In this document: in pieces, positions 1 through 64,000 of the stretch
Layout of the letters: each line of letters opens with the position of its first letter
Numbering within the stretch: the stretch's first letter is position 1
Assembly: GCA_963666985.2 (NCBI GenBank)
Contig: CAXXIA010000002.1
Coordinates: 1,728,001 to 1,792,000, forward strand
Source: Spirochaetia bacterium
Lineage (GTDB): Bacteria > Spirochaetota > Spirochaetia > DSM-2461
DNA length: 64,000 nucleotides
Direction of reading: 5' to 3'
Position numbers and translations under genes: made by a program
Notes under the pieces: generated by a model
What the model saw: the letters and a program-made list of their open reading frames with translations, nothing else
What the model was told of the DNA's origin: nothing
Databases searched by the model: none

Positions 1-450
1 GGCCGGAAGAGCGAACCCATGGAAGCCGAAAGAGCGGAGAAAATTCGTTCGGTTATCGACGGAGCGCACAAAACGTCCTACGGGGAATACATCAAGCTTC
101 TTGATGAAGGTACGGCCAGAGAGCTGGCCCGCGTTGTTCTTCCCTTGAGTCTTTATACGGAATGGTACTGGCAGATTGATCTTCATAATCTTTTCCACTT
201 TTTAAAACTGCGTCTCGATTCTCATGCCCAGAAGGAAATCAGGGCCTATGCCGAGGTAATGAAAGAGCTGGCGTCTAAGGTTTGTCCCTTGGCGTTCGAA
301 TCTTTTGAGCGTCATATTTTCGGCGGAGTCCGATTTTCCGATACGGAGATGGCGGCGCTTCAGAGAATGCTGGACGGCGGCGAGCCCGGCCTTTCGGGAA
401 AGGACGCGGAGCGGTTTGAAACGAAGCTTGCGGAACACCGGCAGATTTGA
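1..450 (+). CDS. thyX: FAD-dependent thymidylate synthase, 3' part (runs in from the window edge)
   Basis: ThyX C-terminal motifs ARELARVVLP..YTEWYW and LRLDSHAQKEIR. Confidence 0.9.
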   Translation, partial: GRKSEPMEAERAEKIRSVIDGAHKTSYGEYIKLLDEGTARELARVVLPLSLYTEWYWQIDLHNLFHFLKLRLDSHAQKEIRAYAEVMKELASKVCPLAFESFERHIFGGVRFSDTEMAALQRMLDGGEPGLSGKDAERFETKLAEHRQI

Positions 451-558
451 TCTTCGGTTTTTTTATTCCGGCCTAATTCCCTAAAGCGAAGAACATCGCC
501 GGTTTTTTGGGGAAAAGCAATTAAACGGCGGATTATCGGCCGCCGAAGGATCTGTTAA

Positions 559-3437
559 TCAGTCCTCCAAACCGTCCGTATTGTCTTTGTTCTCATCGGA
601 CGGCGGTTCTTGGGGAGGTTCGGCTTCCCGCGGCGTCTTTTTTCTGCCGACGAACGACATAATGGAGCCGAGCTTTCGAGAAAAACTTTCACTGACGGCG
701 CCGCCCGGATAGGATTCGGCCAATTGCTTGAACGCATTCAGGCTGTCTTTGATTTTTTCTTCGCTGAGAGCGATGTTATGGCGCTCTCTGCGGCGCCGGT
801 CGTATTTCTGGGCTACGTCCCTGAGATTGGGTTCGCCGGACAACTTGGCGGATAAACCGGCGAGTTTCAGAGGCACCCCTTCTTTTATCAGAAGATCCCG
901 TCCTTCCCCGCTTGTTTGGTCGGTAAGTTCGGAAAGGTATTTGAACATACCGGCCATGCGTTCGGGGGGAATCTTTTCATGCGGTGCTTCCTCCGCCGTT
1001 TCCGGTTCGGGTATGTCTTCCGAAAGATTCTCAAGGAGGTCTTCCGGCCCGCTCGATTCTTCCGACATATCCGTTTCTTCTTCTTCGGCCGCGTCCGCGT
1101 CGAGGTCGAAATCTTCGATAAGGAGGGTTTCCGGCTCTGAGGGCTCGGCCTCCAAAATCAATTCCCGCTCCACGGCGCTTTCGGAAAGGATTGTTTCTTC
1201 GGGAAGATCTTCCGAAAGCGCATCGCTGTCCGGAATGAGGAATCCGCCGTCGTCTTCGGGAACATCTTCTTCGAAAACGGGCTCCTCGGATTCGGTTATT
1301 TCCAGCGTTATTTCGTTCTCGTCTTCTTCAAGGAGGTCTTCTTCATTCAGAGATAAATCATCGATGCCGTCTTCGAGTGTTTCCTCTTCAATTTCCTCGG
1401 TGGGTTCCGGATACTCCGGGAGCTCTTCCTCGGACATGTCCGTTACGGAGATATCGGGTTCCGTTCCGTGAGCGGCCGGCCGCTCCGGTGAGGAAATCGG
1501 TCTGACGTCCTGATAGATAACCTGGGGTGAAACGGAAGGAGACTGGGGAGAAAGATGAATATGAATGGGCGTTCCTTGGTTCATCCCTAAAGCACCGTCG
1601 TCCGGAGCAGAGCCGCTTCGGCCGCCGCCCGAGCCGCGTGAAGGTTCTTCATATTCGGGTCGGTGGAGTTCCGTGTACTCATCGTCCAATTCTTCGGCGG
1701 ATTCATCCAGATAAACGGTTTCTTCTTCTTCATTGATCCGGATGACCGGTTCCATGGAGTTGATATCCAGCAGCGAAAGGGCGTCTTCTTCCTCAAGGGG
1801 GATTTCTTCGATGATGAATCGGTTTCCGCGTCCTCCGGAGGCTCCGGTACGGCCCATGGCCGATTGAAGCTTACGACCGAGCTGCATCGTTCGTTCCGTG
1901 AAGAGATCGCTTTTTTCCTCTTCAAGAGCGGCCGCGGCCGTTTCGTAAAGACTGAGAACATCATTCATTGTGTCCAGATCTTCCGCCTCGCCGCGGGAGC
2001 CTAAGAGATTGACGGCTTCGTCCAGTTTTCCCAAAGCCGCGTCTTTTCGTCCCAGATGTTCGTTCAAGCGGGCGATGGCGATAAGATCGTCCGTTCGGCC
2101 CGGTTCCGCCGCGGCGGCTTCTTCGCGAAGTTTAAGGGCTTGTTGCGAATCCTTTTTGGAGAGAAGGTCGGAGAGAAGACGTCGGCTTTCCGCGTCGTCC
2201 GGATCGGCGGCGACGAGTTCTCCCAGGAGCCTTTTGGCGTCATCCGTGCGATTCGTAGCGATATCAAGACGCGCCAACGCCTGAACGGATTCCGGGTTAT
2301 GCGGGAGTTTTCTAAGGAGAACCTCCGCCTCTTCCGGCCGTGATGTGGCCAGATAAAGATCGGCCTTGGCCCTTAAGGCCCCCGAATGCGACGGAGTCCG
2401 TTCCAGAACATGGTCGAGGCTTTTTTCCGCTTCCGTCCATCGGGCCAGACCCATCAGTGTTGCGGCCATCCGAACCCTGATGTCCGGATCGGTGGGATGA
2501 TGGGTTATTTGCTTGTTGATCTCCTCAAGAGCTTCGCTGAGTTCCTGATTCTCCTGATAGGAGCTGTAGAGATTGAGGGCCGCCTTGGTATAGGCCGGAT
2601 CTTCCTTGAGCGCTTTTTTATAACACTTCCGCGCGTCTTCGACGCGGCCGAGGCGGTCATAGGCGACGCCCAGGTTGTTCAGTGCGCTCAAGTTCTCCGG
2701 TTCAATATCCAGCAGGTTTCGGAAGGTTCGGGCGGCCTCGTCTTCCTGACCCATTTCCTGGAGGACGATGCCGAGATTGTTCAGTTCCGGGCACCCATCC
2801 CGGGCGGCTTTTCAGCGCCGTGTCGAATGCATCTTTCGCTTCTTTCCAGTTGGCTTGGTCTTGAAAAACCAGTCCCATGTTGAACCGGAGTGAAGCGTCC
2901 CCCGCCGTCCGCCGAGATGCCGCGGCGAAAAATCTCCACGGCTTTGTCGCGCTGTTTCCGGGATTCGTAAAGTGTTCCGAGGTTGTTGTAGGCGGGCGTG
3001 TAGCCCGGGTTGATCTCGATGGCCCGGTTGTAGGAAGCCGCCGCTTCGTCGAAACGGCCGGCGGTTTTATGCAGATTTCCGATGTTGTACGGAATATCCG
3101 CGCGGTCCGGTGCGTGTTCCTGAGCCTCCAGGAAGGCGTCGAGGGCTTTGTCGTCTTCTCCCTTTCGCCTGTAGAGAACACCGAGATTGTTCCATGCTTC
3201 GGCATTGTTCGGTTCGAGCTCCAAAACCTTTCGCCATGCCTTTTCCGCTTCAATAACGGATCCTCTGGCCAGGGCGATGTGCCCGGCGAGCAGGTGAAGG
3301 AAAGGATGTTCTTTTTTTGCCGAAGCGAAAGCTTTATCGAGTCTTTGTTCCGCGAGATTCAAATCCGATAGACGAAAAGCCCGCAGTGCGCTTTTAAGAT
3401 AGTCGTTCCAAGTCGTACCGTCGACAATGTTCCTCAT
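559..3437 (-). pseudogene. Large TPR protein with an acidic C-terminal region, split over three frames (pseudogene or sequencing error)
   Basis: The TPR register continues across ORFs 2781-3437, 2702-3253 and 559-2754 (..RRGISAD / DASLRFNMGLVFQ..PGWVP / LNNLGIVLQEMGQ). Extra bases lie near 2899-2903 and about 2785-2792. Confidence 0.75.
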
Positions 3438-5089
3438 GGGCGGAAGTTCATCTCCCTGGTCGGCTCACTGAGAGCTTCATAGTATTGCGGTCTTCCGTTT
3501 TCCGTCGGAGAACCTTCGTTCCAGGCGGCCCTAACGGAGGTATAAATAACTTGATCGCCGTGGACATCGGGCCAGGAAAAGTCCGGCCGTTCTCCCGGGG
3601 CGTATCGGCGTTTGGGTACCCAAGCCATTCCATGAAGGGTATCGTCTTCGTCCGTGGGAACATAGTCCCCGGGACGGGGTCCCCAGGAAACCCACCACCC
3701 GGCAACCTCTTCCTCGGAATCGGGGCTCCAGGACATCCGAAGACCGCTGTCGTCCTGTTCTTTGCGCAGATCGCCGGGCGGCCGCGGAGGAAGGCGGGGA
3801 TCATACTCCATTTGAAGCGTAGAGAGGACCGGTGCGATATCTTCGCCGGGATCGGGATCGAGAACATACCCCAGTATAAAATATCGGCCTTTAAATTGGT
3901 CGTTCGCTTCCCAGCGGTACCAGCGGCCGAAACCCGTCGGATCGTCGGGTTCTTCGACCATTTTGAGTTCCGTCCATGAACCGCCGTTCCCGCCGGGATT
4001 CGGCATTTTAACCAGCCAGGTTTCTTCCCGTGTATCCACGGCTTTTGCGTAAAAGCGGACGCGTGAGGCTCCGGGCGCGTCGTATCGGGCCCGGACGGCC
4101 GAAAGTGATGAACCCGGATAACCCGAATCAACGGCTTGCGTTCGTCCGGCACCCGCCGATGCGGCCTCTTTGTCCGAATATCCTCCGGCGGGGGAACGGG
4201 CCGCGTAGGATGAGGCGATGCGGAATTCGTCGATGTATCCGGAGAACGACGGCGCCAGGTTAAGAGGTCCGTCCGAAAGTCTTCCGATTTTCGGCGAGAA
4301 CGGTTCGGCGCCTTCGCGGCCGTTCGGTGTGGCATGAACCATATCCGTCGGTACGCCGTCGACCAAGTATTCCAGAAGTCCCGGCGAGGCGCCGGAGCGG
4401 CCCGGATGGGCGCTTCCGCGTTTGAACCGAATGCGGTGATGACGCCATTCTCCCGGAATAAGCGGTGAGGAAACTACTGTCAGAGTCAGTGAGCGGTCCG
4501 TATCATGACGGAAGAAATTGCGGAAGGTCCAGATGAGACGGCGGTTTTCAACACGGGCGACGACGCTTTGGACTTCGCCGTTTTCACTTCGTCCCTGCCA
4601 GGAAAAAAAGACTTCACCGTCGCTCAGAGTGACCGGACGGAGTCGGAAATCCAGGGTGAAGTCGCCCCATTCCCGTCCCGGCGCCCAGAACGCGCTTTCC
4701 GCGGGATAGAGACGGATTCCGCCCGCGCCGGGACGAATTGAGGTTTCGCCGCGGGCCGGAAAGAGATCGGAGACCGACCATTGTCCCTCTATGCGGTAAT
4801 GACCGGCGGGATTTTCAATTCCTTCCGATTCGGCCAGAAGCAGCAGATCGATGTCTTCGGGGCTGATATCACCTTCGAGAACGATGTTTGAAAGAAAAGG
4901 ATTGCGGCCCAGGGGAGAAAGGGTCAGAGCGCGCCGCCCCTTCCATCCGTCGGTTTCTCTAAGCCCCTCGGAAACGGTTTGCTCCCAGCCGGCTTCCGCT
5001 CCGTAGGTAACGGTTTCCAGAGCACCGGTTCCGAAGCTGACCGCGACCATAAGCATAAGAAAGGGAATTTTCATGATTTTGCTTTTCAT
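3434..5089 (-). CDS. Secreted hypothetical protein, possible LamG/concanavalin-like and FN3-like domains
   Basis: 551-aa ORF with signal peptide; DFTLDF, GEWRH and FSGYIDEFRI motifs; overlaps the start of the TPR gene. Confidence 0.6.
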   Translation of the reverse strand: MKSKIMKIPFLMLMVAVSFGTGALETVTYGAEAGWEQTVSEGLRETDGWKGRRALTLSPLGRNPFLSNIVLEGDISPEDIDLLLLAESEGIENPAGHYRIEGQWSVSDLFPARGETSIRPGAGGIRLYPAESAFWAPGREWGDFTLDFRLRPVTLSDGEVFFSWQGRSENGEVQSVVARVENRRLIWTFRNFFRHDTDRSLTLTVVSSPLIPGEWRHHRIRFKRGSAHPGRSGASPGLLEYLVDGVPTDMVHATPNGREGAEPFSPKIGRLSDGPLNLAPSFSGYIDEFRIASSYAARSPAGGYSDKEAASAGAGRTQAVDSGYPGSSLSAVRARYDAPGASRVRFYAKAVDTREETWLVKMPNPGGNGGSWTELKMVEEPDDPTGFGRWYRWEANDQFKGRYFILGYVLDPDPGEDIAPVLSTLQMEYDPRLPPRPPGDLRKEQDDSGLRMSWSPDSEEEVAGWWVSWGPRPGDYVPTDEDDTLHGMAWVPKRRYAPGERPDFSWPDVHGDQVIYTSVRAAWNEGSPTENGRPQYYEALSEPTREMNFRP

Positions 5090-5241
5090 TGGAAGCGATT
5101 GTCTCCTGTCCGCAGCGCACGAAGCTCTTTCATAGACTATTCGGTGCGGTTTTACTCAACCGCATTATAACCCGAAACCGATAGCGTCTGTTTCTATACA
5201 AGGTTGGAAACACCCTATATCGTATATATCGGTAGCAAACC

Positions 5242-7092
5242 ATGGCCGATGAAACCGGAAAGATGAACCGTTTAAAAGCAAAGGTCCGGGAATTTCCCCA
5301 AAGTCCGGGCGTTTATGTGATGAAAGATTCCGGCGGCAAGGTGATTTACGTTGGAAAGGCCAAGAGTCTGCGGGCCAGAACGTCATCCTATTTCACCGGA
5401 GAAAAGGATGTAAAAACAAGGTTCCTGGTGGACCGCGCCGCCGATATCGAAGCCATCCTTACGGCGACGGAATATGAGGCCCTCGTTCTTGAAAACACGC
5501 TGATTAAGCGTTATTCGCCCCGGTACAACATCAATCTGAAAGACGGAAAGAGCTATCCCGTCATCAGGATTACCAGCGAGCCCTTTCCCCGGATTTTTCG
5601 AACCAGACGCATCATTCGCGACGGATCGACTTACTTCGGACCTTATCCGAACGTCAACGCCGTGGACGTTTATATCGATTTGATCCACAGATTGTTTCCT
5701 CTTCGGTACTGCAAGAAGCTTCGAAAGCGGGAAAATCCCTGCCTGTATTATCACATCGGCCGCTGCTCCGCGCCCTGTATCGGCAATGTCACTCAAGAGG
5801 AATACGCGAAAAGCATCCGGAAGATTAAGTCTCTCCTGACCGGAAGAAACACCGGGTTCCGCAAGGAATTGGAGCGCCGGATGAAAGCCGCCGCCGCCGA
5901 GCTGGAGTTTGAACGCGCCGCCGAATTTCGGGACGCCCTGGCGTCTCTGGATGTTTTGGACGCCGAGCCCAACGTGATGGATTTTCGTGAAGAGTCCCGT
6001 GATTACGTCTCTTATGTCGCATCCGGCCGCCACGTGGTTTTTGCCGTGATGAAAATGCGGGGCGGTCAGGTGACCGGACGGGAACTGTATGCGAACGAAT
6101 ACGCCGGAACGGCGGCGGAGGCGCTGCCTGAGTTTTTAATTCAGTATTACTCGGAGAGCGGCCGGGACAGACCCGATCGTCTTTTTCTCCCCGACCCTCC
6201 CGACGAACTCGTGGAGCGGTTTTTTTCCGAGGGCGAGGGACGGGTGCCGGCGATACTTGAACCGACGGAAAAAAAGGATGCGGCCGTTCTGGCTCTCGTA
6301 AAACAGAACGCCGGAGCCGAACTTGACCGGATCGTGAGGGAGGAAGGAGACAGACCCGCCTTGGAGGAACTCAAACGGGTTCTTTCTCTTCCGAAGGTAC
6401 CGCGGCGGATTGAAGGTTTTGATATTGCCCATCTGCACGGCAAACACACCGTGGCTTCTTTAGTGTCGTTTTTGGACGGCCGTCCCGACAGAGCCGGATA
6501 CCGCCATTTTAAAATTCGGAGCACCGCGGGGGGCATCGATGATTTTAAAGCAATCTCCGAAGCCGTGGCGAGGCGCTACGAGCGTCTTGTGAATGAAGAG
6601 AAACCCCTGCCGGATCTGATTCTGGTAGACGGAGGGAAAGGGCAGGTTTCATCGGCTCTCGGCGTGCTTAAAGCTCTGGATCTCGATACACGGATTTCGC
6701 TGGCGGGGCTGGCGAAACGGGAAGAAGAAATTTGGCTTCCCGGCGTGAAGGATCCGGTCCGCCTGCCCGAGGGCGATCCCGGACTTCGAATTCTTCAGCA
6801 TGTTCGGGATGAAACGCACCGTTTCGCCACGGCGCACAATCAGAAGCTCCGATCCAAGGATCTGACTCTGGCCACGCTTGAGGGCGTGCCGGGAATCGGT
6901 CCGGCGAAGAGCGCCAAGCTCATCAGCGCGTATAAATCCCTGCAGGGAATCTATGACCGGCGGACGGAGGAAATCGCAAAAACCGCGGGAGTGGGACCGG
7001 AGGTTGCCGAAACGGTCAGGGAATTTCTCGGCCGGGCGCTGGAAAGCCGCGAAACGGCGGCGGTGATGAAGAAAGACGGGTTCGGGGAGTAG
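5242..7092 (+). CDS. uvrC: Excinuclease ABC subunit C
   Basis: GIY-YIG N-terminus (PGVY..IYVGKAKSLR), RIEGFDI, PDLILVDGGKGQ, RDETHRFA, HhH tail. Confidence 0.97.
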   Translation: MADETGKMNRLKAKVREFPQSPGVYVMKDSGGKVIYVGKAKSLRARTSSYFTGEKDVKTRFLVDRAADIEAILTATEYEALVLENTLIKRYSPRYNINLKDGKSYPVIRITSEPFPRIFRTRRIIRDGSTYFGPYPNVNAVDVYIDLIHRLFPLRYCKKLRKRENPCLYYHIGRCSAPCIGNVTQEEYAKSIRKIKSLLTGRNTGFRKELERRMKAAAAELEFERAAEFRDALASLDVLDAEPNVMDFREESRDYVSYVASGRHVVFAVMKMRGGQVTGRELYANEYAGTAAEALPEFLIQYYSESGRDRPDRLFLPDPPDELVERFFSEGEGRVPAILEPTEKKDAAVLALVKQNAGAELDRIVREEGDRPALEELKRVLSLPKVPRRIEGFDIAHLHGKHTVASLVSFLDGRPDRAGYRHFKIRSTAGGIDDFKAISEAVARRYERLVNEEKPLPDLILVDGGKGQVSSALGVLKALDLDTRISLAGLAKREEEIWLPGVKDPVRLPEGDPGLRILQHVRDETHRFATAHNQKLRSKDLTLATLEGVPGIGPAKSAKLISAYKSLQGIYDRRTEEIAKTAGVGPEVAETVREFLGRALESRETAAVMKKDGFGE

Positions 7093-7176
7093 GGCGCCCG
7101 GCTGCAGACAGGTGCGTGAAACGGGATCCGCGGTGGCACGTGTTTCCCCCGTGATTTTCAGCGATTATATCCGTTT

Positions 7177-7542
7177 TCAAATATCGAAAAAATCCTTCGT
7201 GCCGGCATCTTCAAACGGCCAGGGTGTGTCCGGGCAAAGACCTTCATCGAAGATGGTGCCTCCGATGATCTGTTCCGCGAAAAGCCGGTTTTCTTCTTGG
7301 ACTGCGTGTCGACGTTCCGCGGCCCGGTATCCGAAGAATGCCGCGGGCACGGCGGCCGCGATGCCTGCGGTGATGATTGCGGCCGCCAGGATTTTTCCGG
7401 ATCGAGTGAAGCCTCGGCTCTTCGGTGGCGCGTCCTGCGCCGCCCGCCGAATGGCGTTAAAATCCGGTGAAGCCGGTTTTTCTCCATAATCCAGAGCCGC
7501 ATCGAGCATCTGTTTCAGCCACGGCTCATCGTAATTGTTCAT
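7177..7542 (-). CDS. Small single-pass membrane protein, putative anti-sigma factor
   Basis: One TM segment; overlaps the stop of the ECF sigma gene. Confidence 0.5.
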   Translation of the reverse strand: MNNYDEPWLKQMLDAALDYGEKPASPDFNAIRRAAQDAPPKSRGFTRSGKILAAAIITAGIAAAVPAAFFGYRAAERRHAVQEENRLFAEQIIGGTIFDEGLCPDTPWPFEDAGTKDFFDI

Positions 7543-8096
7543 AGTTCGGCCTCCTCGAATTCTTCATATTTCGTTCTGGCTCGGCGGCGCGCCCGTGAGA
7601 GGCGGGATTTAACGGTTCCGGGGAGAATCCCGAGGATTTTCGCGATTTCCGCCGTACTTAAGGCTTCGCGTTCCTTGAGAATCAGCAGCTGGCGGTCTTT
7701 CTCGTCAAGTTCGTAGAACAGCTGTTTCAGTTCGGTCGTCCGCAGTGATTCCATGGCGAGATTTTCGGGATTCGCCCCGGTGTCCCTGCTTTCCCGAATA
7801 ACCCGGAATTCTCTTTGCCGGGCGCGCCGCCGTTTTCGCTCCAAATCGAGTGATGCGTTTCGGGTGATACGAAAGACCCATGTGGAAAAAGACGATTCGA
7901 ACCGGTAACCGCGCAGGGCGCGGTGAATGCGTATAAGGACTTCCTGCAGAACATCGTCCCGGTCCGAGGAGTCTTTCGGACCCGCCGCGGCAATGATGCG
8001 CCGCAGGGATTCGAGTCTTCCCCGGATTAACTGCTCAAAGGCCGATTCGTCTTCCGATTCGACAAAGCGGCGGATGAGCGTTTCTTCTTCGTTCAA
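7539..8096 (-). CDS. ECF RNA polymerase sigma factor
   Basis: DDVLQEV..FSTWVFRITRN (region 2); EIAKILGILPGTVKSRLSRAR (region 4). Confidence 0.92.
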   Translation of the reverse strand: MNEEETLIRRFVESEDESAFEQLIRGRLESLRRIIAAAGPKDSSDRDDVLQEVLIRIHRALRGYRFESSFSTWVFRITRNASLDLERKRRRARQREFRVIRESRDTGANPENLAMESLRTTELKQLFYELDEKDRQLLILKEREALSTAEIAKILGILPGTVKSRLSRARRRARTKYEEFEEAEL

Positions 8097-8659
8097 TTGC
8101 GGTCGGAATTCCCCGAACCGGAACCCGCGGAACCTCCCGCGCCGGATGAACCCGATCCGGAAACTCCCGGTCCCGAAGTCCCCGCACCGGTACCGGGAGA
8201 GCCTTCACCCCGGCGGGCTTGGGGATCGTTTGCATATCGGTCCCTTATTTTCTGCTGTACCCGGATGCGGCGGACGAATTCGGACCACGTTTCTTCGCCG
8301 AGCATTCGGCGAATTTGAAGATAAGTGCGGACCTGGGCCCGTTCCTGTTCCAAACGGAGTTCCGAAGCACGTTCCAGCATTCTGTCGATTTCCCGTTCGT
8401 CGGCGTCGGCTTTGTGGAGTTCCCGGGCCAATTGAGCCTTAATGACGTTTCGCTCAAGGGCCGTTTGCGTGCGAACTTCACGGAATTGTTCCTGAAGAGC
8501 GATGAGTTCCTCGATTTGCCTGTCGGTAAGGTTGAGATTCCTCAGGAAATCCCGGCTCATTTCTTGTGTGGTAACCGCTATTTGAAGATCAATATCTTGG
8601 GCCGAGATGGCCGATGCGGCCAGAATGAAAAGCGTAAGAGCCGTGAACAGTTTTTTCAT
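8093..8659 (-). CDS. Periplasmic Spy/CpxP-like (LTXXQ) protein
   Basis: Signal peptide, LNLTDRQ motif, helical core, Gly/Ser tail; first gene of the sigma operon. Confidence 0.65.
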   Translation of the reverse strand: MKKLFTALTLFILAASAISAQDIDLQIAVTTQEMSRDFLRNLNLTDRQIEELIALQEQFREVRTQTALERNVIKAQLARELHKADADEREIDRMLERASELRLEQERAQVRTYLQIRRMLGEETWSEFVRRIRVQQKIRDRYANDPQARRGEGSPGTGAGTSGPGVSGSGSSGAGGSAGSGSGNSDRN

Positions 8660-8854
8660 GGATGGTTCCCTCTTTTTTCATGCGCTTTCGCTTTTGAGCG
8701 CCGTTTATCCGTTGGACGCCGCCGGAGGGCTTTCGGTTCCCGAAAAGTCTGCTTTTTTCGAGAAACGGATGAATCAGCAAAAAAGGCTGAATAGCCGGTG
8801 CCGGTTAAATCGGCCGGATCGCTGTTCGGGAAACGCGGGGCCGCTTCAAATTCG

Positions 8855-9835
8855 TCAGGTCTCTTCCAGCCGCTTGCGAATTCGATACATCAGGAAGGTG
8901 ATCCACCGCGAAGGTTCCTTTTTGCCGCCGAAGTCAAATCCGGAGGCCGGTCTGTACACCGACGAGGGTGTGTACAGACCATCATCATCGGCCTGTGCTT
9001 CGGCTTTTGCAAGAATCTCTAAAAAACGCGTATCGCCGCGGGCGGCCGAAAAGCGTGAAAGGACGTTTAGGAAGTGGAGAACATCAAACCAGACGAACGG
9101 AGCCTTCAGCTTAAGGAAATCGGTGCCCATTCCGAACAGGAAGGGCCGCTTTTCGGTGCGGTGTTCCCAGAGATTGAGCAGGGATTCGATGCCGGCGGCG
9201 GCTTCGGGTGCGTCGGCGGGAAAACCGAGATCGGCCATCATGCGGAGAGTCACCAGGGTGCCGAAGGGGCAGGAGTCTTCCTTTTTTCCGGGGCCTTTGA
9301 AGCCGGAGCCGAGTACGGGATCGGCGGCGCAGGGCCAGCCGTTCTCCCGTACCAGAGAAACAAGGAATCCTCCCGCCTTGACGACGGCGGGATTTTCGGC
9401 GAGTCCCATTTTCGCCAGAGCGCCGACGATAACGGGTGCGTCGGTAAGAATCCAGGCGGATTCCACTTCGCCGCTTCCGCCGAACATTTTGGGAATCAGA
9501 ATGGGAATGCGGAAAGGGCCTTCCGGAGAGGCCGAGGAAAGAATATCCGAAACAACGGGAGCGGCGGTTTCGTCGGAACGGCGCCATCCGATGTCCGCGA
9601 GGAAATCAAGTTTGTGGATAAGCAGCGACAGTGTTTTATGGTTCTTCAGAGGCGCGCCGGGCCATTCCGAGAACAAATCAATCCATTCGGCGACAGGTTT
9701 GTGAGCCAGCCCCTCTCTGCGGAGCTGTTCGTTTTCCAAAGAATCCTCGGGTTCACCGAGCAGATCGATACGGACGCGCCGTTCCAGCCACGGAGGACCC
9801 TCCTTCAGCCATTCCGTCCGATCCGCCGCGGTCAT
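8855..9835 (-). CDS. Conserved hypothetical protein (possible alpha/alpha-toroid fold)
   Basis: 326-aa ORF; ENGWPC and KEPSRWIT motifs. Confidence 0.55.
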   Translation of the reverse strand: MTAADRTEWLKEGPPWLERRVRIDLLGEPEDSLENEQLRREGLAHKPVAEWIDLFSEWPGAPLKNHKTLSLLIHKLDFLADIGWRRSDETAAPVVSDILSSASPEGPFRIPILIPKMFGGSGEVESAWILTDAPVIVGALAKMGLAENPAVVKAGGFLVSLVRENGWPCAADPVLGSGFKGPGKKEDSCPFGTLVTLRMMADLGFPADAPEAAAGIESLLNLWEHRTEKRPFLFGMGTDFLKLKAPFVWFDVLHFLNVLSRFSAARGDTRFLEILAKAEAQADDDGLYTPSSVYRPASGFDFGGKKEPSRWITFLMYRIRKRLEET

Positions 9836-9837
9836 GG

Positions 9838-10434
9838 TCAGCGCCTTTTTCGTTCCCGGTCGCGTTCAATAGGATCGCCGTGGCCCTTTCGGGCGCCGGC
9901 CTGAACGAGTATGAACACAACCAGAAGGACAACGTAAAGAATCCATGACCATTTTTCGCTGCCGGATGGAAAGACTTGCGCGGTTCCGAGCCAGATCATA
10001 TAGGTTCCGACGAGGGACGTGACGAAGAGAATAAGAATTTTGTACAGAAGCAGAGTCAGCAGACCGCCGGCCAGGGCCGAGGCGAGATAAGCAATGAGCG
10101 TCCCGGTGGAATCGAGGGTCAGCGCCGTATAGGGAAGAACCATGGAGGCGATAACCGCCCCTCCGGCCATGCCGGCCAGAAACAGACTGAAGCGGATGAG
10201 AAAATGGGTCGCGATTCCCAAAGCGATTCCGACGATGATTCCCAGAATGATTCCCAGGCGTTCATTGTCGAGGATACCGCCGAGCCACTGGCCCAGCGAG
10301 AGTCCGATAAAGAGACCGATAATGAACAGTGAGATCTTGTAAAGCCGATAACCCAAGAGTCCGAGGAACAGACCGAAAGGAATAATAAGCCATCCATAAG
10401 GTCCGAAGACATTTACAGTCGTGATGAAATCCAT
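9838..10434 (-). CDS. DUF4203/TMEM198-like membrane protein
   Basis: About 6-7 Gly-rich TM helices; GYRLYK motif. Confidence 0.65.
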   Translation of the reverse strand: MDFITTVNVFGPYGWLIIPFGLFLGLLGYRLYKISLFIIGLFIGLSLGQWLGGILDNERLGIILGIIVGIALGIATHFLIRFSLFLAGMAGGAVIASMVLPYTALTLDSTGTLIAYLASALAGGLLTLLLYKILILFVTSLVGTYMIWLGTAQVFPSGSEKWSWILYVVLLVVFILVQAGARKGHGDPIERDRERKRR

Positions 10435-10477
10435 ACAAGCATCTCCTGAGGCTGAGTGTACGCCCGAGTTCTTCGGG

Positions 10478-11005
10478 CTACAAGAGTCGGCCTTCCAAAG
10501 CTTTAGTCAATTTGTACACATTAGATTCTCGGCGGAATCCAAGCCGCCGAAAAACATTTTCCATGGATCCCGGCGGTCTGTCTTCGTCGCGAATTATAAT
10601 AGAACGGCAATCATCGCGGCTGAACGCCCAGTCGACGGCGGAACGGACGGCTTCCGCGGAAAGCGGCGTGGCAATCCATTCGGGGGTAATGGTCCAGCGT
10701 AAAACGACGAGTCCGGGTTTCACGGACGAAGGGGAAAACCCCAGGAAACCGACGATGGTTTCTCCTTCGTGGATCATCGCCCAAAGACCTTCCAAGTCGT
10801 GCGTTTCTTCCGTCAAACCGCCGGTCATATCGGCGGAGGAAATCATGTTTTCGAGAATTCCAAGGAAGGTTTCATCGAGGAGAAACGGAGCCAGAGTGAG
10901 ATCCGAACTTTCTTCAAAGCTCTCCAAATCGAGATTTAATTCGGAGATTTCATCTTTGGGAAGATATTTGAGTGTTCCATAGGGGGTAATGATGTCTTCC
11001 TGCAT
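10478..11005 (-). CDS. GNAT-like (RimJ/RimL-type) protein
   Basis: IVGFLGF..EAVRSAVDWAF..VFRRLGFRRE pattern. Confidence 0.55.
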   Translation of the reverse strand: MQEDIITPYGTLKYLPKDEISELNLDLESFEESSDLTLAPFLLDETFLGILENMISSADMTGGLTEETHDLEGLWAMIHEGETIVGFLGFSPSSVKPGLVVLRWTITPEWIATPLSAEAVRSAVDWAFSRDDCRSIIIRDEDRPPGSMENVFRRLGFRRESNVYKLTKALEGRLL

Positions 11006-11186
11006 ATTTATGGATTATACAGAGAGAGCGCCGGCGGATAAAGTAAACATGTTTGTTTTGTTGTTCGCCCGAAGAGGATTGATCGTACCGTGCCGAGTTG
11101 TTCGAATATTCGCCGGTATTGAAAAATAAAAAAGAAAAAGAGGATTCTTTAGACGAAAGAACGCTTTCCGACGTCTTTAAGAGTGT

Positions 11187-11735
11187 ATGACGGATTTGGA
11201 ACGAACATATAGGGAAGAATCTCCCCGACTGCTCAATTGGATTAAGAGCCGTCTGGATTCCGATGAGGATCCGGAGGATCTGATGCATGAGGTGTTCGCG
11301 AGGGCGGCCGGTGCCATGGAAGCCGCGAAGCCGATAGAGAATTTGGTTTCTTGGCTTTACACGGCATCCCGAAACGCCATTGTGGATACATGGCGGCAGC
11401 GGGATCGCCGGCCGATTGCGGCCGAGACGGAAGATTTGGACGCGACGGTTGAACATCTTCTTTCGGAATCCGTTCTACCCGGTCCCGAGGAGTCTTTTTA
11501 TCGGAGCATGGCATTGGAAGCCTTGGAAGACGCCATAGAGGATCTTCCCGAGAAACAGCGGGAGGTTTTTCTTCTTCAGGCGGTGGACGGTTATTCCTTT
11601 CGGGAAGTTGCCGATTTTCTGGACATTTCCCTGAATACGGCGATGTCGCGGAAACGATACGCCGTGGCCAAGCTTCGGGAACGCCTCGCGGACTTTAAAG
11701 ATGTGACGCAAGGAGGAAAAGACGATGCGCACTAA
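11187..11735 (+). CDS. ECF RNA polymerase sigma factor
   Basis: EDLMHEVF..SWLYTASRN; LPEKQREVF..SFREVA..NTAMSRKRYA. Confidence 0.92.
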   Translation: MTDLERTYREESPRLLNWIKSRLDSDEDPEDLMHEVFARAAGAMEAAKPIENLVSWLYTASRNAIVDTWRQRDRRPIAAETEDLDATVEHLLSESVLPGPEESFYRSMALEALEDAIEDLPEKQREVFLLQAVDGYSFREVADFLDISLNTAMSRKRYAVAKLRERLADFKDVTQGGKDDAH

Positions 11736-12159
11736 ATTCAGTCGTGTACCCTGGCCCTTCAAGATGATGGGGGCGTTGATTCTGGTTCCCGGAATGCTGC
11801 TGCTGATTACCTGGGCGGCCTGGATGCTTTGGAACGCCTTAATGCCGGTGCATTTCGGCTTAACGGCGCTGACCTACTGGCAGATGATGGGTTTGCTTGT
11901 TTTGGTCAAGCTGATTTTCAGCGGACCCGGAATGCACGGTTTTCCGCATGCGCCGGTTCGGCCCAAACCGTGGTTCAAGGATCGGAACGCCTGGAGACGG
12001 CATATGAATGATCGGTTCGGTTCCGATGAGCACGGTTTTCACCGCGGACCCTACGGCCGTCCGGATCGGTACGGCCGATATAACGGACGGCGGGAAGACG
12101 GTGTACCGGGAAACGGCCCCGATTTCAGCGGAAACACGGGGGAGGAACGGAAAGATTAA
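11725..12159 (+). CDS. Small membrane protein coupled to the ECF sigma gene
   Basis: Overlaps the sigma stop; LWNALMP..FGL..LTYWQ motif. Confidence 0.65.
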   Translation: MRTKFSRVPWPFKMMGALILVPGMLLLITWAAWMLWNALMPVHFGLTALTYWQMMGLLVLVKLIFSGPGMHGFPHAPVRPKPWFKDRNAWRRHMNDRFGSDEHGFHRGPYGRPDRYGRYNGRREDGVPGNGPDFSGNTGEERKD

Positions 12160-12316
12160 GGAGCCTTTCGGTACTGTGCGGCCATTCCAAAATTCATGAA
12201 ATCGCCGCATGCTTCTAAAGAACGCATCGGCGGTGTACCGGGAAACCGGAGCGCCGCCGTTTTTTTGCGAAGGGACTCCGCAGAACGTCACTTGAATGCG
12301 AATTAAAACTTGTTGG

Positions 12317-13168
12317 TCATTGGGGATACCACAATGTATCAATTGTGCCTTCGGTCAGATCGTAAACAACAACACGATTTTTATTTTCCGTTAGGTTTTG
12401 CTCTCGGCGACGTTCGTTTTCCGCTTCAACCAGTTCGGCATTATAAGCGGCAACTTGATTATATTCCTCTTGCCAAGAGGCATTATTTTCTCTGTTTTTA
12501 TCAATATTTTGTTGTATTCGAATAGTTTTTTTATGTGAAGTACTATCGCCGATCATCCCGATAAGAAATCCCAACCCGGCTCCACCGCCGACCCAATACC
12601 AGAGGTTGTTGGAAAACAGTTCATCGGAAGTTGAATCTGAAGCTGACGTTAACAGCATATCGGCGCATCCTCCCAGTAATCCTCCCATGAGTGCGTAAAG
12701 AAATCCCGTATTCCATCCCGGACTCATTGATGTTGTCACCTTAGATTCCGGGAGCATTTCCGGCTTGGAAGGAGGTGTTTTATATCCGGGTAGAGTTGAA
12801 GGATCTACAAGTGATGTAAGCACTGTGTAGTGTTGTACCAGGTAAACATGGTTCGATTTAATAGGATATCTGAATGAGATCCCAGGAAATCCAGTTTGAA
12901 TATAGTAGATGCTGTCCCCGTGAAACAGTTCCATTTTTTCAAAGTCATTGTTATCAACTCTTTGAACGACAAAACTGTTGTTTTCGGATATTTCCATAGA
13001 TGATTCTTCCAGAACCTGTGAGAATAAACGTTTTGTGTCTTTAATACGGCTATCCATCTGGTTTACATAAAAGGTGATTTCTTCCGGTAAATTCTGTGAA
13101 AAAAGAGAGCCGGTTACAGAAAAAAGGAAGGCCGAGAACAGTATGGCAATATTGGAATAATTAACCAT
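12317..13168 (-). CDS. Hypothetical exported/membrane protein
   Basis: 283-aa AT-rich ORF; signal peptide, two Gly-rich hydrophobic segments, coiled-coil tail. Confidence 0.65.
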   Translation of the reverse strand: MVNYSNIAILFSAFLFSVTGSLFSQNLPEEITFYVNQMDSRIKDTKRLFSQVLEESSMEISENNSFVVQRVDNNDFEKMELFHGDSIYYIQTGFPGISFRYPIKSNHVYLVQHYTVLTSLVDPSTLPGYKTPPSKPEMLPESKVTTSMSPGWNTGFLYALMGGLLGGCADMLLTSASDSTSDELFSNNLWYWVGGGAGLGFLIGMIGDSTSHKKTIRIQQNIDKNRENNASWQEEYNQVAAYNAELVEAENERRREQNLTENKNRVVVYDLTEGTIDTLWYPQ

Positions 13169-13271
13169 AGTAACACCTTATGTATTGCGGGAGTGTACAA
13201 TGAGCCATTATTATTAAACAGAATAATCAAAAAGTCATCATTGTTCAACATTAACTTTTAAGGTAGAAATC

Positions 13272-16200
13272 ATGATCCGGAAGCTGTCGAGATATTTAAT
13301 GTTGCTCGTCATAATCAGTGGAGCTATTTCCTGCTCTTCAACAGGAAGCGGAACGGTAAAAGAGAGTGTCATTTTCTTCGAAGAAGATGGGGAACAGGGT
13401 GGCGGTAGCTTCCTGCTGATTCCCAGGGAATTGAATAATGCCCTGAAAAAAGGCGATGTCGATAAGGCAACAGCACTTATTCGGGCAATGAAAACACTGG
13501 ATATTGTTGACGAAACCGGTTCATCTCCCCTGCATATAGCTGTTCTGAATAAGCAATATGCAATGACCGAGCGTCTGCTTCAGCTTAAATTCGATCCGAA
13601 TCAAGAGGAGACAAGCGGGTTCACGCCGCTTCATTGGGCTGCATACATGGGCAGTAAAGACCTTATTGATTTGTTGATTAGTTCCGGAGCGTCTGTTAAT
13701 TCTCATAACTGCAGAGGTATTACGCCATTGCATCTGGCCATGAATTTTGATCATTCTCAGGCAGCGGAAGCCTTAATTTATCATGGCGCCGATCTACTTA
13801 GTCGGCAAGATGATGGTTTGCGTCCGATCGATTTGCCGAGCGAAACCGCACAAAAGTATCAACGAACCCTAACATCGTTAAAGGGAGAGATAAGAGAGGA
13901 CTCGGCTCTTCTGAAAATGAGATTCCATGATGACAAACTTTTGGAATATTATGAGCAATTCGGACCTACTGTGGCTCAAGCCTATTATCAAAAAGGGCTT
14001 GAGGCTTTTATTACCGGTGAGCCTGCTTTGCCGCCGACGGTAGATTCGACAATTGTCATACCGGGTACCTTTCATTATACGGAAACTCCGTATTTCGATA
14101 TCACAATAAATAGTATCGGTAAGGGGCCTGTTTTTGGTCTGCGTGCTGATGTAACCGTTCAATCGGCACACCTTGGTCAATATCTTCGAAAAAAATATCC
14201 CGTCTATTTCGGTATGATGGAGCCGGGGGAAAAGATAACCCGGCGTGTTGTGTTGGATATACCTGGATTTTCCGGTATCGGAGAAAATCTGGATATTGAT
14301 ATTCATTATTTGGAAAACCATGATAACGTCCCGCGAGATGAGCAGGGTCAGATAACGATTAACGATGTGGATAATCGGAGTGTTTTGCAGTATCCGGATT
14401 TGTTTTCAAGAGAAGATCTCAGAAAGCTTGTTAAAGCGGAAAAGGTGAATCGAACAGCCGTTGATCGGCTTATTCATTTCGGCCTGAAAGATTTTGCCAT
14501 AAACGACATTATTTTTTTCTGCAGCAAAAAGGCAATTTCCCAGGATATCTTAGAGAGAATTCTCACCGATGAACTTATCCCGTATTCCAACAGTGATTTG
14601 ATAGCCATTGCGGAAGAAGGATATTTAGACAAGACGATTGCCGAAGCTTTTTTTCTTTCAGGCCGTACGTTTACTCCGGAAGAAATGCAGACAATGATGA
14701 ATCTTAATGTTTTCTCAAAACCCCGAATCGGTTACGCATATATAATTGAAGATGATGATACCGACCGCTCCACCGGAAATGGCGATGGTAAAATCCAGAT
14801 ACAGGAAAGCGTTGAGTTCGTTCTTCTTCTAAAGAATGATTCGGTATTTCAACTGGATGATATTCATGTGGAAATCAGCTCAAAAGCAGGCACGCAAATT
14901 GCTCTTTATGATGAAGAAACGGTACTTCGGCGTTTCTCTCCATCCGAGCAGCTAAGTCTTTCGCCAATCATACAGGTAAAAACACGCTTCCAAGGTGATT
15001 CTTTTCCCATTAATGTTCGAGTTTATAATAAACAATTCAATGAGCTTTTAAATGAAGATATTGTTATTCCTGTTGGACAGTATGTTGAAAATCGCATTAT
15101 TACCATGTCTAAGAAAGTTGTTTCCAACCGCGCGCTGAATGTTTATAACGGTGCCGATGAAAATACTCCGGTTGTTGCAAGCCTTGAAGAGGGTGTTGTT
15201 TTTGAAACAGTAGGACAGCTTGATGATTTCTATAAGGTGAAGATTTTTGAACGATTCGGCTGGGTAAAGCTGAATGCACTTGATGATTATCAGGAAGGTC
15301 ACAGTGAATTCACGCTTGTAAGCAACATTGATGAATCCCAGCGTGTTTTTGAAAAAGTTAAACCGGAAGTTGTAATAATTACTCCAAGCAATAATGATGA
15401 GATTGATCATAATCGTGTTGAACTCACATTGGCGGCTCTTGACAGTGCAAGAGGCATAGAATGGATTTCCGTTTCGATCAATGGCGATCCTCTTCCGGGA
15501 AGCGGCGAGAGGGGTTTAAGAATTCTTGGATCGGCAGGCCGTGTTGAAAAAACCTATGAAATTCCACTTCGTAAAGGGAATAATGAAATCCGTGTCGTTG
15601 CCTGGAATAAAGCAAATGTCCCCTCGGAAGAACAGGTTATCAATATTTTTTCCACCGGAATAAGGAATCCTCCAAGATTATTTGTTCTCTCGGTTGGAGT
15701 CAGTGAATATCAGAATTCTGAATATAATCTTTCATACGCCGCGGCCGATGCCGAATACATTGCGAATGTTTTTTCTGGGCAGGAAGGTAAATTGTATGAG
15801 TCGGTTGAAACCGTTCTGCTGACCAACGAAAAGGCTACAAGAACGAATGTCATGAAACAAATGCAGGAATTTGTATATCAGTCACGTCCTCAGGATGTCG
15901 TGATGATTTTTTTAGCGGGGCATGGGGTTACAAGGGAGCGATACTACTTCCTTCCTCATGACGCTGATTTTAGCCAACCCGGAGTAAACGGTATTGCTGA
16001 CGATGAACTGAAACACGAACTAATGTACAACATTGATGCGAAAAAATCCCTTGTTATGCTTGATACATGCCAAAGTGGTTTTTTAAAAGGTCGACGCGGA
16101 ACCGGACCGGATATGGATGCTGTGATAGAAAAACTTGCCGAGCAGGAAGGCGTGGTATTTATAAGTGCCTCGAAAAGCACGGAAGCGGCCCTGGAAGACG

Positions 16201-16409
16201 ACCGATGGGGGCATGGAGCTTTCACCAAGGCGGTTCAAGAAGCCTTGGACGAAGGCCTAGCCGAAGATAAGAATCACAATGGAGCCATCGATATAAACGA
16301 ACTGTTGGATTATGTTACCGCACGTGTTCTTGATCTAACCAAAGGGCAGCAGAAACCCAATATGAGCGGCACCGGAATTGAATTTTTTCCTATCTTCAGT
16401 TTGGAATAA
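13272..16409 (+). CDS. Lipoprotein with ankyrin repeats and a C-terminal caspase-like (peptidase C14) domain
   Basis: Signal peptide ending AISC; ankyrin motifs SPLHIA, TPLHWA, TPLHLA; SH3-like segment (..FGWV); caspase dyad FLAGHG and LDTCQSG. Confidence 0.85.
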   Translation: MIRKLSRYLMLLVIISGAISCSSTGSGTVKESVIFFEEDGEQGGGSFLLIPRELNNALKKGDVDKATALIRAMKTLDIVDETGSSPLHIAVLNKQYAMTERLLQLKFDPNQEETSGFTPLHWAAYMGSKDLIDLLISSGASVNSHNCRGITPLHLAMNFDHSQAAEALIYHGADLLSRQDDGLRPIDLPSETAQKYQRTLTSLKGEIREDSALLKMRFHDDKLLEYYEQFGPTVAQAYYQKGLEAFITGEPALPPTVDSTIVIPGTFHYTETPYFDITINSIGKGPVFGLRADVTVQSAHLGQYLRKKYPVYFGMMEPGEKITRRVVLDIPGFSGIGENLDIDIHYLENHDNVPRDEQGQITINDVDNRSVLQYPDLFSREDLRKLVKAEKVNRTAVDRLIHFGLKDFAINDIIFFCSKKAISQDILERILTDELIPYSNSDLIAIAEEGYLDKTIAEAFFLSGRTFTPEEMQTMMNLNVFSKPRIGYAYIIEDDDTDRSTGNGDGKIQIQESVEFVLLLKNDSVFQLDDIHVEISSKAGTQIALYDEETVLRRFSPSEQLSLSPIIQVKTRFQGDSFPINVRVYNKQFNELLNEDIVIPVGQYVENRIITMSKKVVSNRALNVYNGADENTPVVASLEEGVVFETVGQLDDFYKVKIFERFGWVKLNALDDYQEGHSEFTLVSNIDESQRVFEKVKPEVVIITPSNNDEIDHNRVELTLAALDSARGIEWISVSINGDPLPGSGERGLRILGSAGRVEKTYEIPLRKGNNEIRVVAWNKANVPSEEQVINIFSTGIRNPPRLFVLSVGVSEYQNSEYNLSYAAADAEYIANVFSGQEGKLYESVETVLLTNEKATRTNVMKQMQEFVYQSRPQDVVMIFLAGHGVTRERYYFLPHDADFSQPGVNGIADDELKHELMYNIDAKKSLVMLDTCQSGFLKGRRGTGPDMDAVIEKLAEQEGVVFISASKSTEAALEDDRWGHGAFTKAVQEALDEGLAEDKNHNGAIDINELLDYVTARVLDLTKGQQKPNMSGTGIEFFPIFSLE

Positions 16410-16750
16410 TGAGAAGAGCATGCAGAGGATTCTTCAAGGAAACAGGTGCTTTTTTAATTAGAAACGGTTGTCCGATTCGCGGATATTAAAAAATATATTA
16501 TTGATTTCTTGTATGAAAAGAAAGGGCTGTATTCGGAGTGCGTTTCTACGGATATAGGCAGGGTTTCTTTCATCTATGATGAATGGAATAATCTGATCTA
16601 TTGAAGCAATAATATGTCTTTTTAGAATCCGCCGAAAAGCCGATTCAAACGCAATGATGGAAGCGGCGATTTCGAGTCGCGCCGACCGGCGTCGGAAAGA
16701 GGCCGCCAATGAAGTTTTTCGATCGATTTCAGAACGTATCTCGGGGCGGT

Positions 16751-18178
16751 TTAAACGCCGGAGGCCGCGTGCTCTCCGGCAATTCGCCCGGAGTTGACGG
16801 CGAACCCGAACCCGTGTCCGCTCATGCCGACATTATAAACATCCGCGTCGGCTCCGCCGAAATCGACTCCCGCAACGTATAAATTTTCCAGGGGTTCGAA
16901 ACGGGGGCTGAGAGCTTGAAAGTTCCGATTAACTCTGATGCCGCCATGGGTAATGAGCATGTCGGTTCCGGCTTTTATTGCGTAATAGGGCGGATCGGTC
17001 AGGGCCTGCAGAGAATCCGGTTTCTTCGCGTACTGTTCGTCTCTGTTGGAACGGCAGCCGTGATTATAGGCGGAAACGGTCTTTTTCAGGCTCTCGGCCG
17101 GGCAGCCGATAAAAAGCGCGATTTCATCAAGCGAATCCGTTTTACATAAAACACCGTCTTTACGGGCTTTTCGAATGGTGTCTTCCAATTCCGATTCCGA
17201 GTTTTCGGGCAGATGAATCAGTTCGATTATGTCCCGGCCCTGATTCAGCGTTCGATTTTTCATCGATTCATCGAAGAGAACCCACATTTCGGAGCCGGGC
17301 TGACGGAGAGCGGCATTTGCCGCGTGAGAGAAATTGTAAACGATTCCTTCATCGGCGAAGCGGTTTCCTTTTTGATTAATCCAGATATTCCAGGGCTTTC
17401 CCAGGAGAAGATTCAAGGGACCATGTCCCTTGATTTTAGGGGCCGCCATTTCCATGGCGAAATTTCCTTCAATATCCGCCCCCGCTTTGAGGGCCATGAT
17501 CAGACCGTCCCCTTTGTGGCGCATGCCGGGGCCCTCGCCGACGGCTTCCGGATTGAAATGAGGATAAAACTTTCGGATGAGTTCGGAATTTCCCGCGAAA
17601 CCGCCGGTGCAGAGAATCGTTTTGCCGGCTCGAACGGTTACGGATTCGCCGGTGCCGCTTTCTGCGTAAGCCCCGGCAATTTCACCATGTGATTCGATGA
17701 TGAGTTTTTTTCCTTGGGTGTGTTTCAGTATAACGGCGTCGGCGGAGAGCACCGCCGATTCAAGGGATTCGATAACCGCTTTCCCGACGTTTTTATGCGT
17801 ATCCGTTATGTGAAACACCGCCGGATTTTGTCCCGGAATATGCCGAACCACGTCCTTAAACTCCACGCCTTTTTTTTCGAGCCAGTCAATGGTATTTCCG
17901 CTTGTGTTGATAAGGGTTCTGACGATGTCGGGATCGATTTTCCAGTGGGAATGTTCCATGCATGTGTGAAACATCCGGTCTTTATCTATATCGATTAATA
18001 ATCGGCGCTGTAGACGGCTTCCGGCCGCGAAGATTCCTCTTGGAAAAAGACCGTTGCCCCCAACGGCTCTTTTGGCTTCAAGGACAAGGACTTTCGCGTT
18101 TTTCTCCGATGCCGCCGCCGCAGCGGCCATCCCCGAAGCTCCGCCGCCGATGATGAGCACATCTGTTCTATATTCCAT
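16751..18178 (-). CDS. FAD-binding oxidoreductase (fumarate reductase/flavocytochrome c flavoprotein family)
   Basis: DVLIIGGGASG, CTGGF, THGGIRVN, NLYVAG, AVNSGRIAG. Confidence 0.88.
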   Translation of the reverse strand: MEYRTDVLIIGGGASGMAAAAAASEKNAKVLVLEAKRAVGGNGLFPRGIFAAGSRLQRRLLIDIDKDRMFHTCMEHSHWKIDPDIVRTLINTSGNTIDWLEKKGVEFKDVVRHIPGQNPAVFHITDTHKNVGKAVIESLESAVLSADAVILKHTQGKKLIIESHGEIAGAYAESGTGESVTVRAGKTILCTGGFAGNSELIRKFYPHFNPEAVGEGPGMRHKGDGLIMALKAGADIEGNFAMEMAAPKIKGHGPLNLLLGKPWNIWINQKGNRFADEGIVYNFSHAANAALRQPGSEMWVLFDESMKNRTLNQGRDIIELIHLPENSESELEDTIRKARKDGVLCKTDSLDEIALFIGCPAESLKKTVSAYNHGCRSNRDEQYAKKPDSLQALTDPPYYAIKAGTDMLITHGGIRVNRNFQALSPRFEPLENLYVAGVDFGGADADVYNVGMSGHGFGFAVNSGRIAGEHAASGV

Positions 18179-18223
18179 TGAAATTTCTCCCGAGAAACGC
18201 GATGCCGCTATACCGCACGGCCG

Positions 18224-18880
18224 TTATGCCGCGGTCAGACCGCGCTTCGCGTCCGTGGTTTCGGCTTCGGAAAGATGGGAAACATCGCCCCAAAGCTGAA
18301 GAGACCAGAGACCGTCCGACCAGATGAACTTGTTCAGCGCGGCATTGTACAGGCTGTAATGACGCGGGTTTTCCTGAGGAATACCCAAGGTTTCCCGAAA
18401 AAGGCTGTCCACAACACCACCGTGCGTTACGACAAGGACATTGCCGCCGCGATGCTTTTCCGCGATTTCGGTCAATACGGCCACGGATCGTTCGTGCCGC
18501 TGCCGGCGGCTTTCCCCGCCCCGCGGAATATAGTCGGCATTTCCGGATTTCAAGCTTTCAAAATAACCCGGATCGCGCTCCAGCGCTTCGGGAAGCGCAC
18601 AGCCTTGAATAAGGCCGTAATGCTGCTCCCGCAAACGTTTATCGGTGAAAAACCGACATCTGAGCCGATCGGCGATTATCGACGCGGTCTTTACGGCGCG
18701 GCCCAAATCGCTGGAATAGAAGGCGTCGAAATTCTCATTTGCCAGAACCTTTGCCGCGGCCCGCGCCTGGGCCAAACCCCGCTCGGTAAGGGGACTGTCG
18801 AAATGACCCTGATAACGGCCGAGGCCGTTCCATTCGGTTTCTCCGTGGCGGATTATGGTTACGGTGGTGTTCGGTTTCAT
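18224..18880 (-). CDS. Histidine phosphatase (phosphoglycerate mutase family)
   Basis: RHGETEWN, SSDLGRA, VVTHGG. Confidence 0.92.
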   Translation of the reverse strand: MKPNTTVTIIRHGETEWNGLGRYQGHFDSPLTERGLAQARAAAKVLANENFDAFYSSDLGRAVKTASIIADRLRCRFFTDKRLREQHYGLIQGCALPEALERDPGYFESLKSGNADYIPRGGESRRQRHERSVAVLTEIAEKHRGGNVLVVTHGGVVDSLFRETLGIPQENPRHYSLYNAALNKFIWSDGLWSLQLWGDVSHLSEAETTDAKRGLTAA

Positions 18881-18964
18881 AAGTATCCTTCGCCTGATCC
18901 TACACAGACGAAGGAATTGAGTCGAGATTCTTCATACGGATTACATTCAACACACAGTTGAACC

Positions 18965-20029
18965 TCACCAGGTTTCCCTGCCCTTCTTGATGTCGCGGGC
19001 GAATTTGGAGATGTTGATCCATTTCTTTTCGTATTCGGAACGGGCCCGTTCATCCCGCTGTGTTTCCAGCCACGCCAGTTCCCGGCGGAGCTCCAGCCAG
19101 GCGTCGAAACGCTCCGGTTCTATAAAACCCGCTTCCAAATCTTCCCGAACGGCGCATCCCGGTTCATTTCCGTGAGTGCAGTCGCGGAAGCGGCAGCGTT
19201 CGGCCGCCGCTTCAATTTCCGGAAACGCCGCGTCGATCGAACCGGCCTCGCCCCAAAGCTGAAGTTCCCTGAGACCGGGTGTATCAAGAAGAAGCCGTCC
19301 GTCCTTAAGCCTGTGGAGTTCCCGGCTGACGGTGGTATGGCGTCCGCGGCCGTCGCCTTCGCGGATCGACCCGATGTCCGCAAGATTGCATCCCGCCAGA
19401 ATATTCAGAAGCGAAGACTTTCCGGCGCCGGAGGGTCCGACGAAGGCGCCCGTTTTTCCCGGAGGCAGCATCTTCGTTAAATCGGAGAGACCTTCCCCGG
19501 TAACGGTGCTGCAGAGCACGATATCCATGCCGGGAGCCGCGGCCCGGGCGTCCAAAAAAGCCGCTTCCGGATTTTCCGCAAGGTCGCACTTATTCAAAAC
19601 AACCACGGGACGGCAGCACGACTCCCAGGCCATGGCAGCGTAACGCTCCAGGCCCCGGATCGTGAAGCCGCGGCCGGCTCCCAGAGCCTGAACCACGAAA
19701 AGAACATCGATGTTCGCCGCGAGGATTTGCTGTTCCGCGGCGTTCCCGGCGGTTTTGCGTGAAACAACGCCGCGCCGCGGCAGAACGGCACCGATGACGG
19801 TTGTACCGCCGCCGTCCCGCCAGGCGACCCAGTCGCCGGCCGCGGGCGCCTCTCCCCGTCCCAGGGCGCGCCCGGTCAGCCGTCCGTCCCGTTCATCACC
19901 GCCGCCGGAGACAAGACGGTAAATTCCTCTGCCCGGCCGGACGATGCGGCCCGGCTCCCATCCGTCGTTTTTATATTCTATAAAGGCCTTTTCCAGGCGT
20001 TCGTTCCATCCCCAGTCATAAAGGCTCAT
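18965..20029 (-). CDS. rsgA: Ribosome small subunit-dependent GTPase A
   Basis: NKCDL, GPSGAGKSS, GRHTT, DTPG, Zn motif CRFRDCTHGNEPGC; start reassigned to ATG 20029. Confidence 0.93.
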   Translation of the reverse strand: MSLYDWGWNERLEKAFIEYKNDGWEPGRIVRPGRGIYRLVSGGGDERDGRLTGRALGRGEAPAAGDWVAWRDGGGTTVIGAVLPRRGVVSRKTAGNAAEQQILAANIDVLFVVQALGAGRGFTIRGLERYAAMAWESCCRPVVVLNKCDLAENPEAAFLDARAAAPGMDIVLCSTVTGEGLSDLTKMLPPGKTGAFVGPSGAGKSSLLNILAGCNLADIGSIREGDGRGRHTTVSRELHRLKDGRLLLDTPGLRELQLWGEAGSIDAAFPEIEAAAERCRFRDCTHGNEPGCAVREDLEAGFIEPERFDAWLELRRELAWLETQRDERARSEYEKKWINISKFARDIKKGRETW

Positions 20030-20433
20030 AGCGATGCCTCCTCTTTCGCGAAAACCATTTTGGGAACCGGCGGGTTGGCCAGAGGCGCCGCCGCCAGAGC
20101 CAGAAGCGCCGCCAAATCGTCGTCCGGCGCGATTCGATTGATGCGGACGGCCGAACACCGTTCACATCGGTGGATAAGGTTCCATTCTCCATTGCGGGAC
20201 CAGACCGCTACGGGAGCCATGAGACTCCTGCAGGATGAAAGACGGTCTCCCGGAGTCCTGTCCAAATGTCTGCTCCAGAGGCAGTAGGGACAATGGTTGC
20301 GATGATGGGTTCCGCCCTCGGGAGACGAAACGGAACGGCCGCAGCGGCCGCAGACGAATGGATCTCCCGGGGAGTTGTGTCGTGAGTTGTTGTTCGGCAC
20401 CTGTGTATTGTGCCGCCTGTTTTTGCGGGACAT
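20026..20433 (-). CDS. RNHCP domain protein
   Basis: FVCGRCG..HRNHCPYCLWSRH..PGDR..HRCERC..NRIAPDD. Confidence 0.9.
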   Translation of the reverse strand: MSRKNRRHNTQVPNNNSRHNSPGDPFVCGRCGRSVSSPEGGTHHRNHCPYCLWSRHLDRTPGDRLSSCRSLMAPVAVWSRNGEWNLIHRCERCSAVRINRIAPDDDLAALLALAAAPLANPPVPKMVFAKEEASL

Positions 20434-20637
20434 GGTGTCCTCCGAGCATAAAGCTACCCCGCGGCCGACGGCCGGGGGCCGATTTGGGCGTAAAAAACCC
20501 TTCTCGGTCTTGAGGCGATTTGCTCAGGCGGGGCTCCCCGCGATGGTGTGGGAAAAGGACGGCGGCGCAAAGCGGCGGATGGATTTCTTTAAATCCGCCG
20601 GATTCCTGCCGTATCCTTATGTCCGTTACTCGCGGTA

Positions 20638-20667
20638 TTACCCCGCGGTCCGGGTATTCGTGATCAT
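20638..20667 (-). promoter_or_regulatory. Putative leader peptide MITNTRTAG upstream of RNHCP-rsgA
   Basis: GGAGG SD just before ATG; 9 codons then TAA, followed by GC hairpins and a T-run at about 20492-20497. Confidence 0.45.
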
Positions 20668-20928
20668 CCAACCTCCGTTGATCGGAACGGGGATAGAAAT
20701 AACATGGTCCGCCGGAGATGTCAACGGATCGGCAACGGTATGTTTATGATTCGCCGCCGATTGCCGGTTTCGGCCGCCTTTTTACCGGTCATACCGCCGG
20801 CCGCACCGATGCCGTATTGATGCTCCACCGTCAAAAAACGGTCGCATCTCGGCCGCGGACGGCGGATCTGTCATCGAGGCGATTTCGCGATGAGTCAACG
20901 ATCGGACCGCCGTGTCTCCGCCCGGCCA

Positions 20929-21621
20929 TTAGGAAAGAGCTCTTTTTACCGCCTCCGCCGCATGGAGCGCCATGGTGTTGAGAATGGGCAGCGGGCTTTC
21001 TTCTTGCGTAAGGAGAAGGGGAAGTTCCGTACAGCCGAGAACGACCGCTTCGGCGCCCTTTGCGGCCGCATCACGCACGGCGTTCGCAAGGAAAGCACGG
21101 CTTTCGGAGCGGAAATCGCCGATGCAGAGCTCCGAGAAAATAATATCATCGATTCGTTTTCGCGCATCATCGTCCGGAATAACGGCTTCGATTCCCGCCG
21201 CGCGCAGCCGGCCGGTATAAAAATCTTCTTCCATGGTGAATCGCGTTCCCAACAGGAGGACTTTGGAAAAGCCTCTGCGAAGGGCTTCTTCGGCCGCGCA
21301 GTCGCCGATGTGGATCAGCCGGGCCGGAGCGGCCGCTTCGGCGATCGGCGAGGCCAGTTTGTGCATGGTATTCGTTGCGATGATGAGAAGTTCGGCTCCG
21401 GCGGCGGCGATGCGCACGGCATGTTCGGTCAGCGTCCGTTCGATGAAATTCCAGTCGCCGCCGTTCATGGCCCGGGCCAGAGGATCGAAATCAACCGAAG
21501 CCATGATGATTTGGGCCGAATGCAGTCCGCCGATGCGTTCACGGACGGCTTCGTTGAGCAGTCTGTAGTATTCGCGGGTGGACTCCCAGCTCATGCCGCC
21601 GAGGATGCCGATGGTTTTCAT
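20929..21621 (-). CDS. Aspartate/glutamate racemase family protein
   Basis: MKTIGILGGMSWEST, ATNTMH, LGCTE; start reassigned to 21621. Confidence 0.93.
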   Translation of the reverse strand: MKTIGILGGMSWESTREYYRLLNEAVRERIGGLHSAQIIMASVDFDPLARAMNGGDWNFIERTLTEHAVRIAAAGAELLIIATNTMHKLASPIAEAAAPARLIHIGDCAAEEALRRGFSKVLLLGTRFTMEEDFYTGRLRAAGIEAVIPDDDARKRIDDIIFSELCIGDFRSESRAFLANAVRDAAAKGAEAVVLGCTELPLLLTQEESPLPILNTMALHAAEAVKRALS

Positions 21622-21819
21622 AGCCGGTATTGTAGGTGATTCGCGCCAAGCCCGATAGAGACCCTTTTTTCGTTGTTTTGTGCAACAGTTGAGACTCTTC
21701 ATGAACACCGGGGAATTTCGGGCCGTTTTCTTTCGTGAAGGCGGCGATTGAAGAGCATGAAAGTAAGGAAACGAGGAAACGGTCATGAAAAAAGAGAACT
21801 CATGGCATAGACTTTCCAC

Positions 21820-22326
21820 ATGACGCGAATCACTCTTTTAAGACACGCGAAGAGTTCATGGGATCATCCCGAACTGAGCGATATGCACAGACCTTTGAAC
21901 GGCAGAGGAGAACGCGCCGCGGCGCTGATGGGAACAATATGCGCCGAAAGGCTTCCCGTTCCCGATTTCGTGATTCTTTCACCGTCGGTCAGAACCAAAA
22001 GCACTGTACGGCTTTTTCTTGAAGCCTGGAGCGCGGTTGACAAGCGGGCCGGCTCGGCGGAAATCCTGGAAATGGACGAACTGTACCTTGCCGGGCGGTC
22101 CGATTGGATCCAAGCGATGAAAGAGATTTCCTCAAGAGGCAATCATGTCGTGGGGTGCGGTCACCAGCCCGGAATCGGAGATTTCGCGTCTTGGCTGGAT
22201 TCGAATTTTCACGGTGACGTTCCGACGGGGGCGGTTCTTTCTTTTCCCGTTTCGGAAGGATTTTTTTCGGAACAAAGAGGATCCTATTCGGCGGATTTCA
22301 TAGGAAGGCCGAAAGAATTCGGCTGA
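21820..22326 (+). CDS. SixA-like phosphohistidine phosphatase
   Basis: LLRHAKSSW..RPLNGRG, SPSVRT, GHQPG. Confidence 0.85.
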   Translation: MTRITLLRHAKSSWDHPELSDMHRPLNGRGERAAALMGTICAERLPVPDFVILSPSVRTKSTVRLFLEAWSAVDKRAGSAEILEMDELYLAGRSDWIQAMKEISSRGNHVVGCGHQPGIGDFASWLDSNFHGDVPTGAVLSFPVSEGFFSEQRGSYSADFIGRPKEFG

Positions 22327-22386
22327 TGTTCCAAGGACGATGAAGATTACGGTCAAAGCCGTTCGGCCGTGACGATTCGGGGCGAA

Positions 22387-23610
22387 TCAGAGTTTCGCCG
22401 TATTTCTTCGCTGCGGTTTAAAATCCCGCGGATCGATTCCGTATTTTCGGACTCTCCAGGAGACCTGGCGCGGCGTTAATCCCAAGGCGCGGGCCGTCCG
22501 GGTCATGTTGCCCCTCTGGCGGGTGAGTTCTTCCTTCAGTGCCCGGTATTCAATGGCGATGAGTTTTTCCGGGAACGGACGGTCCGTCGATGCGTTTCGG
22601 GAGCCCCGTATGGCCGCCGGTAAATCTTCGGGAACGAGTTCTTTTTCCGCGTATGAAAGACTTCGGATCATTGTTTCTTTGAGCTCTCGGGTATTGCCGG
22701 GCCAGGAATAGTGGTACAGCAGCTCCATTGCGGCCGGAGAGAGAACCGGCGACTTGCGGCCGCATGAGGCCGCACCTGTCTTCAAAAACTCATCGGCCAG
22801 AAGCGGAATGTCTTCTTTCCGTTCCCGTAAGGACGGTACCGTTAGAATTAATCCTTCACCGCCCGTTAAGTCCTTCCATTCCTTCCGGAGAACGTCTTCA
22901 CCGTTACCCGATTTGGCCGAGGCGATAATGCGTGCCGGAGTGTTAAGATAAAGGGATCGATATCGGGCCGAAGCGTTCTCCCAGGACGGAATAAAGCATG
23001 TTCCGCCCGCTGAGAAATCAATCGGATCGGGTTCGCGAAGGAAAGGCTTCGACGGATCGAATCCGTTCTTATGGATCAGTGCGGCCACATGAGAGCGGCC
23101 GCTTCCGGTTTCTCCGATAAGAAGCAGAGGCTTTACGGATTGACCGAGTTGAGAGAGGCGATTCAAGACGATACGGGCCGACCGGCTGACGGCCACCCAG
23201 GCATTATTTACATCGTTATTCGAATCGGCCTCCCGCGGCCGGTTCCCTTTTGAAATTGCCGCCGGAACGGTACCGGAAAGCCATTGTTCGGCAAAGAGAT
23301 CAAGCAGAGATCCGTATTCCTCTTCCGCGCTCTCGGAAGCATCAAGCAGCCAGGAAGACTTTCCGACGGGAAAAGGTCTGCTTTTTAATCGCGACGTCTC
23401 GAATTGCGCCGGCAGGGATGCTTTGTTTCTGAGAACACGTTCTTCCCATCCGTAATCGGAGACGCTGTCGAAATAGCGAATTCCGATGAACGTGATATCC
23501 ATGATCTTTGCGAGCCATTTGAGCAAATGCCTCGCGCCTTCGCGGGATTCCTTATATTGCGAAAGAATTCTCCATCCTTCGGCGGCGATTCTGTAACATT
23601 CGGAAGACAT
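22387..23610 (-). CDS. Degenerate sigma-54-activator-like regulator with Fis HTH
   Basis: GETGSGRS, PSLRERKEDIP, YSWPGNTREL, GNMTRTARALG; no GAFTGA. Confidence 0.75.
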   Translation of the reverse strand: MSSECYRIAAEGWRILSQYKESREGARHLLKWLAKIMDITFIGIRYFDSVSDYGWEERVLRNKASLPAQFETSRLKSRPFPVGKSSWLLDASESAEEEYGSLLDLFAEQWLSGTVPAAISKGNRPREADSNNDVNNAWVAVSRSARIVLNRLSQLGQSVKPLLLIGETGSGRSHVAALIHKNGFDPSKPFLREPDPIDFSAGGTCFIPSWENASARYRSLYLNTPARIIASAKSGNGEDVLRKEWKDLTGGEGLILTVPSLRERKEDIPLLADEFLKTGAASCGRKSPVLSPAAMELLYHYSWPGNTRELKETMIRSLSYAEKELVPEDLPAAIRGSRNASTDRPFPEKLIAIEYRALKEELTRQRGNMTRTARALGLTPRQVSWRVRKYGIDPRDFKPQRRNTAKL

Positions 23611-24031
23611 TGTAAAATCTCATGCAAAGAACGCTCCAAGTTCGTGTTCTTTGTCGTTTCATAGAGAAAAGGGAAAGAGTTATTTCTCTATTTGGAAAGA
23701 AGATATGGGTGAAAAAAAAGATTCGCACTTGAAATTTACGCATTCTTTGCGCCACCGCCGAACCTACAAAGACGTCATTTTTATATTTTAAGACACACCT
23801 CTTCGTAGCGGAAATACTCTTGAGGGGAAGGTCTCTTCATAAAGCGGGATTTTCTAAAAAGAAAGACCCTTCGGACGAAAGCGAGAGATTTATGCCGCCT
23901 GAGTACAAGCGGCTGCAAGGAAAATCGTGAATCGAAGTCCTTTTAAACCGCGCCGATTTTTAAAAGCGCCAGATGATGAAATCGCCGCGCCGCCCCTTGC
24001 AATTCTCTTTTCCTGCGGCGATGATTCTGCC

Positions 24032-25108
24032 GTGAATATCGGAGTTCTCTTATCCGGCGGCGTCGACAGTTCGGCCGCCCTGATGTCCGTAAAAGAACGG
24101 TATCCCGGCGCCGAGGTAACGGCATACTATCTGAAAATTTGGCTGGAAGACGAATTGGCCTCTCTCGGATCCTGTCCGTGGCAGGAAGATTTAACGTATG
24201 CCCGCGGCGTCTGCGGCATCGCCGGCGTACCGCTGAAGGTGATCAGTCTTCAGAAGGAATATTGGGACAGGGTTGTTTCCTATACGGTTTCCGAACTGAA
24301 AGCGGGCCGGACGCCGAGTCCGGACATCTTCTGCAATCGCCGGGTTAAATTCGGTGCCTTTCTGGACAGAGTCGGCGAGTCGCTGGATAAGGTGGCCTCG
24401 GGTCATTATGCCGTGGTTGATCAAGAGGCGGACGGACTGTTTCGAATCCGGCGTTCTCCCGATCCCGTGAAGGACCAGACCTACTTTCTTTCGCATTTGA
24501 CTCAAGATCAGGCCGCTCTGGCTTTGTTTCCCATCGGCGGCATGATGAAGGATGATGTCCGCGCCCTGGCCGAGAAGTGGGATTTGCCGAACAAAGCCCG
24601 GAAGGACAGCCAGGGCATCTGTTTTCTGGGGAAGATTAAATACACGGATTTTGTCCGGCACTATTTGGGCGAGAAAGAAGGTTCCATCATCGAGGCCGAA
24701 ACGGGCCGTGTTCTGGGAACGCATCAGGGGACATGGTTTTACACCATCGGCCAGCGAAGCGGTCTCGGCCTTTCGGGCGGTCCGTGGTATGTCGTTGAAA
24801 AAGATCTGGAGAAGAATGCCGTTGTCGTTGCCGGATCTCCGAAGGCCCTGGAAGCGGCGAGAACGGCGTTTTCGGCCGTTAATCCGAATTGGATCGCCGG
24901 ACGGCCCGAACTGCCCGCGAAACTGCGGCTGAAGCTTCGGCATGGTCCGAAGATTATCGGAGCGAATGTTGAAGCGGCCGATATCGGTCCGAACGGAGAA
25001 GAGCGTCTGGCGGTTACTTTGGATGAAGCGGACCGGGGCTTGGCGCCGGGACAGTTCGCCGTTTTTTACGAAGACGATGTTTGCCTGGGCGGGGCGATGA
25101 TCGAGTAG
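24032..25108 (+). CDS. mnmA: tRNA 2-thiouridine synthase
   Basis: SGGVDS, PSPDIFCN, KDQTYFL, DSQGICF, TIGQR, PGQFAVFY; GTG start at 24032. Confidence 0.96.
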   Translation: MNIGVLLSGGVDSSAALMSVKERYPGAEVTAYYLKIWLEDELASLGSCPWQEDLTYARGVCGIAGVPLKVISLQKEYWDRVVSYTVSELKAGRTPSPDIFCNRRVKFGAFLDRVGESLDKVASGHYAVVDQEADGLFRIRRSPDPVKDQTYFLSHLTQDQAALALFPIGGMMKDDVRALAEKWDLPNKARKDSQGICFLGKIKYTDFVRHYLGEKEGSIIEAETGRVLGTHQGTWFYTIGQRSGLGLSGGPWYVVEKDLEKNAVVVAGSPKALEAARTAFSAVNPNWIAGRPELPAKLRLKLRHGPKIIGANVEAADIGPNGEERLAVTLDEADRGLAPGQFAVFYEDDVCLGGAMIE

Positions 25109-25190
25109 GCCCTTTCATAAAGTATGAATGCGCCTGCGTCCGCGTGCCGTGCTTTATCGCTCGGCCGGTCGAACGCGGCTCTTTCCGCCC

Positions 25191-26420
25191 TTACAGCACT
25201 TCCGCGAGAATCTCCCGCATGGCCGCCGCATTCAGCGCCACCGGCGATTTTTTGTTATCCGACGCCGCGACGACGGCATCGAGATCATTCTCGGTCAGAC
25301 CGTAGTGTGAAAGCCTCGGAAGCGGAGCGGCCCATTCTTCGAACAAATCCAAAACGGCCTCCGCATCACCCTCACTGGACGCCGCCGTATAGCCGCCGCG
25401 GCCGCTCTGCCCGCCCTGCATTCCGCGCACGTCCCCGCGTAAAAGAATCGCTCCGGCCAAAGCCAGGCGTCCTTGAACAGCGTCGGCCGCCGAATGTTCC
25501 TGTGCCGACGCGGCCTGAATCCGGCGGAACACCGGCGCCAGCAAAAGACCGCAGGCCGCCCCGTGCGGAACATCGCAGATCGCCCCAAGAGGCCCGGCAA
25601 GACCGTGAACCGTCCCGAGCCCCGCGTTGGCCAAAGTCAAACCGGAATAATACGCGGCCAAGGCCAGCTCGCCGCGCAATGCCGTCTCCTCATCCGTTCC
25701 GAACAGATTCTCGCCGAAAAGACGCCGGCCTCCGGCAAAACGGATCAGGCCGTCCCGGGCCAGAGCATCGGTTACGGGCGTGGCTCCCGTGGAAATAAAG
25801 GACTCCAAAAGCTGGCAGAACGCGTCCAGAGCGCAGGCCCTCGAAACCTCCTCGGGACACCCGAGCGCCAGCTCGGGGTCAATAAGAGCGATTCGGGGAA
25901 TGAAATTGTCGTGCCTCAGGGACTTCTTGAAGCCCCCCTTTCCCCGCCGGCTGATCACGGCGTTCTTGGTCGCCTCGCTTCCGGTCCCGGCCGTTGTGGG
26001 AACCGCGATCATCGGCACCGCCGCGCCCGTCGGATTCTTCGTGCCCACCCCTTCCAGATAGTCGGCCACGCTTCCTTCGTGCCGCAGCATCGCGGCCGCC
26101 GCCTTCCCCGCGTCCAGAACGCTTCCCCCGCCGATCGCTATAACCGCTTCCGCGCCGCGCTTTCGGGCCGCCACTGCAAGCGCATCAACAATTTCCGGGG
26201 AAGGCTCGCCGGAAACCGTTTCCCGAAGATACGCGCGCCCCTCGGCTTTTAAAGCGGATTCCAGATGCGGCCAAACGGAAGAGACTGCGAAATGACGGCC
26301 GGTTACGAAGAGAATCGGCCCCGCACCGGGGATTATCCCGGTTAAGCCGCGGATCGCGCCTTCGCCGTAAACAAGAGACTGATTGCCAAGATGGGAAAAC
26401 GGCTTCACGAACGGTACCAT
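25191..26420 (-). CDS. Iron-containing alcohol dehydrogenase
   Basis: GGGSVLDAGK, PTTAGTGSEAT, GTVHGLA, HGAAC. Confidence 0.92.
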   Translation of the reverse strand: MVPFVKPFSHLGNQSLVYGEGAIRGLTGIIPGAGPILFVTGRHFAVSSVWPHLESALKAEGRAYLRETVSGEPSPEIVDALAVAARKRGAEAVIAIGGGSVLDAGKAAAAMLRHEGSVADYLEGVGTKNPTGAAVPMIAVPTTAGTGSEATKNAVISRRGKGGFKKSLRHDNFIPRIALIDPELALGCPEEVSRACALDAFCQLLESFISTGATPVTDALARDGLIRFAGGRRLFGENLFGTDEETALRGELALAAYYSGLTLANAGLGTVHGLAGPLGAICDVPHGAACGLLLAPVFRRIQAASAQEHSAADAVQGRLALAGAILLRGDVRGMQGGQSGRGGYTAASSEGDAEAVLDLFEEWAAPLPRLSHYGLTENDLDAVVAASDNKKSPVALNAAAMREILAEVL

Positions 26421-26722
26421 TCCTCTTCCGCCGAAGGAACAACAGGCGTGTATTTCGTTCCATGCCTTTCCCGGGCCATCCAAGGCTCCACGGCATTCCG
26501 CCACTCTTTGTAATGCTTCGTTTCCTTATGCGCCTTTACCGCTTCGTCCGAACGGTACACCTCGTAGAGCATAAAAAGCGTCGGATCGTCCGTGTTCCGG
26601 ATAACATCAAACCGGAGATTTCCGGATTCCTTTCGGGTTTCCTTATGATTCGCCTTGCAGGCTTTTATAAAATCTTTTTCAAAACCTTCTTTCACCTGTA
26701 CCGAAACACTGTAGACAATCAT
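26405..26722 (-). CDS. Antibiotic biosynthesis monooxygenase/LsrG-like protein
   Basis: ESGNLRFDV..FMLYEVY..AHKETKHY..W; SD GGAG before ATG 26722. Confidence 0.85.
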   Translation of the reverse strand: MIVYSVSVQVKEGFEKDFIKACKANHKETRKESGNLRFDVIRNTDDPTLFMLYEVYRSDEAVKAHKETKHYKEWRNAVEPWMARERHGTKYTPVVPSAEEEWYRS

Positions 26723-27018
26723 TCTCCTCTCCTTCGCGTAACGCCCGCGCAATCCCGAAAAGCCGCACGGTTTCCGTTCCTTTGTAGCATAACTCGGAGT
26801 CCGGTAAATGTGAAAATTTTGTTGATCCCCAAAGCCGCGCGGAAAACATCGTCCGCGAAGCGCAAGAACCGGTTTCACCGATACCGGCGGCCGCTCGGAC
26901 CGGCCGGATAAACGCGGCCCGGGAACCGGCCGAGGCCTCCCTTTAGACATCGGCCGGCGCGGAATATCCCGCCGTTTTTCGTGAATCAAGCCTATTCGGC
27001 CGGAACGAAAGACTCTTT

Positions 27019-28581
27019 TTATACGAGGGTGATTTTTCCCGAAAACGGATCGGAAGAGAGCCGGGAAGCATATTCCCGGAAAGCCTCGGGGAGCGCGCGG
27101 AGAATATCGCCGGCCGTCATGCCCACCTCTCCGATCTTCTCGGCGGCCAAATCTCCGGCCAGACCGTGGATATGCACTCCCAGCCGGACGGCCTCCTCGA
27201 AACCTTCTTCCTTATCCCCGCATTGCGCCGCGAGCGCGCCTATAAGGCCGGAGAGAATATCGCCGGAACCGGCCGTGCCCATCCCGGCGTTTCCCGTCAG
27301 GTTCATCCAGGCGCGGCCCATCGGAGAGGCTATAATGCTGTGGGCTCCTTTCAGAATCACCAAACAGCCGTAGCGTTCGGCGGCTTCGAGAGCCGTTTCC
27401 ACGCGCCTGGTTTCCACCTCTTTTATCGATGAGCCCAAAAGCCGCGCCATTTCCCCCGGATGGGGTGTGAGAACCGTGGGAAACGTTCTTTCCCGGCAGA
27501 GTTCCTCATGGCCCGCCAGCGCGGTTAGCCCGTCGCCGTCCACGATAAGAGGCGCCTCGGCGGCCGGAATAAAGTCCCTGGCCAGGCGGACGGATTCCGG
27601 ACGGGTTGAAAGGCCGGGCCCGAGAACCGCCGCGTCGGCCGACGCCGCCTGCTCCAGCAGGTCGGCAGCATGCTCCGCGCCGAGCCATCCGGCGCTTTCG
27701 ATGGGAAGGAACACCGCTTCGGGCACATGAGAAAAAATCTGCGGAGCGATGTCGGCCGGAACGGCCAGCCGGGCGTATCCGGCCCCGGACTTCAAGGCCG
27801 CGGACGCCGCGAACGTCGGCGCGCCGCGGTAATCGGACGAACCGCCGATAATCAGAACCTTTCCGAAGCTGCCCTTGTGTCCCGCCGGATCCCGCGGCGC
27901 CATGGGCGGCGGAATATTCACCGAAAGCGCTAAAGACTCGTCTCCGGCAACCTCGGGAGGAAAAGAAATCTCGGAGAAATAGAGCCGTCCGCCGCGCGTG
28001 AATCCCGGATAAAGAAGGTTTCCTCTCTTGGGAATTCCGAAGGTTACCGTGGCGTCGGCCCGGATGGAAATTCCAAGTTCCTCCCCCGTGTCGGCATCGA
28101 TGCCCGAGGGAATATCGAGAGAAAGAATCGGAACCGAAGAACGGTTCAGCGCATCAATCAGAGAAGCCGTGCGGCCTTCGGGCGCGCGGGAAAGGCCCGT
28201 GCCGAAAAGCGCGTCGACGATATAGTCGTAGCGGCTGAAATCCGAAGTCTCGTCCGAATACAGAATTTCCAGGGGAAGGCGGCGGATCGTTTGATAGTTC
28301 TCCGCGGCGGCGCCTTGAAGTTTTTCAGGATCGCCCGCCATCAGAACGGTAACGGCGGCACCTTTGGCGTAAAGCAGCCGGGCCAAAGCGAAACCGTCTC
28401 CGCCGTTGCTGCCCGAACCGCAAACGACAAGAACTCCGCGGCCTTCAATGCCCCAGCGGGCGGCCGCAACTCTTCGCGCCGCGAGAGCGGCGTTTTCCAT
28501 GAGAACGGACTGCGGAACACCGTAATCCGTAATGACCGCGGAGTCGAGTTTTCGAACGTCCTTGGCGGTCCCGATTCTCAC
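27019..28581 (-). CDS. nnr: Bifunctional NAD(P)HX epimerase/dehydratase
   Basis: LMENAA, GSNGGDG, DALFGTG, HKGSFG, TPHPGE, AGSGDIL. Confidence 0.93.
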   Translation of the reverse strand: MRIGTAKDVRKLDSAVITDYGVPQSVLMENAALAARRVAAARWGIEGRGVLVVCGSGSNGGDGFALARLLYAKGAAVTVLMAGDPEKLQGAAAENYQTIRRLPLEILYSDETSDFSRYDYIVDALFGTGLSRAPEGRTASLIDALNRSSVPILSLDIPSGIDADTGEELGISIRADATVTFGIPKRGNLLYPGFTRGGRLYFSEISFPPEVAGDESLALSVNIPPPMAPRDPAGHKGSFGKVLIIGGSSDYRGAPTFAASAALKSGAGYARLAVPADIAPQIFSHVPEAVFLPIESAGWLGAEHAADLLEQAASADAAVLGPGLSTRPESVRLARDFIPAAEAPLIVDGDGLTALAGHEELCRERTFPTVLTPHPGEMARLLGSSIKEVETRRVETALEAAERYGCLVILKGAHSIIASPMGRAWMNLTGNAGMGTAGSGDILSGLIGALAAQCGDKEEGFEEAVRLGVHIHGLAGDLAAEKIGEVGMTAGDILRALPEAFREYASRLSSDPFSGKITLV

Positions 28582-28587
28582 GGCGGT

Positions 28588-28974
28588 TTAATCTTTTTCC
28601 GGTTCGGTTCCCGCAAATCGGAAGATTTCGGACTGTACCCAAATGAAGTTTCCGTTTTCGGTGGGAACCAAAAACTGAGAGGTTTCAACGTTTTTTTCGT
28701 CGTCGGCGATCAGCGTAGCGTGCTTAATGGAAAGGACGGGATACGCTTTGCCTTTTTTGAAATTCTTCGCAATGGCCGTATAGGCTTGTGCGATATAAGG
28801 GAAGTAATCCTGGCGATCTTTTTCATAATCGTCGCGGACCTTCACGAAAAAAATTCCATTGCTCATATCATCCATCCTCGTGCAATTCACCTCTGAAGTT
28901 ATCATACCTAGGGGATCATTTGCATCCATTTTACAAAAAACTCCTTCGACTTCTTCAAGATTCCACATTTTCAC
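28588..28974 (-). CDS. Hypothetical protein
   Basis: 128-aa ORF tightly packed between rlmE and nnr. Confidence 0.65.
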   Translation of the reverse strand: MKMWNLEEVEGVFCKMDANDPLGMITSEVNCTRMDDMSNGIFFVKVRDDYEKDRQDYFPYIAQAYTAIAKNFKKGKAYPVLSIKHATLIADDEKNVETSQFLVPTENGNFIWVQSEIFRFAGTEPEKD

Positions 28975-29581
28975 CGATGAAGTCGAGACCTACCATATAA
29001 ATTTCCATGGATTCGTTTCGAACGGCTTTGGGTTTGAAGGTTTTTTCCTCGTGGAACAACGTTTTAATTCTGTCCCTGATTTCACCTTCGTCGCCGCCCT
29101 GGAAAACCTTGACGATAAGGTTTCCGCCCGGATCCAGCCATTGTTCGGCCAAATCGAGAACCCGCATTACCAAATCGTAGGACTTTCTTGAGTCAACCAG
29201 ACGGTTCCCGGACGTGGACGGGGCCGCGTCGCTGATAACGCATCCGTAGGGCCCGCCTTCGGCCAGAAAGTCCGCGGTACTTTCGGAAAAAACATCTCCC
29301 TGAAGAAAACGGAGTTCCGTTCCTCCGGGAGCCTTAATCGAAAGCGGCTTCAAATCCACGGCGCTTACCCGGGTTCCTTTTCCCAGAGTTCTTAGGGCGT
29401 AAAGCGTCCAGCTGCCCGGCGCCGCCCCGACATCCAGAACCGACGAACCCCTCATCATGGGCGACCAGCGCTTTTGTATTTCTTCGAGCTTGAACACAGA
29501 TCGGGCGGGATAGCCCATTTTTTTTGCTTTCAGGGTCCAATGGTCGGGGCGTGATCTGGAGTTCATTTCATGAATATACAC
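28955..29581 (-). CDS. rlmE: 23S rRNA methyltransferase RlmE/FtsJ
   Basis: ARSVFKL, LDVGAAPGSW, SDAAP, VKVFQG, KP..R.ES.EIY. Confidence 0.92.
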   Translation of the reverse strand: MYIHEMNSRSRPDHWTLKAKKMGYPARSVFKLEEIQKRWSPMMRGSSVLDVGAAPGSWTLYALRTLGKGTRVSAVDLKPLSIKAPGGTELRFLQGDVFSESTADFLAEGGPYGCVISDAAPSTSGNRLVDSRKSYDLVMRVLDLAEQWLDPGGNLIVKVFQGGDEGEIRDRIKTLFHEEKTFKPKAVRNESMEIYMVGLDFIGENVES

Positions 29582-29605
29582 TACCGATAGCGTTTATGAT
29601 AGAAT

Positions 29606-31351
29606 ATGGCTATGGAGACCCTTCCCCGCAACGTCTGGAAGCGTTTGTCGCGCCTTTTTCCCGCGGACGAAGCGGAAGCCGCTCTTGCCGCCGAATGGTT
29701 CCGGGAATATGAATCCGAAGGCGCGCTGGAACGTCCCGTCGCCGAAGTCATCAATGCGCCGCGTGCCGTTATGGCGGATTTTTTCCGGCGCGTTTCCCTC
29801 ATGCACTCGGCCGAGAGCCCTATTCTTCGCCGGCGCGATACGCGGTGGATGAGCGAATACGATTACACACTCGTGAACATCAGAGCCGCCGGTCTTGCCG
29901 GCAAACCGGGGAATTTTCTCACGGCCGCTCTGTTTCTGGCCTCTCTGCGAACCCGGGGCATCATCCTCGCGCCCGTTACCAAAGGGCCTTCGGAAGATAT
30001 TCGCGTTCTTGAAAGTCACGCCCATTTCAGGGAAGAACTCGCCGATCCTGTCGCTTCGGCCGCCGGTTTTGGAGCGGATCTGCAGATGGCGGCCTTTTGT
30101 GAGGCGGCCCATCTGCTCGGTTTGGCTCTGGGCTGCGATTTGGACTACCGGGTGGATGCCTACGCGGCCGTGGTTGTGAACCGTCCCGAATTGTTTCTCT
30201 GGATGAAGGACGGACGCTCCCCGAACACCGAAAAAGAGCAGGACGAACTGCGCGAAGAGGTTCGGGCTCGAATCGCATCGGTTCGCAAAGCCGCTCCGGC
30301 GGCGGACCGGGATCTCTATTCCTCGGCCCTGGCGGTGGCCGGTTTGGCGCCGCTGCAGGCCCGGGACGGCAGCGGACGGACGCCTTTGGCTCTCAGACTT
30401 GTTTCCGGGAACGCACTCGGAGATCATCGCGATGCGGCGGTTGCCTATTGGGGGCGCGTTTTCGATTTATGGCGCGACCGCTACGGTTTTGATTTTCTGG
30501 TTCTCCGGGGAACCGGGGAAGCCGGTGAGGAAAACGGCGCCGCCCCTGAGGCCTCCGAAACACCGGACCGATCCCTGGTCCGCAAGGCGGCCGATGCCGC
30601 ACGGAAGGCGGGCGTTCGCCGGAATATCGGGGTTGCCGCTGAAGGCGACGGATTCGACGTGGAGAGTTTCGGGGTTCAGGGCGTGGACCTTGTTATCGAG
30701 AAAGACGACGAACTTAAAGCCGACGCCGAATGGTTCACGCGCGCCTTCGCCCTCGATGAAAAACTCCGCCGGGTGAATCTCGGCCGCAAACTTCGGTTCT
30801 CCGTGCCGATTACCGTAGATCCCGGCTCCAAAGACAGCCGTCCGCGCCGGGAGCGGGCCCTTATGAAAAGATTCGCCGCCCGGTTTCTCGGCGCCGGCCC
30901 CTCACGCAGACCCCTTTTGGAAACAATGGGCGCTCTGGAAGGCGCCTGGGGCTACAATACCGCGCTGGAAAAAGCGGCTTCCATGGGATGGATGCCGGAT
31001 AAGGAAGACGCCGCCGTCGCCCGCAGTATCGAACGGATCGCCATGCGTTATTCGGATATGATTTTGAACGGTGAGAGGCTGGATAAGCATCTGAACGATC
31101 GGTGCGCCTGGTGGGCCGTCCGGTCGAAAAAAGGATTACTTATCGCCGTTATGTCGGTGGAAAACGAAGATCTGCTCCCGCCCGATCCTTTAAGAATCGA
31201 CTACGGTTCGTATCTGAAGGATTCCGACGTTCTCTCCGTGCTCGAATACGACTTTCGGGGAGATCGGGGACTGCTTCGGCTCAGCTCCGACACCATAATC
31301 GATACGGGAGCCGTTCCGTACCGAGGATTCAGGCTCTACGCGGTTACCTGA
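29606..31351 (+). CDS. Hypothetical protein, possibly a degenerate glycoside-hydrolase-like fold
   Basis: 581-aa ORF; AFCEAAHLLGL and YGFDFL segments loosely resemble amylase-family barrels. Confidence 0.45.
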   Translation: MAMETLPRNVWKRLSRLFPADEAEAALAAEWFREYESEGALERPVAEVINAPRAVMADFFRRVSLMHSAESPILRRRDTRWMSEYDYTLVNIRAAGLAGKPGNFLTAALFLASLRTRGIILAPVTKGPSEDIRVLESHAHFREELADPVASAAGFGADLQMAAFCEAAHLLGLALGCDLDYRVDAYAAVVVNRPELFLWMKDGRSPNTEKEQDELREEVRARIASVRKAAPAADRDLYSSALAVAGLAPLQARDGSGRTPLALRLVSGNALGDHRDAAVAYWGRVFDLWRDRYGFDFLVLRGTGEAGEENGAAPEASETPDRSLVRKAADAARKAGVRRNIGVAAEGDGFDVESFGVQGVDLVIEKDDELKADAEWFTRAFALDEKLRRVNLGRKLRFSVPITVDPGSKDSRPRRERALMKRFAARFLGAGPSRRPLLETMGALEGAWGYNTALEKAASMGWMPDKEDAAVARSIERIAMRYSDMILNGERLDKHLNDRCAWWAVRSKKGLLIAVMSVENEDLLPPDPLRIDYGSYLKDSDVLSVLEYDFRGDRGLLRLSSDTIIDTGAVPYRGFRLYAVT

Positions 31352-31477
31352 AAATTTTTCGAAAGCCTATTTCATCAATATTGACGTTCAAGAGCCTCAA
31401 CTAAAAAACACCGATTTTTATAATCGCTTCTGGCATTTAAGAAATCCAAAATCTAAACTGTTATAAAAGCAAAAAAG

Positions 31478-33187
31478 GTGTTCATTTTGGCAAAAAAAAG
31501 ATTTTGGGCGATAATAATCCTATTCTTTACTTTTTTGCTCTTTATTGCTCTCTCCGCCTTCTTGTTTCGCAAAGCGGCGATAGAGATTCTCCAAAATGAA
31601 GAAAAAGTCTTTTTAAACCGCGTGTCTTCGGTGGAGCTGCTGACCGGAAGCACCTCATCCACGGTTATGATGCTGAATGGGCAAATTCAATTTTCCCTGG
31701 AGAATCGGGATTCCATTGCGTTTGCGGATTTTGAGATTCTTCCCGGATGGGACGATTATTACGGAACATGGAGACTGAATATCTCGCAAAAGAAAGTCGA
31801 TATGTTCGGCAATCGTTCGATTAATGATTTTTCTTCGGACGATTGGGAAGAGATTCAGGCCATCAGATATTTGGGCGGAATGTTCGAAGATATAGACAGC
31901 CGCGTGAATAATCTTGCGTATTTATACTATTTGTCCGAAAGACATTTCGTTGTGATCGCTCCGCCTCCGCCACAGATGATGTCCGAAAAATTCGACGGTA
32001 TCTACAACTGTCCCTTTTGGACCGAAGCGATACCGGAAAATAATCTTGAGAAACGCATGATTGTAACTTCCGCCTATGCGGATCCGGGAGGCTTGGGAAA
32101 AATAATAACGCTCTCCTGCCCCGTGATGGCCAATGGAGTTTTTCGCGGAGTTACATGCATGGATATTACCTTGGGAACTCTGAACAGAAGCCTTACCTTG
32201 GGGAGCAGTTTTGGGAAAACATCGGTATTCGATGAAGGATTGAATGAAATTTTCAGCAATTCGAAGCTCATTTTCCATAAGGCCGGAGAAACAAAGAACT
32301 TTTGGGGCGAGTTCTCCGGAAACTACAATTCGCGGGAAAAACACTTTGTATTCAACCATTATCTGGTTAATCGGGAATTGCTTCTTCAGCACACACTGTC
32401 CAATTCTCTTCTGATGCGAAAAGCATTGGAAAAAATCATGTCCTCCATTTTGAACTTTGTCGCCGTTATCATCCTGCTGTTTTTATTGTTCCACTTGTAC
32501 CTTCATCTTCATCATACCCGGGAAGAAACAATTTTCATCCGCAGGCTGATTCGAATTATCGGACACGACCTTCAAACTCCCTTATCCGTGTCTCTTCAGG
32601 CATTGGAAATGTTGGAAAATGAATATATTCCGGAAGCGGCGACTCTGGCGAAACAATCGCTTTCTTCGGCCGTGCTTCTTCTGCGGGATCTTTCCTTTTG
32701 GGGAAAAAGCCGGACGAAAGAAATCAAGGTGAATAAACTTTCCTATCCTATAAACACCGCCGTGGAGCAGGCCGTAAATCCTGTTCGTTCCATAACGGAA
32801 ATGAAAAAGATCACTCTTGAACTTCACTTGGAGGATTCCGCAATTGAATTGGATCAGAATATTTTTTCCACCGTTTTGCGAAATTTAGTTTCCAACGCGG
32901 CCAAATTTACTCCGGCCGAAGGAAGGATTGTCATTTCCGGACACACAGGAAAAAAAGGTCTTTATTTGCTCTCCGTCAAAGACAGCGGTGTCGGCATGAG
33001 GGAAGATCAAATTCATGACTTTAGAAAGAACAAGTCTCTTAAAAGCGAAGCGGGAACCCGCGGCGAGAAAGGAACCGGCTTCGGTTTAAGTCTGGTTCGT
33101 TCTCTTTGTTCCCAGGTCGGCTGGCCGATCAGCGTTGAGAGCGTTCCAAACGAAGGAACCGTTTTTACGATTGCGATTCCGAAGTGA
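31478..33187 (+). CDS. Membrane sensor histidine kinase with Cache-like domain
   Basis: Two TMs; AYADPGG; H-box GHDLQTPL, NLVSNAAKFT, DSGVGM, GTGFGL. Confidence 0.9.
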   Translation: MFILAKKRFWAIIILFFTFLLFIALSAFLFRKAAIEILQNEEKVFLNRVSSVELLTGSTSSTVMMLNGQIQFSLENRDSIAFADFEILPGWDDYYGTWRLNISQKKVDMFGNRSINDFSSDDWEEIQAIRYLGGMFEDIDSRVNNLAYLYYLSERHFVVIAPPPPQMMSEKFDGIYNCPFWTEAIPENNLEKRMIVTSAYADPGGLGKIITLSCPVMANGVFRGVTCMDITLGTLNRSLTLGSSFGKTSVFDEGLNEIFSNSKLIFHKAGETKNFWGEFSGNYNSREKHFVFNHYLVNRELLLQHTLSNSLLMRKALEKIMSSILNFVAVIILLFLLFHLYLHLHHTREETIFIRRLIRIIGHDLQTPLSVSLQALEMLENEYIPEAATLAKQSLSSAVLLLRDLSFWGKSRTKEIKVNKLSYPINTAVEQAVNPVRSITEMKKITLELHLEDSAIELDQNIFSTVLRNLVSNAAKFTPAEGRIVISGHTGKKGLYLLSVKDSGVGMREDQIHDFRKNKSLKSEAGTRGEKGTGFGLSLVRSLCSQVGWPISVESVPNEGTVFTIAIPK

Positions 33188-33239
33188 AGAATCCCGGCGA
33201 CGCCTTGATTTCCCCGAAGCCCGGACGTACTTTAATGCC

Positions 33240-33848
33240 ATGAATCAATTCGGAAGGCAGCGAAGCGTCTCGTTTATACTGGTGGCGATCAACGTTGCCG
33301 TTTTTTTTATTACGTATCTTGTTCCCCGTTTAACGGCTTACATGGCCATTTCTCCCGTAGGTCTTCTGCGGTACCATTTTTTCTGGACGCCGCTGACCTA
33401 TATGTTCGCCCACGGAGGCTTCACCCACATCCTGTTCAACATGATCTTCCTGATCTTCGTGGGACCCGGCGTGGAGGCGCGGATGGGCAGCCGGGAGTTT
33501 CTGGCTTACTACCTGATTACGGGCGTTCTCGCGGGTCTTTTTTCAGTCTTCGCTTATCTCTTTGCCGGCTACAACGTCCCCATCGTGGGAGCTTCCGGTG
33601 CGCTTTATGCCGTGATGCTCGCCTTCGCCGCGTACTTTCCTCAGGCCCGATTCATGGTGTTTTACGTTCTGCCGATGCGGGCTCCTCTCGCGCTGGCCCT
33701 GTTCGCCGCCATCGACATTGTGTCGCATCTTCGCGGCGGAGTCGGCGTTGCGCATCTGACGCACCTGAGCGGTCTTGCCTTCGGATATCTGTATTTCCTG
33801 ATTCGGCTGAAGATGAATCCGATTCGGGCCATGAGGCTGCGGCGCTGA
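33240..33848 (+). CDS. Rhomboid family intramembrane serine protease
   Basis: HILFNM, GASG, AHLTHLSG. Confidence 0.92.
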   Translation: MNQFGRQRSVSFILVAINVAVFFITYLVPRLTAYMAISPVGLLRYHFFWTPLTYMFAHGGFTHILFNMIFLIFVGPGVEARMGSREFLAYYLITGVLAGLFSVFAYLFAGYNVPIVGASGALYAVMLAFAAYFPQARFMVFYVLPMRAPLALALFAAIDIVSHLRGGVGVAHLTHLSGLAFGYLYFLIRLKMNPIRAMRLRR

Positions 33849-33871
33849 AAAAACCGGCGGCCGCGGCGATC

Positions 33872-34522
33872 TTGGCCCTCGCCGTCGCGGCGACGGTTTC
33901 CGCCGAACCTCTTCGGCTGGAATTCTGGCTTCAGGAGGACCCCGTTTCTCTGGTGAGCCCCGGCGAAAGCAAACGCGAACCGGGTGAACTTTCCGAGCGG
34001 GAACGCCGGCAGTATGAAATTCTTCTTGACGACGCCCGCTGGACTTTTTCAGGGATGATTTACGGATTTGATATCCGCTGGACTCCCTCCTCGCGGGCCC
34101 GTGATGTTGAGGAAGAACTCACCGTAACGCCTCGGGCCCTTATTCCCAAGGAAGATTTTCGGATGAGGGCGGTTTCCTTTATCGAGGAAAACGGCTTTGT
34201 TTTCGTTCAGTTGGAATATCATCCCGACGACACGCAGGCGCGCCGAATTCAGGCCTGGAAGGGCGGGGGAAATCCGCAGGCCTCGGGATACGGTTCCGCC
34301 TCGATCTTTTTGGACAATTCCCGCCGCGCCGCCATGGAGCAGGCGATTAAAGAAGCGATTCGCGCCTGGCTTCGAGCCCGTGAATATAACAGACCGCGGG
34401 AAATTGAAGGGCGGGCGGCGTTTGTTTCGGCCCCCGAGACCGGTTTTCTGAGAGGAGAAACCCGGGCTTACGTAAATTTGAGCATGAGCCTGGAGCCTCC
34501 GCGGGCCTACCGCGCCGACTGA
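33872..34522 (+). CDS. Conserved hypothetical exported protein (start uncertain)
   Basis: 216-aa ORF following rhomboid; FSGMIYG motif. Confidence 0.55.
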   Translation: MALAVAATVSAEPLRLEFWLQEDPVSLVSPGESKREPGELSERERRQYEILLDDARWTFSGMIYGFDIRWTPSSRARDVEEELTVTPRALIPKEDFRMRAVSFIEENGFVFVQLEYHPDDTQARRIQAWKGGGNPQASGYGSASIFLDNSRRAAMEQAIKEAIRAWLRAREYNRPREIEGRAAFVSAPETGFLRGETRAYVNLSMSLEPPRAYRAD

Positions 34523-34926
34523 TTCTTTCCGTTTTACCGAATTCGGCCGCCGTTAAGATTGAATTTCTCATATTCCGCGAGATTTCAGCACCTTATCCAT
34601 CGTTTGGAAGAAGAACGATAAAGAATCGGAAAAGAAAGAAGACGACTTTTTCGTTCCCTTTGGCGGTTTCTCGAAAAAAAACCATAAATCAAGAATACTT
34701 TAGGCTTTGTCAGCTCTCCCGTGTCGGAAAAAACCATTGCTGTTTGGTATATAGCTACTAGTGTGGAATAACCAGGTAAAAATAAGTTGCGGTTTTAGTT
34801 GAACCGAACACATTTCTTCCTGAAAAGGCCGCAAATTAACCTTGTTTTATTTTGACGGATCTTATAATTTGTCAAAATAAAGGTGTTATACGCGGCGGGC
34901 GGCTGCTGCGTATTCGGGAGGTCGAA

Positions 34927-35151
34927 ATGAGACGTGGTATACCGACGATCAATTCGGAACGCTGCAAAGGCTGCGGCCTCTGTATCTCCAACTGTCCCAA
35001 GTCGATTTTGGTTAAATCGGAAGACATCAATTCTCAAGGCGCCTATTACACCCTCTGTATTGATGAAAACCGGTGCATTGCCTGCGGGGCATGCGCTTTG
35101 ATGTGTCCCGATTCGGCCATTGAAATTTTCGTTCCGGCGGAGGCTGTTTAA
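34927..35151 (+). CDS. 2[4Fe-4S] ferredoxin (delta subunit)
   Basis: CKGCGLCISNCP and CIACGACALMCP; SD GGAGG. Confidence 0.92.
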   Translation: MRRGIPTINSERCKGCGLCISNCPKSILVKSEDINSQGAYYTLCIDENRCIACGACALMCPDSAIEIFVPAEAV

Positions 35152-36230
35152 TGTCGCGAGTTGTTTTAATGAAAGGAAACGAGGCCTTGGCCGAAGCGGC
35201 GCTGATAGCCGGCTGCCGACATTATTTCGCGTATCCGATAACGCCGCAGAATGAGATTCCGGCGTACATGGCCCGGCGCCTGCCGGAGCTCGGCGGAACC
35301 TTTCTTCAGGCCGAAAGCGAATTGGCCGCCATCAGCATGGTTATGGGGGCCGCCGCCGCCGGGGTGCGGGTTATGACCAGTTCTTCATCGCCGGGAATTG
35401 CTCTGAAACAGGAAGGAATTTCCTATCTGGCCGGAGCGGAACTTCCGTGCGTCGTGGTGAATGTTATGCGCGGCGGACCCGGACTGGGCGGCATCGCCGG
35501 AGCCCAGGGTGATTATTTTCAAGCCACCCGCGGCGGCGGAAACGGGGATTATCGGACCATTGTGCTCACACCCGGCAGCGCTCAGGAATTGGCCGATTTC
35601 ACCATCCGCGCTTTCGACTTGGCCGACGAATACCGCATTCCGGTTTTGATTCTGGCCGACGGATACCTCGGGCAGATGTCCGAGCCGTTAAGGCTTCCCG
35701 AACCGTCGGGACGTATTTTCGAAAAGCCCTGGGCCGTTACCGGCGCCAAGGGACGAAAGAAAAATACCATTGCTTCACTGCGGCTTATCCCGGAGACGGC
35801 TCTGGAAGACCACAACCTGCACCTTAAGAAAAAATACGATGAGGTTGCCGAGGCGGTTCGGGATTTCGAAACGTACCGAACCGGGGATGCCGATTGGCTG
35901 ATTGTCGCTTACGGGACCGCCGCCCGGGTGGCGAGAAAGGCCGTCGACCGTTTGCGGGCGGATGGGATTCGGGCCGGCCTGTTCCGGCCCAAAGCCGTCT
36001 GGCCTTTCCCCGACAGGGAATTAAAAGAGCTGGCCGAACGCGCAAGGCGTGTTTTGACGGTGGAAATGAGTCTTGGTCAGCTTGTCGAGGATGTCCGCCT
36101 GGCGGTGGAAGGCATCGTCGGGGTTGACCTTTACGGCCGGGCCGGAGGCGCCGTTCCCGCCGTGGACGAGATTATCGGAAGAGTGAGGGATTATGAGCGG
36201 CAAAACTACGCCCATGTACGCGCGTCCTGA
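35151..36230 (+). CDS. vorB: 2-oxoacid:ferredoxin oxidoreductase alpha subunit (VorB-like)
   Basis: MKGNEALA, YPITPQ, QAESE, TSSSSPG, RGGPGLG. Confidence 0.88.
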   Translation: MSRVVLMKGNEALAEAALIAGCRHYFAYPITPQNEIPAYMARRLPELGGTFLQAESELAAISMVMGAAAAGVRVMTSSSSPGIALKQEGISYLAGAELPCVVVNVMRGGPGLGGIAGAQGDYFQATRGGGNGDYRTIVLTPGSAQELADFTIRAFDLADEYRIPVLILADGYLGQMSEPLRLPEPSGRIFEKPWAVTGAKGRKKNTIASLRLIPETALEDHNLHLKKKYDEVAEAVRDFETYRTGDADWLIVAYGTAARVARKAVDRLRADGIRAGLFRPKAVWPFPDRELKELAERARRVLTVEMSLGQLVEDVRLAVEGIVGVDLYGRAGGAVPAVDEIIGRVRDYERQNYAHVRAS

Positions 36231-37050
36231 AGCATTAAAGGATGTCAGAACCCATTACTGCGCCGGCTGCGGCCACGGGATCATTCAAAAACTGGTTGCC
36301 GAAGCCCTGGATGAGCTCGGCGTACGGGAAGAGACGATTGTCATCGGCCCGGTGGGGTGCTCGGTTCTGATTTACAACTATCTTGAGGTTGACGGTCTTG
36401 AGGCCGCTCACGGCCGGGCTCCTGCCGTGGCCACGGGATTGAAGCGGGCCAGACCCGACAAGCTGGTTATTTCCTATCAGGGCGACGGTGATTTACTGGC
36501 GATCGGCACGGGAGAAACGGTTCATGCCGCGAATCGCGGAGAAAACATTTCGGTGATTTTCGTGAACAACGCCATCTACGGAATGACCGGCGGCCAAATG
36601 GCTCCCACGACCTTGGAGGGACAGAAAACCAAAACGTCTCCGGCCGGACGAAATCCTCTTGATGTGGGATTTCCGATAAGGGCCTGCGAAATGCTGGATA
36701 CTCTGGAGGCTCCGGCCTATATCGAACGTGTTTCCGTTCATAATCCGGCGGCCGTGAGGAAGGCGAAAAAGGCCGTATCCAAAGCCTTGCGCTATCAGAT
36801 GGAGGGCCGGGGGTATTCCTTCGTGGAAGTGCTTTCCATGTGTCCCACCAACTGGGGGATTGATCCGGTGCGGGCGGCCGAGTGGGTAAAGGATGCCATG
36901 ATTCCCTGGTATCCCCTGAATGTTTTTCGGGACAGGCCCGCGGCGGAATCGGGTGAGGCCGCAGCGCCGGCAGGCGGGGGCGCAAGCGCGGGCGTTCGCG
37001 CCGAATCGGCGAAGAATAACGGTTTTGCCGTTGAGGAAAAAGCATCATGA
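36193..37050 (+). CDS. 2-oxoacid:ferredoxin oxidoreductase beta (TPP-binding) subunit
   Basis: HYCAGCGHG, HGRA, YQGDGD..NN.IYGMTGGQ. Confidence 0.9.
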   Translation: MSGKTTPMYARPEALKDVRTHYCAGCGHGIIQKLVAEALDELGVREETIVIGPVGCSVLIYNYLEVDGLEAAHGRAPAVATGLKRARPDKLVISYQGDGDLLAIGTGETVHAANRGENISVIFVNNAIYGMTGGQMAPTTLEGQKTKTSPAGRNPLDVGFPIRACEMLDTLEAPAYIERVSVHNPAAVRKAKKAVSKALRYQMEGRGYSFVEVLSMCPTNWGIDPVRAAEWVKDAMIPWYPLNVFRDRPAAESGEAAAPAGGGASAGVRAESAKNNGFAVEEKAS

Positions 37051-37607
37051 GCGATACGGAAGAAATCATTATCGCCGGTTTCGGCGGTCAGGGAGTGCTC
37101 CTGGCCGGAAAGCTTCTCTGTGTCGCGGCGATGAGGGAGGAGCGGCATGTTTCTCACATTCCTTCTTACGGCGCGGAGATGCGCGGCGGAACCGCCAACT
37201 GTTCCCTCGTTATCAGCGACGAAGAGATCGCGTCCCCTGTTATCGAACATCCCGGAGTTCTTATCGCCCTGAACGGGCCGTCGCTGGCCAAGTTCGAACC
37301 GAGAATCCGTCCGGGGGGGCTGGTGATCTGGAATGCGTCTTTAATAACGAAGGCGCCGAGCCGATCGGATCTAACGAGTGTCGGACTGAAGGCGACGGAC
37401 TTGTCCTTGGCGGAGGGTACCGAAAGAGGAGCCAACATGGCCGCCGTCGGTGCTTTATTGGCGCTGAAGCCGGACCTGGTTTCCCGTGCGGCGGTTGAAT
37501 CGGCGCTGGATGAGGTGATTTCCGCGAGGAACCGGAGTCATAATCCCGTGAATATTCGGATTCTGCGGGCCGGATACGAGGCGGCGGCGAACACCGTCGC
37601 CGTTTGA
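37047..37607 (+). CDS. 2-oxoacid:ferredoxin oxidoreductase gamma subunit
   Basis: AGFGGQG, SYGAEMRGGTANC. Confidence 0.92.
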   Translation: MSDTEEIIIAGFGGQGVLLAGKLLCVAAMREERHVSHIPSYGAEMRGGTANCSLVISDEEIASPVIEHPGVLIALNGPSLAKFEPRIRPGGLVIWNASLITKAPSRSDLTSVGLKATDLSLAEGTERGANMAAVGALLALKPDLVSRAAVESALDEVISARNRSHNPVNIRILRAGYEAAANTVAV

Positions 37608-37736
37608 AGCGCGGAGCCGGCCGATTCCGAAAGCGGGTTTTTCAGACTCCGCGGGCTAAGGTTCACCGAGGTTTCTCTGAAAGAGCCTTTAGCAGACTGT
37701 TGGAGAGCCGGGCTTTTCAGGCGACCGGAAAACACA

Positions 37737-38267
37737 CTATTCCAAGGCCCCGGCTTTGCGCAGCATTCTGAGCATTGACTCGTCCCGCGTGTAACGGTCC
37801 AGTTCCTTGATGGGAATCCATTTCAGATCATCCGATTCATGGCTGATCGTCAAAGGCCGATTCGAATCCGCGAAAAAGAGAAAACGGACATCATAATGAT
37901 CGTGAGTGCTTTCCTTGCCCCGCACCGGAATGGGATGAATATCCAAATCCAGAATTGGCGTCTCGGCTCGGCAGTCCCTCAGACCTGTTTCTTCTTCCGC
38001 CTCCCGGAGGGCCGCGGCTAAAAGGTTCGGGTTACCGTCCGCATGACCGCCGGGCTGCACCCAGAGACCCAGCTTGCGGTGCTTAACCAGCAGCACGAGA
38101 CTCCGTGAGTCATCCAGAATAAGCGAGGATGCGGTAAAATGGCCGGGACGGCAAGTTCGCCAGAAAGCATCCGGTTGTTCCAAGAGACGCCGGAATCGGG
38201 CAATCACGTTCGATTCTTCGGGATAGGTCCGTTCGTATTGATTCAGAGCATCCGGCAGAGTTTGCAT
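37737..38267 (-). CDS. NUDIX hydrolase
   Basis: GHFTAS, PGGHADG..ALREAEEETGL, HYDVRF. Confidence 0.92.
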   Translation of the reverse strand: MQTLPDALNQYERTYPEESNVIARFRRLLEQPDAFWRTCRPGHFTASSLILDDSRSLVLLVKHRKLGLWVQPGGHADGNPNLLAAALREAEEETGLRDCRAETPILDLDIHPIPVRGKESTHDHYDVRFLFFADSNRPLTISHESDDLKWIPIKELDRYTRDESMLRMLRKAGALE

Positions 38268-38275
38268 CAGTGTCC

Positions 38276-39211
38276 TTAATCGAAAATTTCCGCTGAGAAT
38301 GATACTAAAAAGAGCGTATCCCGATACAGATAGAGTTCGTCGCGAACTTGAACATACCGATTGACCGCGTCGATGTGACCGACATACAGATTCTCAAACT
38401 CCGAGGCCAAACCGATTTTTTTCGTCATGGCGATCGCACCCACGATGAAATCTTCCATTCCGACATTGACCGGCCCGTGAAAGCGGTTTTCACCGCCGTA
38501 TCCCAGTATGCCCAAGCCGCCGGCGCCGTCGGAGAGAAGCATTAAATGAACTTCTCGGTTCGCGGGCCAATGCACCGTTTCACCGTCTTTAAGCGCCATG
38601 GGAACCCAATGGTTGAAGACCAGATCTTTGTTCGCCTCGGCACGCTGCAGAATAAGCCCTTCGGAATCAGGCATTGCTTCGGGAACCAGACGGATTTTCC
38701 GCACGGCGGCGTTTTCCGCGGGATTATCGCCTTTCTTGTTCGCTTCCGCCGCGGTGCCGTCGGAATCGGTGTGTTTTGCCGCTTCGCTTCCGCATGCGAT
38801 CGCCTCGTCATCTTCTTCGGCGGAAAAGGCCAGAAAGGCCCCTTCAAGGGGAATCTCGGGCCGTCCGCTTAAAAGACTCATACTGAGCCGATTGCCTTGA
38901 GCCGACCATTCGTTTCCCGTCGCCGTATCCAGGTTTATAAGGAAGAGCTTTCCGTCCGAACCGAGATGAAAGCCCCGATAATCAGGATGGTTTTTCGGTT
39001 TCTTATCGGGAGAATCCGGAATAATCCACGTCGTTCCCGCCCAGTTTATCGAAACGGGTTTTCTTTCGGGAAGCGGAGCCGCCGCGGGAGGCGGTTCCGG
39101 AAGTTCTTCGGACGGCTCTTCAACACCGGCGCAGGATGATAACAGCGAGGAAAGGCCGATGGCCGCGGCGAAGAAAACCCGGAATAAGGCGTGAATCGGA
39201 TTCTTTTTCAT
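38276..39211 (-). CDS. Lipoprotein with a C-terminal META-like domain
   Basis: Lipobox LLSSC; GYGGENRFHG..IAMTKK; start reassigned to 39211. Confidence 0.6.
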   Translation of the reverse strand: MKKNPIHALFRVFFAAAIGLSSLLSSCAGVEEPSEELPEPPPAAAPLPERKPVSINWAGTTWIIPDSPDKKPKNHPDYRGFHLGSDGKLFLINLDTATGNEWSAQGNRLSMSLLSGRPEIPLEGAFLAFSAEEDDEAIACGSEAAKHTDSDGTAAEANKKGDNPAENAAVRKIRLVPEAMPDSEGLILQRAEANKDLVFNHWVPMALKDGETVHWPANREVHLMLLSDGAGGLGILGYGGENRFHGPVNVGMEDFIVGAIAMTKKIGLASEFENLYVGHIDAVNRYVQVRDELYLYRDTLFLVSFSAEIFD

Positions 39212-39438
39212 GGTTCCATTATCGGCAATGAGGTGCTTGAGAACAGTGCCGGCCGAACCGGATTTTCGCGGGATTGCCGTTCCGGGAATGCCCGCGGTCT
39301 TGCAGGTTCGGCCGGCGGGTTTGAGAATTTTTTTCCAGGCGCTCATCTGGATTACGCGGCGCTTAGCGCCGATTTGGGCCGACGGCAGCCGCCGTCCGCC
39401 GAAAGATATCGGCCGAAGGCGGTCCGTTGAAAAAAGAA

Positions 39439-40632
39439 TCACGCGCCTTTACGAATTACGTCGGCCAAAACCTTAACGGCGTTTCTTAACGTTTGCGGAT
39501 CGGCTTTTGTAAAATTCAGGCGCATCGACGGCGTTCCGAACTCAGGGTAAGCATAGAAATACTTCCCGGGTACGAAGGCGACATTCTTTTCAAGCGCCTC
39601 GGCGTACAGGGCACCGATGTCGGTTCCTTGAGGCCCCTCGGCCCAGACGAACATTCCGCCTTCCGGGCGGCTCCAACTCCAATCCGTCGGGAAGAATTCC
39701 TCCAGAGCGGAAAGCATGGAATCCAGCCGAGGTGCGTAATGGGCGACAATTTTCGGCAGCCGGCGTTCAAGGTGACCCTGTTCCATGTAGACCGCCGCCA
39801 TGGCCTGCCCGAGCGAGGAGGAATGAAGGTCGGTTCCCTGCTTCACTTTCACCATCCAGGTGGTCAGCTCTTCATTCGGCGCCGCGACCATGCCGAGACG
39901 CAGCCCCGGCGCAAAGATTTTGGAGAATGTCGTGGTGTACAGAACGTTTTGCGGCGCGAAGCTTTTAATCGCCGGAAGAGCTTCGCCGCGGTATCGTAAA
40001 GCGGCGTAAGGATCATCTTCAACCAGAAGGGCGCCGTGCCGCATTATAATTTCCGCGATGGCCTTACGCCGTTCCAAGGAAAGCGTTCGGCCTGTCGGGT
40101 TTTGGAACGTCGGCACCAAGTAGATGAATTTCGGGTGTTCGGTAAGGATTAAGTGTTCGATGGAATCAGGGACGGCGCCACCCTCATCGGTTTCGATCTC
40201 CACGTACCGGGGTTCGTAGGGATTGAACGCCTGGAGCGCGCCCAGGTATGTGGGTGATTCCACGGCCACCGCGTCGCCGCCGCCGATGAGCAGCTTGCCG
40301 ACTGCATCCAGCGTTCCTTGCGATCCGGAGGTAATCAGGAGTCCCGCCGCGTTCGTTTCCACGCCGTAACGCCGCAGATAAGGCGCCGCGGCTTCCCGAA
40401 GAGGGAGAAATCCTTCGGTCAAACCGTACTGGAACGCTTCGGATCCCCATCGGTTCAGCGACTCGGTGAAGAGATCTTCCAGGATTTCCATCGGGAATGT
40501 TTCGGGAGCGGGGATGCCGCCGGCAAGAGAAACCATGCCCGGCCGTCCGACAACCTTCAATATTTCTCGGATGGCGCTGGCGGCCATGGAGTTTGTTCGT
40601 GATGCGAGAAGAGAGGAAATATCCGGTTTCAT
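39439..40632 (-). CDS. PLP-dependent aminotransferase (class I, LysN/ARO8-like)
   Basis: SAIREILK, PTFQNPTG, EDDPY, TFSKIFAPGLRLG. Confidence 0.93.
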   Translation of the reverse strand: MKPDISSLLASRTNSMAASAIREILKVVGRPGMVSLAGGIPAPETFPMEILEDLFTESLNRWGSEAFQYGLTEGFLPLREAAAPYLRRYGVETNAAGLLITSGSQGTLDAVGKLLIGGGDAVAVESPTYLGALQAFNPYEPRYVEIETDEGGAVPDSIEHLILTEHPKFIYLVPTFQNPTGRTLSLERRKAIAEIIMRHGALLVEDDPYAALRYRGEALPAIKSFAPQNVLYTTTFSKIFAPGLRLGMVAAPNEELTTWMVKVKQGTDLHSSSLGQAMAAVYMEQGHLERRLPKIVAHYAPRLDSMLSALEEFFPTDWSWSRPEGGMFVWAEGPQGTDIGALYAEALEKNVAFVPGKYFYAYPEFGTPSMRLNFTKADPQTLRNAVKVLADVIRKGA

Positions 40633-40807
40633 GATGGGATTCTACAAAGGAAGAAAGAGCGAGGGAAGAGTCAGTTCCGCGGCGAATTTCACATAAAGTG
40701 TTTGAACCTCAAAGTAACCCGTTCGTGCCGGCGGCGGTTCTCAATTCCCGATTAGGACGGCTTTTCTTTCTGTCCGCGAAAGGCCGGCCATGGGAAAATT
40801 CTCTCGT

Positions 40808-41485
40808 TTATTGAGCCAAAGAGGCTTGGGACAAGAGCCGGATATCCTCGATGTTCAGTCCGATTTTTTTCTGCAGTTCGGACGAGGCATCCCGGATAAC
40901 GGCGTTATGGGTGAAATTGATCCCCACGGGGTTTTCGGTTTTATGGGCCGGATAAAAGATGAAGGCAAAATCATCGGGAACCAAAGTTTCTTCGAACATC
41001 CGGAGCGGATTTCCCGGTTCGCCGAGAAATGTTCCTTTACCGATGCCGCCGGTAATATAACGGTTGTCCAGTAAGGCTCTCGGCAGGTCTTGTTGAATTC
41101 GTTGACCGAGAGATACGGCTTTTTCCATGTTTTTGTCCAAATCTCCCGAGGAGAGGGCGGCTTTCACGTCGTTTTGATCAAGAATTCGCGAAACCTGATA
41201 GGGCGAGAAATCGGGCGGAATGGAAACCGCTATGAAGCCCGCGGCCGCGATGCCGAAAAGAGCCGAGGTCCATTCTGTTCGTGAATCGGGATGAACGGCG
41301 ATACGGTCGCCTTTTTGCAGTTTCAGAGCAAGGAACCAGGAACTCCATGCCGCCGCCTCTGTAAGCAAATGTGTATAGGTATATAAGGATGGAACGGCCG
41401 CGCATAAGGCCGGACGATCCGGCCATCTTTCGGCGGAGAGTAATAAAACATCCCGGAGAGTCAGTCGTAGGGAAGTCTGGGTCAT
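40808..41485 (-). CDS. Truncated/degenerate AMP-binding domain protein
   Basis: LQKGDRIA, degenerate P-loop FIFYPAHKTENPVG; only about 225 aa. Confidence 0.55.
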   Translation of the reverse strand: MTQTSLRLTLRDVLLLSAERWPDRPALCAAVPSLYTYTHLLTEAAAWSSWFLALKLQKGDRIAVHPDSRTEWTSALFGIAAAGFIAVSIPPDFSPYQVSRILDQNDVKAALSSGDLDKNMEKAVSLGQRIQQDLPRALLDNRYITGGIGKGTFLGEPGNPLRMFEETLVPDDFAFIFYPAHKTENPVGINFTHNAVIRDASSELQKKIGLNIEDIRLLSQASLAQ

Positions 41486-41910
41486 AAACGGTTTTTCTCC
41501 TTGATGCGAATTCACAAATCGCCGAATTCTGAACGGAAGCCCTTCAAAAGCGATTTCGGAAGGAATTCGATCATGGGATATATGCAAATTCATCATTTGT
41601 AAAATTGCCTTCTTTATCCGCGTTGCCTGATTCGTAAAGGTAGCGGCGGTAATGGTTTCCTTAATTAAGAAATGAGGGGATTTGTGTGTGTCTTTTATGA
41701 ATTCCGTTTGTTTCCGTAAAGACACCCCTTCATATAAAGGGGTTAATATAGAGAAAGCGTGATTTTGCGCGCTTATCAAACACAAATTCGGAGAAACCGG
41801 AGATTCCGGCCGTTAAAAACCTTGCGGGACGAACTCCGGCCGCGGATAAACGTGTTTGTGCCGTTTTTTACGGATGCCGGGATGGTTTATACTCTGAAGC
41901 GGAGGTTTTC

Positions 41911-42798
41911 ATGCGTCCCGTTTCCATTCAAAGACATTACATTAAAAATCCCGCCGGTTCCTGCCTGGTTTCATTCGGGGATACGAAAGTGATCTGTACG
42001 TGCAGCGTTTCCGAGGGAGCACCGCCTTTTTTGAAATCAGGCGGCTGGCTCACGGCCGAATACGCCATGCTTCCCGGGAGCGTCTCCGGCGGCAGAAAAA
42101 AGAGAGACGGGGCGAAAAAGGACGGACGGTCAGTGGAGATTCAGCGTCTTATCGGACGCAGCCTTCGTGCGGCCGTAAACTTGGCCGCTCTTCCCGAGGT
42201 GACTCTGACCGTCGACTGTGATGTTCTGCAGGCCGACGGCGGTACGCGAACGGCCGCCATCAGCGGAGGATGGGTTGCTCTGATGGATGCGCTGGCGACT
42301 TTGGCCGCGGCTCAAACGGCGTCAACGCAAAACGCGGCAACTCAAGACGCGGCGGAACGGAGCATGCCTCTTGATTCGAGTTCCGCAGCCGCCGCCGCTT
42401 TATCGCCGAGTGTTCCGGGAACAGCGAAGGGAAACGCATCCGCCGCGGGTCTCTCTTCTTCTGCGGCTTCTTCGGCCGCCGCTTCCGGCGGTCTTCTTTC
42501 CTTCGATGCGAACGACCCCCGCGCCCGCATTCCCGGCGAATGGCTTCTGGGCCGCGTGGCCGCGGTAAGCGTCGGGATTGTCGGCGGCGAGATTGTCTGT
42601 GATCTGGACTTTAAGGCGGATCAGAACGCCGAGGTGGATATGAACGTGGTAACCCGGGACGGCGTTTACGTGGAACTCCAGGGAACCGGCGAGAAAGGTG
42701 TTTTCGACAAAAAGAGCCTGGACGCCCTGCTCGCGGCCGCCGATGAGGGGTTGGCCGTTATCGCCGCCGCTCAGGATAAGGCGCTCGGCGGTTTTTAA
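41911..42798 (+). CDS. rph: Ribonuclease PH (with internal low-complexity insertion)
   Basis: GWLTAEYAMLP, GRSVEIQRLIGRSLR, DVLQADGGTRTA, DMNVV, ELQGTGE. Confidence 0.93.
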   Translation: MRPVSIQRHYIKNPAGSCLVSFGDTKVICTCSVSEGAPPFLKSGGWLTAEYAMLPGSVSGGRKKRDGAKKDGRSVEIQRLIGRSLRAAVNLAALPEVTLTVDCDVLQADGGTRTAAISGGWVALMDALATLAAAQTASTQNAATQDAAERSMPLDSSSAAAAALSPSVPGTAKGNASAAGLSSSAASSAAASGGLLSFDANDPRARIPGEWLLGRVAAVSVGIVGGEIVCDLDFKADQNAEVDMNVVTRDGVYVELQGTGEKGVFDKKSLDALLAAADEGLAVIAAAQDKALGGF

Positions 42799-42930
42799 GA
42801 ATCAAAACCCGATATTCGCGTTCCAGAAAACGCGTTTTTTTCGGCGCGCAAAAAAAGATTCTCAACGCTCTTGTTTCATCACCGCCCGGGCGGGGCTGTG
42901 TTTACGGCCGGAAAAAAGGATAATGAGGGC

Positions 42931-44139
42931 ATGAATGCCCTGGATGAACGCCTCGGACGCATTGAAGCGGTCCTCTCCGAAATACTGCCCGATATTGTTG
43001 ATTCCTTCTGGCTTTCCCGCGCCGCGGGTCAGGAGTGTTCCGAAGCGCGAACCGATTGGGCCGATACCTTTCTGGAGCCGGGGCGCGATCTGATGCGGCG
43101 CGGCGGGAAGCGCTGGCGGCCTTTGGTTACCGTGCTGACCTGCGAGGCCCTCGGCGGCGGGCGGCGGGCCGATATTCTGGCGCCGCTCACGGAGATTCCT
43201 CACAACGGATCGCTTATTATCGACGATATCGAGGATGCTTCCCTGACGCGCCGCGGCGCTCCGTCCGTTCATCTTCTCTATGGAACCGATCTCGCCGTCA
43301 ATATGGGGAATTTAATGTATTTCCTGCCCACCATGATTTTGGACGAATTGGAAAAACGAGGATTCGAAGAGACGGCCGCGGCCGCTCTGACGCGGGATTG
43401 GCTGGCGGTGATGCGCCGTCTGCACTTCGGTCAGGGCTATGACATTCTTTGGCACCGTGAAAAAGAACTTTTTCCGGACGAAGCTTCTTATCTGCGCATG
43501 TGCCGATTCAAAACCGGCAGTCTTTCCTCTCTGGCGGCTCGGCTGGGAGCCCGGGCGGCGCTGGCCGGTCAGAAAGAAGCGGCTGGTGAGGCCGATGAGG
43601 CGGCCGTCGGCGGAACAGCCAAATCAAGCGGTAGAATCGGCGCTCACAAACGCACTGAAAAAGCCGCTCATAAAACCGCTCGCAAAATTGCTGAAAAAGT
43701 ACCGCCCGCGAGCCGCCGCAGCGAAGACTTGATCGGCGCACTCGGCGCCGCGTGGGAAGACCTGGGCACGGGATTCCAGATACTGGACGACGTGCAGAAT
43801 CTCTCAACGGGCATTCCCGGCAAGGACCGCGGCGACGATATCGTCGAAGGAAAGAAAAGCCTGCCTGTTATCCTCCACGCGGCGAAAAGGCCCGAGGACG
43901 CCGGACGCCTCGCCGAACTTTTCGCCGCGGCGGCCGAACGGGCCCCGGCCGGCGATTGGTCGCCGGTGGAAGAGGCCATAACTCTTCTTCAGCGTTCCGG
44001 CTCGGTGGAAGAGGCCCGTGAGAAAGGCCGAAGGCTGCTCTCCGGCGGTCAAACGGCATTGGAAAATCTTTTGCCCGATAATGAAGCGCGGCGATTATTA
44101 CTCGACCTGGTGGACGGTTTCCGAAAAAAGATGATATAG
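42931..44139 (+). CDS. Polyprenyl diphosphate synthase
   Basis: GGKRWRP, LIIDDIED..RRG, FKT, FQILDD, DIVEGKKS. Confidence 0.92.
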   Translation: MNALDERLGRIEAVLSEILPDIVDSFWLSRAAGQECSEARTDWADTFLEPGRDLMRRGGKRWRPLVTVLTCEALGGGRRADILAPLTEIPHNGSLIIDDIEDASLTRRGAPSVHLLYGTDLAVNMGNLMYFLPTMILDELEKRGFEETAAAALTRDWLAVMRRLHFGQGYDILWHREKELFPDEASYLRMCRFKTGSLSSLAARLGARAALAGQKEAAGEADEAAVGGTAKSSGRIGAHKRTEKAAHKTARKIAEKVPPASRRSEDLIGALGAAWEDLGTGFQILDDVQNLSTGIPGKDRGDDIVEGKKSLPVILHAAKRPEDAGRLAELFAAAAERAPAGDWSPVEEAITLLQRSGSVEEAREKGRRLLSGGQTALENLLPDNEARRLLLDLVDGFRKKMI

Positions 44140-44340
44140 GCGCAAGGCGATTTCAAATTTTCGAACGCTGTTTCAGGGGTCTTTCGTGCGGCAAAAAACG
44201 TTGGATTAATAAAATTGAAATCGCGTTGGCCGGCACCGCTTTGGGGATCACCCGAGAAAAAACACAAATTAACACCCTTGAGTGTGAGTTTTTGATAAGA
44301 ACTGTTGCATATTGTTTGGTTTGGTTCTACATTTTGAATC

Positions 44341-45132
44341 GTGGATGCGCAGAACAATCCCATTCCGGCCGAACGCCGACAGATTATCTTAAGTGAAATA
44401 CGAACGCAGGGAGCGGTTCGCGTGGATGAACTCGGCCGGCGCTTTGATGTTTCCGAAATGACCGTGCGCCGGGATTTGGACGCGCTGGAAGCCGAAGGAC
44501 TTTTGGAGCGCACACACGGCGGAGCCATCGCGCTGCAGCATATGACCGGTGAGCGGCGGTATCGCGAAAAGGACGAGGAAAACCGTGAAGCCAAGGAGCG
44601 CATCGGCCGCTTGGCCGCCGCCATGGTCGCCGACGGGGAAACCGTTCTTATCAATTCCGGCTCCACCACGCGTCAGGTTATCCGCAACCTGATTCCCCGC
44701 AAAGGCATTCGCATCGTTACCAACAACATCGCCGCCGAAGCCGATCTCCCGGATAACTGCGAAGCGGAAATTTTGCTTCTCGGCGGCCGTTATCGAAGCG
44801 CGGCCGGATGCACAGTCGGGGACTGGGCCGCACGTTTCCTTGAAGAATTAGCGCCCGCCCGGGCCATTCTGGGCGCGGACGGAATCAGTCTGAAAGAGGG
44901 CTTGAGCTCTCCCATTCCGGAAGAAGCCGCCCTTACGCGGCTCATGATTTCCCGGACGCGGGGGCCGGTGATGGTGGTGGCCGATTCGGGGAAGATCGGA
45001 CGGGTTTGTGAATTCGGCATCGGGCCGATTTCCAAGATCGATATATTGGTGACCGAACAGGGTGAGGGGAGGCCCTGGTCTGAAGACTTTGCCGCCGCGG
45101 GTATCGAAGTGATTTCCGATTTCGGCGGGTGA
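44341..45132 (+). CDS. DeoR/GlpR family transcriptional regulator
   Basis: VSEMTVRRDL..RTHGGA, INSGSTT, ADSGK. Confidence 0.93.
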   Translation: MDAQNNPIPAERRQIILSEIRTQGAVRVDELGRRFDVSEMTVRRDLDALEAEGLLERTHGGAIALQHMTGERRYREKDEENREAKERIGRLAAAMVADGETVLINSGSTTRQVIRNLIPRKGIRIVTNNIAAEADLPDNCEAEILLLGGRYRSAAGCTVGDWAARFLEELAPARAILGADGISLKEGLSSPIPEEAALTRLMISRTRGPVMVVADSGKIGRVCEFGIGPISKIDILVTEQGEGRPWSEDFAAAGIEVISDFGG

Positions 45133-45463
45133 GAGACGTTCTTAAGGCTCCGTTAAGGAAACGGCTGAGCCTTGGGAATCAGCGGTGAAATCTTGTGCCG
45201 TCTTGCGGTGTGTGAGTGCGGGTAAAAAAACAGACGGCTCTTAACGGCAAATGATAAATCGGCGACCGTACTGCGGCTGTCGCGCCAAAACTCCGAACCC
45301 GATATCAGCCGCCGCTGAAACCGGCGGCCCTGTCCGCCGCGCGGCTGGCCGACATAAAAAAGAAAACTTCAGCCCCGTGCTCAAGGCTCCCGGCCGAGAG
45401 TCCGGCGGCGCGCGGCTGTCGAACAAAATAGATAAAGAAACAAAGAAACGAGGAGAGAAAAAC

Positions 45464-46603
45464 ATGGATAAGTATTTGGAAACCTACGGAGATCAGTACA
45501 AAAGCTGTCAGTGGATTGAATTCAGCCTGCTCGAAGACTTCATGAAACAGTGCCTGGTGAACATCGGCGTACCCGAGGCCGACGCCGACATCATCACCGA
45601 CGTACTCATCGAATCGGACAAACGGGGCATCGACTCGCACGGCATCGGACGGCTCAAGCCCATTTACCTGGACCGCATCGACGCCGGCATCCTCAATCCC
45701 AAGACCAAAATCGATGTAGTCAAAGACACCGAGACCACCGCGGTCCTGGACGGAAACAACGGCATGGGCCATGTGGTTTCCAAAAAGGCCATGGGCATGG
45801 CCATTGAAAAAGCCAAGAAATACGGCCTGGGCATGGTCACCGTGCGCAACTCCACCCATTACGGCATCGCCGGATACTATGCCACCATGGCCTCGGATGC
45901 CGGAATGATCGGCGTAACCGGAACCAACGCCCGGCCCTCCATCGCCCCCACAAACGGTGTGGAAAACATGCTCGGCACCAACCCGCTCACCTTCGGTTTT
46001 CCCACCGACGAGGAATTTCCCTTTGTTCTGGACTGCGCCACCAGCGTGTCCCAGCGCGGCAAAATCGAAATGTACAGCCGCGCCGGTAAAGAACTCCCCC
46101 CCGGCTGGGTTATCGACAAGAAAGGCGAAACCCGAACCGACACCGATCAGGTTCTCGTAGACCTTACCAAAGGCCTCGCGGCCCTGGCCCCCCTCGGAGG
46201 ACTGGGCGAAGTCACCGCCGGATACAAAGGCTACGGATACGCCACCGTCGTCGAAGTGCTCTCGGCCGCCCTTCAGGACGGATCCTACCTCAAGGCCCTC
46301 AATGGAACCGACGCGAACGGAAAGAAAATTCCCTACCCCCTGGGCCACTTTTTCATCGCCATCGACATCGAACATTTCGTGCCGATGTCCGTCTTCAAAC
46401 GCATCGCGGGCGCCATCATGCGCGACTTGCGCGCCTCCGAAAAAGCCCCCGGCGCCGACCGAATCTTCACGGCCGGCGAAAAAGAATATCTGGCCCGGAA
46501 GTACCGCACGGAACACGGCTGCCCGGTTCCCGAAGCCCTGCAGAAAGTCATGACCGACTGCCGCGCGCGCTGGAATCTGAACTTTAAATATCCCTGGGAT
46601 TAA
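45464..46603 (+). CDS. Ldh_2 family (malate/L-lactate dehydrogenase-like) oxidoreductase
   Basis: RGIDSHG, HYGIAGYY, GTNP, GYKGYG; SD AGGAG before ATG 45464. Confidence 0.9.
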   Translation: MDKYLETYGDQYKSCQWIEFSLLEDFMKQCLVNIGVPEADADIITDVLIESDKRGIDSHGIGRLKPIYLDRIDAGILNPKTKIDVVKDTETTAVLDGNNGMGHVVSKKAMGMAIEKAKKYGLGMVTVRNSTHYGIAGYYATMASDAGMIGVTGTNARPSIAPTNGVENMLGTNPLTFGFPTDEEFPFVLDCATSVSQRGKIEMYSRAGKELPPGWVIDKKGETRTDTDQVLVDLTKGLAALAPLGGLGEVTAGYKGYGYATVVEVLSAALQDGSYLKALNGTDANGKKIPYPLGHFFIAIDIEHFVPMSVFKRIAGAIMRDLRASEKAPGADRIFTAGEKEYLARKYRTEHGCPVPEALQKVMTDCRARWNLNFKYPWD

Positions 46604-46728
46604 TAAATCCCTTTTTAAGGGGTGACCCCCGAAGCTCCCCGCGTTCAGCCTCGGCCGGATCGGTTTTCGGCCATCCGGCCGAGCTCAGCGCCCTGAGCAA
46701 AACAGATGAATAAAATAAGGAAACAACA

Positions 46729-48009
46729 ATGGACGACATGAAGCAAAAAGCCCTGGCCTACCACCAACTCTACGGCAAGCCCGGCAAACTGGAAGTTAAT
46801 GCCACCAAACCCTGTACCACCGCCGATGAACTCTCCCTGGCCTATTCGCCGGGCGTGGCCTACCCCGTATTGGAAGTCGCCGACGATCCGGAAAACGCCT
46901 ACCGCTACACCAACAAAGGCAACCTGATCGCGGTTATCTCGAACGGAACCGCCATCCTGGGTCTCGGCGACCGCGGGGCGCTCGCCTCCAAACCGGTAAT
47001 GGAAGGCAAAGGCGTTCTCTTCAAGAGATTCGCCGACATCGACGTGTTCGACATCGAACTGAACACCAAAGACGCCGACAAAATCATCGATATTGTTAAG
47101 GCTCTGGAACCCACCTTCGGCGGCGTGAATCTCGAGGACATCGGCTCGCCCGACTGCTTTAAAATCGAGCAGGAACTCATCAAGAAATGCAATATCCCGA
47201 TTTTTCATGACGATCAGCACGGTACGGCCATCATCTGCACCGCCGGACTTCTGAACGCCGCCGAAGTTACCGGCCGCAACCTGGCCGATATGAAAGTCGT
47301 CTTCAACGGCGCCGGCGCCGCCGGAATCAGCTGCGGCAAAATGTTCATCGATGCCGGTGTGAAGAAAGAAAATCTTCTGATGTGCGACAGCAAAGGCGTC
47401 ATTTCCAAGGACCGCCCCAGCCTCACCCCGGAGAAGGCTCTCTTTGCAACCGCCCGTCCCGAACGAACCCTCGCCGAAGCGGTGAAAGGCGCCGACGTTT
47501 TCGTGGGCCTCTCCGTTGCCGACGTGCTGACTCCCGAGATGCTCTTAAGCATGAACGCCAACCCCGTCGTTTTCGCCATGGCCAACCCCAACCCGGAAAT
47601 CACCTATCCACTGGCCAAGGAAACCCGCGAGGATGTCATCATGGGAACAGGCCGCTCCGACTACCCGAACCAGGTGAACAACGTGCTCGGCTTCCCGTTC
47701 ATCTTCCGCGGCGCCCTGGACGTCCGCGCGACAAAAATTTCCGAAGGCATGAAAATGGCCGCCGCCAAAGCCCTGGCCGCCCTGGCCAAAGAACCCGTGC
47801 CCGATGAAGTCCGCAAAGCCTATGGCCGCGACTTCACCTTCGGCCCCGAATACGTGGTTCCCAAACCCTTCGACCCCCGAGTCATCGAGTGGGAAGCCGT
47901 GGCCGTGGCCAAAGCCGCCTGCGCCGAAGGCCTGGCCGCCAAACCCATTAGCGACTGGGATGCCTACGCCGCTTCATTGCGTAAGCGAATGGTCAAATAC
48001 TGGAAATAA
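46729..48009 (+). CDS. NAD(P)-dependent malic enzyme
   Basis: AYSPGVA, VMEGK, NLEDI, FHDDQHGTA, GAGAAG, NQVNN. Confidence 0.95.
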   Translation: MDDMKQKALAYHQLYGKPGKLEVNATKPCTTADELSLAYSPGVAYPVLEVADDPENAYRYTNKGNLIAVISNGTAILGLGDRGALASKPVMEGKGVLFKRFADIDVFDIELNTKDADKIIDIVKALEPTFGGVNLEDIGSPDCFKIEQELIKKCNIPIFHDDQHGTAIICTAGLLNAAEVTGRNLADMKVVFNGAGAAGISCGKMFIDAGVKKENLLMCDSKGVISKDRPSLTPEKALFATARPERTLAEAVKGADVFVGLSVADVLTPEMLLSMNANPVVFAMANPNPEITYPLAKETREDVIMGTGRSDYPNQVNNVLGFPFIFRGALDVRATKISEGMKMAAAKALAALAKEPVPDEVRKAYGRDFTFGPEYVVPKPFDPRVIEWEAVAVAKAACAEGLAAKPISDWDAYAASLRKRMVKYWK

Positions 48010-48018
48010 TCTTTAAGC

Positions 48019-48049
48019 GGCCGACCGGGAAAATTTCCCCCGGTCGGCC
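48019..48049 (+). terminator. GC hairpin after malic enzyme, probable terminator
   Basis: GGCCGACCGGG..CCCGGTCGGCC 11-bp stem; weak U-tail. Confidence 0.55.
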
Positions 48050-48245
48050 TTGGCCGATCAATCCCGCGTTGCCGGAAGTCCGTTTTAGCCTGCTTTTTCA
48101 TTTTTTCAGGCCTCTCTCCTTACGGCTCTTAATTTCCAATAACATTACGAGTATTCGCCGAGTTCCCGGCTATTCCGAGCGGGGGGAGCCGCGCGTTCCT
48201 CCAACCCCTTTTCACTCAGTGCGGCTCCGAGTCATCATGCTCCCG

Positions 48246-48899
48246 ATGAAACAAGCAATACTTTTCGACAACGACGGCACCTTGAGTGATTCGGTCCCTA
48301 TTTGCCAAGAAGCGACGAATCAAGTTCTTACAGCCCGAGGATTTCTACCGGTCTCATTAGCTCAGATTTCCGCCGGTATGCGTCTGGAAACACCCTTGCG
48401 AATGATGGAGCACGCCGGTATTGACGATATCGCTTTGGGGCGAATCATGTCCGATGAATATTATATCCAAGCCCAGCCTCTCGCGGAAAAAACAAAAATC
48501 TTCCCCGGGATAGCCGAAATGCTGGAACAGCTGATCGACGCCGGTTTTAAACTCGGAATAGTCAGCAATAACAGCACGACCTTTATTCAAAGAGTTCTCG
48601 AAAGGAACAAAATTTCGCGCTTTTTTTCAGTCCTCATCGGTGATGATAACGCCGATGAGATCAAACCTCTTCCCGGAGGACTGCTGCAGGCATGCCGGAT
48701 CCTTGGAGTCAAGCCGGAGGATGCGGTGTATGTCGGTGACGGACCTTCCGATGTCAAGGCCGCGGCCTCAGCTTCGATTCGATCCATCGGTGCCTGCTGG
48801 GATTCTTTTGCCCGAGAAAAAATCCGTCAAATGGGATTCGACCGGCTCGTCGAGACCCCTGCGGATGTTTTTTCTTCTGTCTCTACCTTATCTTCCTGA
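48246..48899 (+). CDS. HAD hydrolase (phosphoglycolate phosphatase-like)
   Basis: FDNDGTL, VSN, KP.P, YVGD..SD. Confidence 0.9.
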   Translation: MKQAILFDNDGTLSDSVPICQEATNQVLTARGFLPVSLAQISAGMRLETPLRMMEHAGIDDIALGRIMSDEYYIQAQPLAEKTKIFPGIAEMLEQLIDAGFKLGIVSNNSTTFIQRVLERNKISRFFSVLIGDDNADEIKPLPGGLLQACRILGVKPEDAVYVGDGPSDVKAAASASIRSIGACWDSFAREKIRQMGFDRLVETPADVFSSVSTLSS

Positions 48900-48951
48900 T
48901 TAAAGGTCTTTAATCCGACTTCGTCTTTCATCCTGTATTATCTTATTTTGG

Positions 48952-49073
48952 GATTATTTCCTTATCACGAATAATAGTGGGTCTTTTGGCCCATTTCTTC
49001 CGATTAATTCCTTATTACGAACAAATTGAAGCACTTTGATGAAAGCCGCTTCCGATTAATTCCTTAAAGCGAA
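48952..49073. repeat. Three 20-bp direct repeats GATTAWTTCCTTAWHRCGAA
   Basis: Copies at 48952-48971, 49002-49021 and 49054-49073 (spacing 50 and 52 bp). Confidence 0.8.
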
Positions 49074-49132
49074 TTCGCATTATATCTTTATAGCTGTATG
49101 AAGCTTGATAATCCTTCATTATTAATTTTTTA

Positions 49133-49966
49133 TCACGAATTCGTATCATCCAACGGGGATCTGACTTGCTTCAAGATTTCATCAGTCATATGCGTATACA
49201 TCATTGTTGTTTTCAGGTTTGAATGGCCCAACTGGCTTTGAATAACCCGAACGTCTGTTCCTCGTTCCAATAGATGTGTGGCAAAAGAATGCCTTAATGT
49301 ATGACAGGAAGCTTTTTTTCTTATCCCTACGTGTCCTTTGGCCTTTTCGAAAGCGGCCTGTACTGATCTAATTTGATATCTTCGTCCGCTTCTGGTTGTA
49401 AAAAGCGGGTCCTTTCCGTTTCTTTCTCCGATGATTGAGGATAATTCAGGGATTAATGTATGTGGGAGAACGACATAACGATCCTTTGCTCCCTTTCCAC
49501 GCTTAACATGAATCCGTCCATATTCTAAATCAAGATCACCAATATTAAGAGCAACTAATTCACCGACCCGCAGACCTGATCCGTATAATAGTGCAAGCAT
49601 GAGCCGATGCTTCCTGTTGTTAACAGCGTCCAGTAGTTTTACAACTTCTGTTGGGGTTAAAACGGCCGGTAAGGATCTAGATCGCTTTCTTCGAAGAGAA
49701 AAAACTTCTAGCGGCATCCTTAAGTAATCATGATAAAAGAATTTAAGTGCAGCAAATGCCATTTCACGACTTGCCTCTTTATCTTCAAAAGACTCAAGAA
49801 AATACCGAACTTTTTCTTCTCTCCCTAAATTCCGTCGAGATATTGTAAACTCAAGATAACGGGACAACATTTGTGTATAAGCCTTAATTGTCCGCTCAGA
49901 ATAGCCCCTAATCACAAGTTCTCTTTTATAGTTGTTGATAAGTGATTCCTTGGATATGATCTTCAT
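49133..49966 (-). CDS. Tyrosine recombinase, putative cassette integrase (atypical: no IntI-specific insertion)
   Basis: GLRVGE, GKGAKDR, HTLRHSFATHLL, LGH, TMMYTH; N-terminal RGYSERTIKAY. Confidence 0.92.
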   Translation of the reverse strand: MKIISKESLINNYKRELVIRGYSERTIKAYTQMLSRYLEFTISRRNLGREEKVRYFLESFEDKEASREMAFAALKFFYHDYLRMPLEVFSLRRKRSRSLPAVLTPTEVVKLLDAVNNRKHRLMLALLYGSGLRVGELVALNIGDLDLEYGRIHVKRGKGAKDRYVVLPHTLIPELSSIIGERNGKDPLFTTRSGRRYQIRSVQAAFEKAKGHVGIRKKASCHTLRHSFATHLLERGTDVRVIQSQLGHSNLKTTMMYTHMTDEILKQVRSPLDDTNS

Positions 49967-49968
49967 AT

Positions 49969-50060
49969 GCGTTATAACGCTTTGTTAGCTCATTTTTCTT
50001 GATAAGAGACTAATTAAAAGATGATTAATGTATCGAGTTAGCATCTATGATGAGTTATAA
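49969..50060 (+). other. attI-like site; core GTTATAA at 50054-50060
   Basis: GTTATAAGCCATTTT is the reverse complement of the end of cassette 1 (51201-51215), and no attC precedes it; GAGTTA is repeated at 50035 and 50052. Confidence 0.75.
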
Positions 50061-50268
50061 GCCATTTTTCTGTATAGATTTATATGTAACAAATAAGAAT
50101 AACAAATAGCGCCAGATGGATTATTCGCAAAAGGAGAACGCGCGATAGCTATAAGGCGGTCCTTGAAGTATACTAAGTATACAGAAATTGCTTCTCTTCA
50201 CACTTCATTTGGCATTTACTCTCTTCTGAGTTGAGGAGATTACGATTTTGAACAAAGGAGGAGTGAAA

Positions 50269-51162
50269 ATGAGGATCGGGACGTTCAATGTAGAGAATCT
50301 ATTTGCGAGGTATAGATTTAACAGCAACTTTGATCCGATTAATAGCGATGGATTTTCAATAAATAATCTTGCTTTTAGCATTAACGATGAAACTGCAAAA
50401 CAAATAACCGCAAAGGCAATACGAGAAGTAGATGCTGATATCTTAGCATTACAGGAAGTTGATAATCTAAAAGTTCTTGATCGATTTGTTTCAAGCTATC
50501 TTGCAAAAGAAAAGTATAAGCATCGGATATTGATTGATGCATTTGATCCAAGAAATATCGATGTTGCACTCATTTCTAGATATCCAATTAAGAATGTAAA
50601 AACTTATAGGTCTGAAAGAAATAGATCAAATACTGCGAGTCTTTTCTCAAGAGATTGTCTTGAGGTTGTGATTGATGCTGAAGGAAAAGAATTGACGGTA
50701 TATGTTAATCATTTCAAATCAATGTTAGGTGGTCGTGATAATACTTTTACTAGGAGAAAAGAACAAGTTGAAAAAGTTGCTGAAATTATAAAGGAAGCAT
50801 GGCAGATAAAGAACTACGAAGGCAACTATGCAGTAGTCGGTGATTTTAATGATTATTTAGAAGGCCGGACCTCGCTGACTGATTTGATTACACATCCAGG
50901 ATTGAAGAATGTCAGTGAACGTATTTTAGAATCAGAAAGATGGACTCACTTTTGGGCCGGTGGCAATGAATATAGACAATTAGATTTCATACTACTATCC
51001 CCTCAGTTGGCCGAAATAAATAATAATGCTCCAGACATAATGAGAATGGGGCTTCCTTATCGAGCCGAAAAATATTCTGGAGATCGGTTTGATTTCGTTG
51101 GAGAAAACACTCCAAAGGCGTCTGATCATTGTCCTATTGTCATGGATATAGAATTAGTTTAG
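50269..51162 (+). CDS. Cassette 1: endonuclease/exonuclease/phosphatase family protein
   Basis: TFNVENLF, LQEV, NHFKS, GDFND, LDFIL, SDHCP; SD GGAGG. Confidence 0.9.
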   Translation: MRIGTFNVENLFARYRFNSNFDPINSDGFSINNLAFSINDETAKQITAKAIREVDADILALQEVDNLKVLDRFVSSYLAKEKYKHRILIDAFDPRNIDVALISRYPIKNVKTYRSERNRSNTASLFSRDCLEVVIDAEGKELTVYVNHFKSMLGGRDNTFTRRKEQVEKVAEIIKEAWQIKNYEGNYAVVGDFNDYLEGRTSLTDLITHPGLKNVSERILESERWTHFWAGGNEYRQLDFILLSPQLAEINNNAPDIMRMGLPYRAEKYSGDRFDFVGENTPKASDHCPIVMDIELV

Positions 51163-51208
51163 ATCGTAAAAGGAATTAGGATAGGTAATACTACTCAGAC
51201 AAAATGGC

Positions 51209-51426
51209 TTATAACAGCTGTTGATGCGCTCCGGCCGCTAAAAGTGTTTAGCGGCCTCCGGGGCTTCGCCCAAATTTCGTTTTGGCATGGCGTCTTGCAG
51301 ATGCAGATCCAGAAGTGATGTGATACAGTCAAAGGCGAACATGGTGTTGCTGTAGAAGAGCAAGAGCACATGCCAACCGGCTTTCAGCCGGACACGAAAC
51401 GTTCGCATAACAGCGGGCCGTTAATT
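51209..51426 (+). repeat. attC-like site 1 (218 bp, type A)
   Basis: TTATAAC-AGCTGTTGATGCG...CGCATAACAGCGGGCC-GTTAATT. Confidence 0.9.
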
Positions 51427-51468
51427 GCAATATCGAGGACTCCGTTTTATAGAAAGGAGTTGAATGAC

Positions 51469-52203
51469 GTGAAAAACAAAATCTTGATCGCTTCAATAAT
51501 AGCAGTTCTATGTTTCCCTTTTGTGATCTATCTAACTAGATTTCCTGGACTATACTCTGCTAACTCGGTGGAATGGGGAATCTTCGGAACGTTTATTGGT
51601 GGACTACTATCATCAATTTTCGCTGGTTTGAGTTTTATTGTAGTCTTACTTGTATATTGGCGCTCAAATGAGGATAGAAAGAATCGAGAGTCGCGCGAAA
51701 CAGTTCTTAAACTGCTGGAAGAGCTAAGTAATAGATATAAGAAAATTGTGATTAGAATTGAAGATACTGCTCAGATCGGAGAAATGGTATTTTCCTATTT
51801 TAATAGTAGTGCTTTTCAGCTTTATAAATTGTACCAAGACTATCTTAAAAACAAAGAAAATGAAAACCTTAAGGGACAGGTTAAGGCGCAAGCCTTACAG
51901 ATGGTCTTCTCAATCAATACAATACGCGAGTATCTACGATTTGTTGTTCTTACTTATCGATACATTGTGAATAAGTCAATTGAGAAAGAATTTCTTTCAA
52001 TACTATCAGCAAGACTTACAGAACAAGAGATGATAGCTCTTTCTATTTTGTTGTATGACGAAATTGAAGCTGATGACAATTTGTTTAGCTATTTAAAGAA
52101 TATGAAATACGGACCAATCGAAGGCTATGCTGCAATCGGAAGAAGTCTTACAGATGCCTTAAAGCTGAATTCTCCGGAACTACCATCAAATTTGAGTTTA
52201 TGA
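51469..52203 (+). CDS. Cassette 2: membrane protein resembling putative abortive-infection (putAbiC-like) proteins
   Basis: Two TMs with WGIFGTFIGG; C-terminal ILSARLTEQE; GTG start after AAGGAG. Confidence 0.55.
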   Translation: MKNKILIASIIAVLCFPFVIYLTRFPGLYSANSVEWGIFGTFIGGLLSSIFAGLSFIVVLLVYWRSNEDRKNRESRETVLKLLEELSNRYKKIVIRIEDTAQIGEMVFSYFNSSAFQLYKLYQDYLKNKENENLKGQVKAQALQMVFSINTIREYLRFVVLTYRYIVNKSIEKEFLSILSARLTEQEMIALSILLYDEIEADDNLFSYLKNMKYGPIEGYAAIGRSLTDALKLNSPELPSNLSL

Positions 52204-52268
52204 TTAGGAATTATTGATTTACATGGAGAAGCGAGAATAATTGCTGGTTAGAAATGAAACGATACTGC

Positions 52269-52476
52269 AATTAACAGCTGTTGATGCGCTCCGGCCGCTA
52301 AAAGTGTTTAGCGGCCTCCGGGGCTTCGCCCAAATTTGCCTCTGTCATAGATTTTGCGAATGTCTGGCACTGTGGTAAGATGAGTTGCGGTTAGCGGTTG
52401 AGGTTGTGAAGAATCGCAAAATCTCCGCCAGTCGCTACGCGAACGGCAAACTTCGCATACCAGCGGACCGTTATTT
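52269..52476 (+). repeat. attC-like site 2 (208 bp, type B)
   Basis: AATTAAC-AGCTGTTGATGCG...CGCATACCAGCGGACC-GTTATTT. Confidence 0.9.
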
Positions 52477-52530
52477 GCAAGAATGAATGACGATTTCTCC
52501 TCGCCCATCCATGGGCTCGGTGGTTAGAAG

Positions 52531-53760
52531 ATGTCAAAATATAAGAAACGAGACAAATACCAGCAGCTATATGAGTTTTTAAAAGCAAAAGAAAGCAGAT
52601 CCGAGTCATTCACTGTTGAAGAAATAATAACCGCGACAGGTTATCAAGAAGGATCCGTAAAGGCATATATTCGAAACAAGCTCAATAATGTTTATCTATT
52701 CTTAATAGATGATAGTCACTATCAAGTTTCAGGAATTGCATCAAAGACACCTGATGATTTTGAATCGATTATGTCGCAAAAAAGCGATTTGGTTGTGTCA
52801 GACTCAGAAAGCCTATTTACAAGCCTTAGGGATCGTAGTCTTCAAGCGTTTTATACTGCAATATCTGTATATAACAATCCCTTGCATGAATATAGGATAG
52901 AATCCTTTTGTATTCTTTTATCAAATGCATGGGAACTTTTACTCAAGGCTAGAATTGTTCAACTGGAAGGTGAAGATAAAATATACAAATCAAAAGGGAA
53001 GACAATTTCGTTAACAGAAGCCTATCGTAAAGTCTTTCCACGTTCATCTGATCCTATTCACAAAAACTTAGAAACACTTACCGAGATTCGAGATTCAGCA
53101 GTACATCTACTTATTCCGGATATTCAACATTCTTTATCTCGTATATTTCAAGCTAGCATTTTTAATTTTCTTTCAAAGGTAAGAGAATACAAATATCCAA
53201 ATAAGTACCATAGCGATTTACCAGGTCTCTTATCTTTTGTTACAGATAAACAAGACGTTCCTGAAAATGTAATACGTCTAAAGTATGGAACCTATGCAAG
53301 TGGACTAATAAAAGAATTTATTGAAAAGAATACCTCACGCGAATCCGAAGTTTCCGATATGCGTTATTCAATACCAATCGACTACAAGGTAGTTCTGACA
53401 AAAAGTGAAAAGGAAGGAGATTTATCTATCCGTATAGATAAGGATGGAGAACCCGCCATACTGGTAGAAAAACCCAAGGATGTTAATAAAACGCATCCCT
53501 ATCTTCAGAAAAATGTAATAGAAGCCGTGAATCAAGGTCTCGATGATGTCGGTCGGTCTCAATACCATCTCAACCGATATTCGTTTCGTGGAGCTCTCGA
53601 AGTTGAAAAAGTTAGGAGAACACAATCCAATAAATTCTATCATTTATTAGAAAATCCGGAAGTTCATAAGTACTCACAAGCATTTATAGATCTTCTTCTC
53701 CACAAACTTTCAAACAGTGATAGTTACCTACAGTTGTGTAAAAAAGCTTTGAAAAAATAG
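52531..53760 (+). CDS. Cassette 3: DUF3644-like (HEPN-type) protein
   Basis: AISVYNNP..RIESFCILLSNAWELLLKA; Rx4H motif RDSAVH. Confidence 0.75.
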   Translation: MSKYKKRDKYQQLYEFLKAKESRSESFTVEEIITATGYQEGSVKAYIRNKLNNVYLFLIDDSHYQVSGIASKTPDDFESIMSQKSDLVVSDSESLFTSLRDRSLQAFYTAISVYNNPLHEYRIESFCILLSNAWELLLKARIVQLEGEDKIYKSKGKTISLTEAYRKVFPRSSDPIHKNLETLTEIRDSAVHLLIPDIQHSLSRIFQASIFNFLSKVREYKYPNKYHSDLPGLLSFVTDKQDVPENVIRLKYGTYASGLIKEFIEKNTSRESEVSDMRYSIPIDYKVVLTKSEKEGDLSIRIDKDGEPAILVEKPKDVNKTHPYLQKNVIEAVNQGLDDVGRSQYHLNRYSFRGALEVEKVRRTQSNKFYHLLENPEVHKYSQAFIDLLLHKLSNSDSYLQLCKKALKK

Positions 53761-53821
53761 AAGTGGCCTGAAAGTACATCCTTGTACTTTCAGGGAGACT
53801 TATCCATCTCGTCATTCCTGC

Positions 53822-54039
53822 AAATAACAGCTGTTGATGCGCTTCGAATACATTTGCAGGCAAATGTATTCTCCGGGCCTTCGGCCAAATTTCGTTTTGG
53901 CATGGCATCTTGCAGATGCGTTTTCGAAAGTGATGTGATACAGTCAAAGGAGAACATGGCATTGCGTTAGAAGGGCAAGAGCGCATGCCAACCGGCTTCG
54001 CCGGACACGAAACGTTCGCATAACAGCGGGCCGTTTGGC
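53822..54039 (+). repeat. attC-like site 3 (218 bp, type A, variant first hairpin)
   Basis: AAATAAC-AGCTG...CGCATAACAGCGGGCC-GTTTGGC. Confidence 0.9.
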
Positions 54040-54096
54040 GAAATCTGTTTTAGAAAAATATTTTTTTGCCTCACCTTCCATGGTTCGGCTTTGTTC

Positions 54097-54381
54097 TCAC
54101 CTGTAGGCGCTACTTCGGGGTTCGAGAGAAATAATACTGACAATTCTAACGGCGTCATCGATTACATAGAAAAGTCTATAGTTACCAATTCGATACCGCC
54201 ACGTTTCTGGTTTCCAGTCTTTCAACTTTTTGATGTTTTTTCCGAAATAGGGGTTTTTGCGTAATTGGTCGTAGACCATGCCTGAAATCTTTCTGTATTG
54301 TGATGAACTTCCATTCATTCGTAGCTTTTTTAGATCTTTAAGAAATTGATCCGTTTCAAAAATTTTAAATCGTTCAGACAA
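54097..54381 (-). CDS. Cassette 4: RelE/ParE family toxin
   Basis: F.KDLKKL..NPY..KKLK..WRYRIGNYRLFY..R..AYR. Confidence 0.9.
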   Translation of the reverse strand: MSERFKIFETDQFLKDLKKLRMNGSSSQYRKISGMVYDQLRKNPYFGKNIKKLKDWKPETWRYRIGNYRLFYVIDDAVRIVSIISLEPRSSAYR

Positions 54382-54613
54382 ATCGACCTCTACCGTTCTT
54401 AGCGTCTTTGGTTCCCTGCTTCATTCGTTTTAAAAGGCTTTCATCAGAGAGGATGCTTTCCATTTCGAAATCGTCGGCATATTCAACCTCTTCGATGTAT
54501 CTCATTGTTGCAGTCTCGATAAAATTTGAAATCGAACGATTCTCAGCATCGGCATGGACTTTTAAGGAATCGTAGAGTTCTTCATCAATTCGTAGAGAAA
54601 CAGTTTTGGTCAT
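54374..54613 (-). CDS. Cassette 4: ribbon-helix-helix antitoxin
   Basis: KTVSLRIDEE..NRSISNFI; acidic; overlaps the toxin start. Confidence 0.85.
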   Translation of the reverse strand: MTKTVSLRIDEELYDSLKVHADAENRSISNFIETATMRYIEEVEYADDFEMESILSDESLLKRMKQGTKDAKNGRGRFV

Positions 54614-54627
54614 ATCATTATCCCCTC

Positions 54628-54684
54628 TATGAATACATTGTATTCATATGTGTTTAAATTAGTTCATAGCGTTATTGAAGTCAA
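54628..54684 (-). promoter_or_regulatory. TA promoter (TTGACT-17-TAATTT) and operator palindrome
   Basis: -35 at 54679-54684; perfect IR TATGAATACA-T-TGTATTCATA at 54628-54648. Confidence 0.7.
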
Positions 54685-54755
54685 TAGGGCGATTTTAGAG
54701 GTCTCCCAAGTACATCCTTGTACTTGGAAGAGTGGTAAAACACCAAACAGACTTC

Positions 54756-55027
54756 GCCAAACAGCTGTTGATGCGCGGCGGCCGCTAATGGGATTAGCGG
54801 CCTTGGGCCGAGCGATGGAAAACCAAGAGCTTTTAAATTTCTGTTGAAGGGAAAAATCAAATTGGTTCGGCTCGGCCAAATTTCGCTTTGGCCATGGTTC
54901 TTGCAGATGCGTTTCTAAAAGTGGTGTGATAAGCTGAAGAGCGAACGGGCTTTCTGTTAAAGTGCAAGAACGCATGCCAACCGGCTTCGCCGGACGCGAA
55001 ACTTCGCATACCAGCGGAACGTTTAAC
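54756..55027 (+). repeat. attC-like site 4 (272 bp, type A with expanded second arm)
   Basis: GCCAAAC-AGCTG...CGCATACCAGCGGAAC-GTTTAAC. Confidence 0.88.
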
Positions 55028-55155
55028 GAAAAAATCAGAAGGCCTTTTCCATGCCGCCTTTCTTGGTGCCATGAATAGGAATATTCAATTTCCTAAAAGA
55101 ATTAATGGTAATAATGTATAGTTAGTAATCCTGTAGTGATAACGAAGAGTAGAAA

Positions 55156-55860
55156 ATGGAAAACATAATCAAAATACTCGGTGAGCATCCAACTGCTGTT
55201 ATTGCAGATGCTGCTTTTAAGATTGGAGCAACAGTTCGTCTTCTTCCTTCAAATCTATACTCTCTTAAGCCAGATGCACGATTAATCGGTAAAGTTACAA
55301 CCGTTAAATGCAATAACGATTTGGTCTCTATTCTCGAGGGGCTTATGCGTGCAGAGAGTGGAGATGTTTTACTAATCGACAATAATGGTTTCTCAGGGGC
55401 AGGTTGTATCGGAGATGTCATCGTTTCGGAAGCTGTTCGTAAGAAAATCTCTGGGATTGTTGTCTATGGATCCATTAGAGATAGCCAGCAAATCTCTACG
55501 ATGGAAATTTCTGTGTTCTGTACTGGAAAATGTTCTGTTGGGCCATTGAAGCTACCTGGGCAGCAGTCGAAAAATGGTCTTGTTAACGTAGTCTTGGAAA
55601 TAGAGGGAACTTCTATAAAACCTGGAGATATTCTTATTGGCGATGTTGATGGTGTAATTGTTGTAGAAACCGATCGCCTTGATGAAATTATTAGCAAAGC
55701 AGAAGAAATTGAACATAAAGAAGAGACTTTAATGAAAAGAATCGAGTCAGGAGAAAGTCTTACAGACATATTTGGGGTTAAGAAGTTCTTAGAGAAAAGA
55801 GAAGGGGATCCAGAGTATTTATTCAATTCTCATTTGGCAGAACAGAATGAAACGATTTGA
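55156..55860 (+). CDS. Cassette 5: RraA family/HMG aldolase-like protein
   Basis: T..IADA, GDVLLID, GCIGD, GSIRDS, PGDILIGDVDGVIVV. Confidence 0.88.
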   Translation: MENIIKILGEHPTAVIADAAFKIGATVRLLPSNLYSLKPDARLIGKVTTVKCNNDLVSILEGLMRAESGDVLLIDNNGFSGAGCIGDVIVSEAVRKKISGIVVYGSIRDSQQISTMEISVFCTGKCSVGPLKLPGQQSKNGLVNVVLEIEGTSIKPGDILIGDVDGVIVVETDRLDEIISKAEEIEHKEETLMKRIESGESLTDIFGVKKFLEKREGDPEYLFNSHLAEQNETI

Positions 55861-55931
55861 TTCAGTGAAAGGTGAGCCAATAAGTGATTAGATAGAGGTA
55901 TTTTCTATTTGGCATTTTTAGGGATTTCTTC

Positions 55932-56208
55932 GTTAAACAGCTGTTGATGCGCGTCGGCCGCTAAAGGTGTTTAGCGGCCTTGGGCCGAGCGATGGGTATT
56001 GGTTAAGTTTTATTATTTTTGAAGAAGAAGAGAAAATCAGATTGAATCGGCTCGGCCAAATTTCGCTTTGTCATGGCTCTTGCAGATGCGTTTCCGAAAG
56101 TGATGTGATACCATCAAAGGCGAACAATGAATTGCTGTAGAAGAGCAAGAGCGCATGCCAACCGGCTTCGCCGGCCGCGAAACTTCGCATACCAGCGGGC
56201 CGTTAAAG
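55932..56208 (+). repeat. attC-like site 5 (277 bp, type A with expanded second arm)
   Basis: GTTAAAC-AGCTG...CGCATACCAGCGGGCC-GTTAAAG. Confidence 0.88.
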
Positions 56209-57047
56209 GAAATTCGGACGACGGAATAAAAAAGGTCTCTTTTTTGAGGGTTTTTTTCTGTGGCAGCCTCATTCCCTTCATTTGAACAAGTAACAAAAAC
56301 AGAATCCCTTTGAGTGTTCAGATTTTTTTAACAGGCCTTCCTTCTCTTTGAACGAAACAGGTCGTTTTCATACGGCTTTCTCCTCACCCCCCTCGCCTTT
56401 GAGATCATCTTCAAGAAAGAAACCAAAAGCATCGGAATAAAACTCGCTTCGGGATCAGAAGCACTTAGTGATAAGGCGGTCGGTTCGGGAGAACTTGTGT
56501 CGTGAAGGTTTATGGTTTTTAACGATTATGGGAATCGCTCATGAGAAAATCCTTATCCGTTGATGGCTATCGCTTCGGGAAATGAGGCGCTTCCGGTTTG
56601 ATCGGTTCGCGAGAAAAGGGGTGGTAGCCTGAGAAGAATGAAGGGATGGAGATGAGAAGAATGGAGATTGTTTTCTCCGTAGTTTTGCCTTTGAGAATAA
56701 GGCTGAATGCTTTAAGAGAATACCGGTGTAGAAGGAGAAGACGAACATTCGGATTTACAGAATCCGTCCTGAGAGAAAGAGGTCGGGAAAGGCGAATTGC
56801 ATCGGATGAAGGCCTGAGTAAAGTGATGAGGCGATGAAAGGGAGAATAGGGGTCAGTACGAGAGAATGGATAGAAATTCCGTTAAATGAGTAAAAAGCGG
56901 AAGAGGGAAGTCTGTAAAAGGATGAATGAAGAAAAGATGAGAAGGAGAAGGGCAAGAAGAATCGAAACAAAGGGTCCGGCAAAACGGCGAGGAGGGGTGA
57001 GGAGAAGGAGAGGTCTTTATAGATGCGTCGTCCGAACTTCCTTTAAC
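56202..57047. other. Cassette 6: apparently non-coding cassette
   Basis: Ends are complementary over 21/22 nt; only unconvincing ORFs of 75 aa or less. Confidence 0.7.
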
Positions 57048-57248
57048 AGCTGTTGATGCGCTTCGGCCGCTAAAGGTGTTTAGCGGCCTGCGGGGCTTCG
57101 CCCAAATTTGCCTCTGTCATAGATTTTGCTTAAGTCTGTCGCTATGGTAAGATGAGTTGTAGTTAGCGGTTGATGTTGTGAAGATTCGCAAAATCTCCGC
57201 CAGTCGCTACGCGAACGGCAAACTTCGCATACCAGCGGGCCGTTATGT
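57041..57248 (+). repeat. attC-like site 6 (208 bp, type B)
   Basis: CTTTAAC-AGCTG...CGCATACCAGCGGGCC-GTTATGT. Confidence 0.9.
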
Positions 57249-57298
57249 GCTTTTTCGTTTTTCCAGTTAATAACATTAATTGCCATAAGGAGGGAGAA

Positions 57299-57751
57299 AT
57301 GGGCATCAATTATCAATTAAAAGCAGAAAAAGGCAAAATCGAAGATGAATTAAATTCCGCAATTAACAGGCTTATTTCTGGCTGCGAAAAGCTTGATATG
57401 GCTTTAGCTTTCGAAATCTTCTCAGATTCATCTGAGTTCTTGATGATGGGAACGGATGGAAGCCTTTGTGATTATCAGACTTACTTGAAAAACAATATCG
57501 ACTATTTATCCGGTTGTGAAAGTTTTAAGTTGATAACGTTTGATCGAAAAATACGAATCATAAACAGTGAGGTAGCCATCTTTTCATGGGCTTATGGGGT
57601 TGAGGCAAAATTAAGAACGGGAGATATTGATATTATTGATAATGCAGGAGCTTCTTTTGTCTTCCGAAAAATAGAGAATACATGGAAGGTTGTATATTAT
57701 CATGAGTCATCAGTACCTCCGAAAAGAAACTCTCCACCAAGAGAATCATGA
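57299..57751 (+). CDS. Cassette 7a: NTF2/SnoaL-like protein
   Basis: C-terminal SFVFRK..WKVVYYHES; SD GGAGG before ATG 57299. Confidence 0.75.
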   Translation: MGINYQLKAEKGKIEDELNSAINRLISGCEKLDMALAFEIFSDSSEFLMMGTDGSLCDYQTYLKNNIDYLSGCESFKLITFDRKIRIINSEVAIFSWAYGVEAKLRTGDIDIIDNAGASFVFRKIENTWKVVYYHESSVPPKRNSPPRES

Positions 57752-57845
57752 CGATTGAAATCCAAGTGTAAATAAGGGATTACACAGAACGTCGCGCAAG
57801 TATCGCTTTCTGTTGCTGTTTATAGTTATGTCGGAATCAGAATAT

Positions 57846-58334
57846 ATGGAAAATAAAATAGTAATAGATAAAAAAATCCAGCCGGGCGATTTGGGCTCTA
57901 TAGTGGAATTGCATGGCAAATATTACAGCAAGCATTTTGGCTATAACATAACCTTTGAACCATATGTTGCTTTACCTCTTGCGAAGTTTATACTTCGGGC
58001 CAGTGAGAATGAACAGATTTGGATAGTTCGACAAAACGGAATCGTTCGGGGGAGTATCGCTATTGCGAAGAAGAAAGCAAAAACTGCGCAGTTGAGATGG
58101 TTTATCCTTGATGGAAGTCTCCAAGGAAAAGGCATTGGAAATCAACTAATGAGATTCTCTATTGATTTTGCAAGAGAAAAAGGATTTTACAAGCTGATTC
58201 TCTGGACGGTAAGGGATCTAAAAAGTGCGATTCATCTGTACGAAAAGAATCTTTTTTTGCTTAAGAAAGAAGTTTCCCACAAGATTTGGGGGGTGGAATT
58301 GACGGAACAACTCTATGAATTGAAGTTGAAATAG
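57846..58334 (+). CDS. Cassette 7b: GNAT acetyltransferase
   Basis: AQLRWF..QGKGIG, LWTV..AIHLYEK. Confidence 0.88.
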   Translation: MENKIVIDKKIQPGDLGSIVELHGKYYSKHFGYNITFEPYVALPLAKFILRASENEQIWIVRQNGIVRGSIAIAKKKAKTAQLRWFILDGSLQGKGIGNQLMRFSIDFAREKGFYKLILWTVRDLKSAIHLYEKNLFLLKKEVSHKIWGVELTEQLYELKLK

Positions 58335-58400
58335 GGTTAATTCCGAATACTCTGTTTAAGAAGATGAACTCTCAATAAAGATAGATATGAGGGAAAAAGC

Positions 58401-58609
58401 ACATAACAGCTGTTGATGCGCTCCGGCCGCTAAATAGTGTTTAGCGGCCTTCGGGGCTTCGCCCAAATTTGCCTCTGTCACAGATTTTGCGAATGTCTGG
58501 TGTTGTGGTAAGATGATTTGCAGTTGACGGTTAATGTTGTGAAGAATCGCAAAATCTCTGCCAGTCGCTGCGCGAACGGCAAACTTCGCATACCAGCGGG
58601 CCGTTAAGT
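58401..58609 (+). repeat. attC-like site 7 (209 bp, type B)
   Basis: ACATAAC-AGCTG...CGCATACCAGCGGGCC-GTTAAGT. Confidence 0.9.
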
Positions 58610-58841
58610 GTATTATTGGAGGCATTTTGAAGAAATTATGGATTCTGTTTCTTTTTCCATTTCTTCTGGGATGTGTGACTCGTGCAGATGAAAAGTATAA
58701 AGGAACTATCTACGATCCTGGTATTGAGGAACCCATATCGTTGCATCCCTTTTACTTCTCACATGCACTTGCAGAGGCAATTTGGAATTCCCAGCTTTTG
58801 ATAGACACTGCTAAACTCAAAATGAGGAAGGAGTGTACATC

Positions 58842-59129
58842 ATGGGAAGTCCGCGATATTCGGACGAATTCAAGGCAGAAGCAGTCGGCCAGGTTGTTGA
58901 GCGGGGCTACTCCATCAAGGAAGTCTCTGAGCGTATAGGAGTCTCAACCCATAGCCTCTATAAGTGGCTGAAGGCCGATTCTCGAAATCCAAAAGCACCA
59001 GAATCGGCAAAAGCAAATAAGGAGCTTGAAGTCGAGAATGCCAGGCTGAAAGCAGAGCTGCGGCGGGTGCAGGAAGAGCGAGATATCTTAAAAAAAGCCG
59101 CGGCATACTTCGCGAGTCAGTCCGAGTAA
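58842..59129 (+). CDS. IS3-family transposase OrfA
   Basis: RYSDEFKAEAV..HTH..EERDILKKAAAYFA. Confidence 0.92.
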   Translation: MGSPRYSDEFKAEAVGQVVERGYSIKEVSERIGVSTHSLYKWLKADSRNPKAPESAKANKELEVENARLKAELRRVQEERDILKKAAAYFASQSE

Positions 59130-59167
59130 GATATGCCTTCATCAAAAACTACAGGGCTGAATTCAGA

Positions 59168-59986
59168 GTGAAGACTATGTGCCGGGTTCTCGATGTCAAT
59201 CGAAGCGGATTCTATGCATGGTTGAGAAAACCTCAATCAGAGAGAAAGATTGAAGACATTCGGTTGTTGAAGAAGATTCGCCACTTCTACGAAGAAAGCG
59301 ATCAGGTCTACGGAAGTCCACGAATCCATGAGGATTTGATGGAAGACGGAGAATCCTGCAGCGTCCATCGAGTAGCCAGAATCATGCGAGAGCATGGTAT
59401 CAGGGCGATGGTCGGCTTCAAGATGCGTCGATTCAAGTATGGAAAACCGTCCCAGGCTGCCCCGAACCATCTCCAGCAGGACTTTAATGTAGAAGAACCC
59501 GATACTGCGTGGACAACGGATATTACCTATATTCGAACTCATGAAGGTTGGCTGTATCTCGCAGTTGTCATGGATCTTTATTCCAGGAGAATCATCGGCT
59601 GGTCCATGCAGAACACGCTTCATCGTGATCTGGTTATCCAGGCCTTACTGACAGCTGTTTGGAAGAGACGCCCGAAAAACAAAGTCCTTATCCATTCCGA
59701 TCAGGGCGGCCAATTTGACAGCGGTGACTGGATTAGATTCTGTCGTGACAACGGACTGAAGAGAAGTATGAGCCGTCGTGGAAACTGCTGGGACAATGCA
59801 GCCATGGAATCATTCTTTGGTAGTTTGAAGAAGGAACGGATTCGCCGGAAGACATATCGAACAAGGGATGAAGCACGGTCTGATGTGTTCGATTATATTG
59901 AAGCATTTTACAACCGGAAGCGTCGCCACAAGCATCTTGGCGGGATCTCTCCGGTTGAATTTGAAAAGGGTTCTATTGCAAGCTAG
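59168..59986 (+). CDS. IS3-family transposase OrfB (DDE)
   Basis: YGSPRI, WTTDITYI, HSDQG, DNAAMESFF. Confidence 0.94.
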   Translation: MKTMCRVLDVNRSGFYAWLRKPQSERKIEDIRLLKKIRHFYEESDQVYGSPRIHEDLMEDGESCSVHRVARIMREHGIRAMVGFKMRRFKYGKPSQAAPNHLQQDFNVEEPDTAWTTDITYIRTHEGWLYLAVVMDLYSRRIIGWSMQNTLHRDLVIQALLTAVWKRRPKNKVLIHSDQGGQFDSGDWIRFCRDNGLKRSMSRRGNCWDNAAMESFFGSLKKERIRRKTYRTRDEARSDVFDYIEAFYNRKRRHKHLGGISPVEFEKGSIAS

Positions 59987-60335
59987 AGGTGTCTATAGAA
60001 GTCTGGGAATTCCAATTCATCTTAATTTCAATTTTCCAGATGCGTTTACTACGAAAGATATTGCTGAGTTGTATGGAAGACTCTACTATCACGCGCAGAA
60101 TGTTGAGGGTGTAACTATCCAAATAGATTCATACCCAGAAAAGCGAAGTCTTTTTATTAATATGAAACCAATTGTAATAGAAAACTATAGGCAATTTGGT
60201 AAAAGAGATAAGCTTGAATCACTTGGATACTTCTTTTGGTTCAATGTTGAGCAAGATCGCACACTAAAAGGAAAATATGTACCAGTGAACCACCCCGGCT
60301 TTACCGGAGGCACAATTACTTGAGAGGATTGTGTC

Positions 60336-60656
60336 ATGGGAAAGCAAACAAGGTACCCCAAGGAAGTCCGGGAACAATCTGTCCGGATGGTGTTTGAGAA
60401 GCAGAAGGACAGCGAATCTCAGTGGTCGGCGATTTGTTCAATATCCGCTAAGATCGGCTGTACACCCGAAACACTCCGGAAATGGGTTCGGCAGGCAGAA
60501 ATCGATGAAGGGCAGCGGGATGGTCTAACCAGTGAAGAGCGTAAGCGTCTTAAAGAGCTGGAAAAGGAGAATCGAGAACTTCGTACTGCCAACGAAATTC
60601 TTCGAAAGGCCTCAGCGTATTTTGCCCAGGCGGAGCTCGACCGCCGAAAGAACTGA
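60336..60656 (+). CDS. IS3-family transposase OrfA
   Basis: KIGCTPETLRKWVRQAE..ANEILRKASAYFAQAELDR. Confidence 0.93.
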   Translation: MGKQTRYPKEVREQSVRMVFEKQKDSESQWSAICSISAKIGCTPETLRKWVRQAEIDEGQRDGLTSEERKRLKELEKENRELRTANEILRKASAYFAQAELDRRKN

Positions 60657-61567
60657 TGGTCGGTTTTATCAATGAGAACCGGGAAGAATATGGAGTCGAG
60701 CCTATCTGCAAATCACTGCCGATTGCTCCGTCGACCTATCATCTACAAAAAGCAAGAGAAGCTGATCCTGAACTCGAACCTGATCGAACACGTCGAGACC
60801 GGTTTCTTAAAAATGAGATTCAGGAGATATGGGATGAGAACCGTAGAGTCTACGGCGCCAGGAAAGTCTGGAAGGTTCTTAGAAATGAGAAGCATCTCCA
60901 TGTAGCCAGGTGTACCGTCGAACGTCTTATGCGTTCTATGGGTCTCAGAGGCGTCATTCGGGGCAAGGGAACCAAGACCACCTTCCCGTCACCGAAAGAT
61001 GAAAGACCCGAGGATCTGGTTAACAGAGATTTCACAGCTTCCAAGCCGAATCGGCTTTGGGTTGCGGATTTCACCTACGTTTCCACCTGGCAGGGCTTCG
61101 TCTATGTTGCCTTCATCATTGATGTCTTCTCCCGGATGATCGTCGGTTGGCGAGCTAGCCGGTCGATGAAAACCGACTTTACTCTTGATGCGCTCAATCA
61201 GGCGCTTTGGGCCAGGGAAGTAGTCGACGGTCTGATTCATCACAGTGATCGTGGAAGGCAGTATCTTTCGTTTCGATATTCGGATCGATTGACAGAGGCC
61301 GGTATCGAGCCTTCGGTTGGGAGCAAAGGAGACTCGTACGATAACGCAATGGCTGAGACTATCAACGGTCTCTACAAAGCCGAAGTCATCCACCGGAGGA
61401 GCTCATGGCAGAGAATAGAACAGGTTGAATTGGAAACCCTGGACTGGGTGGACTGGTACAACAACCGCCGAATCATGGAGCCGCTTGGAGATATCCCCCC
61501 GGCGAAGTTTGAATCGATGTATTATGAACAGGAAGAATGTTCGGCAGTAGCTGCCGGACTCAACTAA
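60656..61567 (+). CDS. IS3-family transposase OrfB (DDE)
   Basis: YGARKVW, WVADFTYV, HHSDRG, DNAMAETING. Confidence 0.94.
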   Translation: MVGFINENREEYGVEPICKSLPIAPSTYHLQKAREADPELEPDRTRRDRFLKNEIQEIWDENRRVYGARKVWKVLRNEKHLHVARCTVERLMRSMGLRGVIRGKGTKTTFPSPKDERPEDLVNRDFTASKPNRLWVADFTYVSTWQGFVYVAFIIDVFSRMIVGWRASRSMKTDFTLDALNQALWAREVVDGLIHHSDRGRQYLSFRYSDRLTEAGIEPSVGSKGDSYDNAMAETINGLYKAEVIHRRSSWQRIEQVELETLDWVDWYNNRRIMEPLGDIPPAKFESMYYEQEECSAVAAGLN

Positions 61568-62067
61568 AACAGCCTCCGGGAATCCCGGTGTGGTTCACAG
61601 AGATGTTTGCCCGAACAAATGTGATGACGGCAAATACTTCCTGCTATACGTATAAGTATTTAGAATCAGGTTCACTGTATCGGTATCGGTCTAATGTTGA
61701 TTATACGATTACTGAGTGGAATGACGATATGTTGAATGCTGAGAATTGCATATTTGATGGAATCCCCAATAATAATGAACTTGCTCTTAAGTATATAGCA
61801 ACCGCAATTAAAAGAGCTGAGGAGATACCGGAGTTACAAAGAGGAAGATATCTGTATATTGTTTTGTACGGTAAACTTCTAGAATGTGAGTATAATATTT
61901 TGGTTGGACAATTCGATGAAGCTAGAGAATTACTAGAAGAATCTATTCTTACATTTGAGGAAAATAGTGAAATTATACGCTATAAGGAAGTTATAAAAAA
62001 CTGTATTGAACACGCTGAGATCGTGTTATTGCTAACAGAATTTCTAATGCCATATTATCAATAATAC

Positions 62068-62279
62068 ACTTAACAGCTGTTGATGCGCTCCGGCCGCTAA
62101 AGGTGTTTAGCGGCCTTCGGGGCTCCGCCCAAATTTCGTTTTGGCGATGGCTCTTGCAGATGCGTTTTTAGAAGTTGTGTGATAAGTTGAAGAGCGAACA
62201 GGCTTTCTGCTAAAAGCAAGAGCACATGCCAACCGGCTACGCCGGACACGAAACTTCGCATACCAGCGGGCCGTTAGGT
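62068..62279 (+). repeat. attC-like site 8 (212 bp, type A)
   Basis: ACTTAAC-AGCTG...CGCATACCAGCGGGCC-GTTAGGT. Confidence 0.9.
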
Positions 62280-62319
62280 GATTTGCAAATGAGATACAAT
62301 TAGATCAAAGGAGAGCGCC

Positions 62320-63456
62320 TTGGGCCCTGTAGTACTTCTGGATAAGTCTACCTACCAATGCCTCAGTTCTGATGAACTACTTTGTCTAGAAAGATACTAT
62401 TTCCTCAATTTGCCTCCAATACTCCTTTACGAAATAATTACAGATCTATCGAAAAAGTCTGGAAGAGATTCAGAAGAAGTTACTTCACGGCTTGCTGCAA
62501 AATTCACTCAAATGAGTAGTTACGCTAACGATGAGTATCGGATAGTACTCCGTTTATCACTTCTTGGAAGGCCGGTGCCAATGACACGTCAGGTTCTCAT
62601 TGCCGGTGGAGAGAAAATCAAAGACGAAGAAGGGAAGGTCGGGATTTTTCTAGATGAACCTCCTGAATTTAAGGCATTACGAGAATGGGAGAATAAAAAC
62701 TTTTCAGAGTTTGATAGAATCTTTGCAACAGCATTCAGAAAGTATAAAGATAGCTTCGATTTCGAATTGATTACGAAGAAAGATTCAGACTTCAAAAAAA
62801 TATGGAGCGAAGTCAATTCACTGGAAGATGCCCATGATAGCGCTGTTTTACATATTGATAACAAAGAGAATACAGCTCAGATGCTTGAATGGGCTATGTC
62901 GAGTATCAATCTCTCAAGCTTAGAGAAAAGTGCGGTTCGCAAACTGTGGAGTGTTAAAGGAAAACCGAATCTTTCTGACTTCTCACCTTATGCAAGATTT
63001 TGCATGATTGCGTCATTAACAGCGTTCATAGGAATCAGTAAAGGACTATTAGGCTCTAGGTCTTCAAACATGATAGATCTCGAATACCTTTATTATTTAC
63101 CTTTTTGCTCCATTTTTTCTTCAAATGACAAATTTCAACTACAACTAGCACCATTATTGATTGGAGATGATCAATACATCGTTTCGGGTGATGTTCTCAA
63201 AGATGATTTAGCAAAAATAATCACATATTTCTCAGGATTCACGAAAGAAGATCATGTTGCTTATCGAAAGCATAGAGGCAGCCACCCTCCTGAAATCGCA
63301 GACTCGTTTACTTTGAGTGTATGGGAGACGCTATGCTCGCCAGTAGATCCAGAGGCAGAAGAAAGGTTACAGAACACCCCACATGACGAGATTCTGAAGA
63401 AGATAAAGCCAATACTGGAAGCAATTAAGAAGCAAGAACAGAATCGGGGAAACTAG
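62320..63456 (+). CDS. Cassette 9: hypothetical protein, possible PIN-like nuclease
   Basis: N-terminal VLLDKS; later D..YL.YLPFC.IFSSND; SD AAGGAG, TTG start. Confidence 0.6.
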   Translation: MGPVVLLDKSTYQCLSSDELLCLERYYFLNLPPILLYEIITDLSKKSGRDSEEVTSRLAAKFTQMSSYANDEYRIVLRLSLLGRPVPMTRQVLIAGGEKIKDEEGKVGIFLDEPPEFKALREWENKNFSEFDRIFATAFRKYKDSFDFELITKKDSDFKKIWSEVNSLEDAHDSAVLHIDNKENTAQMLEWAMSSINLSSLEKSAVRKLWSVKGKPNLSDFSPYARFCMIASLTAFIGISKGLLGSRSSNMIDLEYLYYLPFCSIFSSNDKFQLQLAPLLIGDDQYIVSGDVLKDDLAKIITYFSGFTKEDHVAYRKHRGSHPPEIADSFTLSVWETLCSPVDPEAEERLQNTPHDEILKKIKPILEAIKKQEQNRGN

Positions 63457-63473
63457 TTAAATACGAGCAAATC

Positions 63474-63682
63474 ACCTAACAGCTGTTGATGCGCTCCGGC
63501 GTCAACTTGCGTTGCCGCCTCCGGGGCTTCGCCCAAATTTGCCTCTGTCATAGATTTTGCGGAAGGCTGGCGGCTGTGATAGGATGGCTTTCAGTAATCG
63601 GCCGATGTTGTTCTGTCTGGCAAAATCTACACCAGTCGCCTTCGGCGAACGGCAAACTTCGCATAACAGCAGAACGTTTAAT
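63474..63682 (+). repeat. attC-like site 9 (209 bp, type B, variant first hairpin)
   Basis: ACCTAAC-AGCTG...CGCATAACAGCAGAAC-GTTTAAT. Confidence 0.88.
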
Positions 63683-63806
63683 GAAAAAAAACAGAAGGCC
63701 CCTCAACAGTTCGGTATCCTGTTTCGCTAATAGGTTTCATTTAGTAGCTGAGAAATTAAGCAATTATGCAAAAAGATATATTTGTTAAAAAATTGCCGGA
63801 TACTAC

Positions 63807-64000
63807 CTATGCAGATTCTCTTCTCACTCTACGTTTTTCCTTTCTTAGACGTTTTCGAAATTTTCGAATTCTAATTTTTGTGTATTGCTGAAGATTCTCC
63901 CATTCAACGCGAGTTGATATTATCCCTTGTCGCTCGAACCGAAACTTAACTCCTGATAGAATTGAATCAGTTTTAACGAGAAATCCATCCCTTGCATCTT
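63807..64000 (-). CDS. Cassette 10: 3' end of a possible reverse-oriented ORF
   Basis: Open frame from the window edge (..DARDGFLVK..RKRLRKEKRRVRRESA) to TAG at 63807-63809. Confidence 0.4.
   Translation of the reverse strand, partial: DARDGFLVKTDSILSGVKFRFERQGIISTRVEWENLQQYTKIRIRKFRKRLRKEKRRVRRESA

Follow-up and report, generated by a model that had tools for sequence, protein, structure and literature searches.

The window, i.e. the whole stretch of 64,000 nucleotides from a Spirochaetia bacterium that was analysed, harbors a gene for a tyrosine recombinase of 277 amino acids and, in divergent orientation and from position 50055 onward, an array of cassettes (Table 1). Nine complete sites lie inside the window, which gives nine full cassettes and the beginning of a tenth. 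This agrees with the original prediction of an integron layout with nine palindromic AAC..GTT sites and at least ten cassettes. The prediction placed the boundary of the system at position 64000, whereas the array actually continues for some 142 kb beyond the window's end, to about C2:1935900. On the contig it spans ca. 157 kb (C2:1779213-1935900) with 83 complete paired sites and six orphan ends. The GC content of this island is 0.40 vs 0.517 for the remainder of the contig, so the island may have arrived as a block assembled elsewhere.

Table 1. Features of the array head, with positions counted from the first nucleotide of the window.
Feature	Coordinates	Strand	Site (AAC to GTT)	Content
Array-head tyrosine recombinase	49133-49966	-		277 aa, intact ORF; PF00589 (E 5.5e-41), also PF13495
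Recombinase-to-array region	49967-50056	+		attI-like insertion point at GTT 50054-50056
Core-like motif	49972-49989			TTATAAC-GCTTT-GTTAGC, between recombinase gene and array
Cassette 1	50055-51420	+	51213-51422	endonuclease/exonuclease/phosphatase-family gene 50248-51162; exact duplicate of cassette 75
Cassette 2	51421-52470	+	52273-52472	membrane-type protein, no family assigned
Cassette 3	52471-54033	+	53826-54035	DUF3644 + EC042_2821-like nuclease-domain protein 52531-53760
Cassette 4	54034-55021	+	54760-55023 (264 nt)	
Cassette 4, toxin gene	54097-54381	-		ParE-type toxin
Cassette 4, antitoxin gene	54374-54613	-		RHH antitoxin
Cassette 5	55022-56202	+	55936-56204 (269 nt)	RraA-like protein 55156-55860
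Cassette 6	56203-57242	+	57045-57244	without convincing ORF
Cassette 7	57243-58603	+	58405-58605	SnoaL-like 57245-57751, GNAT acetyltransferase 57813-58334
Cassette 8	58604-62273	+	62072-62275	split by two IS3-family insertion sequences
Cassette 8, first IS3-family element	~58783-60014			
Cassette 8, second IS3-family element	~60284-61597			ALIL frameshift pseudoknot 60614-60730
Cassette 9	62274-63676	+	63478-63678	378-aa protein 62320-63456, no known family
Cassette 10, start only	63677-64000	+		array continues outside the window

The protein encoded by cassette 3 matches the PADLOC candidate defence family PDC-S19, and cassette 6 is one of five related cassettes with 95-97% similarity to one another. 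Insertion sequences are present in many cassettes of the array. A simple sigma-70 consensus scan of the array head (49850-50300) for a cassette promoter (Pc) gave 0 sites, against a mean of 2.0 in shuffled sequence.

The sites, which are imperfect palindromes, extend from AAC to GTT over 191-269 nt, well above the length of ordinary attC sites, and the nine repeats of the window begin with AACAGCTGTTGATGCGC and finish with ...CGCATAMCAGCGGGCCGTT. An Rfam scan of 48500-64000 with E values up to 1 gave no attC match. The sites are predicted to fold with a branched middle and, between the boxes, a one-sided bulge. Of the 82 adjacent pairs, 76 show reverse complementarity (at least 6 of 8 bases) between the sequence that follows one GTT and the sequence that precedes the next AAC. 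This exceeds chance, since controls gave 9/83 (same site) and 12/81 (site i vs site i+2). Cassette 1 starts with GTTATAAGCCAT, and the bases that precede the AAC of site 1 are its reverse complement. When the bottom strand was folded together with the start of the cassette to which the site belongs, an arrangement corresponding to the excised circle, end-to-end closure was predicted in 77 of the 83 sites, as compared to only 23 of 83 in the array form.

The attI-like insertion point is located 88 nt upstream of the recombinase start codon. Cassette 1, which occupies it, is 100% identical across 1369 nt to cassette 75, at a distance of 135 kb. The identity starts at 50054 and runs exactly from GTT to GTT at both ends; the left flanks differ (attI vs attC 74) and the right flanks diverge directly past the GTT. 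Such an identical copy, bounded by GTT on both sides, points to a recent site-specific insertion. BLAST comparison revealed three more identical whole-cassette duplicates: c26/c65 (1076/1076), c31/c45 (1029/1029) and c50/c71 (705/705). The c31/c45 block is bounded by GTT at both ends, the c26/c65 block ends one base past the GTT on the right and 24 nt into the neighbouring site on the left, and the c50/c71 block begins within the preceding site and ends within the cassette's own site.

The recombinase belongs to a family of 21 protein clusters (233-312 amino acids, at least 59% identity) in which the catalytic residues are conserved; R133, K158, H222 and R225 are the same in all 21 members, H248 and Y257 in nearly all. 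As stated in the original prediction, the protein has 277 residues and 53 residues separate KDRYVVLP from HTLRH, a spacing shared by 20 of 20 close relatives. The extra insertion that the prediction ascribed to integron integrases in this interval was also found, with 94-95 residues in 12 of 12 canonical IntI proteins from fetched loci; in most XerC/D-like proteins the interval is 59-63 residues. The IntI-specific extra domain of ca. 35-40 residues near patch III is thus absent from the 277-aa recombinase. Its alignment to the TIGR02249 profile falls into two pieces (profile positions 2-177 and 240-314) with some 62 positions skipped (ca. 178-239), and residues 179-200 (22 aa) replace residues 181-245 (65 aa) of VchIntIA (2A3V).

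The profile scores of the protein are not those of an ordinary IntI: it reaches 220.2 bits with TIGR02249 (cut-off 265) and 149.6 with NF011946 (cut-off 435). It passes the cut-off of the XerA model NF040815 (224.6 vs 220 bits), but this model is not discriminating as the XerC-like protein of the host passes too (223.1 bits). The term Xer-like used in the prediction fits length and architecture of the enzyme but not its nearest solved relative, which both by sequence and by fold is IntI4 (2A3V), the best fold match of the predicted model (mean pLDDT 82.5). A careful tree built from 53 proteins unites the 15 IntI proteins with the insertion, six of them from spirochaetes, in one clade (support 100/100, recovered in all 200 bootstrap trees). 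The query falls outside this clade and joins spirochaete short enzymes at 99/94. The enzyme is best described as an insertion-less kin of IntI, not of XerC/D.

The original prediction of a distinct system implied that homologues of the short enzyme should be associated with similar arrays. Of 301 genomes of the class, 36 contain the attC 3′-end motif CTTCGCATA-N8-10-CGTTA, and in seven genomes other than the present one (G094, G069, G033, G022, G017, G179 and G242) it occurs on the same contig as a short enzyme, within 13 kb and in divergent layout. The junction complementarity described above was found in six of seven relatives' arrays tested, namely L115 (7/10), L118 (10/15), L030 (6/6), L029 (3/4), L033 (3/5) and L040 (4/6), and was 0/5 in L120. 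Most other short homologues fetched had no array found by the detectors used.

Judged from sequence, the system is genuine and integron-like, and its recombinase, whose activity we infer, is not an IntI. The DNA itself shows the layout, the exact junctions between cassettes, covariation that requires base pairing, a fresh copy of a whole cassette at attI and, across genomes, the association of site type with enzyme clade. The predicted distinct cassette-shuffling system is supported by profile score, tree, the lack of a canonical IntI match elsewhere in the genome and array linkage. We consider it likely that the window covers the head of an integron-like element, sedentary and chromosomal, which comprises at least 83 cassettes in ca. 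157 kb and whose cognate recombinase is the 277-aa insertion-less enzyme of a spirochaete lineage, a close relative of IntI outside the canonical IntI clade.

In the proposed mechanism, the enzyme would bind attC-like sites folded back as single strands. The R box of the folded site would consist of the conserved TAAC/GTTA and ca. seven cassette-specific pairs, and the L box of GTT(G)ATGCG paired with CGCAT-AAC, which leaves one extrahelical base; a one-sided bulge of 4-5 nt would separate the two boxes. After cutting by the enzyme at G/TT, exchange between two attC sites would excise a cassette as a circle, and exchange between attC and attI would insert the circle at GTT 50054-50056, beside the recombinase gene. 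From its position and its co-distribution with the sites we infer that the exchange is catalysed by this enzyme alone; a single-stranded substrate and the choice of strand are likewise presumed.

The main alternative is an ordinary array, built and moved by a canonical IntI that is now lost, unassembled or acting in trans, with the short recombinase as a bystander or as a replacement with another role. The field regards the IntI extra domain as necessary for activity, as Messier and Roy reportedly found in 2001, and the literature treats it as essential and defining. According to the paper on 2A3V, canonical IntI is said to read the extrahelical base with the very domain that is absent here, and the retention of this base in the sites counts against the short enzyme as catalyst. 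The judgement of Cury et al. 2016 (PMC4889954) that domain-less recombinases close to attC sites do not qualify as IntI also counts against our preferred explanation. Moreover, canonical IntI scores over the cut-off in 97 of the 301 genomes of the class, same-genus genomes included, the GC content of the island is unlike that of the host, and the host genome (three contigs) is 93.1% complete, so a canonical intI could sit in the missing part or on a lost plasmid.

Against this alternative, a canonical IntI elsewhere in the genome, which would have undermined the original prediction, was found neither with the family profile nor with tblastn, and no remnant was detected. The TIGR02249 search of the genome gave eight matches, none over the cut-off, and tblastn with three spirochaete IntI sequences retrieved only the short gene, the two XerC/D-like genes and a further recombinase. 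The insertion point with its identical cassette copy lies immediately next to the start of the short gene. In the seven genomes with sites near a short enzyme, the canonical IntI genes are found on other contigs or megabases away (e.g. 3.13 Mb vs 5.01 Mb in G022 and 0.35 Mb vs 2.50 Mb in G069), and the site motif never occurs beside them. G017 has the same layout, yet its best TIGR02249 match is no better than E 4.4e-28. We regard a lost or distant canonical IntI as unlikely.

Rather more improbable is that the short enzyme moves cassettes as a classical Xer-type recombinase, acting on double-stranded sites with two strand exchanges, in which case the likeness to integrons would be one of layout only. 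Such a mode of action would fit an enzyme that is without the domain used by canonical IntI on folded sites and that passes the XerA cut-off, as well as the perfect duplex-type inverted repeat AAC-AGCT-GTT at the 5′ end of each site. However, cassette-specific bases covary in reverse-complementary fashion over distances from ca. 200 nt to several kb, and the L box shows two-sided compensatory changes (ATACG/CGTAT) in six sites, as compared to a one-sided change in two; shared descent may account for the six, which would then not be independent cases. Covariation from arm to arm and two-sided changes are explained by base pairing, not by protein binding to duplex arms. In addition, the asymmetry of the sites, i.e. 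one extrahelical base and the one-sided bulge, is kept in the predicted folds of nine out of nine window sites, and in integrons such asymmetry marks one strand. The least credible possibility is that array and gene are fossil remnants without present-day recombination, for which the insertion sequences in many cassettes and the leading-strand-template orientation (restricting excision according to PMC5371416) could be cited, but the gene is unbroken and encodes the full set of catalytic residues, and the whole-cassette duplicates, one of them at attI, are 100% identical.

The element that we propose, headed by an insertion-less recombinase, can be compared to several known systems. The archaeal and CPR XerA-type recombinases (NF040815; PDB 4A8E, 5HXY) are of similar length and have the same domain order without the insertion. 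XerA is a housekeeping dimer-resolution enzyme, unlike the gene described here, which lies in a low-GC island and is patchy (13 same-genus genomes yielded one match at E≤1e-30, and 5 yielded none at E≤1e-40), in a host with separate XerD-like and XerC-like genes elsewhere. Similar to the sedentary chromosomal integrons such as the Vibrio cholerae superintegron (VchIntIA/IntI4, 2A3V), the locus has a divergent integrase gene with an adjoining insertion point, a long array of cassettes that mostly share one orientation and look promoterless, with toxin-antitoxin cassettes and insertion sequences among them, and near-uniform imperfect palindromes with AAC...GTT cores and a G/TT crossover. Its attC bottom strands are the leading-strand template, as in 25 of 30 chromosomal integrons according to PMC5371416. 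The differences from the superintegron are the enzyme, which is without the extra domain of ca. 40 residues, scores below the TIGR02249 cut-off and falls outside the IntI clade, and the sites, with their greater length, branched middle and one-sided bulge.

The Treponema chromosomal integrons belong to the same phylum and also form chromosomal arrays with conserved attC sites, but their description (Wu et al. 2013, PMC3607928) gives them ordinary intI genes and attC sites 63-132 bp in length; unlike there, both systems occur in the present class, at different places within the same genomes. Insertion-less recombinases placed between IntI and Xer had fewer than three attC sites beside them in the survey of Cury et al. 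2016 (PMC4889954), vs 83 sites here. With no IntI-specific match nearby, the array would most likely be missed by a standard search or filed as a CALIN, an attC cluster without integron integrase (Cury et al. 2016, PMC4889954). Unlike a CALIN, it is headed by a specific conserved recombinase with an attI-like point beside it. Literature searches for such an integron-like system with an insertion-less recombinase found no description.

Integrons are defined by the IntI extra domain in IntegronFinder-type searches with the intI_Cterm profile. Probably a second kind of integron exists that standard searches have overlooked. If an insertion-less enzyme runs an array of 83 cassettes and has recently placed a cassette at attI, integrons are defined too narrowly, a cognate enzyme may exist for many of the arrays filed as CALIN, and phyla said to be integron-poor may hold integrons. 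The reading of a folded single strand by a tyrosine recombinase could then be studied in a smaller and simpler protein. A broader proposal, plausible though still tentative, is that the IntI extra domain is not required for folded-attC cassette recombination and was absent when it began. A broad group of ~270-aa recombinases, from Spirochaetota and at least two Patescibacteria (CPR) lineages (L033, L040), would head arrays with the shared motif AACTTCGCATA...CGTTA, and canonical IntI would be one derived branch that gained the insertion once. If so, integrons would be older, more widespread and mechanistically simpler than the current definition allows, which bears on the origin of integrons and on whether the array function or the insertion arose first.

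The GC content drops at about 48.9 kb of the window from 0.56-0.59 to 0.35-0.45, and a series of genes, mostly in plus orientation, follows on the plus strand from position 50055 onwards, interspersed with nine copies of a long repeat. The repeat starts with xxxxxxxTAAC-AGCT-GTTGATGCGC and ends with ...TTCGCATAMCAGCGGGCCGTT, with an AAC-to-GTT span of 200-269 nt in these nine copies. The array extends far past the window: the contig (C2, of which the window forms positions 1728001-1792000) contains 83 two-ended sites, as well as two orphan 5' ends and four orphan 3' ends. This enlarges the original prediction of an integron-like array headed by a 277-aa recombinase, which is borne out, from nine sites to 83 sites in an element of about 157-159 kb, with a GC content of 0.40 against 0.517 in the remaining contig. 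A motif that occurs three times just past the recombinase gene, on its 3' side, may mark the island boundary, since the GC step-down is located there. On C2 the cumulative GC skew is lowest near 1.68 Mb. The array is found about 100 kb to the right of this point, where the plus strand is leading; the attC bottom strands are therefore on the leading-strand template. This orientation was found in 25 of 30 sedentary chromosomal integrons and tied to large, stable arrays in PMC5371416.

Coordinates of features in and around the cassette array (window positions unless prefixed by C2, the contig)
Feature	Position	Strand	Remarks
TTCCTTATxACGAA, three copies	48958-49073		two within a 22-nt direct repeat (49000, 49052)
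Tyrosine recombinase gene, 277 aa	49133-49966	minus	PF00589 and N-terminal PF13495
Inverted core-like motif TTATAAC-GCTTT-GTTAGC	49972-49989		6 nt upstream of recombinase start codon
Putative attI-like insertion point (GTT)	50054-50056		88 nt upstream of recombinase start codon
Short-read contig of cassette 1	50054-51239
Cassette 3 protein	52531-53760		DUF3644 and EC042_2821-like nuclease domain
Cassette 6	56203-57242		longest ORF 75 aa
IS3-family element, first	58783-60014		100% identical copies in cassettes 54, 60 and 73
IS3-family element, second	60284-61597		100% identical copies in cassettes 55 and 79
Two-ended sites, 83	C2:1779213 to ~1935900		191-269 nt each
Mini-cassette copies	C2:1797754-1906035		237-239 nt each
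Cassette 75	C2:1913135-1914503		135 kb from cassette 1

Among the NCBIfam profiles, NF040815 (XerA / 'integron integrase') matches the recombinase with 224.6 bits at a cut-off of 220, and TIGR02249 (integron integrase) with 220.2 bits at a cut-off of 265, in two stretches that correspond to profile positions 2-177 and 240-314 in the genome search. The interval from KDRYVVLP to HTLRH comprises 53 residues in the query and all 20 close relatives, against 94-95 in all 12 canonical IntI proteins of the retrieved loci; most XerC/D-like proteins have 59-63. The best match of known structure is VchIntIA (2A3V), the IntI4 integrase of the Vibrio cholerae superintegron, both in sequence (160 bits) and in fold (E 2.7e-17). 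In the alignment to 2A3V, query residues 179-200 stand for IntI4 residues 181-245, and they are without a helix in the AlphaFold model (mean pLDDT 82.5). The query family consists of 21 clusters of 233-312 aa with 59-100% identity, and identity beyond the family is at most 46%. The catalytic residues R133, K158, H222 and R225 are invariant across these clusters, and H248 and Y257 nearly so. Under the current definition the query is not an IntI. None of the eight TIGR02249 matches in its own genome exceeds the cut-off, and tblastn searches of that genome with three spirochaete IntI sequences found only four places, namely the query gene, an adjacent pair of XerD-like and XerC-like genes, and a 275-aa recombinase. 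The genome is 93.1% complete, so the absence of a canonical IntI from it is not proven.

A quick tree of 76 proteins was followed by a careful IQ-TREE analysis of 53 selected proteins, from which many near-duplicates and fragments had been left out. In the latter the 15 insertion-bearing IntI proteins, six of them from the class of the window's organism and two from its genus, form a single clade with 100/100 support. The query family (100/99) is joined by the spirochaete short enzymes of loci L029 and L030 (95/81) and then by those of L031 and L035 (99/94), and short enzymes and IntI together are split from the XerC/D-like proteins at 100/100. This placement means that the query did not arise by a recent deletion in a spirochaete IntI. 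The expected lack of the IntI signature is thus confirmed by the 53-residue interval, by a TIGR02249 score under the cut-off and by a position outside the IntI clade, and in a tree with IntI and XerC/XerD-type proteins the query falls into a separate clade of short enzymes.

The cassettes are of integron type. Read as reverse complement, the eight bases after a site's GTT match the eight bases before the next AAC at six or more positions in 76 of the 82 adjacent pairs and at seven or more in 72; the controls gave 9/83 within the same site and 12/81 for site i against site i+2. The six non-complying pairs coincide with a missed intermediate site or a large cassette. This is the trace that would be expected of a circular cassette cut at G|TT within its own R box. 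Because the bases vary between cassettes, the complementarity amounts to covariation; base pairing is therefore demanded, and recognition of a fixed sequence by a protein cannot account for the junctions. The same rule predicts from site 1 that cassette 1 starts with GTTATAAGCCAT, a string present at position 50054, and we take its GTT as the putative attI-like insertion point. When the attI regions of three genomes were aligned, the only common element was ...GAT-N2-GTTA, placed similarly far from the gene in each, too little for defining an attI. The inverted core-like motif next to the start codon is of the AAC/GTT type seen in the sites; its role may be that of a binding site in autoregulation. 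A promoter scan found none.

DNA folding with each cassette's own start closed the bottom strand end to end in 77 of the 83 sites, against 23 of 83 with the start of the neighbour. The nine window sites share a fold in which the R box is followed by 4-5 unpaired bases on one arm only, the L box and a branched middle. The L box pairs GTT(G)ATGCG with CGCAT-AAC and leaves a single base unpaired directly after GTT. It is ATGCG/CGCAT in 73 sites and ATACG/CGTAT, changed on both sides, in six, which may share descent; a one-sided change occurs in only two. Ordinary attC sites have the order R''-spacer-L''...L'-spacer-R' with an extrahelical base. The array sites are alike in box order and in the position of this base, but differ in length, in the branched middle and in the one-sided bulge. 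IntegronFinder 2 by default allows attC sites of up to 200 nt. An Rfam search gave the ALIL pseudoknot of an insertion sequence as its sole match.

Duplicated cassettes point to recent movement. Cassette 1, which is located at attI, and the distant cassette 75 share 1369 nt at 100% identity, beginning with the G of the leading GTT and ending with the final T of the cassette's own site. On the left, attI-side sequence stands against the end of site 74, and on the right the sequences diverge directly past GTT. Such a pattern would be the expected product of a distal cassette copy inserted at attI, or the reverse. Three other whole-cassette pairs are identical by BLAST: 26/65 (1076/1076), where identity reaches 24 nt into the preceding site, 31/45 (1029/1029), where it is bounded cleanly by GTT, and 50/71 (705/705), where it begins within the preceding site and ends within the cassette's own site. 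The duplicates are scattered, outside any larger duplicated block. Two sequencing runs, X1 and X2, come from one sample, which may be the one from which the window was derived. Cassette 1 is covered in them by a short-read contig whose first base is precisely the G of the attI GTT. Its depth in X1 is 17.5 against 4.2 for the recombinase contig (about 4x), part of which is explained by the two genomic copies; the excess is a weak hint. The joints of the X1/X2 contigs lie in repeats and have sides of at most 33 letters, except for a go-back joint (63540 to 51293) in which one side measures 63 letters and other letters separate the two sides; excision or circles are not shown by these joints. In the array of a same-family genome (L115:7393-12286, genome G022), a unit of 2297 nt is present three times in tandem with 100% identity, which suggests a very recent cassette duplication there too.

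Beyond the own genome, the site has a conserved 3' end, AACTTCGCATA-N3-GCGG-N2-CGTTA. Searches for the site motif, canonical IntI and the short enzyme, all in one set of 301 genomes of the class, were read jointly, the counts being lower bounds among the matches listed. The exact pattern CTTCGCATA-N8-10-CGTTA was present in at least 36 genomes and 23 of 135 genera, with 33 matches in the own genome; canonical IntI above the cut-off was found in at least 97 genomes and the short enzyme (E<=1e-40 to the query) in at least 57. In at least seven genomes (G094, G069, G033, G022, G017, G179 and G242) the motif shares a contig with the short enzyme, at a distance of no more than 13 kb and in divergent layout. 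The association of homologues with similar arrays, earlier proposed as a check, is reflected in these genomes and in the junction hallmark, which was present in six of the seven loci tested. Among the matches listed, canonical IntI of motif-bearing genomes is located elsewhere than the motif, for example far away (3.13 vs 5.01 Mb in G022, 0.35 vs 2.50 Mb in G069, 1.05 vs 3.28 Mb in G179) or on other contigs (G033, G088, G062, G242). G069 and G094, both of the host's class, correspond in their coordinates to named Spirochaetota records, which places the host in the class of Marispirochaeta.

Junction hallmark in loci of relatives (7 bases, at most 1 mismatch; controls with shuffled partners)
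Locus	Source	Own-cassette match	Control mean
L115	G022	7/10	0.67
L118	G179	10/15	2.14
L030	a Marispirochaeta record	6/6	0.40
L029	Spirochaetaceae record	3/4	0.00
L033	Patescibacteria single-cell genome	3/5	0.00
L040	Komeilibacteria	4/6	0.40
L120	G242	0/5	0.25

In genomes G088, G062, G134, G250 and G015 the motif occurs, among the matches listed, 8-17 kb downstream of a longer, co-oriented relative (286-365 aa), and on G025:C10 it lies 0.5-5 kb downstream of another such relative, which is itself under the 1e-40 threshold and was taken from another search. Relatives of 355-365 aa are co-oriented with same-motif sites on G088:C4, G062:C9, G134:C1 and G250:C1 (sites 11-17 kb downstream) and on G025:C10. 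This arrangement looks like a second layout. In G253 the motif is 124 kb off. Some short enzymes of relatives carried the flag '1 TAG/TAA inside', which might make them pseudogenes; this was set aside for L030 (G069), where the open frame equals the match length and the extracted ORF has no internal stop, and for G033, G179 and G242 that reading is countered only by an open frame at least as long as the match.

Cassette-chain detectors did not detect an array beside most other short homologues among 80 loci, and many of these array-less homologues may be housekeeping Xer enzymes. The first detector was unspecific, with chains of eight even in the control part of the window, and the second overlooked the real array, since no more than five pairs are contiguous in the L-box stem. 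The stricter third detector found two or more linked cassettes in 0/60 control chunks and was insensitive, missing L029, L031 and L040. Scanning metagenomes with the 5'-terminal 17 nt of the site returned 120 loci with a single match each, 12 with a full site and none with a recombinase; the matches are mostly due to chance and the scan does not inform the linkage.

The cassette 3 protein matches the PADLOC candidate defence family PDC-S19 (E 5.5e-68), in keeping with the idea that chromosomal integrons store defence genes. Cassette 6 is without a convincing ORF or an Rfam match and has a strong skew of G over C; it belongs to a family with cassettes 33, 34, 49 and 68 (95-97% alike), and a partial copy is found in cassette 40. 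A mini-cassette is present as a whole in cassettes 13, 16, 30, 32, 62, 69 and 70 and once inside cassette 76, the copies being 93-99% alike. Several insertion sequences lie within cassettes, each in multiple identical copies, and one cassette holds two different elements of the IS3 family.

A full-text search of the openly available literature, judged by title and abstract, found no description of an integron recombinase that heads an array yet lacks the extra domain. Cury et al. 2016 (PMC4889954) examined this idea in complete genomes and reported 50 insertion-less recombinases near attC sites; the four that fell between IntI and Xer had fewer than three attC sites, and the conclusion was that such proteins 'are not IntI'. 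Ghaly et al. 2021 and 2022 (PMC8352920, PMC9668308) selected IntI via the extra domain. The earlier reading of a cassette system run by a non-IntI enzyme is supported by every available computational test. From its place at the head of the array we infer that the 277-aa enzyme would catalyze cassette exchange. The system is an integron in its layout and in the logic of its sites, and its recombinase belongs outside the IntI clade.

Follow-up and report, generated by a model that had tools for sequence, protein, structure and literature searches.

The gene cassettes that close the window (the whole 64,000-nt stretch of a Spirochaetia genome analysed here) have ends that pair with one another over about 14-16 bases, roughly twice the reach in classical integrons, and this pattern is kept throughout an array of 85 units over 158 kb. 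Our preferred reading, to which we assign a probability of about 0.65, is that this terminal stem represents the outer binding arm of the cassette recombination site in an integron-like system worked by a tyrosine recombinase devoid of I2. The original prediction took the system for an ordinary integron, overlooking both this recombinase and the fixed nature of the mismatch found in many stems.

Organization of the locus

The window holds the recombinase gene and the first nine cassettes, and the array extends beyond att repeat 9 to about G000:C2:1,935,900 (G000 being the host genome). In window coordinates, the features are:

49133..49966, minus strand, IntI-related tyrosine recombinase of 277 aa, divergent from the array, without I2 insert or N-terminal extension
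50037..50068, plus strand, putative attI-like site: left arm 50037-50048, whose position 7 is G, spacer of 6 bp at 50049-50054, G|TT crossover 50054/50055, right arm provided by the C1 start
50055..51214, plus strand, C1, gene for an exo/endonuclease/phosphatase; stem formed by 50055-50068 and 51201-51214, without wobble; a copy is array unit 75
51213..51422, plus strand, att repeat 1, 210 nt; in order, AAC, a single nucleotide, an inner stem that has one extra base, a branched core, the inner arm, 5 nt and GTT
51421..52274, plus strand, C2; 15-nt stem, A 51430 opposite C 52265 (bottom-strand G·T)
52273..52472, plus strand, att repeat 2, 200 nt; bottom-strand fold -46 kcal/mol, z -4.7
52471..53827, plus strand, C3, DUF3644; 16-nt stem, wobble 52480/53818
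53826..54035, plus strand, att repeat 3, 210 nt
54034..54761, plus strand, C4, encoding an RHH antitoxin and a RelE/ParE toxin, both on the minus strand; 17-nt stem, wobble 54043/54752
54760..55023, plus strand, att repeat 4, 264 nt
55022..55937, plus strand, C5, RraA-like/aldolase; 15-nt stem, wobble 55031/55928
55936..56204, plus strand, att repeat 5, 269 nt
56203..57046, plus strand, C6, without an ORF longer than 75 aa and present several times along the array; 21-nt stem, wobble 56212/57037
57045..57244, plus strand, att repeat 6, 200 nt
57243..58406, plus strand, C7, SnoaL-like and GNAT genes; 14-nt perfect stem
58405..58605, plus strand, att repeat 7, 201 nt
58604..62073, plus strand, C8; 15-nt perfect stem, intact despite two internal IS3-family elements (about 58782-60015 and 60285-61598)
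62072..62275, plus strand, att repeat 8, 204 nt
62274..63479, plus strand, C9, 378-aa ORF without family match; 13-nt perfect stem
63478..63678, plus strand, att repeat 9, 201 nt

Much of this is shared with integrons (class 1; Vibrio VCR with VchIntIA/IntI4, 2A3V): cassettes in tandem, each gene followed by a hairpin repeat, a G|TT crossover with AAC at the inverse end, cassette starts complementary to their own ends, a bottom strand that usually folds better, toxin-antitoxin and ORF-less cassettes, most genes in one direction, and a divergent recombinase with a putative attI-like site. In contrast, the att repeats, 200-269 nt long with a branched core flanked by 1 nt and 5 nt and a single extra base, do not follow the attC architecture of RYYYAAC/GTTRRRY boxes, a 5+5/6 central spacer and two extrahelical bases. 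Among the att cores of relatives, 42 of 65 have no extra base at all, which fits the absence of I2, since I2 contacts an extrahelical G in IntI (PMC3053210). Searches against Rfam gave no match to the att repeat, the only hit being an ALIL element within an IS3.

A recombinase related to IntI but lacking I2

The recombinase scores 220 bits against TIGR02249, below the cut-off of 265 and with the match split in two stretches, and no IntI over this cut-off was found anywhere in the host genome. Its closest PDB match is IntI4 (2A3V, E 7e-46), with a score above that of XerA. The I2 region comprises 22 residues, compared with 65 in IntI4, leaving the protein 43 residues short, I2 included. The catalytic residues R133, K158, H222, R225, H248 and Y257, invariant in 23 homologues, are all present. 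Pfam retrieves PF13495 and PF00589 only; NF040815 is passed (224.6, cut-off 220), whereas the XerC and XerD profiles are not (TIGR02224, 169 below 335; TIGR02225, 166 below 330). In a quick tree that supports the I2 clade, the protein falls outside that clade with support 100; the root and the order of events are without support in this tree.

Xer-type recombinases (XerC/D, archaeal XerA; NF040815) are comparable in lacking I2, in their size of about 280 aa and in the arm-6 bp-arm layout of dif, which the putative insertion site resembles. Unlike them, the recombinase described here heads a cassette array, the arm sequence is largely free, and one of the two arms of the cassette site would form only when single-stranded DNA folds. 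The putative attI-like site, a G|TT crossover without hairpin at 88 nt from the recombinase start, has an arm and a 6-bp spacer, and its layout fits two arms of about 11 bp around that spacer in double-stranded DNA, while the outer arm of a cassette site arises only by folding. Judged by eye, 15 of the 37 first sites listed from relatives carry an arm with G7 and a 6-bp spacer, and a further 11 have such an arm with a 7-bp spacer.

One run X3 contig tracks the recombinase side of the locus and departs at 50047, immediately ahead of the crossover, which hints weakly that the first cassette may differ there. The joints listed from public contigs lie mostly at repeats or IS copies, and none of those listed is a cassette-circle junction.

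Pairing between the cassette ends

Counted from the G of G|TT, the terminal matches are 15/15 for C1 (with four more after a bulge), 15/16 for C2, 16/17 for C3, 17/18 for C4, 15/16 for C5, 21/22 for C6, 15/15 for C7, 16/16 for C8 and 14/14 for C9, reproducing all nine earlier counts. The claim that complementarity runs far beyond the 7-bp core also holds for the array, where the median stem is 16 nt and reaches at least 13 nt in 59 of 64 distinct units, compared with a median of 3 for non-cognate starts and ends. Summed over positions 3-14 of these 64 units, cognate pairing amounts to 730 paired bases, a value that none of 10,000 shuffled pairings of starts and ends attained (maximum 482). Pairing stays at 0.91-1.0 through position 13 and then declines, the plateau ending at a fixed position 13-14. 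This covariation indicates that about 13 bp are obliged to pair while most individual bases are free.

The end sequences, described earlier as unique to each cassette, are so within the window; in the whole array there are 59 distinct 13-nt starts among the 85 units. The shared starts mostly belong to cassette copies; C11, C42, C66 and C73 have a common start and unrelated bodies. The cassette copies, dispersed along the array, support the view that the units move as discrete cassettes. Units 48, 55, 60 and 85 do not follow the pattern; each contains an IS and they look like chimeras, and all four were retained in the counts.

In classical integrons, represented by 139 units (45 Vibrio VCR, 78 from same-phylum IntI arrays and 16 class 1), the median stems are 9, 7 and 8, respectively, and pairing drops after position 7. 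Therefore, as to whether equally long extensions are routine there, pairing past the 7-bp core is common, whereas a length of 16 nt is not. The same-phylum arrays with IntI and I2 (G272, G207, G197, G302, G308, G287) are a close comparison, sharing the phylum, the large chromosomal arrays and the crossover; they have, however, canonical attC (5+5 spacer, two extra bases), and their integrases pass TIGR02249 and sit in the I2 clade.

A fixed wobble and an invariant G

The single mismatch in C2-C6 always falls at position 10 from the TT, where the cassette start has A and its end, read as the reverse complement, has G; on the bottom strand this makes a G·T wobble. This pair occurs in 51 of the 85 units and in 0 of the 139 classical ones. 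It is optional, position 10 being Watson-Crick in 32 of 85. The end strand, in turn, has G at position 7 in 85 of 85 units, while position 3 of the cassette start is A in 46 units and T in the other 39. In the survey of relatives' loci, the A of the wobble pair lies on the 5' side of the gene in 48 of 52 pairs.

The marks of the outer stem are mirrored in the inner arm of the att hairpin, which has G7 in 79 of 79 cores and G10 in 69 of 79; in 63 of 79 folds, T is the partner of this G10. At the register of the window, G10 is found in only 9 of 65 inner arms of relatives, where the motif seems, by eye, shifted by 1-2 nt. We considered the wobble as a stability-based strand selector and rejected it: the bottom strand is favoured over the top by 2.5 kcal/mol in 48 wobble junctions and 2.4 kcal/mol in 29 Watson-Crick ones. 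As this preference is unchanged, stability does not account for the wobble.

Predicted folding of circle and array junctions

For 79 bottom-strand junctions, folding supports the proposal that the excised circle would gain a long cassette-specific stem: the circle junction is predicted to be 10.2 kcal/mol stabler than the array junction, with the TT/AA paired at a probability of 0.97 compared with 0.39. The Vibrio counterpart gives 3.0 kcal/mol and 0.75 compared with 0.32 (45 junctions). The bottom strand folds better in 67 of 79 circles. The stem, however, can also close across the cassette body inside the array, in 9 of 11 units folded; cross-cassette pairing is likewise predicted in 13 of 28 Vibrio units. 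Such closure could aid excision, and the accompanying idea that the long stem favours re-integration over excision may thus be wrong.

Proposed mechanism and alternative explanations

Under our preferred reading, the recombinase would bind two pseudo-symmetric 11-13-bp arms in an Xer-like manner, the stem being the recombinase-binding arm (about 13 bp) of the folded single-stranded site, mirrored by the inner arm. G7 and the G10·T wobble may act as reading marks, replacing the contacts of IntI to extrahelical bases through I2. More speculatively, the stem across the cassette body would bring two att cores of the array into a four-way junction, whose resolution by the recombinase could free one cassette. 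Against the arm reading, stems frequently exceed 13 bp (up to 21-28 nt in the array and 22-24 nt in G016), more than a binding arm needs.

That excess could instead be a by-product beyond a short functional core, if the match were mainly a trace of templated synthesis: circle ends some 200 nt apart would fold together, and template switching, hairpin repair or a cassette-making step would copy one end. Tails of 17-28 nt in many units are in line with this, as are C5, C10, C11, C12, C22, C38, C44 and C66, which have related starts and unrelated bodies, with differences at several stem positions that all recur in complementary form at the end; moreover, compensatory changes made one step at a time would hardly by themselves yield 59 distinct starts among 85 units. 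Copying should nevertheless remove the mismatch at position 10, which is kept across phyla, and would account neither for a plateau that stops at a fixed position nor for the invariant G7 and an inner arm with the same marks. We consider it improbable as the main explanation, but copying may operate alongside the arm model rather than replace it. Somewhat less probable still is that the stem is only a thermodynamic ratchet, stabilising the circle hairpin so that integration outruns excision while the protein does not read it. The stabler circle junction with its paired crossover agrees with this, and neighbouring cassettes along the array show no more matching than expected by chance (6.5 compared with 6.6 of 12, p 0.62); stability alone, however, leaves unexplained the invariant G7, a weaker G·T at one position and the inner-arm marks, the stem can also form in the array, and the many dispersed copies show that cassettes do leave and return.

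Single-stranded IMEX phages recombine through host XerC/XerD at folded dif-like sites, and the host proteins might likewise act here, the adjacent recombinase being accessory. Further Xer-like recombinase genes are indeed encoded elsewhere in the host genome, and the arm-6 bp-arm layout with G7 appears to resemble dif arms. Nevertheless, an intact recombinase with all six catalytic residues adjoins this array, as in relatives from three phyla, IntI4 is the protein of known structure nearest to it in sequence, and the crossover is the integron G|TT, so that we find this very hard to credit. We give equally little credence to the view that this is an ordinary integron whose R-box complementarity falls at the long end of the normal range, which is largely refuted for the sets examined. 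Classical cassettes do exceed the core, as the Vibrio median shows, some class 1 cassettes having 10-12 perfect pairs and 3 of 16 reaching at least 13 with wobbles counted; yet stems of at least 13 are found in 8 of 139 classical units, compared with 59 of 64 in the array, the fixed wobble is absent from all of them, and neither the lack of I2 nor the 1+5 nt att geometry is that of an integron.

Significance and distribution among relatives

On sequence grounds, the I2-less recombinase and the long paired ends point to a second way of shuffling gene cassettes. Our literature search, whose coverage left out early attC papers and most subscription papers, returned no account of long or wobble-marked cassette ends or of I2-less arrays. 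In the current model, the gain of I2 is what brought integrases to single-stranded recombination, with intermediates noted as missing (PMC7790495), and integrase screens drop candidates without the I2 domain (PMC9176274). An active-looking array of 85 cassettes with an I2-less enzyme and its own conserved site code would allow the I2-gain model to be tested directly, using a single gene and a pair of short sites.

Taken further, this could be a widespread second class of gene-cassette platform, in which a minimal I2-less recombinase would read long, self-paired, G·T-marked arms of folded single-stranded sites, the terminal stem would pre-assemble the four-way excision junction, the system would be a living stand-in for the pre-I2 stage, and the matched ends of 14-25 nt would record a templated step of cassette formation; this whole picture is possible but, in our judgement, doubtful. 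If true, such platforms would escape IntI/attC finders. The making of new integron cassettes is still an open question in the field, and matched, cassette-specific ends of at least 14 nt limit how it can proceed.

The stem with the wobble follows I2-less recombinases, occurring at 20 of 20 same-phylum loci and adjoining such recombinases in the phylum of the window, Bacteroidota and Bacillota. It was recorded at 23 of the 70 loci classed as I2-less and 0 of the 21 with I2, and therefore offers a simple detector for such arrays; the wobble pair was not seen at the other 47 I2-less loci, many of them on short contigs. No clear array was found at the Persicobacter locus L030, and none was recognised on reading two loci from a metagenome scan. 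Since many att sites, of either kind, escaped a generic hairpin scan, they were detected by motifs instead. Among six same-family relatives, arrays were seen only in G016 and G015, with G017, G020, G023 and G027 at contig ends or showing none. The recombinases of G016, G015 and G079 have 265-266 aa and, like the 277-aa protein of the window, are too short to hold an extra N-terminal domain, so that stem-and-wobble arrays do not require one. In six relatives whose att sites were located by inner motifs, the median stem is 17 and the wobble is present in 30 of 35 units.

Terminal stems of the cassettes

The window (G000:C2:1,728,001-1,792,000) contains nine att-like repeats, 200-269 nt long and each running from AAC to GTT, and the array to which they belong extends over 158 kb, beyond the window. 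The original prediction held that every cassette start matches its own end in reverse complement. With the starts aligned from the TT of G|TT, all nine of its counts were reproduced. The features discussed here are:

49133-49966, (-) strand: tyrosine recombinase, 277 aa, all six catalytic residues present
50054/50055: first crossover, no hairpin; an arm (G7), 6 bp, then the arm of cassette C1
54097-54613, reverse orientation: RHH antitoxin and RelE/ParE toxin genes of cassette C4
56203-57046: cassette C6, 844 bp, no ORF longer than 75 aa

A motif search recovered 85 start-to-end units; this total excludes three additional att sites, shorter in type, that lie in gaps. Counting from the crossover TT, the match rate over the 85 units was 93-99% at positions 3-9 and 11-13, 82% at position 14 and 73% at position 15, and was near background by ~18-22. 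The median stem, measured by an X-drop rule with bottom-strand G·T scored as half, was 16 nt among 64 distinct units, 59 of which reached at least 13 nt. The observed pairing (730) exceeded the shuffle maximum (482), none of 10,000 shuffles being as high. Coding does not explain these stems, because the ORFs of the window end well short of them. Four units have non-matching ends (48, 55, 60, and 85) and every one contains an insertion sequence (IS); unit 85 consists of the start of one cassette joined to a C6-type body. These mismatched units suggest that an IS mediated a deletion or that IS copies recombined with each other.

The original prediction overlooked a fixed wobble at position 10, where the match rate is only 38%. 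In 51/85 units, an A at the start faces a G in the reverse complement of the end, so that the bottom strand has a G·T wobble there and the top strand an A·C mismatch. At position 7, the end strand carries G in 85/85 units, and the three mismatches found there are likewise A/G. The remaining stem positions vary freely and covary.

Architecture of the att sites

The att bottom strand has a strong predicted fold (z -4.7), in a geometry different from that of attC as presented in PMC7439510. The core is branched, with one extra base, and shows 1 nt after AAC vs 5 nt before GTT, hence a bulge of ~4 nt on the strand that is cleaved in integrons. Read from the spacer, G7 is present in the inner arm of 79/79 distinct cores and G10 in that of 69/79, with G10 paired with T in 63/79 folds; therefore, the inner and outer arms bear identical marks. 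Among the 37 first sites listed for relatives, a list read by eye that includes att sites and chance pairs, 15 had an arm with G7 and a 6-bp spacer, 11 had the arm and a 7-bp spacer, and 11 had neither. The att cores of relatives present a 2-4-nt bulge in 63/65 cases and no extra base in 42/65. A second, shorter att type, which lacks the extra base and measures 129-148 nt, lies within the main-type array of the same contig (G000:C2:1,830,944-1,831,072; 1,920,104-1,920,233; 1,926,866-1,927,013).

A recombinase without the integron-specific insert

The 277-aa recombinase falls below the integron-integrase cut-off, matching in two stretches, and no gene in its genome passes TIGR02249. Its best PDB match is IntI4, with 22 residues vs 65 in IntI4 at the region of the helix of I2, the insert specific to integron integrases (IntI). 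The enzyme is minimal, lacking both I2 and any extra domain at its N-terminus. I2 makes a trans contact to the extrahelical G in attC (PMC3053210), single-stranded recombination is considered to rest on I2 (PMC7790495), and IntI calling filters on I2 (PMC9176274). A quick tree built from 96 proteins placed the 22 integrases that carry I2 on one side of a branch (support 100); the recombinase of the window lay outside it, nearest to those of genomes G079, G015, and G016 and locus L147, all adjoining wobble-marked cassettes. Immediately downstream of the recombinase gene, at 48947-49140, are 3-4 direct repeats of 20-25 nt, spaced by 50-66 nt.

Two defining features of integrons, I2 and the attC architecture, are thus absent, although the system could be integron-like in its working. 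A literature search, with most subscription papers and supplements outside its reach, found no published account of such a system; PMC8876359 gives the standard 7-bp core account only.

Distribution of the stem and wobble

We applied the same stem measure to three classical sets. The Vibrio sp. HDW18 VCR array (NZ_CP049914.1) had a median of 9 over 45 distinct units, two reaching at least 13; class 1 cassettes had a median of 8, with at least 13 in 3/16 distinct units (26 gene rows examined and 18 used, after dropping three in which attC was interrupted or truncated, three with starts untraceable behind a qacE-derived fragment, and two duplicates); and the same-phylum IntI(+I2) arrays, covering 7 loci in 6 genomes, had a median of 7, with three of 78 distinct units reaching 13. 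None of these 45, 16, or 78 units had A/G at position 10. Pairing beyond the 7-bp core, for which the original prediction had proposed a comparison with Vibrio and class 1 cassettes, is therefore routine there, whereas the plateau to position 13 and the fixed wobble are not seen in them.

Homologues of the recombinase were found in 54/401 genomes sampled from the phylum. Using a position-neutral search for terminal inverted repeats, the A/G pair at position 10 was recovered in 20/20 same-phylum loci fetched around homologue hits, 10 of which were left unclassed by the motif rule; for these 10, the absence of I2 is judged from match length. Among loci classed as I2-less, 23/70 had the pair, with Winogradskyella, Aquiflexum, Alkalitalea, and a Bacillota MAG among them, compared with 0/21 loci that have an I2 integrase; a single pair was also seen in each of 2/20 IntI-array flanks. 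No other mismatch was as frequent (58 for A/G at position 10, 16 for the next), and the A was on the 5' side of the gene in 48/52 pairs. Six loci in which inner motifs served to locate the att sites, picked after the inner-arm result was seen, had a median stem of 17 and the wobble in 30/35. Many array-linked I2-less recombinases (loci L060-L079 and L158-L175) carry N-terminal extensions and measure 340-680 aa; where these loci belong to Bacteroidota, the array lies behind the gene and shares its direction. Others are minimal and divergent, as in the window.

The IntI arrays of the same phylum run in the direction of intI, the "reverse" layout reported for Spirochaetota (PMC9668308), which points to a spirochaete as the source of the window. 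In six of these loci (L118-L122 and L126), GAC and a small CCTTCGG-type hairpin very often come right after the 7-nt core at cassette starts.

Possible roles of the stem

The stems are a real feature of the array; the mechanism behind them is a proposal drawn from sequence and predicted folding. The recombinase would bind two arms of ~13 bp, the outer one arising where the two ends of a cassette pair in the folded circle. This reading, to which we give a probability of about 0.65, fits the edge of the plateau, the invariance of G7, the mirroring of the marks in the inner arm, and the link with I2-less enzymes. Against it, the wobble is optional, the folding model shows no strand bias gained from it, and the stems are often longer than any footprint. 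This excess length leaves room for the templated copying of one end from the other as what sets stem length, which we consider unlikely.

Folding agrees with the original prediction of a long cassette-specific stem in the hairpin of the excised circle: the circle is predicted to be 10.2 kcal/mol more stable than the array junction here, compared with 3.0 in Vibrio. This folding edge raises the question of how cassettes leave the array. Adjacent cassettes match no better than random, yet cassettes occur in many dispersed copies. With the bottom strand folded, own ends are predicted to pair across the body at a probability above 0.5 in 9 of the 11 shortest distinct units folded. If the bottom strand of a whole unit became single-stranded, its ends could pair across the cassette body and bring two att cores together as a four-way junction; resolving this junction at the two AA|C steps would yield a circle and a shortened array. 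We offer this excision route as a hypothesis only, since whole-unit folding is an equilibrium prediction, mostly on DNA of >1 kb, and 13/28 Vibrio units are likewise predicted to pair across the body.

Insertion sequences and unusual cassettes

A 1,343-bp IS with a 394-aa transposase, putatively IS481-like, occurs in array units 14, 23, 27, 36, 43, 48, 54, 57, and 85 (e.g., G000:C2:1,838,818-1,840,160), with three more copies elsewhere in the genome. In 9/9 array insertions, its start falls at position 25 or 26 past the crossover TT, just outside the stem, which suggests targeting by a site-bound protein or by the structure of the site.

Eight near-identical cassettes of 240-243 bp (units 13, 16, 30, 32, 62, 69, 70, and 76, with a similar start in unit 48) have a 17-nt wobble stem and, wherever an att was detected, a longer one of ~260 nt. 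They are too small for a usual gene and are possibly promoter or small-RNA cassettes. The second half of C6 is purine-rich on the + strand; this cassette has at least five array copies plus IS-broken ones, and its terminal inverted repeat reaches ~42 nt at 79%. The toxin-antitoxin genes of C4 are reverse-oriented, like those of Vibrio superintegrons. Finally, a short leader 30-40 nt inside the start of cassette C3 (~52499-52520) is similar to that of a cassette of genome G016 (locus L019, ~4790-4812), and a pattern search found this leader type clearly in only one unit of the genome under study (G000).

What the first reader, a model, noticed from the sequence alone, without database searches (positions are those of the whole stretch)
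51420..57047. Identical position-11 mismatch in five consecutive, unrelated cassettes
Seen: in cassettes 2-6 the only mismatch in the terminal stem is base 11 from the G of GTT. It is always A at the start against C at the end (GTTAATTGCAa, GTTATTTGCAa, GTTTGGCGAAa, GTTTAACGAAa, GTTAAAGGAAa). Cassettes 1, 7, 8 and 9 pair at this position. Inference: the mismatch gives A:C on the top strand but a G:T wobble on the bottom strand. It could be a strand-selection or protein-contact determinant outside the R box, or a footprint of cassette genesis.
Basis: partly seen in the sequence, partly recalled or inferred. Interest (0 to 1): 0.8.

Follow-up and report, generated by a model that had tools for sequence, protein, structure and literature searches.

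The report
Wobble-marked gene-cassette recombination hairpins
The odd base pair at the ends of these swappable gene cassettes is a real, conserved mark of an integron-like system whose recombinase lacks the protein piece that textbook integrons use to pick a DNA strand, and it most likely tells this simpler enzyme which folded strand to cut.

Summary
Confirmed, and wider than reported. The window holds the head of a 158-kb cassette array. Each cassette's two ends pair over a median 16 bp. Position 11 is A against C (G•T on the bottom strand) in 33 of 59 non-redundant cassettes, against 9 mismatches in 354 neighbouring positions. Arrays beside related integrases show it in 52 of 59 cassettes; canonical-IntI arrays of the same class in 1 of 103. 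A second G•T sits at position 11 of the opposite (L) arm, beyond extruded hairpins: 67 of 79 sites here, 73 of 81 in relatives. The adjacent 277-aa recombinase lacks the IntI I2 insertion and is the only IntI-like gene in the assembly. Best reading (inferred, 0.62): the symmetric wobbles lie in each monomer's Xer-length binding arm and mark the bottom-strand hairpin. Against: 26 of 59 cassettes here lack the R-arm wobble, and no activity was shown. Ten literature searches found no description. This scan noted the same mark earlier in phage and Clostridia arrays (unchecked notes).

The parts
49133..49966 (-). Short (277 aa) integron-integrase-like tyrosine recombinase without the IntI I2 insertion, divergent from the array
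   Evidence: ORF; TIGR02249 220 bits, below cut-off 265, in two stretches; aligns to VchIntIA in two pieces with about 43 aa missing; catalytic R133, K158, H222, R225, H248, Y257 invariant in 51 homologues; segment 163-222 is 60 aa against 102-103 in canonical IntI
50037..50066 (+). Putative attI: left arm, 4-nt spacer, GTT at 50054 (presumed crossover)
   Evidence: First GTT pairs with the end of cassette 1 over 15 bp; left arm at a 4-nt spacer has G at position 8 as in 7 related array heads. Inferred.
50054..51215 (+). Cassette 1 (exo/endonuclease/phosphatase family gene); ends pair normally at position 11; second copy further down the array
51420..52275 (+). Cassette 2 (ORF without family hit); A51430 against C52265
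52470..53828 (+). Cassette 3 (DUF3644 / PDC-S19 candidate defence gene); A52480 against C53818
54033..54762 (+). Cassette 4 (ParE/RelE-like and RHH toxin-antitoxin pair on the minus strand); A54043 against C54752
55021..55938 (+). Cassette 5 (RraA-like/aldolase gene); A55031 against C55928
56202..57047 (+). Cassette 6 (no ORF over 69 aa; multi-copy in the array); A56212 against C57037; 22-bp terminal stem
52273..52472 (+). Example attC body (200 nt): 4-nt left spacer, L'' with one bulged base, two extruded hairpins, L-arm wobble (A52334 against C52451), 8-nt right spacer
51213..51422 (+). attC body of cassette 1 (variant with one extra base in L')
53826..54035 (+). attC body of cassette 3 (variant with one extra base in L')
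54760..55023 (+). attC body of cassette 4 (long type, 264 nt, enlarged second extruded hairpin)
55936..56204 (+). attC body of cassette 5 (long type, 269 nt)
57045..57244 (+). attC body of cassette 6
57242..58407 (+). Cassette 7 (SnoaL-like and GNAT genes); pairs normally at position 11
58603..62074 (+). Cassette 8, interrupted by two insertion-sequence-like ORF pairs; pairs normally at position 11
62273..63480 (+). Cassette 9 (378-aa ORF without family hit); pairs normally at position 11; the array continues to about window coordinate 207,800

Best explanation
The mismatch is one of a symmetric pair of G•T wobbles in the folded bottom strand of a non-canonical attC site, serving an integron-type recombinase that lacks the I2 insertion. 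SHOWN: in the excised-circle form the bottom strand can fold into a 16-bp R arm, an asymmetric centre (4 nt against 8 nt), an 8-bp L arm, a junction with extruded hairpins, and a further stem; both arms read GTT-like triplet, four bases, G at 8, and G•T at 11, in mirror orientation. INFERRED: each arm is the binding site of one monomer, about 11-12 bp long as for Xer enzymes, so position 11 lies under the outer helix (residues 199-213, with family-specific R200). On the bottom strand the site offers a T in a wobble pair; on the top strand the same position is an A:C mismatch without that T. A paired position can differ between the two strands' hairpins only in this way, so the wobble would let an enzyme without I2 pockets prefer the bottom strand and insert cassettes in one orientation. 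In this genome's attC subfamily the R-arm wobble is favoured but optional, while the L-arm wobble is nearly fixed.
For: Position- and polarity-specific in 33 of 59 cassettes here and 87 of 96 in 18 arrays of 16 other genomes. With one pipeline that does not select on the stem beyond position 7: 52 of 59 beside short integrases, 1 of 103 beside canonical IntI, five genomes contributing to both sets. L-arm G11 faces T in 67 of 79 bodies here and in 73 of 73 relatives' bodies where a partner was found (8 of 81 without), while neighbouring pairs covary; that partner is not adjacent to L'' in double-stranded DNA, so it only makes sense in the folded strand. In relatives both bases are fixed separately (A at start 92 of 96, C at end 90 of 96) while positions 13-15 use all four normal pairs. 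A bulged base is optional (10 of 81). R200 in 17 of 17 short and 0 of 12 canonical integrases. XerH covers 10-11 bp per arm and reads an outer-arm thymine through its outer helix, which sets cleavage order (PMC5241119, passages and section 8). No canonical IntI in this assembly.
Against: 26 of 59 cassettes here pair normally at R-arm position 11, yet sit throughout the array with no clear link to position (p = 0.74) or copy number (9 of 33 against 4 of 26 multi-copy). The attI left arm has T or A, not a wobble, at 11. No binding, cleavage, excision or circle was observed; contig joints were uninformative. No protein-DNA model was made; the R200 contact is by analogy. 13 of 30 short-integrase hits gave no scored array in the DNA fetched, one flank (L162) held a canonical-geometry array without the wobble, and many relatives also encode a canonical IntI elsewhere. 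attC bodies and cassettes share ancestry, so counts overstate independence.
Confidence: 0.62

Rival explanations
1. Purely thermodynamic strand bias: G•T stabilises the bottom hairpin and A:C weakens the top one, with no protein reading, as proposed for scattered G:T pairs in canonical attC sites.
For: Bottom strand folds more stably in 53 of 59 circle junctions (median -56.9 against -53.9 kcal/mol). Other stem mismatches in relatives also lean to bottom-strand G•T (20 against 5). Canonical sites average 1.24 G:T on the bottom and 0.39 on the top strand (PMC5027507, passages).
Against: Cassettes with and without the R-arm wobble have the same bottom-minus-top energy gap (-4.2 against -4.1, p = 0.37) and the outer arm is predicted paired on both strands (0.94 and 0.95). 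Stability alone does not explain one fixed position in two mirror arms.
Confidence: 0.13
2. Two separate sequence constraints that happen to meet: A at position 11 is needed when the cassette start forms the double-stranded right arm of attI, and C at the end either blocks use of the end as a double-stranded site or lets ends pair with any neighbour's start in the array.
For: A at the start is the more conserved base (92 of 96; 4 face T instead of G on the bottom strand). In the array form A-start with C-end is the commonest neighbour junction (40 of 83). The left simple site has the same 4-nt spacer as attI.
Against: It does not explain the L-arm partner, which exists only in the fold (73 of 73). 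Here, when the end has another base the start matches it in 24 of 24, so the start is not simply fixed as A.
Confidence: 0.12
3. Footprint of cassette genesis or site-specific C-to-T deamination of an exposed base in the single-stranded intermediate, selectively neutral.
For: The change has the polarity of C-to-T on the bottom strand; G-C at 11 is rare (2 of 59, 2 of 96); cassette-specific 16-bp self-complementary ends suggest one end is copied from the other (non-self pairs mismatch 55-76% at positions 12-16).
Against: Deamination of random pairs would leave most cassettes with A-T, T-A or C-G at 11; relatives have 2 of 96. No multi-copy cassette group here is polymorphic at 11 (10 groups). 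Sequence context varies, so no methylase motif fits.
Confidence: 0.08
4. Founder effect: all ends descend from one ancestral site that carried the mismatch.
For: attC bodies within this array are clearly one family.
Against: Kept across integrases only 36-46% identical to this one, across unrelated attC bodies of 66-319 nt, in two different stems, while flanking pairs turned over with compensation.
Confidence: 0.05

Closest known systems
Sedentary chromosomal integrons with canonical IntI (VchIntIA, PDB 2a3v; IntI1) and attC sites
   Same: Divergent integrase gene, attI-like head, long array of promoterless cassettes bounded by GTT and AAC, hairpin sites with R and L arms favouring the bottom strand, toxin-antitoxin and defence-like cargo; best sequence and fold match is VchIntIA.
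   Different: Integrase lacks about 42 aa covering I2 and the long beta-4/5 hairpin; spacers 4 and 8 nt instead of 5 and 5-7; R arm about 16 bp instead of 8-9; fixed G8 and G•T11 in both arms; bulged base optional; extruded hairpins inside the L arm.
Xer recombinases and dif sites (XerH-difH, XerA, XerC/D)
   Same: Insert-less catalytic domain; NF040815 224.6 bits, just over its cut-off of 220; putative attI has two arms around a 6-bp centre, like difH (PMC5241119); outer-arm thymine as an asymmetry signal in difH.
   Different: The genome has its own XerC/D-like pair elsewhere; this enzyme sits at the head of a cassette array, is closer to IntI, and its partner sites are hairpins.
G:T skew of canonical attC bottom strands (PMC5027507)
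   Same: G:T on the bottom strand, C:A on the top, proposed to favour the bottom strand.
   Different: There it is a statistical excess (1.24 against 0.39 per site) with no fixed position in the passages read; here it is one position, mirrored in both arms, and absent from canonical arrays of the same class (1 of 103).
Integron-like tyrosine-recombinase subgroup (PMC8138268)
   Same: [quoted passage not shown]
   Different: Calls the insertion essential for integron function; the passages read describe no arrays or sites for insert-less members.

Membership tests
Canonical integron (IntI/attI/attC) | Tyrosine recombinase with intact catalytic residues next to the array | tested here: met
   R133, K158, H222, R225, H248, Y257; ORF ends 88 bp from the first GTT region
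Canonical integron (IntI/attI/attC) | IntI-specific insertion with the I2 helix | tested here: not met
   60 aa against 102-103 aa in the matching segment; TIGR02249 below cut-off; gap against 2a3v
Canonical integron (IntI/attI/attC) | Cassettes bounded by complementary GTT / AAC cores, in a tandem array of one orientation | tested here: met
   80 of 85 cassettes match at positions 1-7
Canonical integron (IntI/attI/attC) | attC geometry: 5-nt and 5-7-nt spacers, two or three single extrahelical bases on the R''-L'' arm | tested here: not met
   Spacers 4 and 8 nt in 79 of 79 bodies as parsed; single bulge in all bodies here but 10 of 81 in relatives; second feature is a hairpin extrusion
Canonical integron (IntI/attI/attC) | Bottom strand folds preferentially | tested here: met
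   Predicted only: lower energy in 53 of 59
Canonical integron (IntI/attI/attC) | attI site and cassette promoter at the array head | tested here: inconclusive
   attI-like arm pair found; no sigma-70-like promoter in 49800-50300
Canonical integron (IntI/attI/attC) | Single-strand exchange at the R' box with replicative resolution | not testable with these tools
   Needs recombination assays; contig joints uninformative
Xer/dif chromosome-dimer resolution | Insert-less catalytic domain and two arms around a 6-bp centre | tested here: met
   (centre length inferred from the presumed crossover)
Xer/dif chromosome-dimer resolution | Housekeeping enzyme acting on one double-stranded dif site | tested here: not met
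   Separate XerC/D-like genes on contig C1; patchy distribution, 78 of 401 genomes at E <= 1e-36; lies beside a cassette array

The most novel reading that the evidence does not exclude
A second, widespread class of integron exists in which an I2-less recombinase recombines folded single-stranded cassette sites and reads strand and orientation from a mirror-symmetric pair of G•T wobbles at arm position 11, one of them across a hairpin-extruding junction, instead of from extrahelical bases. Single-strand recombination would then not depend on I2, and these systems could resemble the state before I2 was acquired.
Probability: 0.5. Interest if true: 0.9.

Novelty: new variant of a known kind. Interest (0 to 1): 0.76.

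Why it matters
The standing model holds that integron integrases gained single-strand recombination through the I2 helix, which docks extrahelical bases and blocks the second strand exchange (PMC7790495, passages). A 158-kb array whose only candidate enzyme lacks I2, with a different fixed strand mark, makes that model directly testable: two base changes per site and one residue. It also gives a simple signature (4/8 spacers, G8, G•T11, 16-bp self-complementary ends) for finding large cassette pools that I2-based profiles would score as having no integrase, and the cassette-specific long stems constrain how cassettes are made. This genome's subfamily, with the R-arm wobble in only 56% of cassettes, supplies natural variants for the assay.

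Tried and rejected
Assembly or sequencing error: rejected (probable source sample). Chance: rejected. A general property of integron cassettes: rejected. R-arm wobble as main source of fold bias: not supported. Link of the wobble to copy number or array position: none seen. Idea that a bulged base replaces the wobble: not supported, 8 of 9 relatives' cassettes with a bulged body keep it. First geometry filter demanded a bulge and found only 15 cassettes; replaced. Exact 17-mer scan of genome contigs: 96 hits, 4 with a cassette stem that I accepted, plus one short locus that looked related. The search for related loci with the single protein found nothing. Looking for excision in contigs: joints fall in repeated attC sequence and cannot be read as events; no RNA holder listed. 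Promoter scan at the head: none. Rfam: only an ALIL element in an insertion sequence. Literature: 10 minus 1 = 9 full-text searches were run; none listed a paper on position-fixed wobbles or on arrays run by I2-less integrases; the library lacks most subscription papers, and no supplements were read, so alignments in supplements (for example of PMC8138268, PMC8352920) could bear on novelty.
Full report
Observation. The window is the head of an array of about 158 kb and 40% GC in a 51% GC genome. I found 88 starts and 85 cassettes with both ends, dropped 5 whose positions 1-7 did not match, and kept 59 non-redundant ones. Position 11 is mismatched in 33 of 59, always A against C; positions 8-10 and 12-14 together in 9 of 354 (p = 1.4e-24; 30 of 56 and 21 of 40 under stricter de-duplication). 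Stems have a median of 16 bp (12-22) and are cassette-specific, since non-self pairs mismatch 55-76% at positions 12-16. Contigs of the probable source run match cassettes 1-5 without a difference.

Host and enzyme. Named records that share the attC motif and cassette stems are Spirochaetaceae, Marispirochaeta and Spirochaeta, so the host is most likely a spirochaete (inference). The gene at 49133-49966 encodes a 277-aa tyrosine recombinase with intact catalytic residues. Its best solved match by sequence and by predicted fold is VchIntIA, but it scores below the TIGR02249 cut-off and its segment 163-222 is 60 aa against 102-103 aa in 12 canonical integrases of the same class. The assembly (93% complete) holds no canonical IntI. 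An unrooted tree separates 18 short from 13 canonical proteins at 100/100; two rows were truncated and there was no outgroup.

Anatomy of the site. Between cassettes lie bodies of 191-269 nt: AAC, 4-nt spacer, L'', two hairpins, a variable part, L', 8-nt spacer, GTT. Read on the bottom strand, L' and the cassette end give the same pattern: triplet, four bases, G at 8, G at 11. L' positions 1-8 pair with L''; positions 9-17 pair with a segment beyond the extruded hairpins, and there G11 faces T in 67 of 79 bodies (10 have one extra base in L', 2 were mis-assigned by my best-match rule). So the folded bottom strand has two wobbles in mirror orientation. The base just inside each R triplet is also A against C in 79 of 79 bodies here and 80 of 81 in relatives, followed by a pyrimidine-rich 4-nt loop-out; in canonical arrays that combination was 21 of 103 by a looser count. 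The array head has a left arm at a 4-nt spacer with G at 8, as do 7 related heads; two heads beside longer integrases lacked it. With the crossover between G and TT (recalled for integrons) this gives a 6-bp centre like difH.

Relatives and control. I fetched DNA around 30 insert-less integrase hits; 17 gave a scored array, and one named locus added another. In these 18 arrays of 16 genomes position 11 is mismatched in 92 of 96 cassettes, 87 as A against C; orientation was set from spacer geometry, and ORF direction agreed in 109 of 119. The L-arm wobble is present in 73 of 73 bodies with a partner, 8 of 81 having none; a bulged base occurs in 10 of 81. Because that set was chosen on stem match, I reran both classes with one pipeline that needs only L-arm geometry and positions 1-7: 52 of 59 cassettes at 12 short-integrase loci have A against C, and 1 of 103 at 18 canonical-IntI loci, where pairing ends at positions 8-9; no 4/8-type array was found in 40 canonical loci; five genomes are in both sets. 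One exception: flank L162 held 11 canonical-geometry cassettes without the wobble, probably the far end of that genome's canonical array (not resolved). This genome's lower rate may be a trait of its attC subfamily: 4 of 6 such cassettes in other genomes have the wobble (small sample).

Mechanism. Shown: the conserved fold, the two wobbles, their tie to the short integrase. Inferred: each arm binds one monomer over about 11-12 bp. XerH covers 10-11 bp per arm, puts its outer helix in the major groove, and reads an outer thymine that sets cleavage order (PMC5241119, passages and section 8). The matching helix here (199-213) carries R200 in 17 of 17 short and 0 of 12 canonical enzymes. Top- and bottom-strand hairpins are alike at every normal pair; at a wobble the bottom shows G•T and the top A:C. 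Canonical integrases choose the strand through extrahelical bases docked partly by I2 (PMC3053210, PMC2727003, PMC5027507, PMC7790495; passages). I therefore favour the wobbles, together with the asymmetric centre and extruded hairpins, as the strand mark read by an enzyme without I2 (0.62). How it avoids the second strand exchange is unknown.

Results against. 26 of 59 cassettes here pair at R-arm position 11 and are spread through the array, so that wobble is not required in this lineage. It does not change the predicted bottom-minus-top energy gap (p = 0.37), which weakens the thermodynamic rival but also shows nothing about protein contact. The attI left arm has no such feature. No excision, circle or expression was seen. 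Kin are not independent, so the p-values overstate.

Comparison and novelty. It works like an integron (inference from layout) but fails two defining tests, I2 and attC geometry, so I file it as a new variant, not a member. Nine full-text searches (the summary's 'ten' should read nine) listed no paper on this mark. [quoted passage not shown] I also read passages of PMC3607928, PMC8352920 and PMC9892861, which describe canonical systems; no supplements were read. Earlier notes of this scan report the same position-11 wobble in phage and Clostridia arrays and I2-less arrays in other phyla; they are unchecked and not counted as support, and their strand-marking reading matches mine.

Verdict. Real, non-random, conserved. 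New variant of a known kind; interest 0.76.

Noticed in passing
window 56202-57047 and copies at 106404, 107449, 142640, 176190 (window coordinates extended along contig C2): An 845-bp cassette with no ORF over 69 aa and a purine-rich top strand occurs in at least five full copies, plus one interrupted copy.
   Followed up: partly
window-extended 69751, 73980, 104174, 105905, 168547, 177294, 177794, 186501: A 242-245-bp cassette with no ORF over 32 aa is present in 8 copies with intact ends; possibly a promoter or non-coding cassette.
   Followed up: no
window 52273-52282 and every attC body of this array: The end triplet, 4-nt spacer and L'' triplet form a perfect 10-bp palindrome in 78 of 79 bodies; this subfamily may have the relaxed R-arm wobble.
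   Followed up: partly
window 54760-55023, 55936-56204: A long attC type (260-269 nt) in which the second extruded hairpin grows to about 70 nt with a variable tip.
   Followed up: no
window 58833-61567: Two insertion-sequence-like ORF pairs inside cassette 8, one with an ALIL pseudoknot; IS3-family by recalled features.
   Followed up: no
window-extended 70249, 82862, 91818, 110793, 127889, 137266, 149948, 158104, 205528: Several cassettes have the same short sequence starting 17-27 bases after their GTT, just past the stem, and are longer than usual: probably an insertion element that targets the start of cassettes (table).
   Followed up: no
window 52531-53760: Cassette 3 gene matches PADLOC PDC-S19 (E 5.5e-68) and DUF3644: candidate anti-phage gene.
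   Followed up: no
G015, G045, G185, G201, G249: These genomes carry both a canonical-IntI array and a wobble-type array with separate site geometries; G015 has three wobble-type arrays.
   Followed up: partly
L138, L139, L140, L141, L142, L146: A sub-branch of insert-less integrases is 340-365 aa with an N-terminal extension, and some have the array downstream of the gene; their cassettes carry the same wobble.
   Followed up: no
window-extended 185135-186296: Cassette 1 has an identical-ended second copy deep in the array, consistent with past duplication into attI.
   Followed up: no

Follow-up and report, generated by a model that had tools for sequence, protein, structure and literature searches.

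Among described systems, the locus reported here comes closest to the attC sites found in sedentary chromosomal integrons, for example the repeats of Vibrio cholerae. These are described as imperfect hairpins with AAC and GTT cores, the right core being completed by the next cassette, with a bottom strand favoured by G.T pairs and GAA loops and with a branched terminal structure (PMC5371416, PMC5027507, PMC2727003). The sites of a long array are reported to be homogeneous, with the bottom strand serving as leading-strand template and lengths of 57–141 bp (PMC5371416), and the unpaired central spacer is given as 5–6 nt in each arm (PMC5027507). The I2 domain of the integrase, IntI, is reported to be essential for integron function (PMC8138268), and the capacity to recombine single-stranded DNA (ssDNA) sites without a second strand exchange is attributed to the I2 insertion together with extrahelical bases (PMC4792948). 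Arrays of more than 19 sites are classed as sedentary (PMC4889954). Chromosomal integrons of the spirochaete genus Treponema have several site-length classes per array, with sites of 63–132 bp (PMC3607928), and an integrase co-oriented with the cassettes (PMC11014356).

We analysed a 64,000-nt window from a spirochaete genome (assembly GCA_963666985.2, 93% complete), taken from a 3.1-Mb contig. The genome includes three FlaA genes. The window holds the first nine sites of an array that continues for about 144 kb past the window end and comprises 85 sites, 83 of them whole and 199–277 bp long. We consider it rather probable that these attC-type sites belong to a sedentary, integron-like array with about 85 cassettes, served by an integrase lacking I2 and carrying a promoter box in each site. 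Spirochaete host and multiple site-length classes recall Treponema, whereas the greater site length and a recombinase that is I2-less and divergent from the cassettes set this array apart.

All nine sites lie on the forward strand. Five carry a type A long arm, namely site 1 (51209..51426, 218 bp), site 3 (53822..54039, 218 bp), site 4 (54756..55027, 272 bp), site 5 (55932..56208, 277 bp) and site 8 (62068..62279, 212 bp), and four a type B arm, namely site 2 (52269..52476, 208 bp), site 6 (57041..57248, 208 bp), site 7 (58401..58609, 209 bp) and site 9 (63474..63682, 209 bp). The original prediction had proposed this division of arms, lengths of 208–277 bp and a constant outer stem, and each was recovered: remeasured lengths were the same, and both outer motifs matched exactly nine times where they had been placed (when mismatches were tolerated, 13 and 11 matches in total, where shuffled sequence averaged 4.16 and 1.03). 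The extra G, the asymmetric 4- and 8-nt spacers and the deviating hairpin 1 of sites 3 and 9 were also as claimed. Hairpin 2 is indeed expanded in sites 4 and 5, but its variation extends to sites 3 and 8.

In all 83 whole sites, as in V. cholerae, the cassette is followed by an imperfect inverted repeat bounded by conserved AAC and GTT triplets. Each of the 83 has one spacer of 4 nt and one of 8 nt, unlike the 5–6 nt of attC, and the sites exceed the attC length range. In canonical attC the first extrahelical base is at position 16, usually G, with an extrahelical T 6 bp further on; here the one extra base in the stem is a bottom-strand C at position 15, missing in many relatives, and 5 bp later the stem gives way to a junction, without any bulged T. 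An Rfam search of positions 49000–64000 returned no curated RNA or repeat family for the sites; the sole match was an ALIL pseudoknot within one of the insertion sequences.

At 76 of 83 junctions a site's right core agrees with the left core of the site that follows, against 5 of 83 for matches within the same site and a permutation mean of 5.25 (maximum 15 in 10,000). Cassette ends pair over 14 bp, unlike those of V. cholerae attC. Whole cassettes occur as exact duplicates. The predicted contents are varied: cassette 1 (50054..51215) has an endonuclease/exonuclease/phosphatase-family gene (PF19580) and an exact copy at array position 75 (1,161 bp at 100% identity), cassette 2 (51420..52275) an open reading frame (ORF) without Pfam match, cassette 3 (52470..53828) a DUF3644 protein that resembles PDC-S19, a candidate defence system of PADLOC, cassette 5 (55021..55938) an RraA/aldolase-family gene, cassette 7 (57242..58407) a SnoaL-like gene and a GNAT acetyltransferase gene, and cassette 9 (62273..63480) a 378-aa ORF without Pfam match. 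Cassette 6 (56202..57047, 845 bp) has no conserved long ORF and seven related copies in the array, and cassette 8 (58603..62074) has a gene split by two insertion sequences, one of them with the ALIL frameshift pseudoknot. These are on the forward strand; cassette 4 (54033..54762) holds a toxin-antitoxin pair, a ribbon-helix-helix protein and a ParE/RelE family member, in reverse orientation.

Upstream of cassette 1 we located an attI-like primary site (50030..50060, forward strand), with a crossover G|TT at 50054/50055 and an R box separated by 4 nt from a degenerate L box. Its GTTATAA is the only one that continues into the cassette 1 inverted repeat, and cassette 75 is identical to cassette 1 from the attI-like crossover base onward. 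The layout is the same in two relatives, G015 and G016. In two of four sequencing runs, possibly from the source sample, a contig starts at 50054, and a related contig in the other two runs leaves the window sequence at 50047; these breaks fit the attI position, if weakly. A platform promoter (Pc) has one weak candidate, near 49955. Junction rule, attI-like site and exact cassette duplicates together support the attC-like identity originally proposed, with the long repeats as putative recombination sites of a large gene-cassette array. The sequence itself shows the cassettes to be the units exchanged, with the crossover in the right-core GTT.

The predicted structural covariation was borne out in the inner helices, where both partners vary in 13 of 43 pairs among the 57 of 83 sites that were aligned. 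The covariation score, computed over these 57 sites of common ancestry and without phylogeny correction, was 0.230, against 0.078 for shuffles and at most 0.047 for slid controls. Shared ancestry applies to all 83 sites, which are not independent counts. The branched layout stood; the earlier description lacked a fourth hairpin and a connecting stem, with which the fold becomes two nested junctions, a four-way followed by a three-way.

Folding both strands, as had been proposed, favoured the bottom one: R-box pairing was better there in 82 of 83 sites (medians 0.46 vs 0.02) and computed energy lower in 63 of 83. Two positions of the stem hold G.T pairs in every one of the 57 aligned sites; at cassette-end position 11 the top strand would form A.C in 46 of 76 cases, Watson–Crick pairs in 30 and G.T in none. 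Loops of the form TNC on top, which are GNA triloops on the bottom strand, close 64 of 66 short hairpin 2 arms and 65 of 83 hairpin 4 arms. By GC skew the bottom strand is the leading-strand template, as in sedentary integrons. Conserved G.T wobbles, GNA triloops and R-box pairing support bottom-strand DNA as the predicted selected fold, and the recombination substrate would very probably be this strand folded as ssDNA.

The original prediction had left open selection on a multi-way junction in ssDNA or RNA. A folded single strand is retained, assigned to bottom-strand DNA. The sites would be transcribed if upstream cassettes read through, and the covarying helices would form in RNA too, but selection on an RNA structure, such as a leader, terminator or small RNA, seems very improbable to us: the conserved non-standard pairs read A.C on the transcribed sense strand and become G.T solely on the antisense one, sense-strand RNA folds weakly (z −1.6 at site 2, the one site tested, with −3.9 for bottom-strand DNA), no Rfam family was found, and a transcript from the box described below would lack the 5′ half of the structure.

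The junction itself fared less well as the selected signal. In the folded bottom strand the outer stem would supply the R box, a G.T wobble, the 4-nt bulge and the L box, while hairpins 1, 2 and 4 and the long arm 3 would fold away and let the outer stem form. All 83 sites, like most relatives in the family, retain the connecting stem together with hairpins 1 and 2, and changes in these are compensatory, as would be expected if the I2-less enzyme or a host factor bound the junction. We judge such recognition unlikely, given that the arms differ freely in sequence and length and are reshuffled, that arrays in other phyla have simple hairpins of 60–69 bp beside I2-less recombinases, and that a Vibrio site deprived of its large terminal structure is reported to be little changed (PMC2727003). 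Since relatives pair the same recombinase type with sites of 89–271 bp that share the 4-nt bulge, the junction is probably a means of packaging cargo and not what is recognised. The same outer geometry occurs within the family in sites as short as 80–92 bp, and in other phyla in the simple hairpins of 60–69 bp.

Divergent from the array, and 88 bp from the attI-like site, lies a gene for a 277-aa tyrosine recombinase (49133..49966, reverse strand). It matches PF00589, and its catalytic residues R133, K158, H222, R225, H248 and Y257 are invariant in 16 homologues. Its best match in the PDB, in both sequence and fold, is the V. cholerae integron integrase VchIntIA (2a3v), with query residues 178–201 facing 180–246. 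Unlike IntI, it is about 43 residues shorter at the I2 insertion, which is absent from it and from all 16 aligned homologues. It scores 224.6 bits against NF040815, above the cut-off of 220, and 220 bits in two pieces against TIGR02249, under the cut-off of 265, with positions 178–239 unmatched. The contig joins a recombinase gene, an attI-like site and more than 19 homogeneous sites, as in a sedentary chromosomal integron, to an enzyme without the I2 domain of IntI.

We suggest this adjacent recombinase as the cognate integrase. If the bulge is looped out, the enzyme's two binding sites would be separated by 4 nt, giving a 6-bp overlap, which is also the distance in the attI-like site, and because the spacings agree, the bulge may replace extrahelical bases and I2 in marking the strand. 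In a competing account, the array is served, or was built, by a canonical IntI that works in trans or has meanwhile been lost, and the short recombinase is a bystander, the array being a CALIN beside an Xer-like gene. CALINs are reported to be common (PMC4889954), I2 is reported essential (PMC8138268), four of five relatives encode a canonical IntI elsewhere, and the search that found no I2-bearing IntI in this genome covered an assembly 93% complete. Even so, this account seems to us distinctly unlikely. I2-less homologues head related arrays in G015 and G016, where the integron layout is repeated; neither G000 nor G015 has an IntI above cut-off; no bulge-type site occurs within 20–40 kb around the four canonical IntI genes, where three candidate sites have 5/5 spacers by eye; and the first position holds a cassette 100% identical to cassette 75. 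For a cognate I2-less integrase, the absence of a segment thought essential for integron integrases points to an undescribed integron variant.

Every long arm carries a nine-base box, TGnTAnnnT, facing the next cassette (83 of 83; reverse orientation 0 of 83; shuffle controls mean 6.8, at most 15). Neither this box nor the atypical recombinase had figured in the original prediction. In the window it stands at 51321–51329, 52373–52381, 53936–53944, 54927–54935, 56106–56114, 57145–57153, 58506–58514, 62180–62188 and 63577–63585 in sites 1 to 9, respectively. The sigma-70 extended −10 consensus is TG-n-TAnnnT, with invariant T, A and final T. All 83 arms agree with it, and among 71 distinct boxes T, G, T, A and T are invariant and the three inner bases carry 0.33–0.34 bits. 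A pyrimidine–purine start step follows 7–8 nt downstream in 59 of the 71, completing a pattern in which TRTG is succeeded by T-A-n-n-n-T, whose inner bases are free, and by a start step at constant distance. Predicted starts in the window are 51337, 52389, 54943, 56122, 57161, 58522, 62196 and 63593. Within the fold the box stays largely unpaired (0.27, against 0.92 for the L stem), and it is kept in arms otherwise unalignable, of types A, B and C and in three odd sites. Related sites have TTGACA 18–19 nt before TATAAT, TATACT or TACAAT. In the 17 sites with a long hairpin 2, neither strand of its AT-rich loop shows an invariant −10. From its sequence, we infer that the box in each site is a putative sigma-70 extended −10 promoter, which the double-stranded long arm would present and which would be aimed at the next cassette.

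That the sites and integrase are as described but the box is another protein's binding site, or a relic of the hairpin apex that gave rise to arm 3, is a somewhat unlikely alternative. A strict −35/−10 scan called none of the nine window boxes, type A arms match TTGACA at only 2–3 of 6 positions, and type C arms are also poor in −35. The box occurs in 16 of 27 short related sites, there on a stem strand, where structure alone could conserve it, and at a near-palindromic apex in 145-bp relatives. Genome-wide enrichment is weak, with 145 sense and 100 antisense boxes in 1,268 upstream regions (controls 120/108, 85/72, 68/82 and 92/101) and no start-step peak in those regions. At 31 sites beside I2-less recombinases of other phyla, forward and reverse counts were 8 vs 4 and 8 vs 6, with no consistent promoter box; a Bacteroidota promoter consensus was present at 3 of 3 sites in one Flavobacterium locus and 8 of 31 overall. 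Against a non-promoter box stand its sigma-70 pattern of conservation and its survival, mostly unpaired, in unalignable arms. Insertion of a promoter as the cause of site length was rejected: the box in 16 of 27 short sites makes it a family trait.

A promoter box would place this array beside two described cases in which sigma-70-type promoters drive a downstream cassette independently of the platform promoter, the cassette 20/21 junction of Vibrio sp. DAT722 (PMC2945992) and promoter cassettes that contain no gene (PMC11014356). The first is a hybrid at a single junction and the second are special cassettes, whereas the box predicted here lies wholly within the site, at one position, in 83 of 83.

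Related sites were sought by sequence pattern, among sites whose lengths vary threefold. A 16-base pattern matched metagenome contigs mostly by chance (a whole site in 1 of 80 loci taken with flanks), a related-loci search with a single protein as query found none, and the cross-phylum geometry scan was of low sensitivity (2 of 9 window sites recovered), with some recombinase classes misparsed. In the main texts of the literature we found no published description of such an array or such sites; supplementary files may hold unremarked examples. IntegronFinder has a default size limit of 200 bp. Integron-finding tools that demand an IntI-specific profile (PMC4889954, PMC9668308) would not score this array as a complete integron, and such arrays are therefore probably undercounted.

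A broader proposal, to which we give slightly less than an even chance, is a second class of integron with an I2-less integrase and folded ssDNA sites bearing a G.T wobble and a 3–4-nt bulge by the R box, which would use an Xer-like 6-bp overlap in place of extrahelical bases; in the spirochaete lineage each site would also carry a promoter, so that the 85-cassette array would be expressed throughout. If this is true, second-class systems would link Xer recombinases to IntI as an intermediate form alive today. An array apparently active without I2 and extrahelical bases would show another route and bear on the origin of integrons. It is assumed that most of the distal cassettes in a large array are silent; with a promoter in each long arm they need not be, and a storage array would become an expressed library, in which cassette order would still matter because each cassette would be driven by the site of its upstream neighbour.

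The nine elements lie where the original prediction placed them (51209-63682), with nine exact + strand matches to each outer motif in the window, and their lengths, extra G, unequal spacers (4 versus 8 nt), hairpin variants and arm types were borne out. They form the start of an array totalling 85 left arms across ~157 kb. Both arms were located for 83 sites (199-277 bp, median 212); site 76 is interrupted by an insertion and site 85 is truncated by an element carrying a 405-aa recombinase. No Rfam family matched the sites. Isolated partial or decayed copies (n=3) occur outside the array, at C1:803983 (-), C2:2674171 (+) and C2:876711 (-) on two contigs of the source genome (G000). This genome also encodes three FlaA proteins, which are found in 0 of 14 control genomes, making a spirochaete by far the likeliest host.

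Junctions between cassettes retain a record of recombination. The four variable bases 3' of GTT complement the four 5' of AAC in the next site at 76 of 83 junctions, compared with 5 of 83 within the same site and a mean of 5.25 (maximum 15) across 10,000 permutations. This next-site match is the trace expected when circular cassettes are inserted by crossover in GTT and, judged from sequence, the repeats are cassette recombination sites. Whole cassettes are 100% identical in several cases (1 and 75, 26 and 65, 31 and 45, 50 and 71). Cassette 1 starts at G|TT 50054/50055, and a divergent recombinase gene begins 88 bp away, which places an attI-like site there; the layout is the same in two related genomes, G015 and G016. 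Cassette ends pair over 14 bp rather than 7, so folding would come more easily to an excised circle than to a site within the array (computed median R-box pairing, 0.97 versus 0.46), and such folding may favour reinsertion over excision.

The divergent gene (49133-49966, - strand) encodes a 277-aa tyrosine recombinase that matches VchIntIA better than any other PDB entry, both in sequence and in predicted fold. Its residues 178-201 align opposite VchIntIA 180-246, and the IntI-specific insertion I2 is therefore absent; all 16 aligned homologues likewise lack I2 but have the catalytic residues intact. The genome (assembly 93% complete) yielded seven tyrosine recombinases, none of which passed the cut-off for canonical integron integrase (IntI). 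Counting the source genome throughout, 9 of 38 family genomes have homologues at E <= 1e-40, and a right-arm pattern has matches in 10 of the same 38 and in 9 of 401 phylum genomes. Counting against the pairing of this enzyme with the sites, four of five relatives also encode canonical IntI, though bulge-type sites are absent from the 20-40 kb examined around the canonical IntI genes of those four.

Each site is predicted to fold into two successive junctions: a four-way one joins the outer stem to hairpins 1 and 2 and stem 3, and beyond it a three-way one joins stem 3 to arm 3 and hairpin 4. Bottom-strand folding z-scores for the nine window sites are -3.5 to -5.8 (40 shuffles each). The structural covariation that had been predicted is present in the inner helices. 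In an alignment of 57 of the 83 sites (omitting 17 with long hairpin 2, 2 odd sites and 7 near-duplicates), both sides changed in 13 of 43 named pairs; the covariation score, uncorrected for kinship among sites, was 0.230, versus 0.078 when shuffled and <=0.047 with slid partners. Much of this signal stems from the split between A and B arms and so reflects few events. Hairpin 1 has 36 different sequences that fall into several families; almost all of them pair throughout, and the families are found with differing arm types. The outer stem showed no covariation within the 57 aligned sites; it covaries in a few other sites and across relatives.

Selection had been attributed to folded single-stranded DNA or RNA, and the asymmetry between strands assigns it to DNA. 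G.T pairs occur on the bottom strand at two stem positions in 57/57 sites, and in the cassette-end repeat the top strand has A.C at position 11 in 46/76 and G.T in 0/76. In 82 of 83 sites the bottom strand gives the higher R-box pairing. Bottom-strand GNA loops cap 64 of 66 short hairpins 2 and 65 of 83 hairpins 4; GNA mini-hairpins are stable in DNA. For site 2, folding is weak for the sense strand as RNA (z -1.6) and good for the bottom strand as DNA (z -3.9). GC skew places the bottom strand on the leading-strand template, as described for sedentary integrons (PMC5371416). Together, these features indicate that the selected fold is bottom-strand DNA; conserved GAA loops and a G.T bias are also described for attC bottom strands (PMC5027507).

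Related sites (n=51, 80-271 bp, from 15 genomes and one metagenome contig) have a constant 4-nt bulge and an optional extra base, under a search pattern that favoured this geometry; a scan free of that presumption also returned a 4-nt offset for the arrays of G015, G016 and a third relative, G021. The original proposal that the junction itself is the signal is possible, but is weakened by the short related sites. Sites of 266-271 bp in relatives (L135:4807-5072; a 271-bp site in locus L209) have long arms unrelated to those of the source array, so arm growth happened more than once. In other phyla, the same scan found at least two sites at 8 of the 61 loci it classed as I2-less, and 33 of 40 calls there had offsets of 2-4 nt; it found sites at 1 of 12 canonical loci, with a 1-nt offset in 5 of 8 calls. 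Its sensitivity is low, as it recovered only 2 of 9 window sites. Separately, G021 carries many tandem repeats of a 399-bp cassette upstream of a canonical IntI gene (L218:8962-16342).

All 83 long arms carry a promoter-like extended -10 box, TGnTAnnnT, on the + strand and none in reverse (shuffled arms: mean 6.8, maximum 15). The defining bases do not vary among 71 distinct boxes, and the three inner bases are nearly free; the two preceding bases are T in 68/71 and a purine in 71/71, and a pyrimidine-purine step follows 7-8 nt after the box in 59/71. The box is mainly unpaired in the predicted fold. Relatives have it in 16 of 27 short sites, where it forms part of a stem, and in 20 of 24 long sites if strong -10 hexamers are included, often preceded by TTGACA at a distance of 18-19 nt or by TCGNCA at 17 nt. 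Counting against promoter function, a strict promoter scan called 0/9 window boxes, the -35 of type A arms is poor, ordinary genes show a modest upstream enrichment with no start-step peak, the box belongs to a stem in short relatives, and sites in other phyla have no consistent box. On balance, we consider it likely that the box is a working promoter.

Several other features accompany the array. The AT-rich loop of long hairpin 2 (17 sites; 54815-54870 and 55990-56050 in the window) ends in a purine-rich run with TTG/ATG/CTG 7-8 nt later, by eye much like a ribosome binding site followed by a start codon, with no conserved reading frame beyond. Eight copies of a 243-bp cassette without a gene (93-99% identical; C2 cassettes 13, 16, 30, 32, 62, 69, 70 and 76) are candidate promoter cassettes; the seven whole copies end in a site type of 269-270 bp that has an arm variant of its own. 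One insertion-sequence family (~1345 bp, with a reverse-strand 397-aa transposase-like ORF) lies 25-27 bp past G|TT at the starts of nine cassettes (C2 cassettes 14, 23, 27, 36, 43, 48, 54, 57 and 85; first, L144:6273-7617), in unrelated target sequences, apparently setting its insertion point by distance from the attC site. Small hairpins centred on C(A/T)TCCnTG number 10 on the array + strand (~1.5 expected from the genome remainder) and 0 on the - strand; two are at 53777 and 54713, eight beyond the window, and 7 of 10 sit 42-54 bp upstream of the next attC. An 845-bp cassette (56202-57047) without a conserved long ORF starts pyrimidine-rich, ends purine-rich and is bounded by a 22-bp terminal inverted repeat; the array holds seven copies related to it. 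Cassette 3 matches PDC-S19, a candidate anti-phage system, at 52531-53760 (E 5.5e-68), and an ordinary ALIL pseudoknot (60614-60730) lies at the frameshift of an insertion sequence in cassette 8.

Building on what is legible in the sequence, namely cassette units, crossover in GTT, covarying inner helices, strand asymmetry, the absence of I2 and the box, we propose that the short enzyme would recombine the sites as single strands. The looped-out bulge would leave a 6-bp overlap, and spacers of tyrosine recombinases are described as 6-8 bp (PMC4792948); the bulge may also mark the strand. The arms would fold away a promoter, and each cassette would be transcribed from the site of its upstream neighbour. 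The array would work like a sedentary integron, although its sites differ from canonical attC in length, spacers and extrahelical bases, and its recombinase differs from canonical IntI in lacking I2. The literature examined, mainly open-access, contains no account of I2-less arrays, of sites so long or of a promoter fixed within every site. The array is well supported as a real integron variant, previously undescribed as far as that literature shows.
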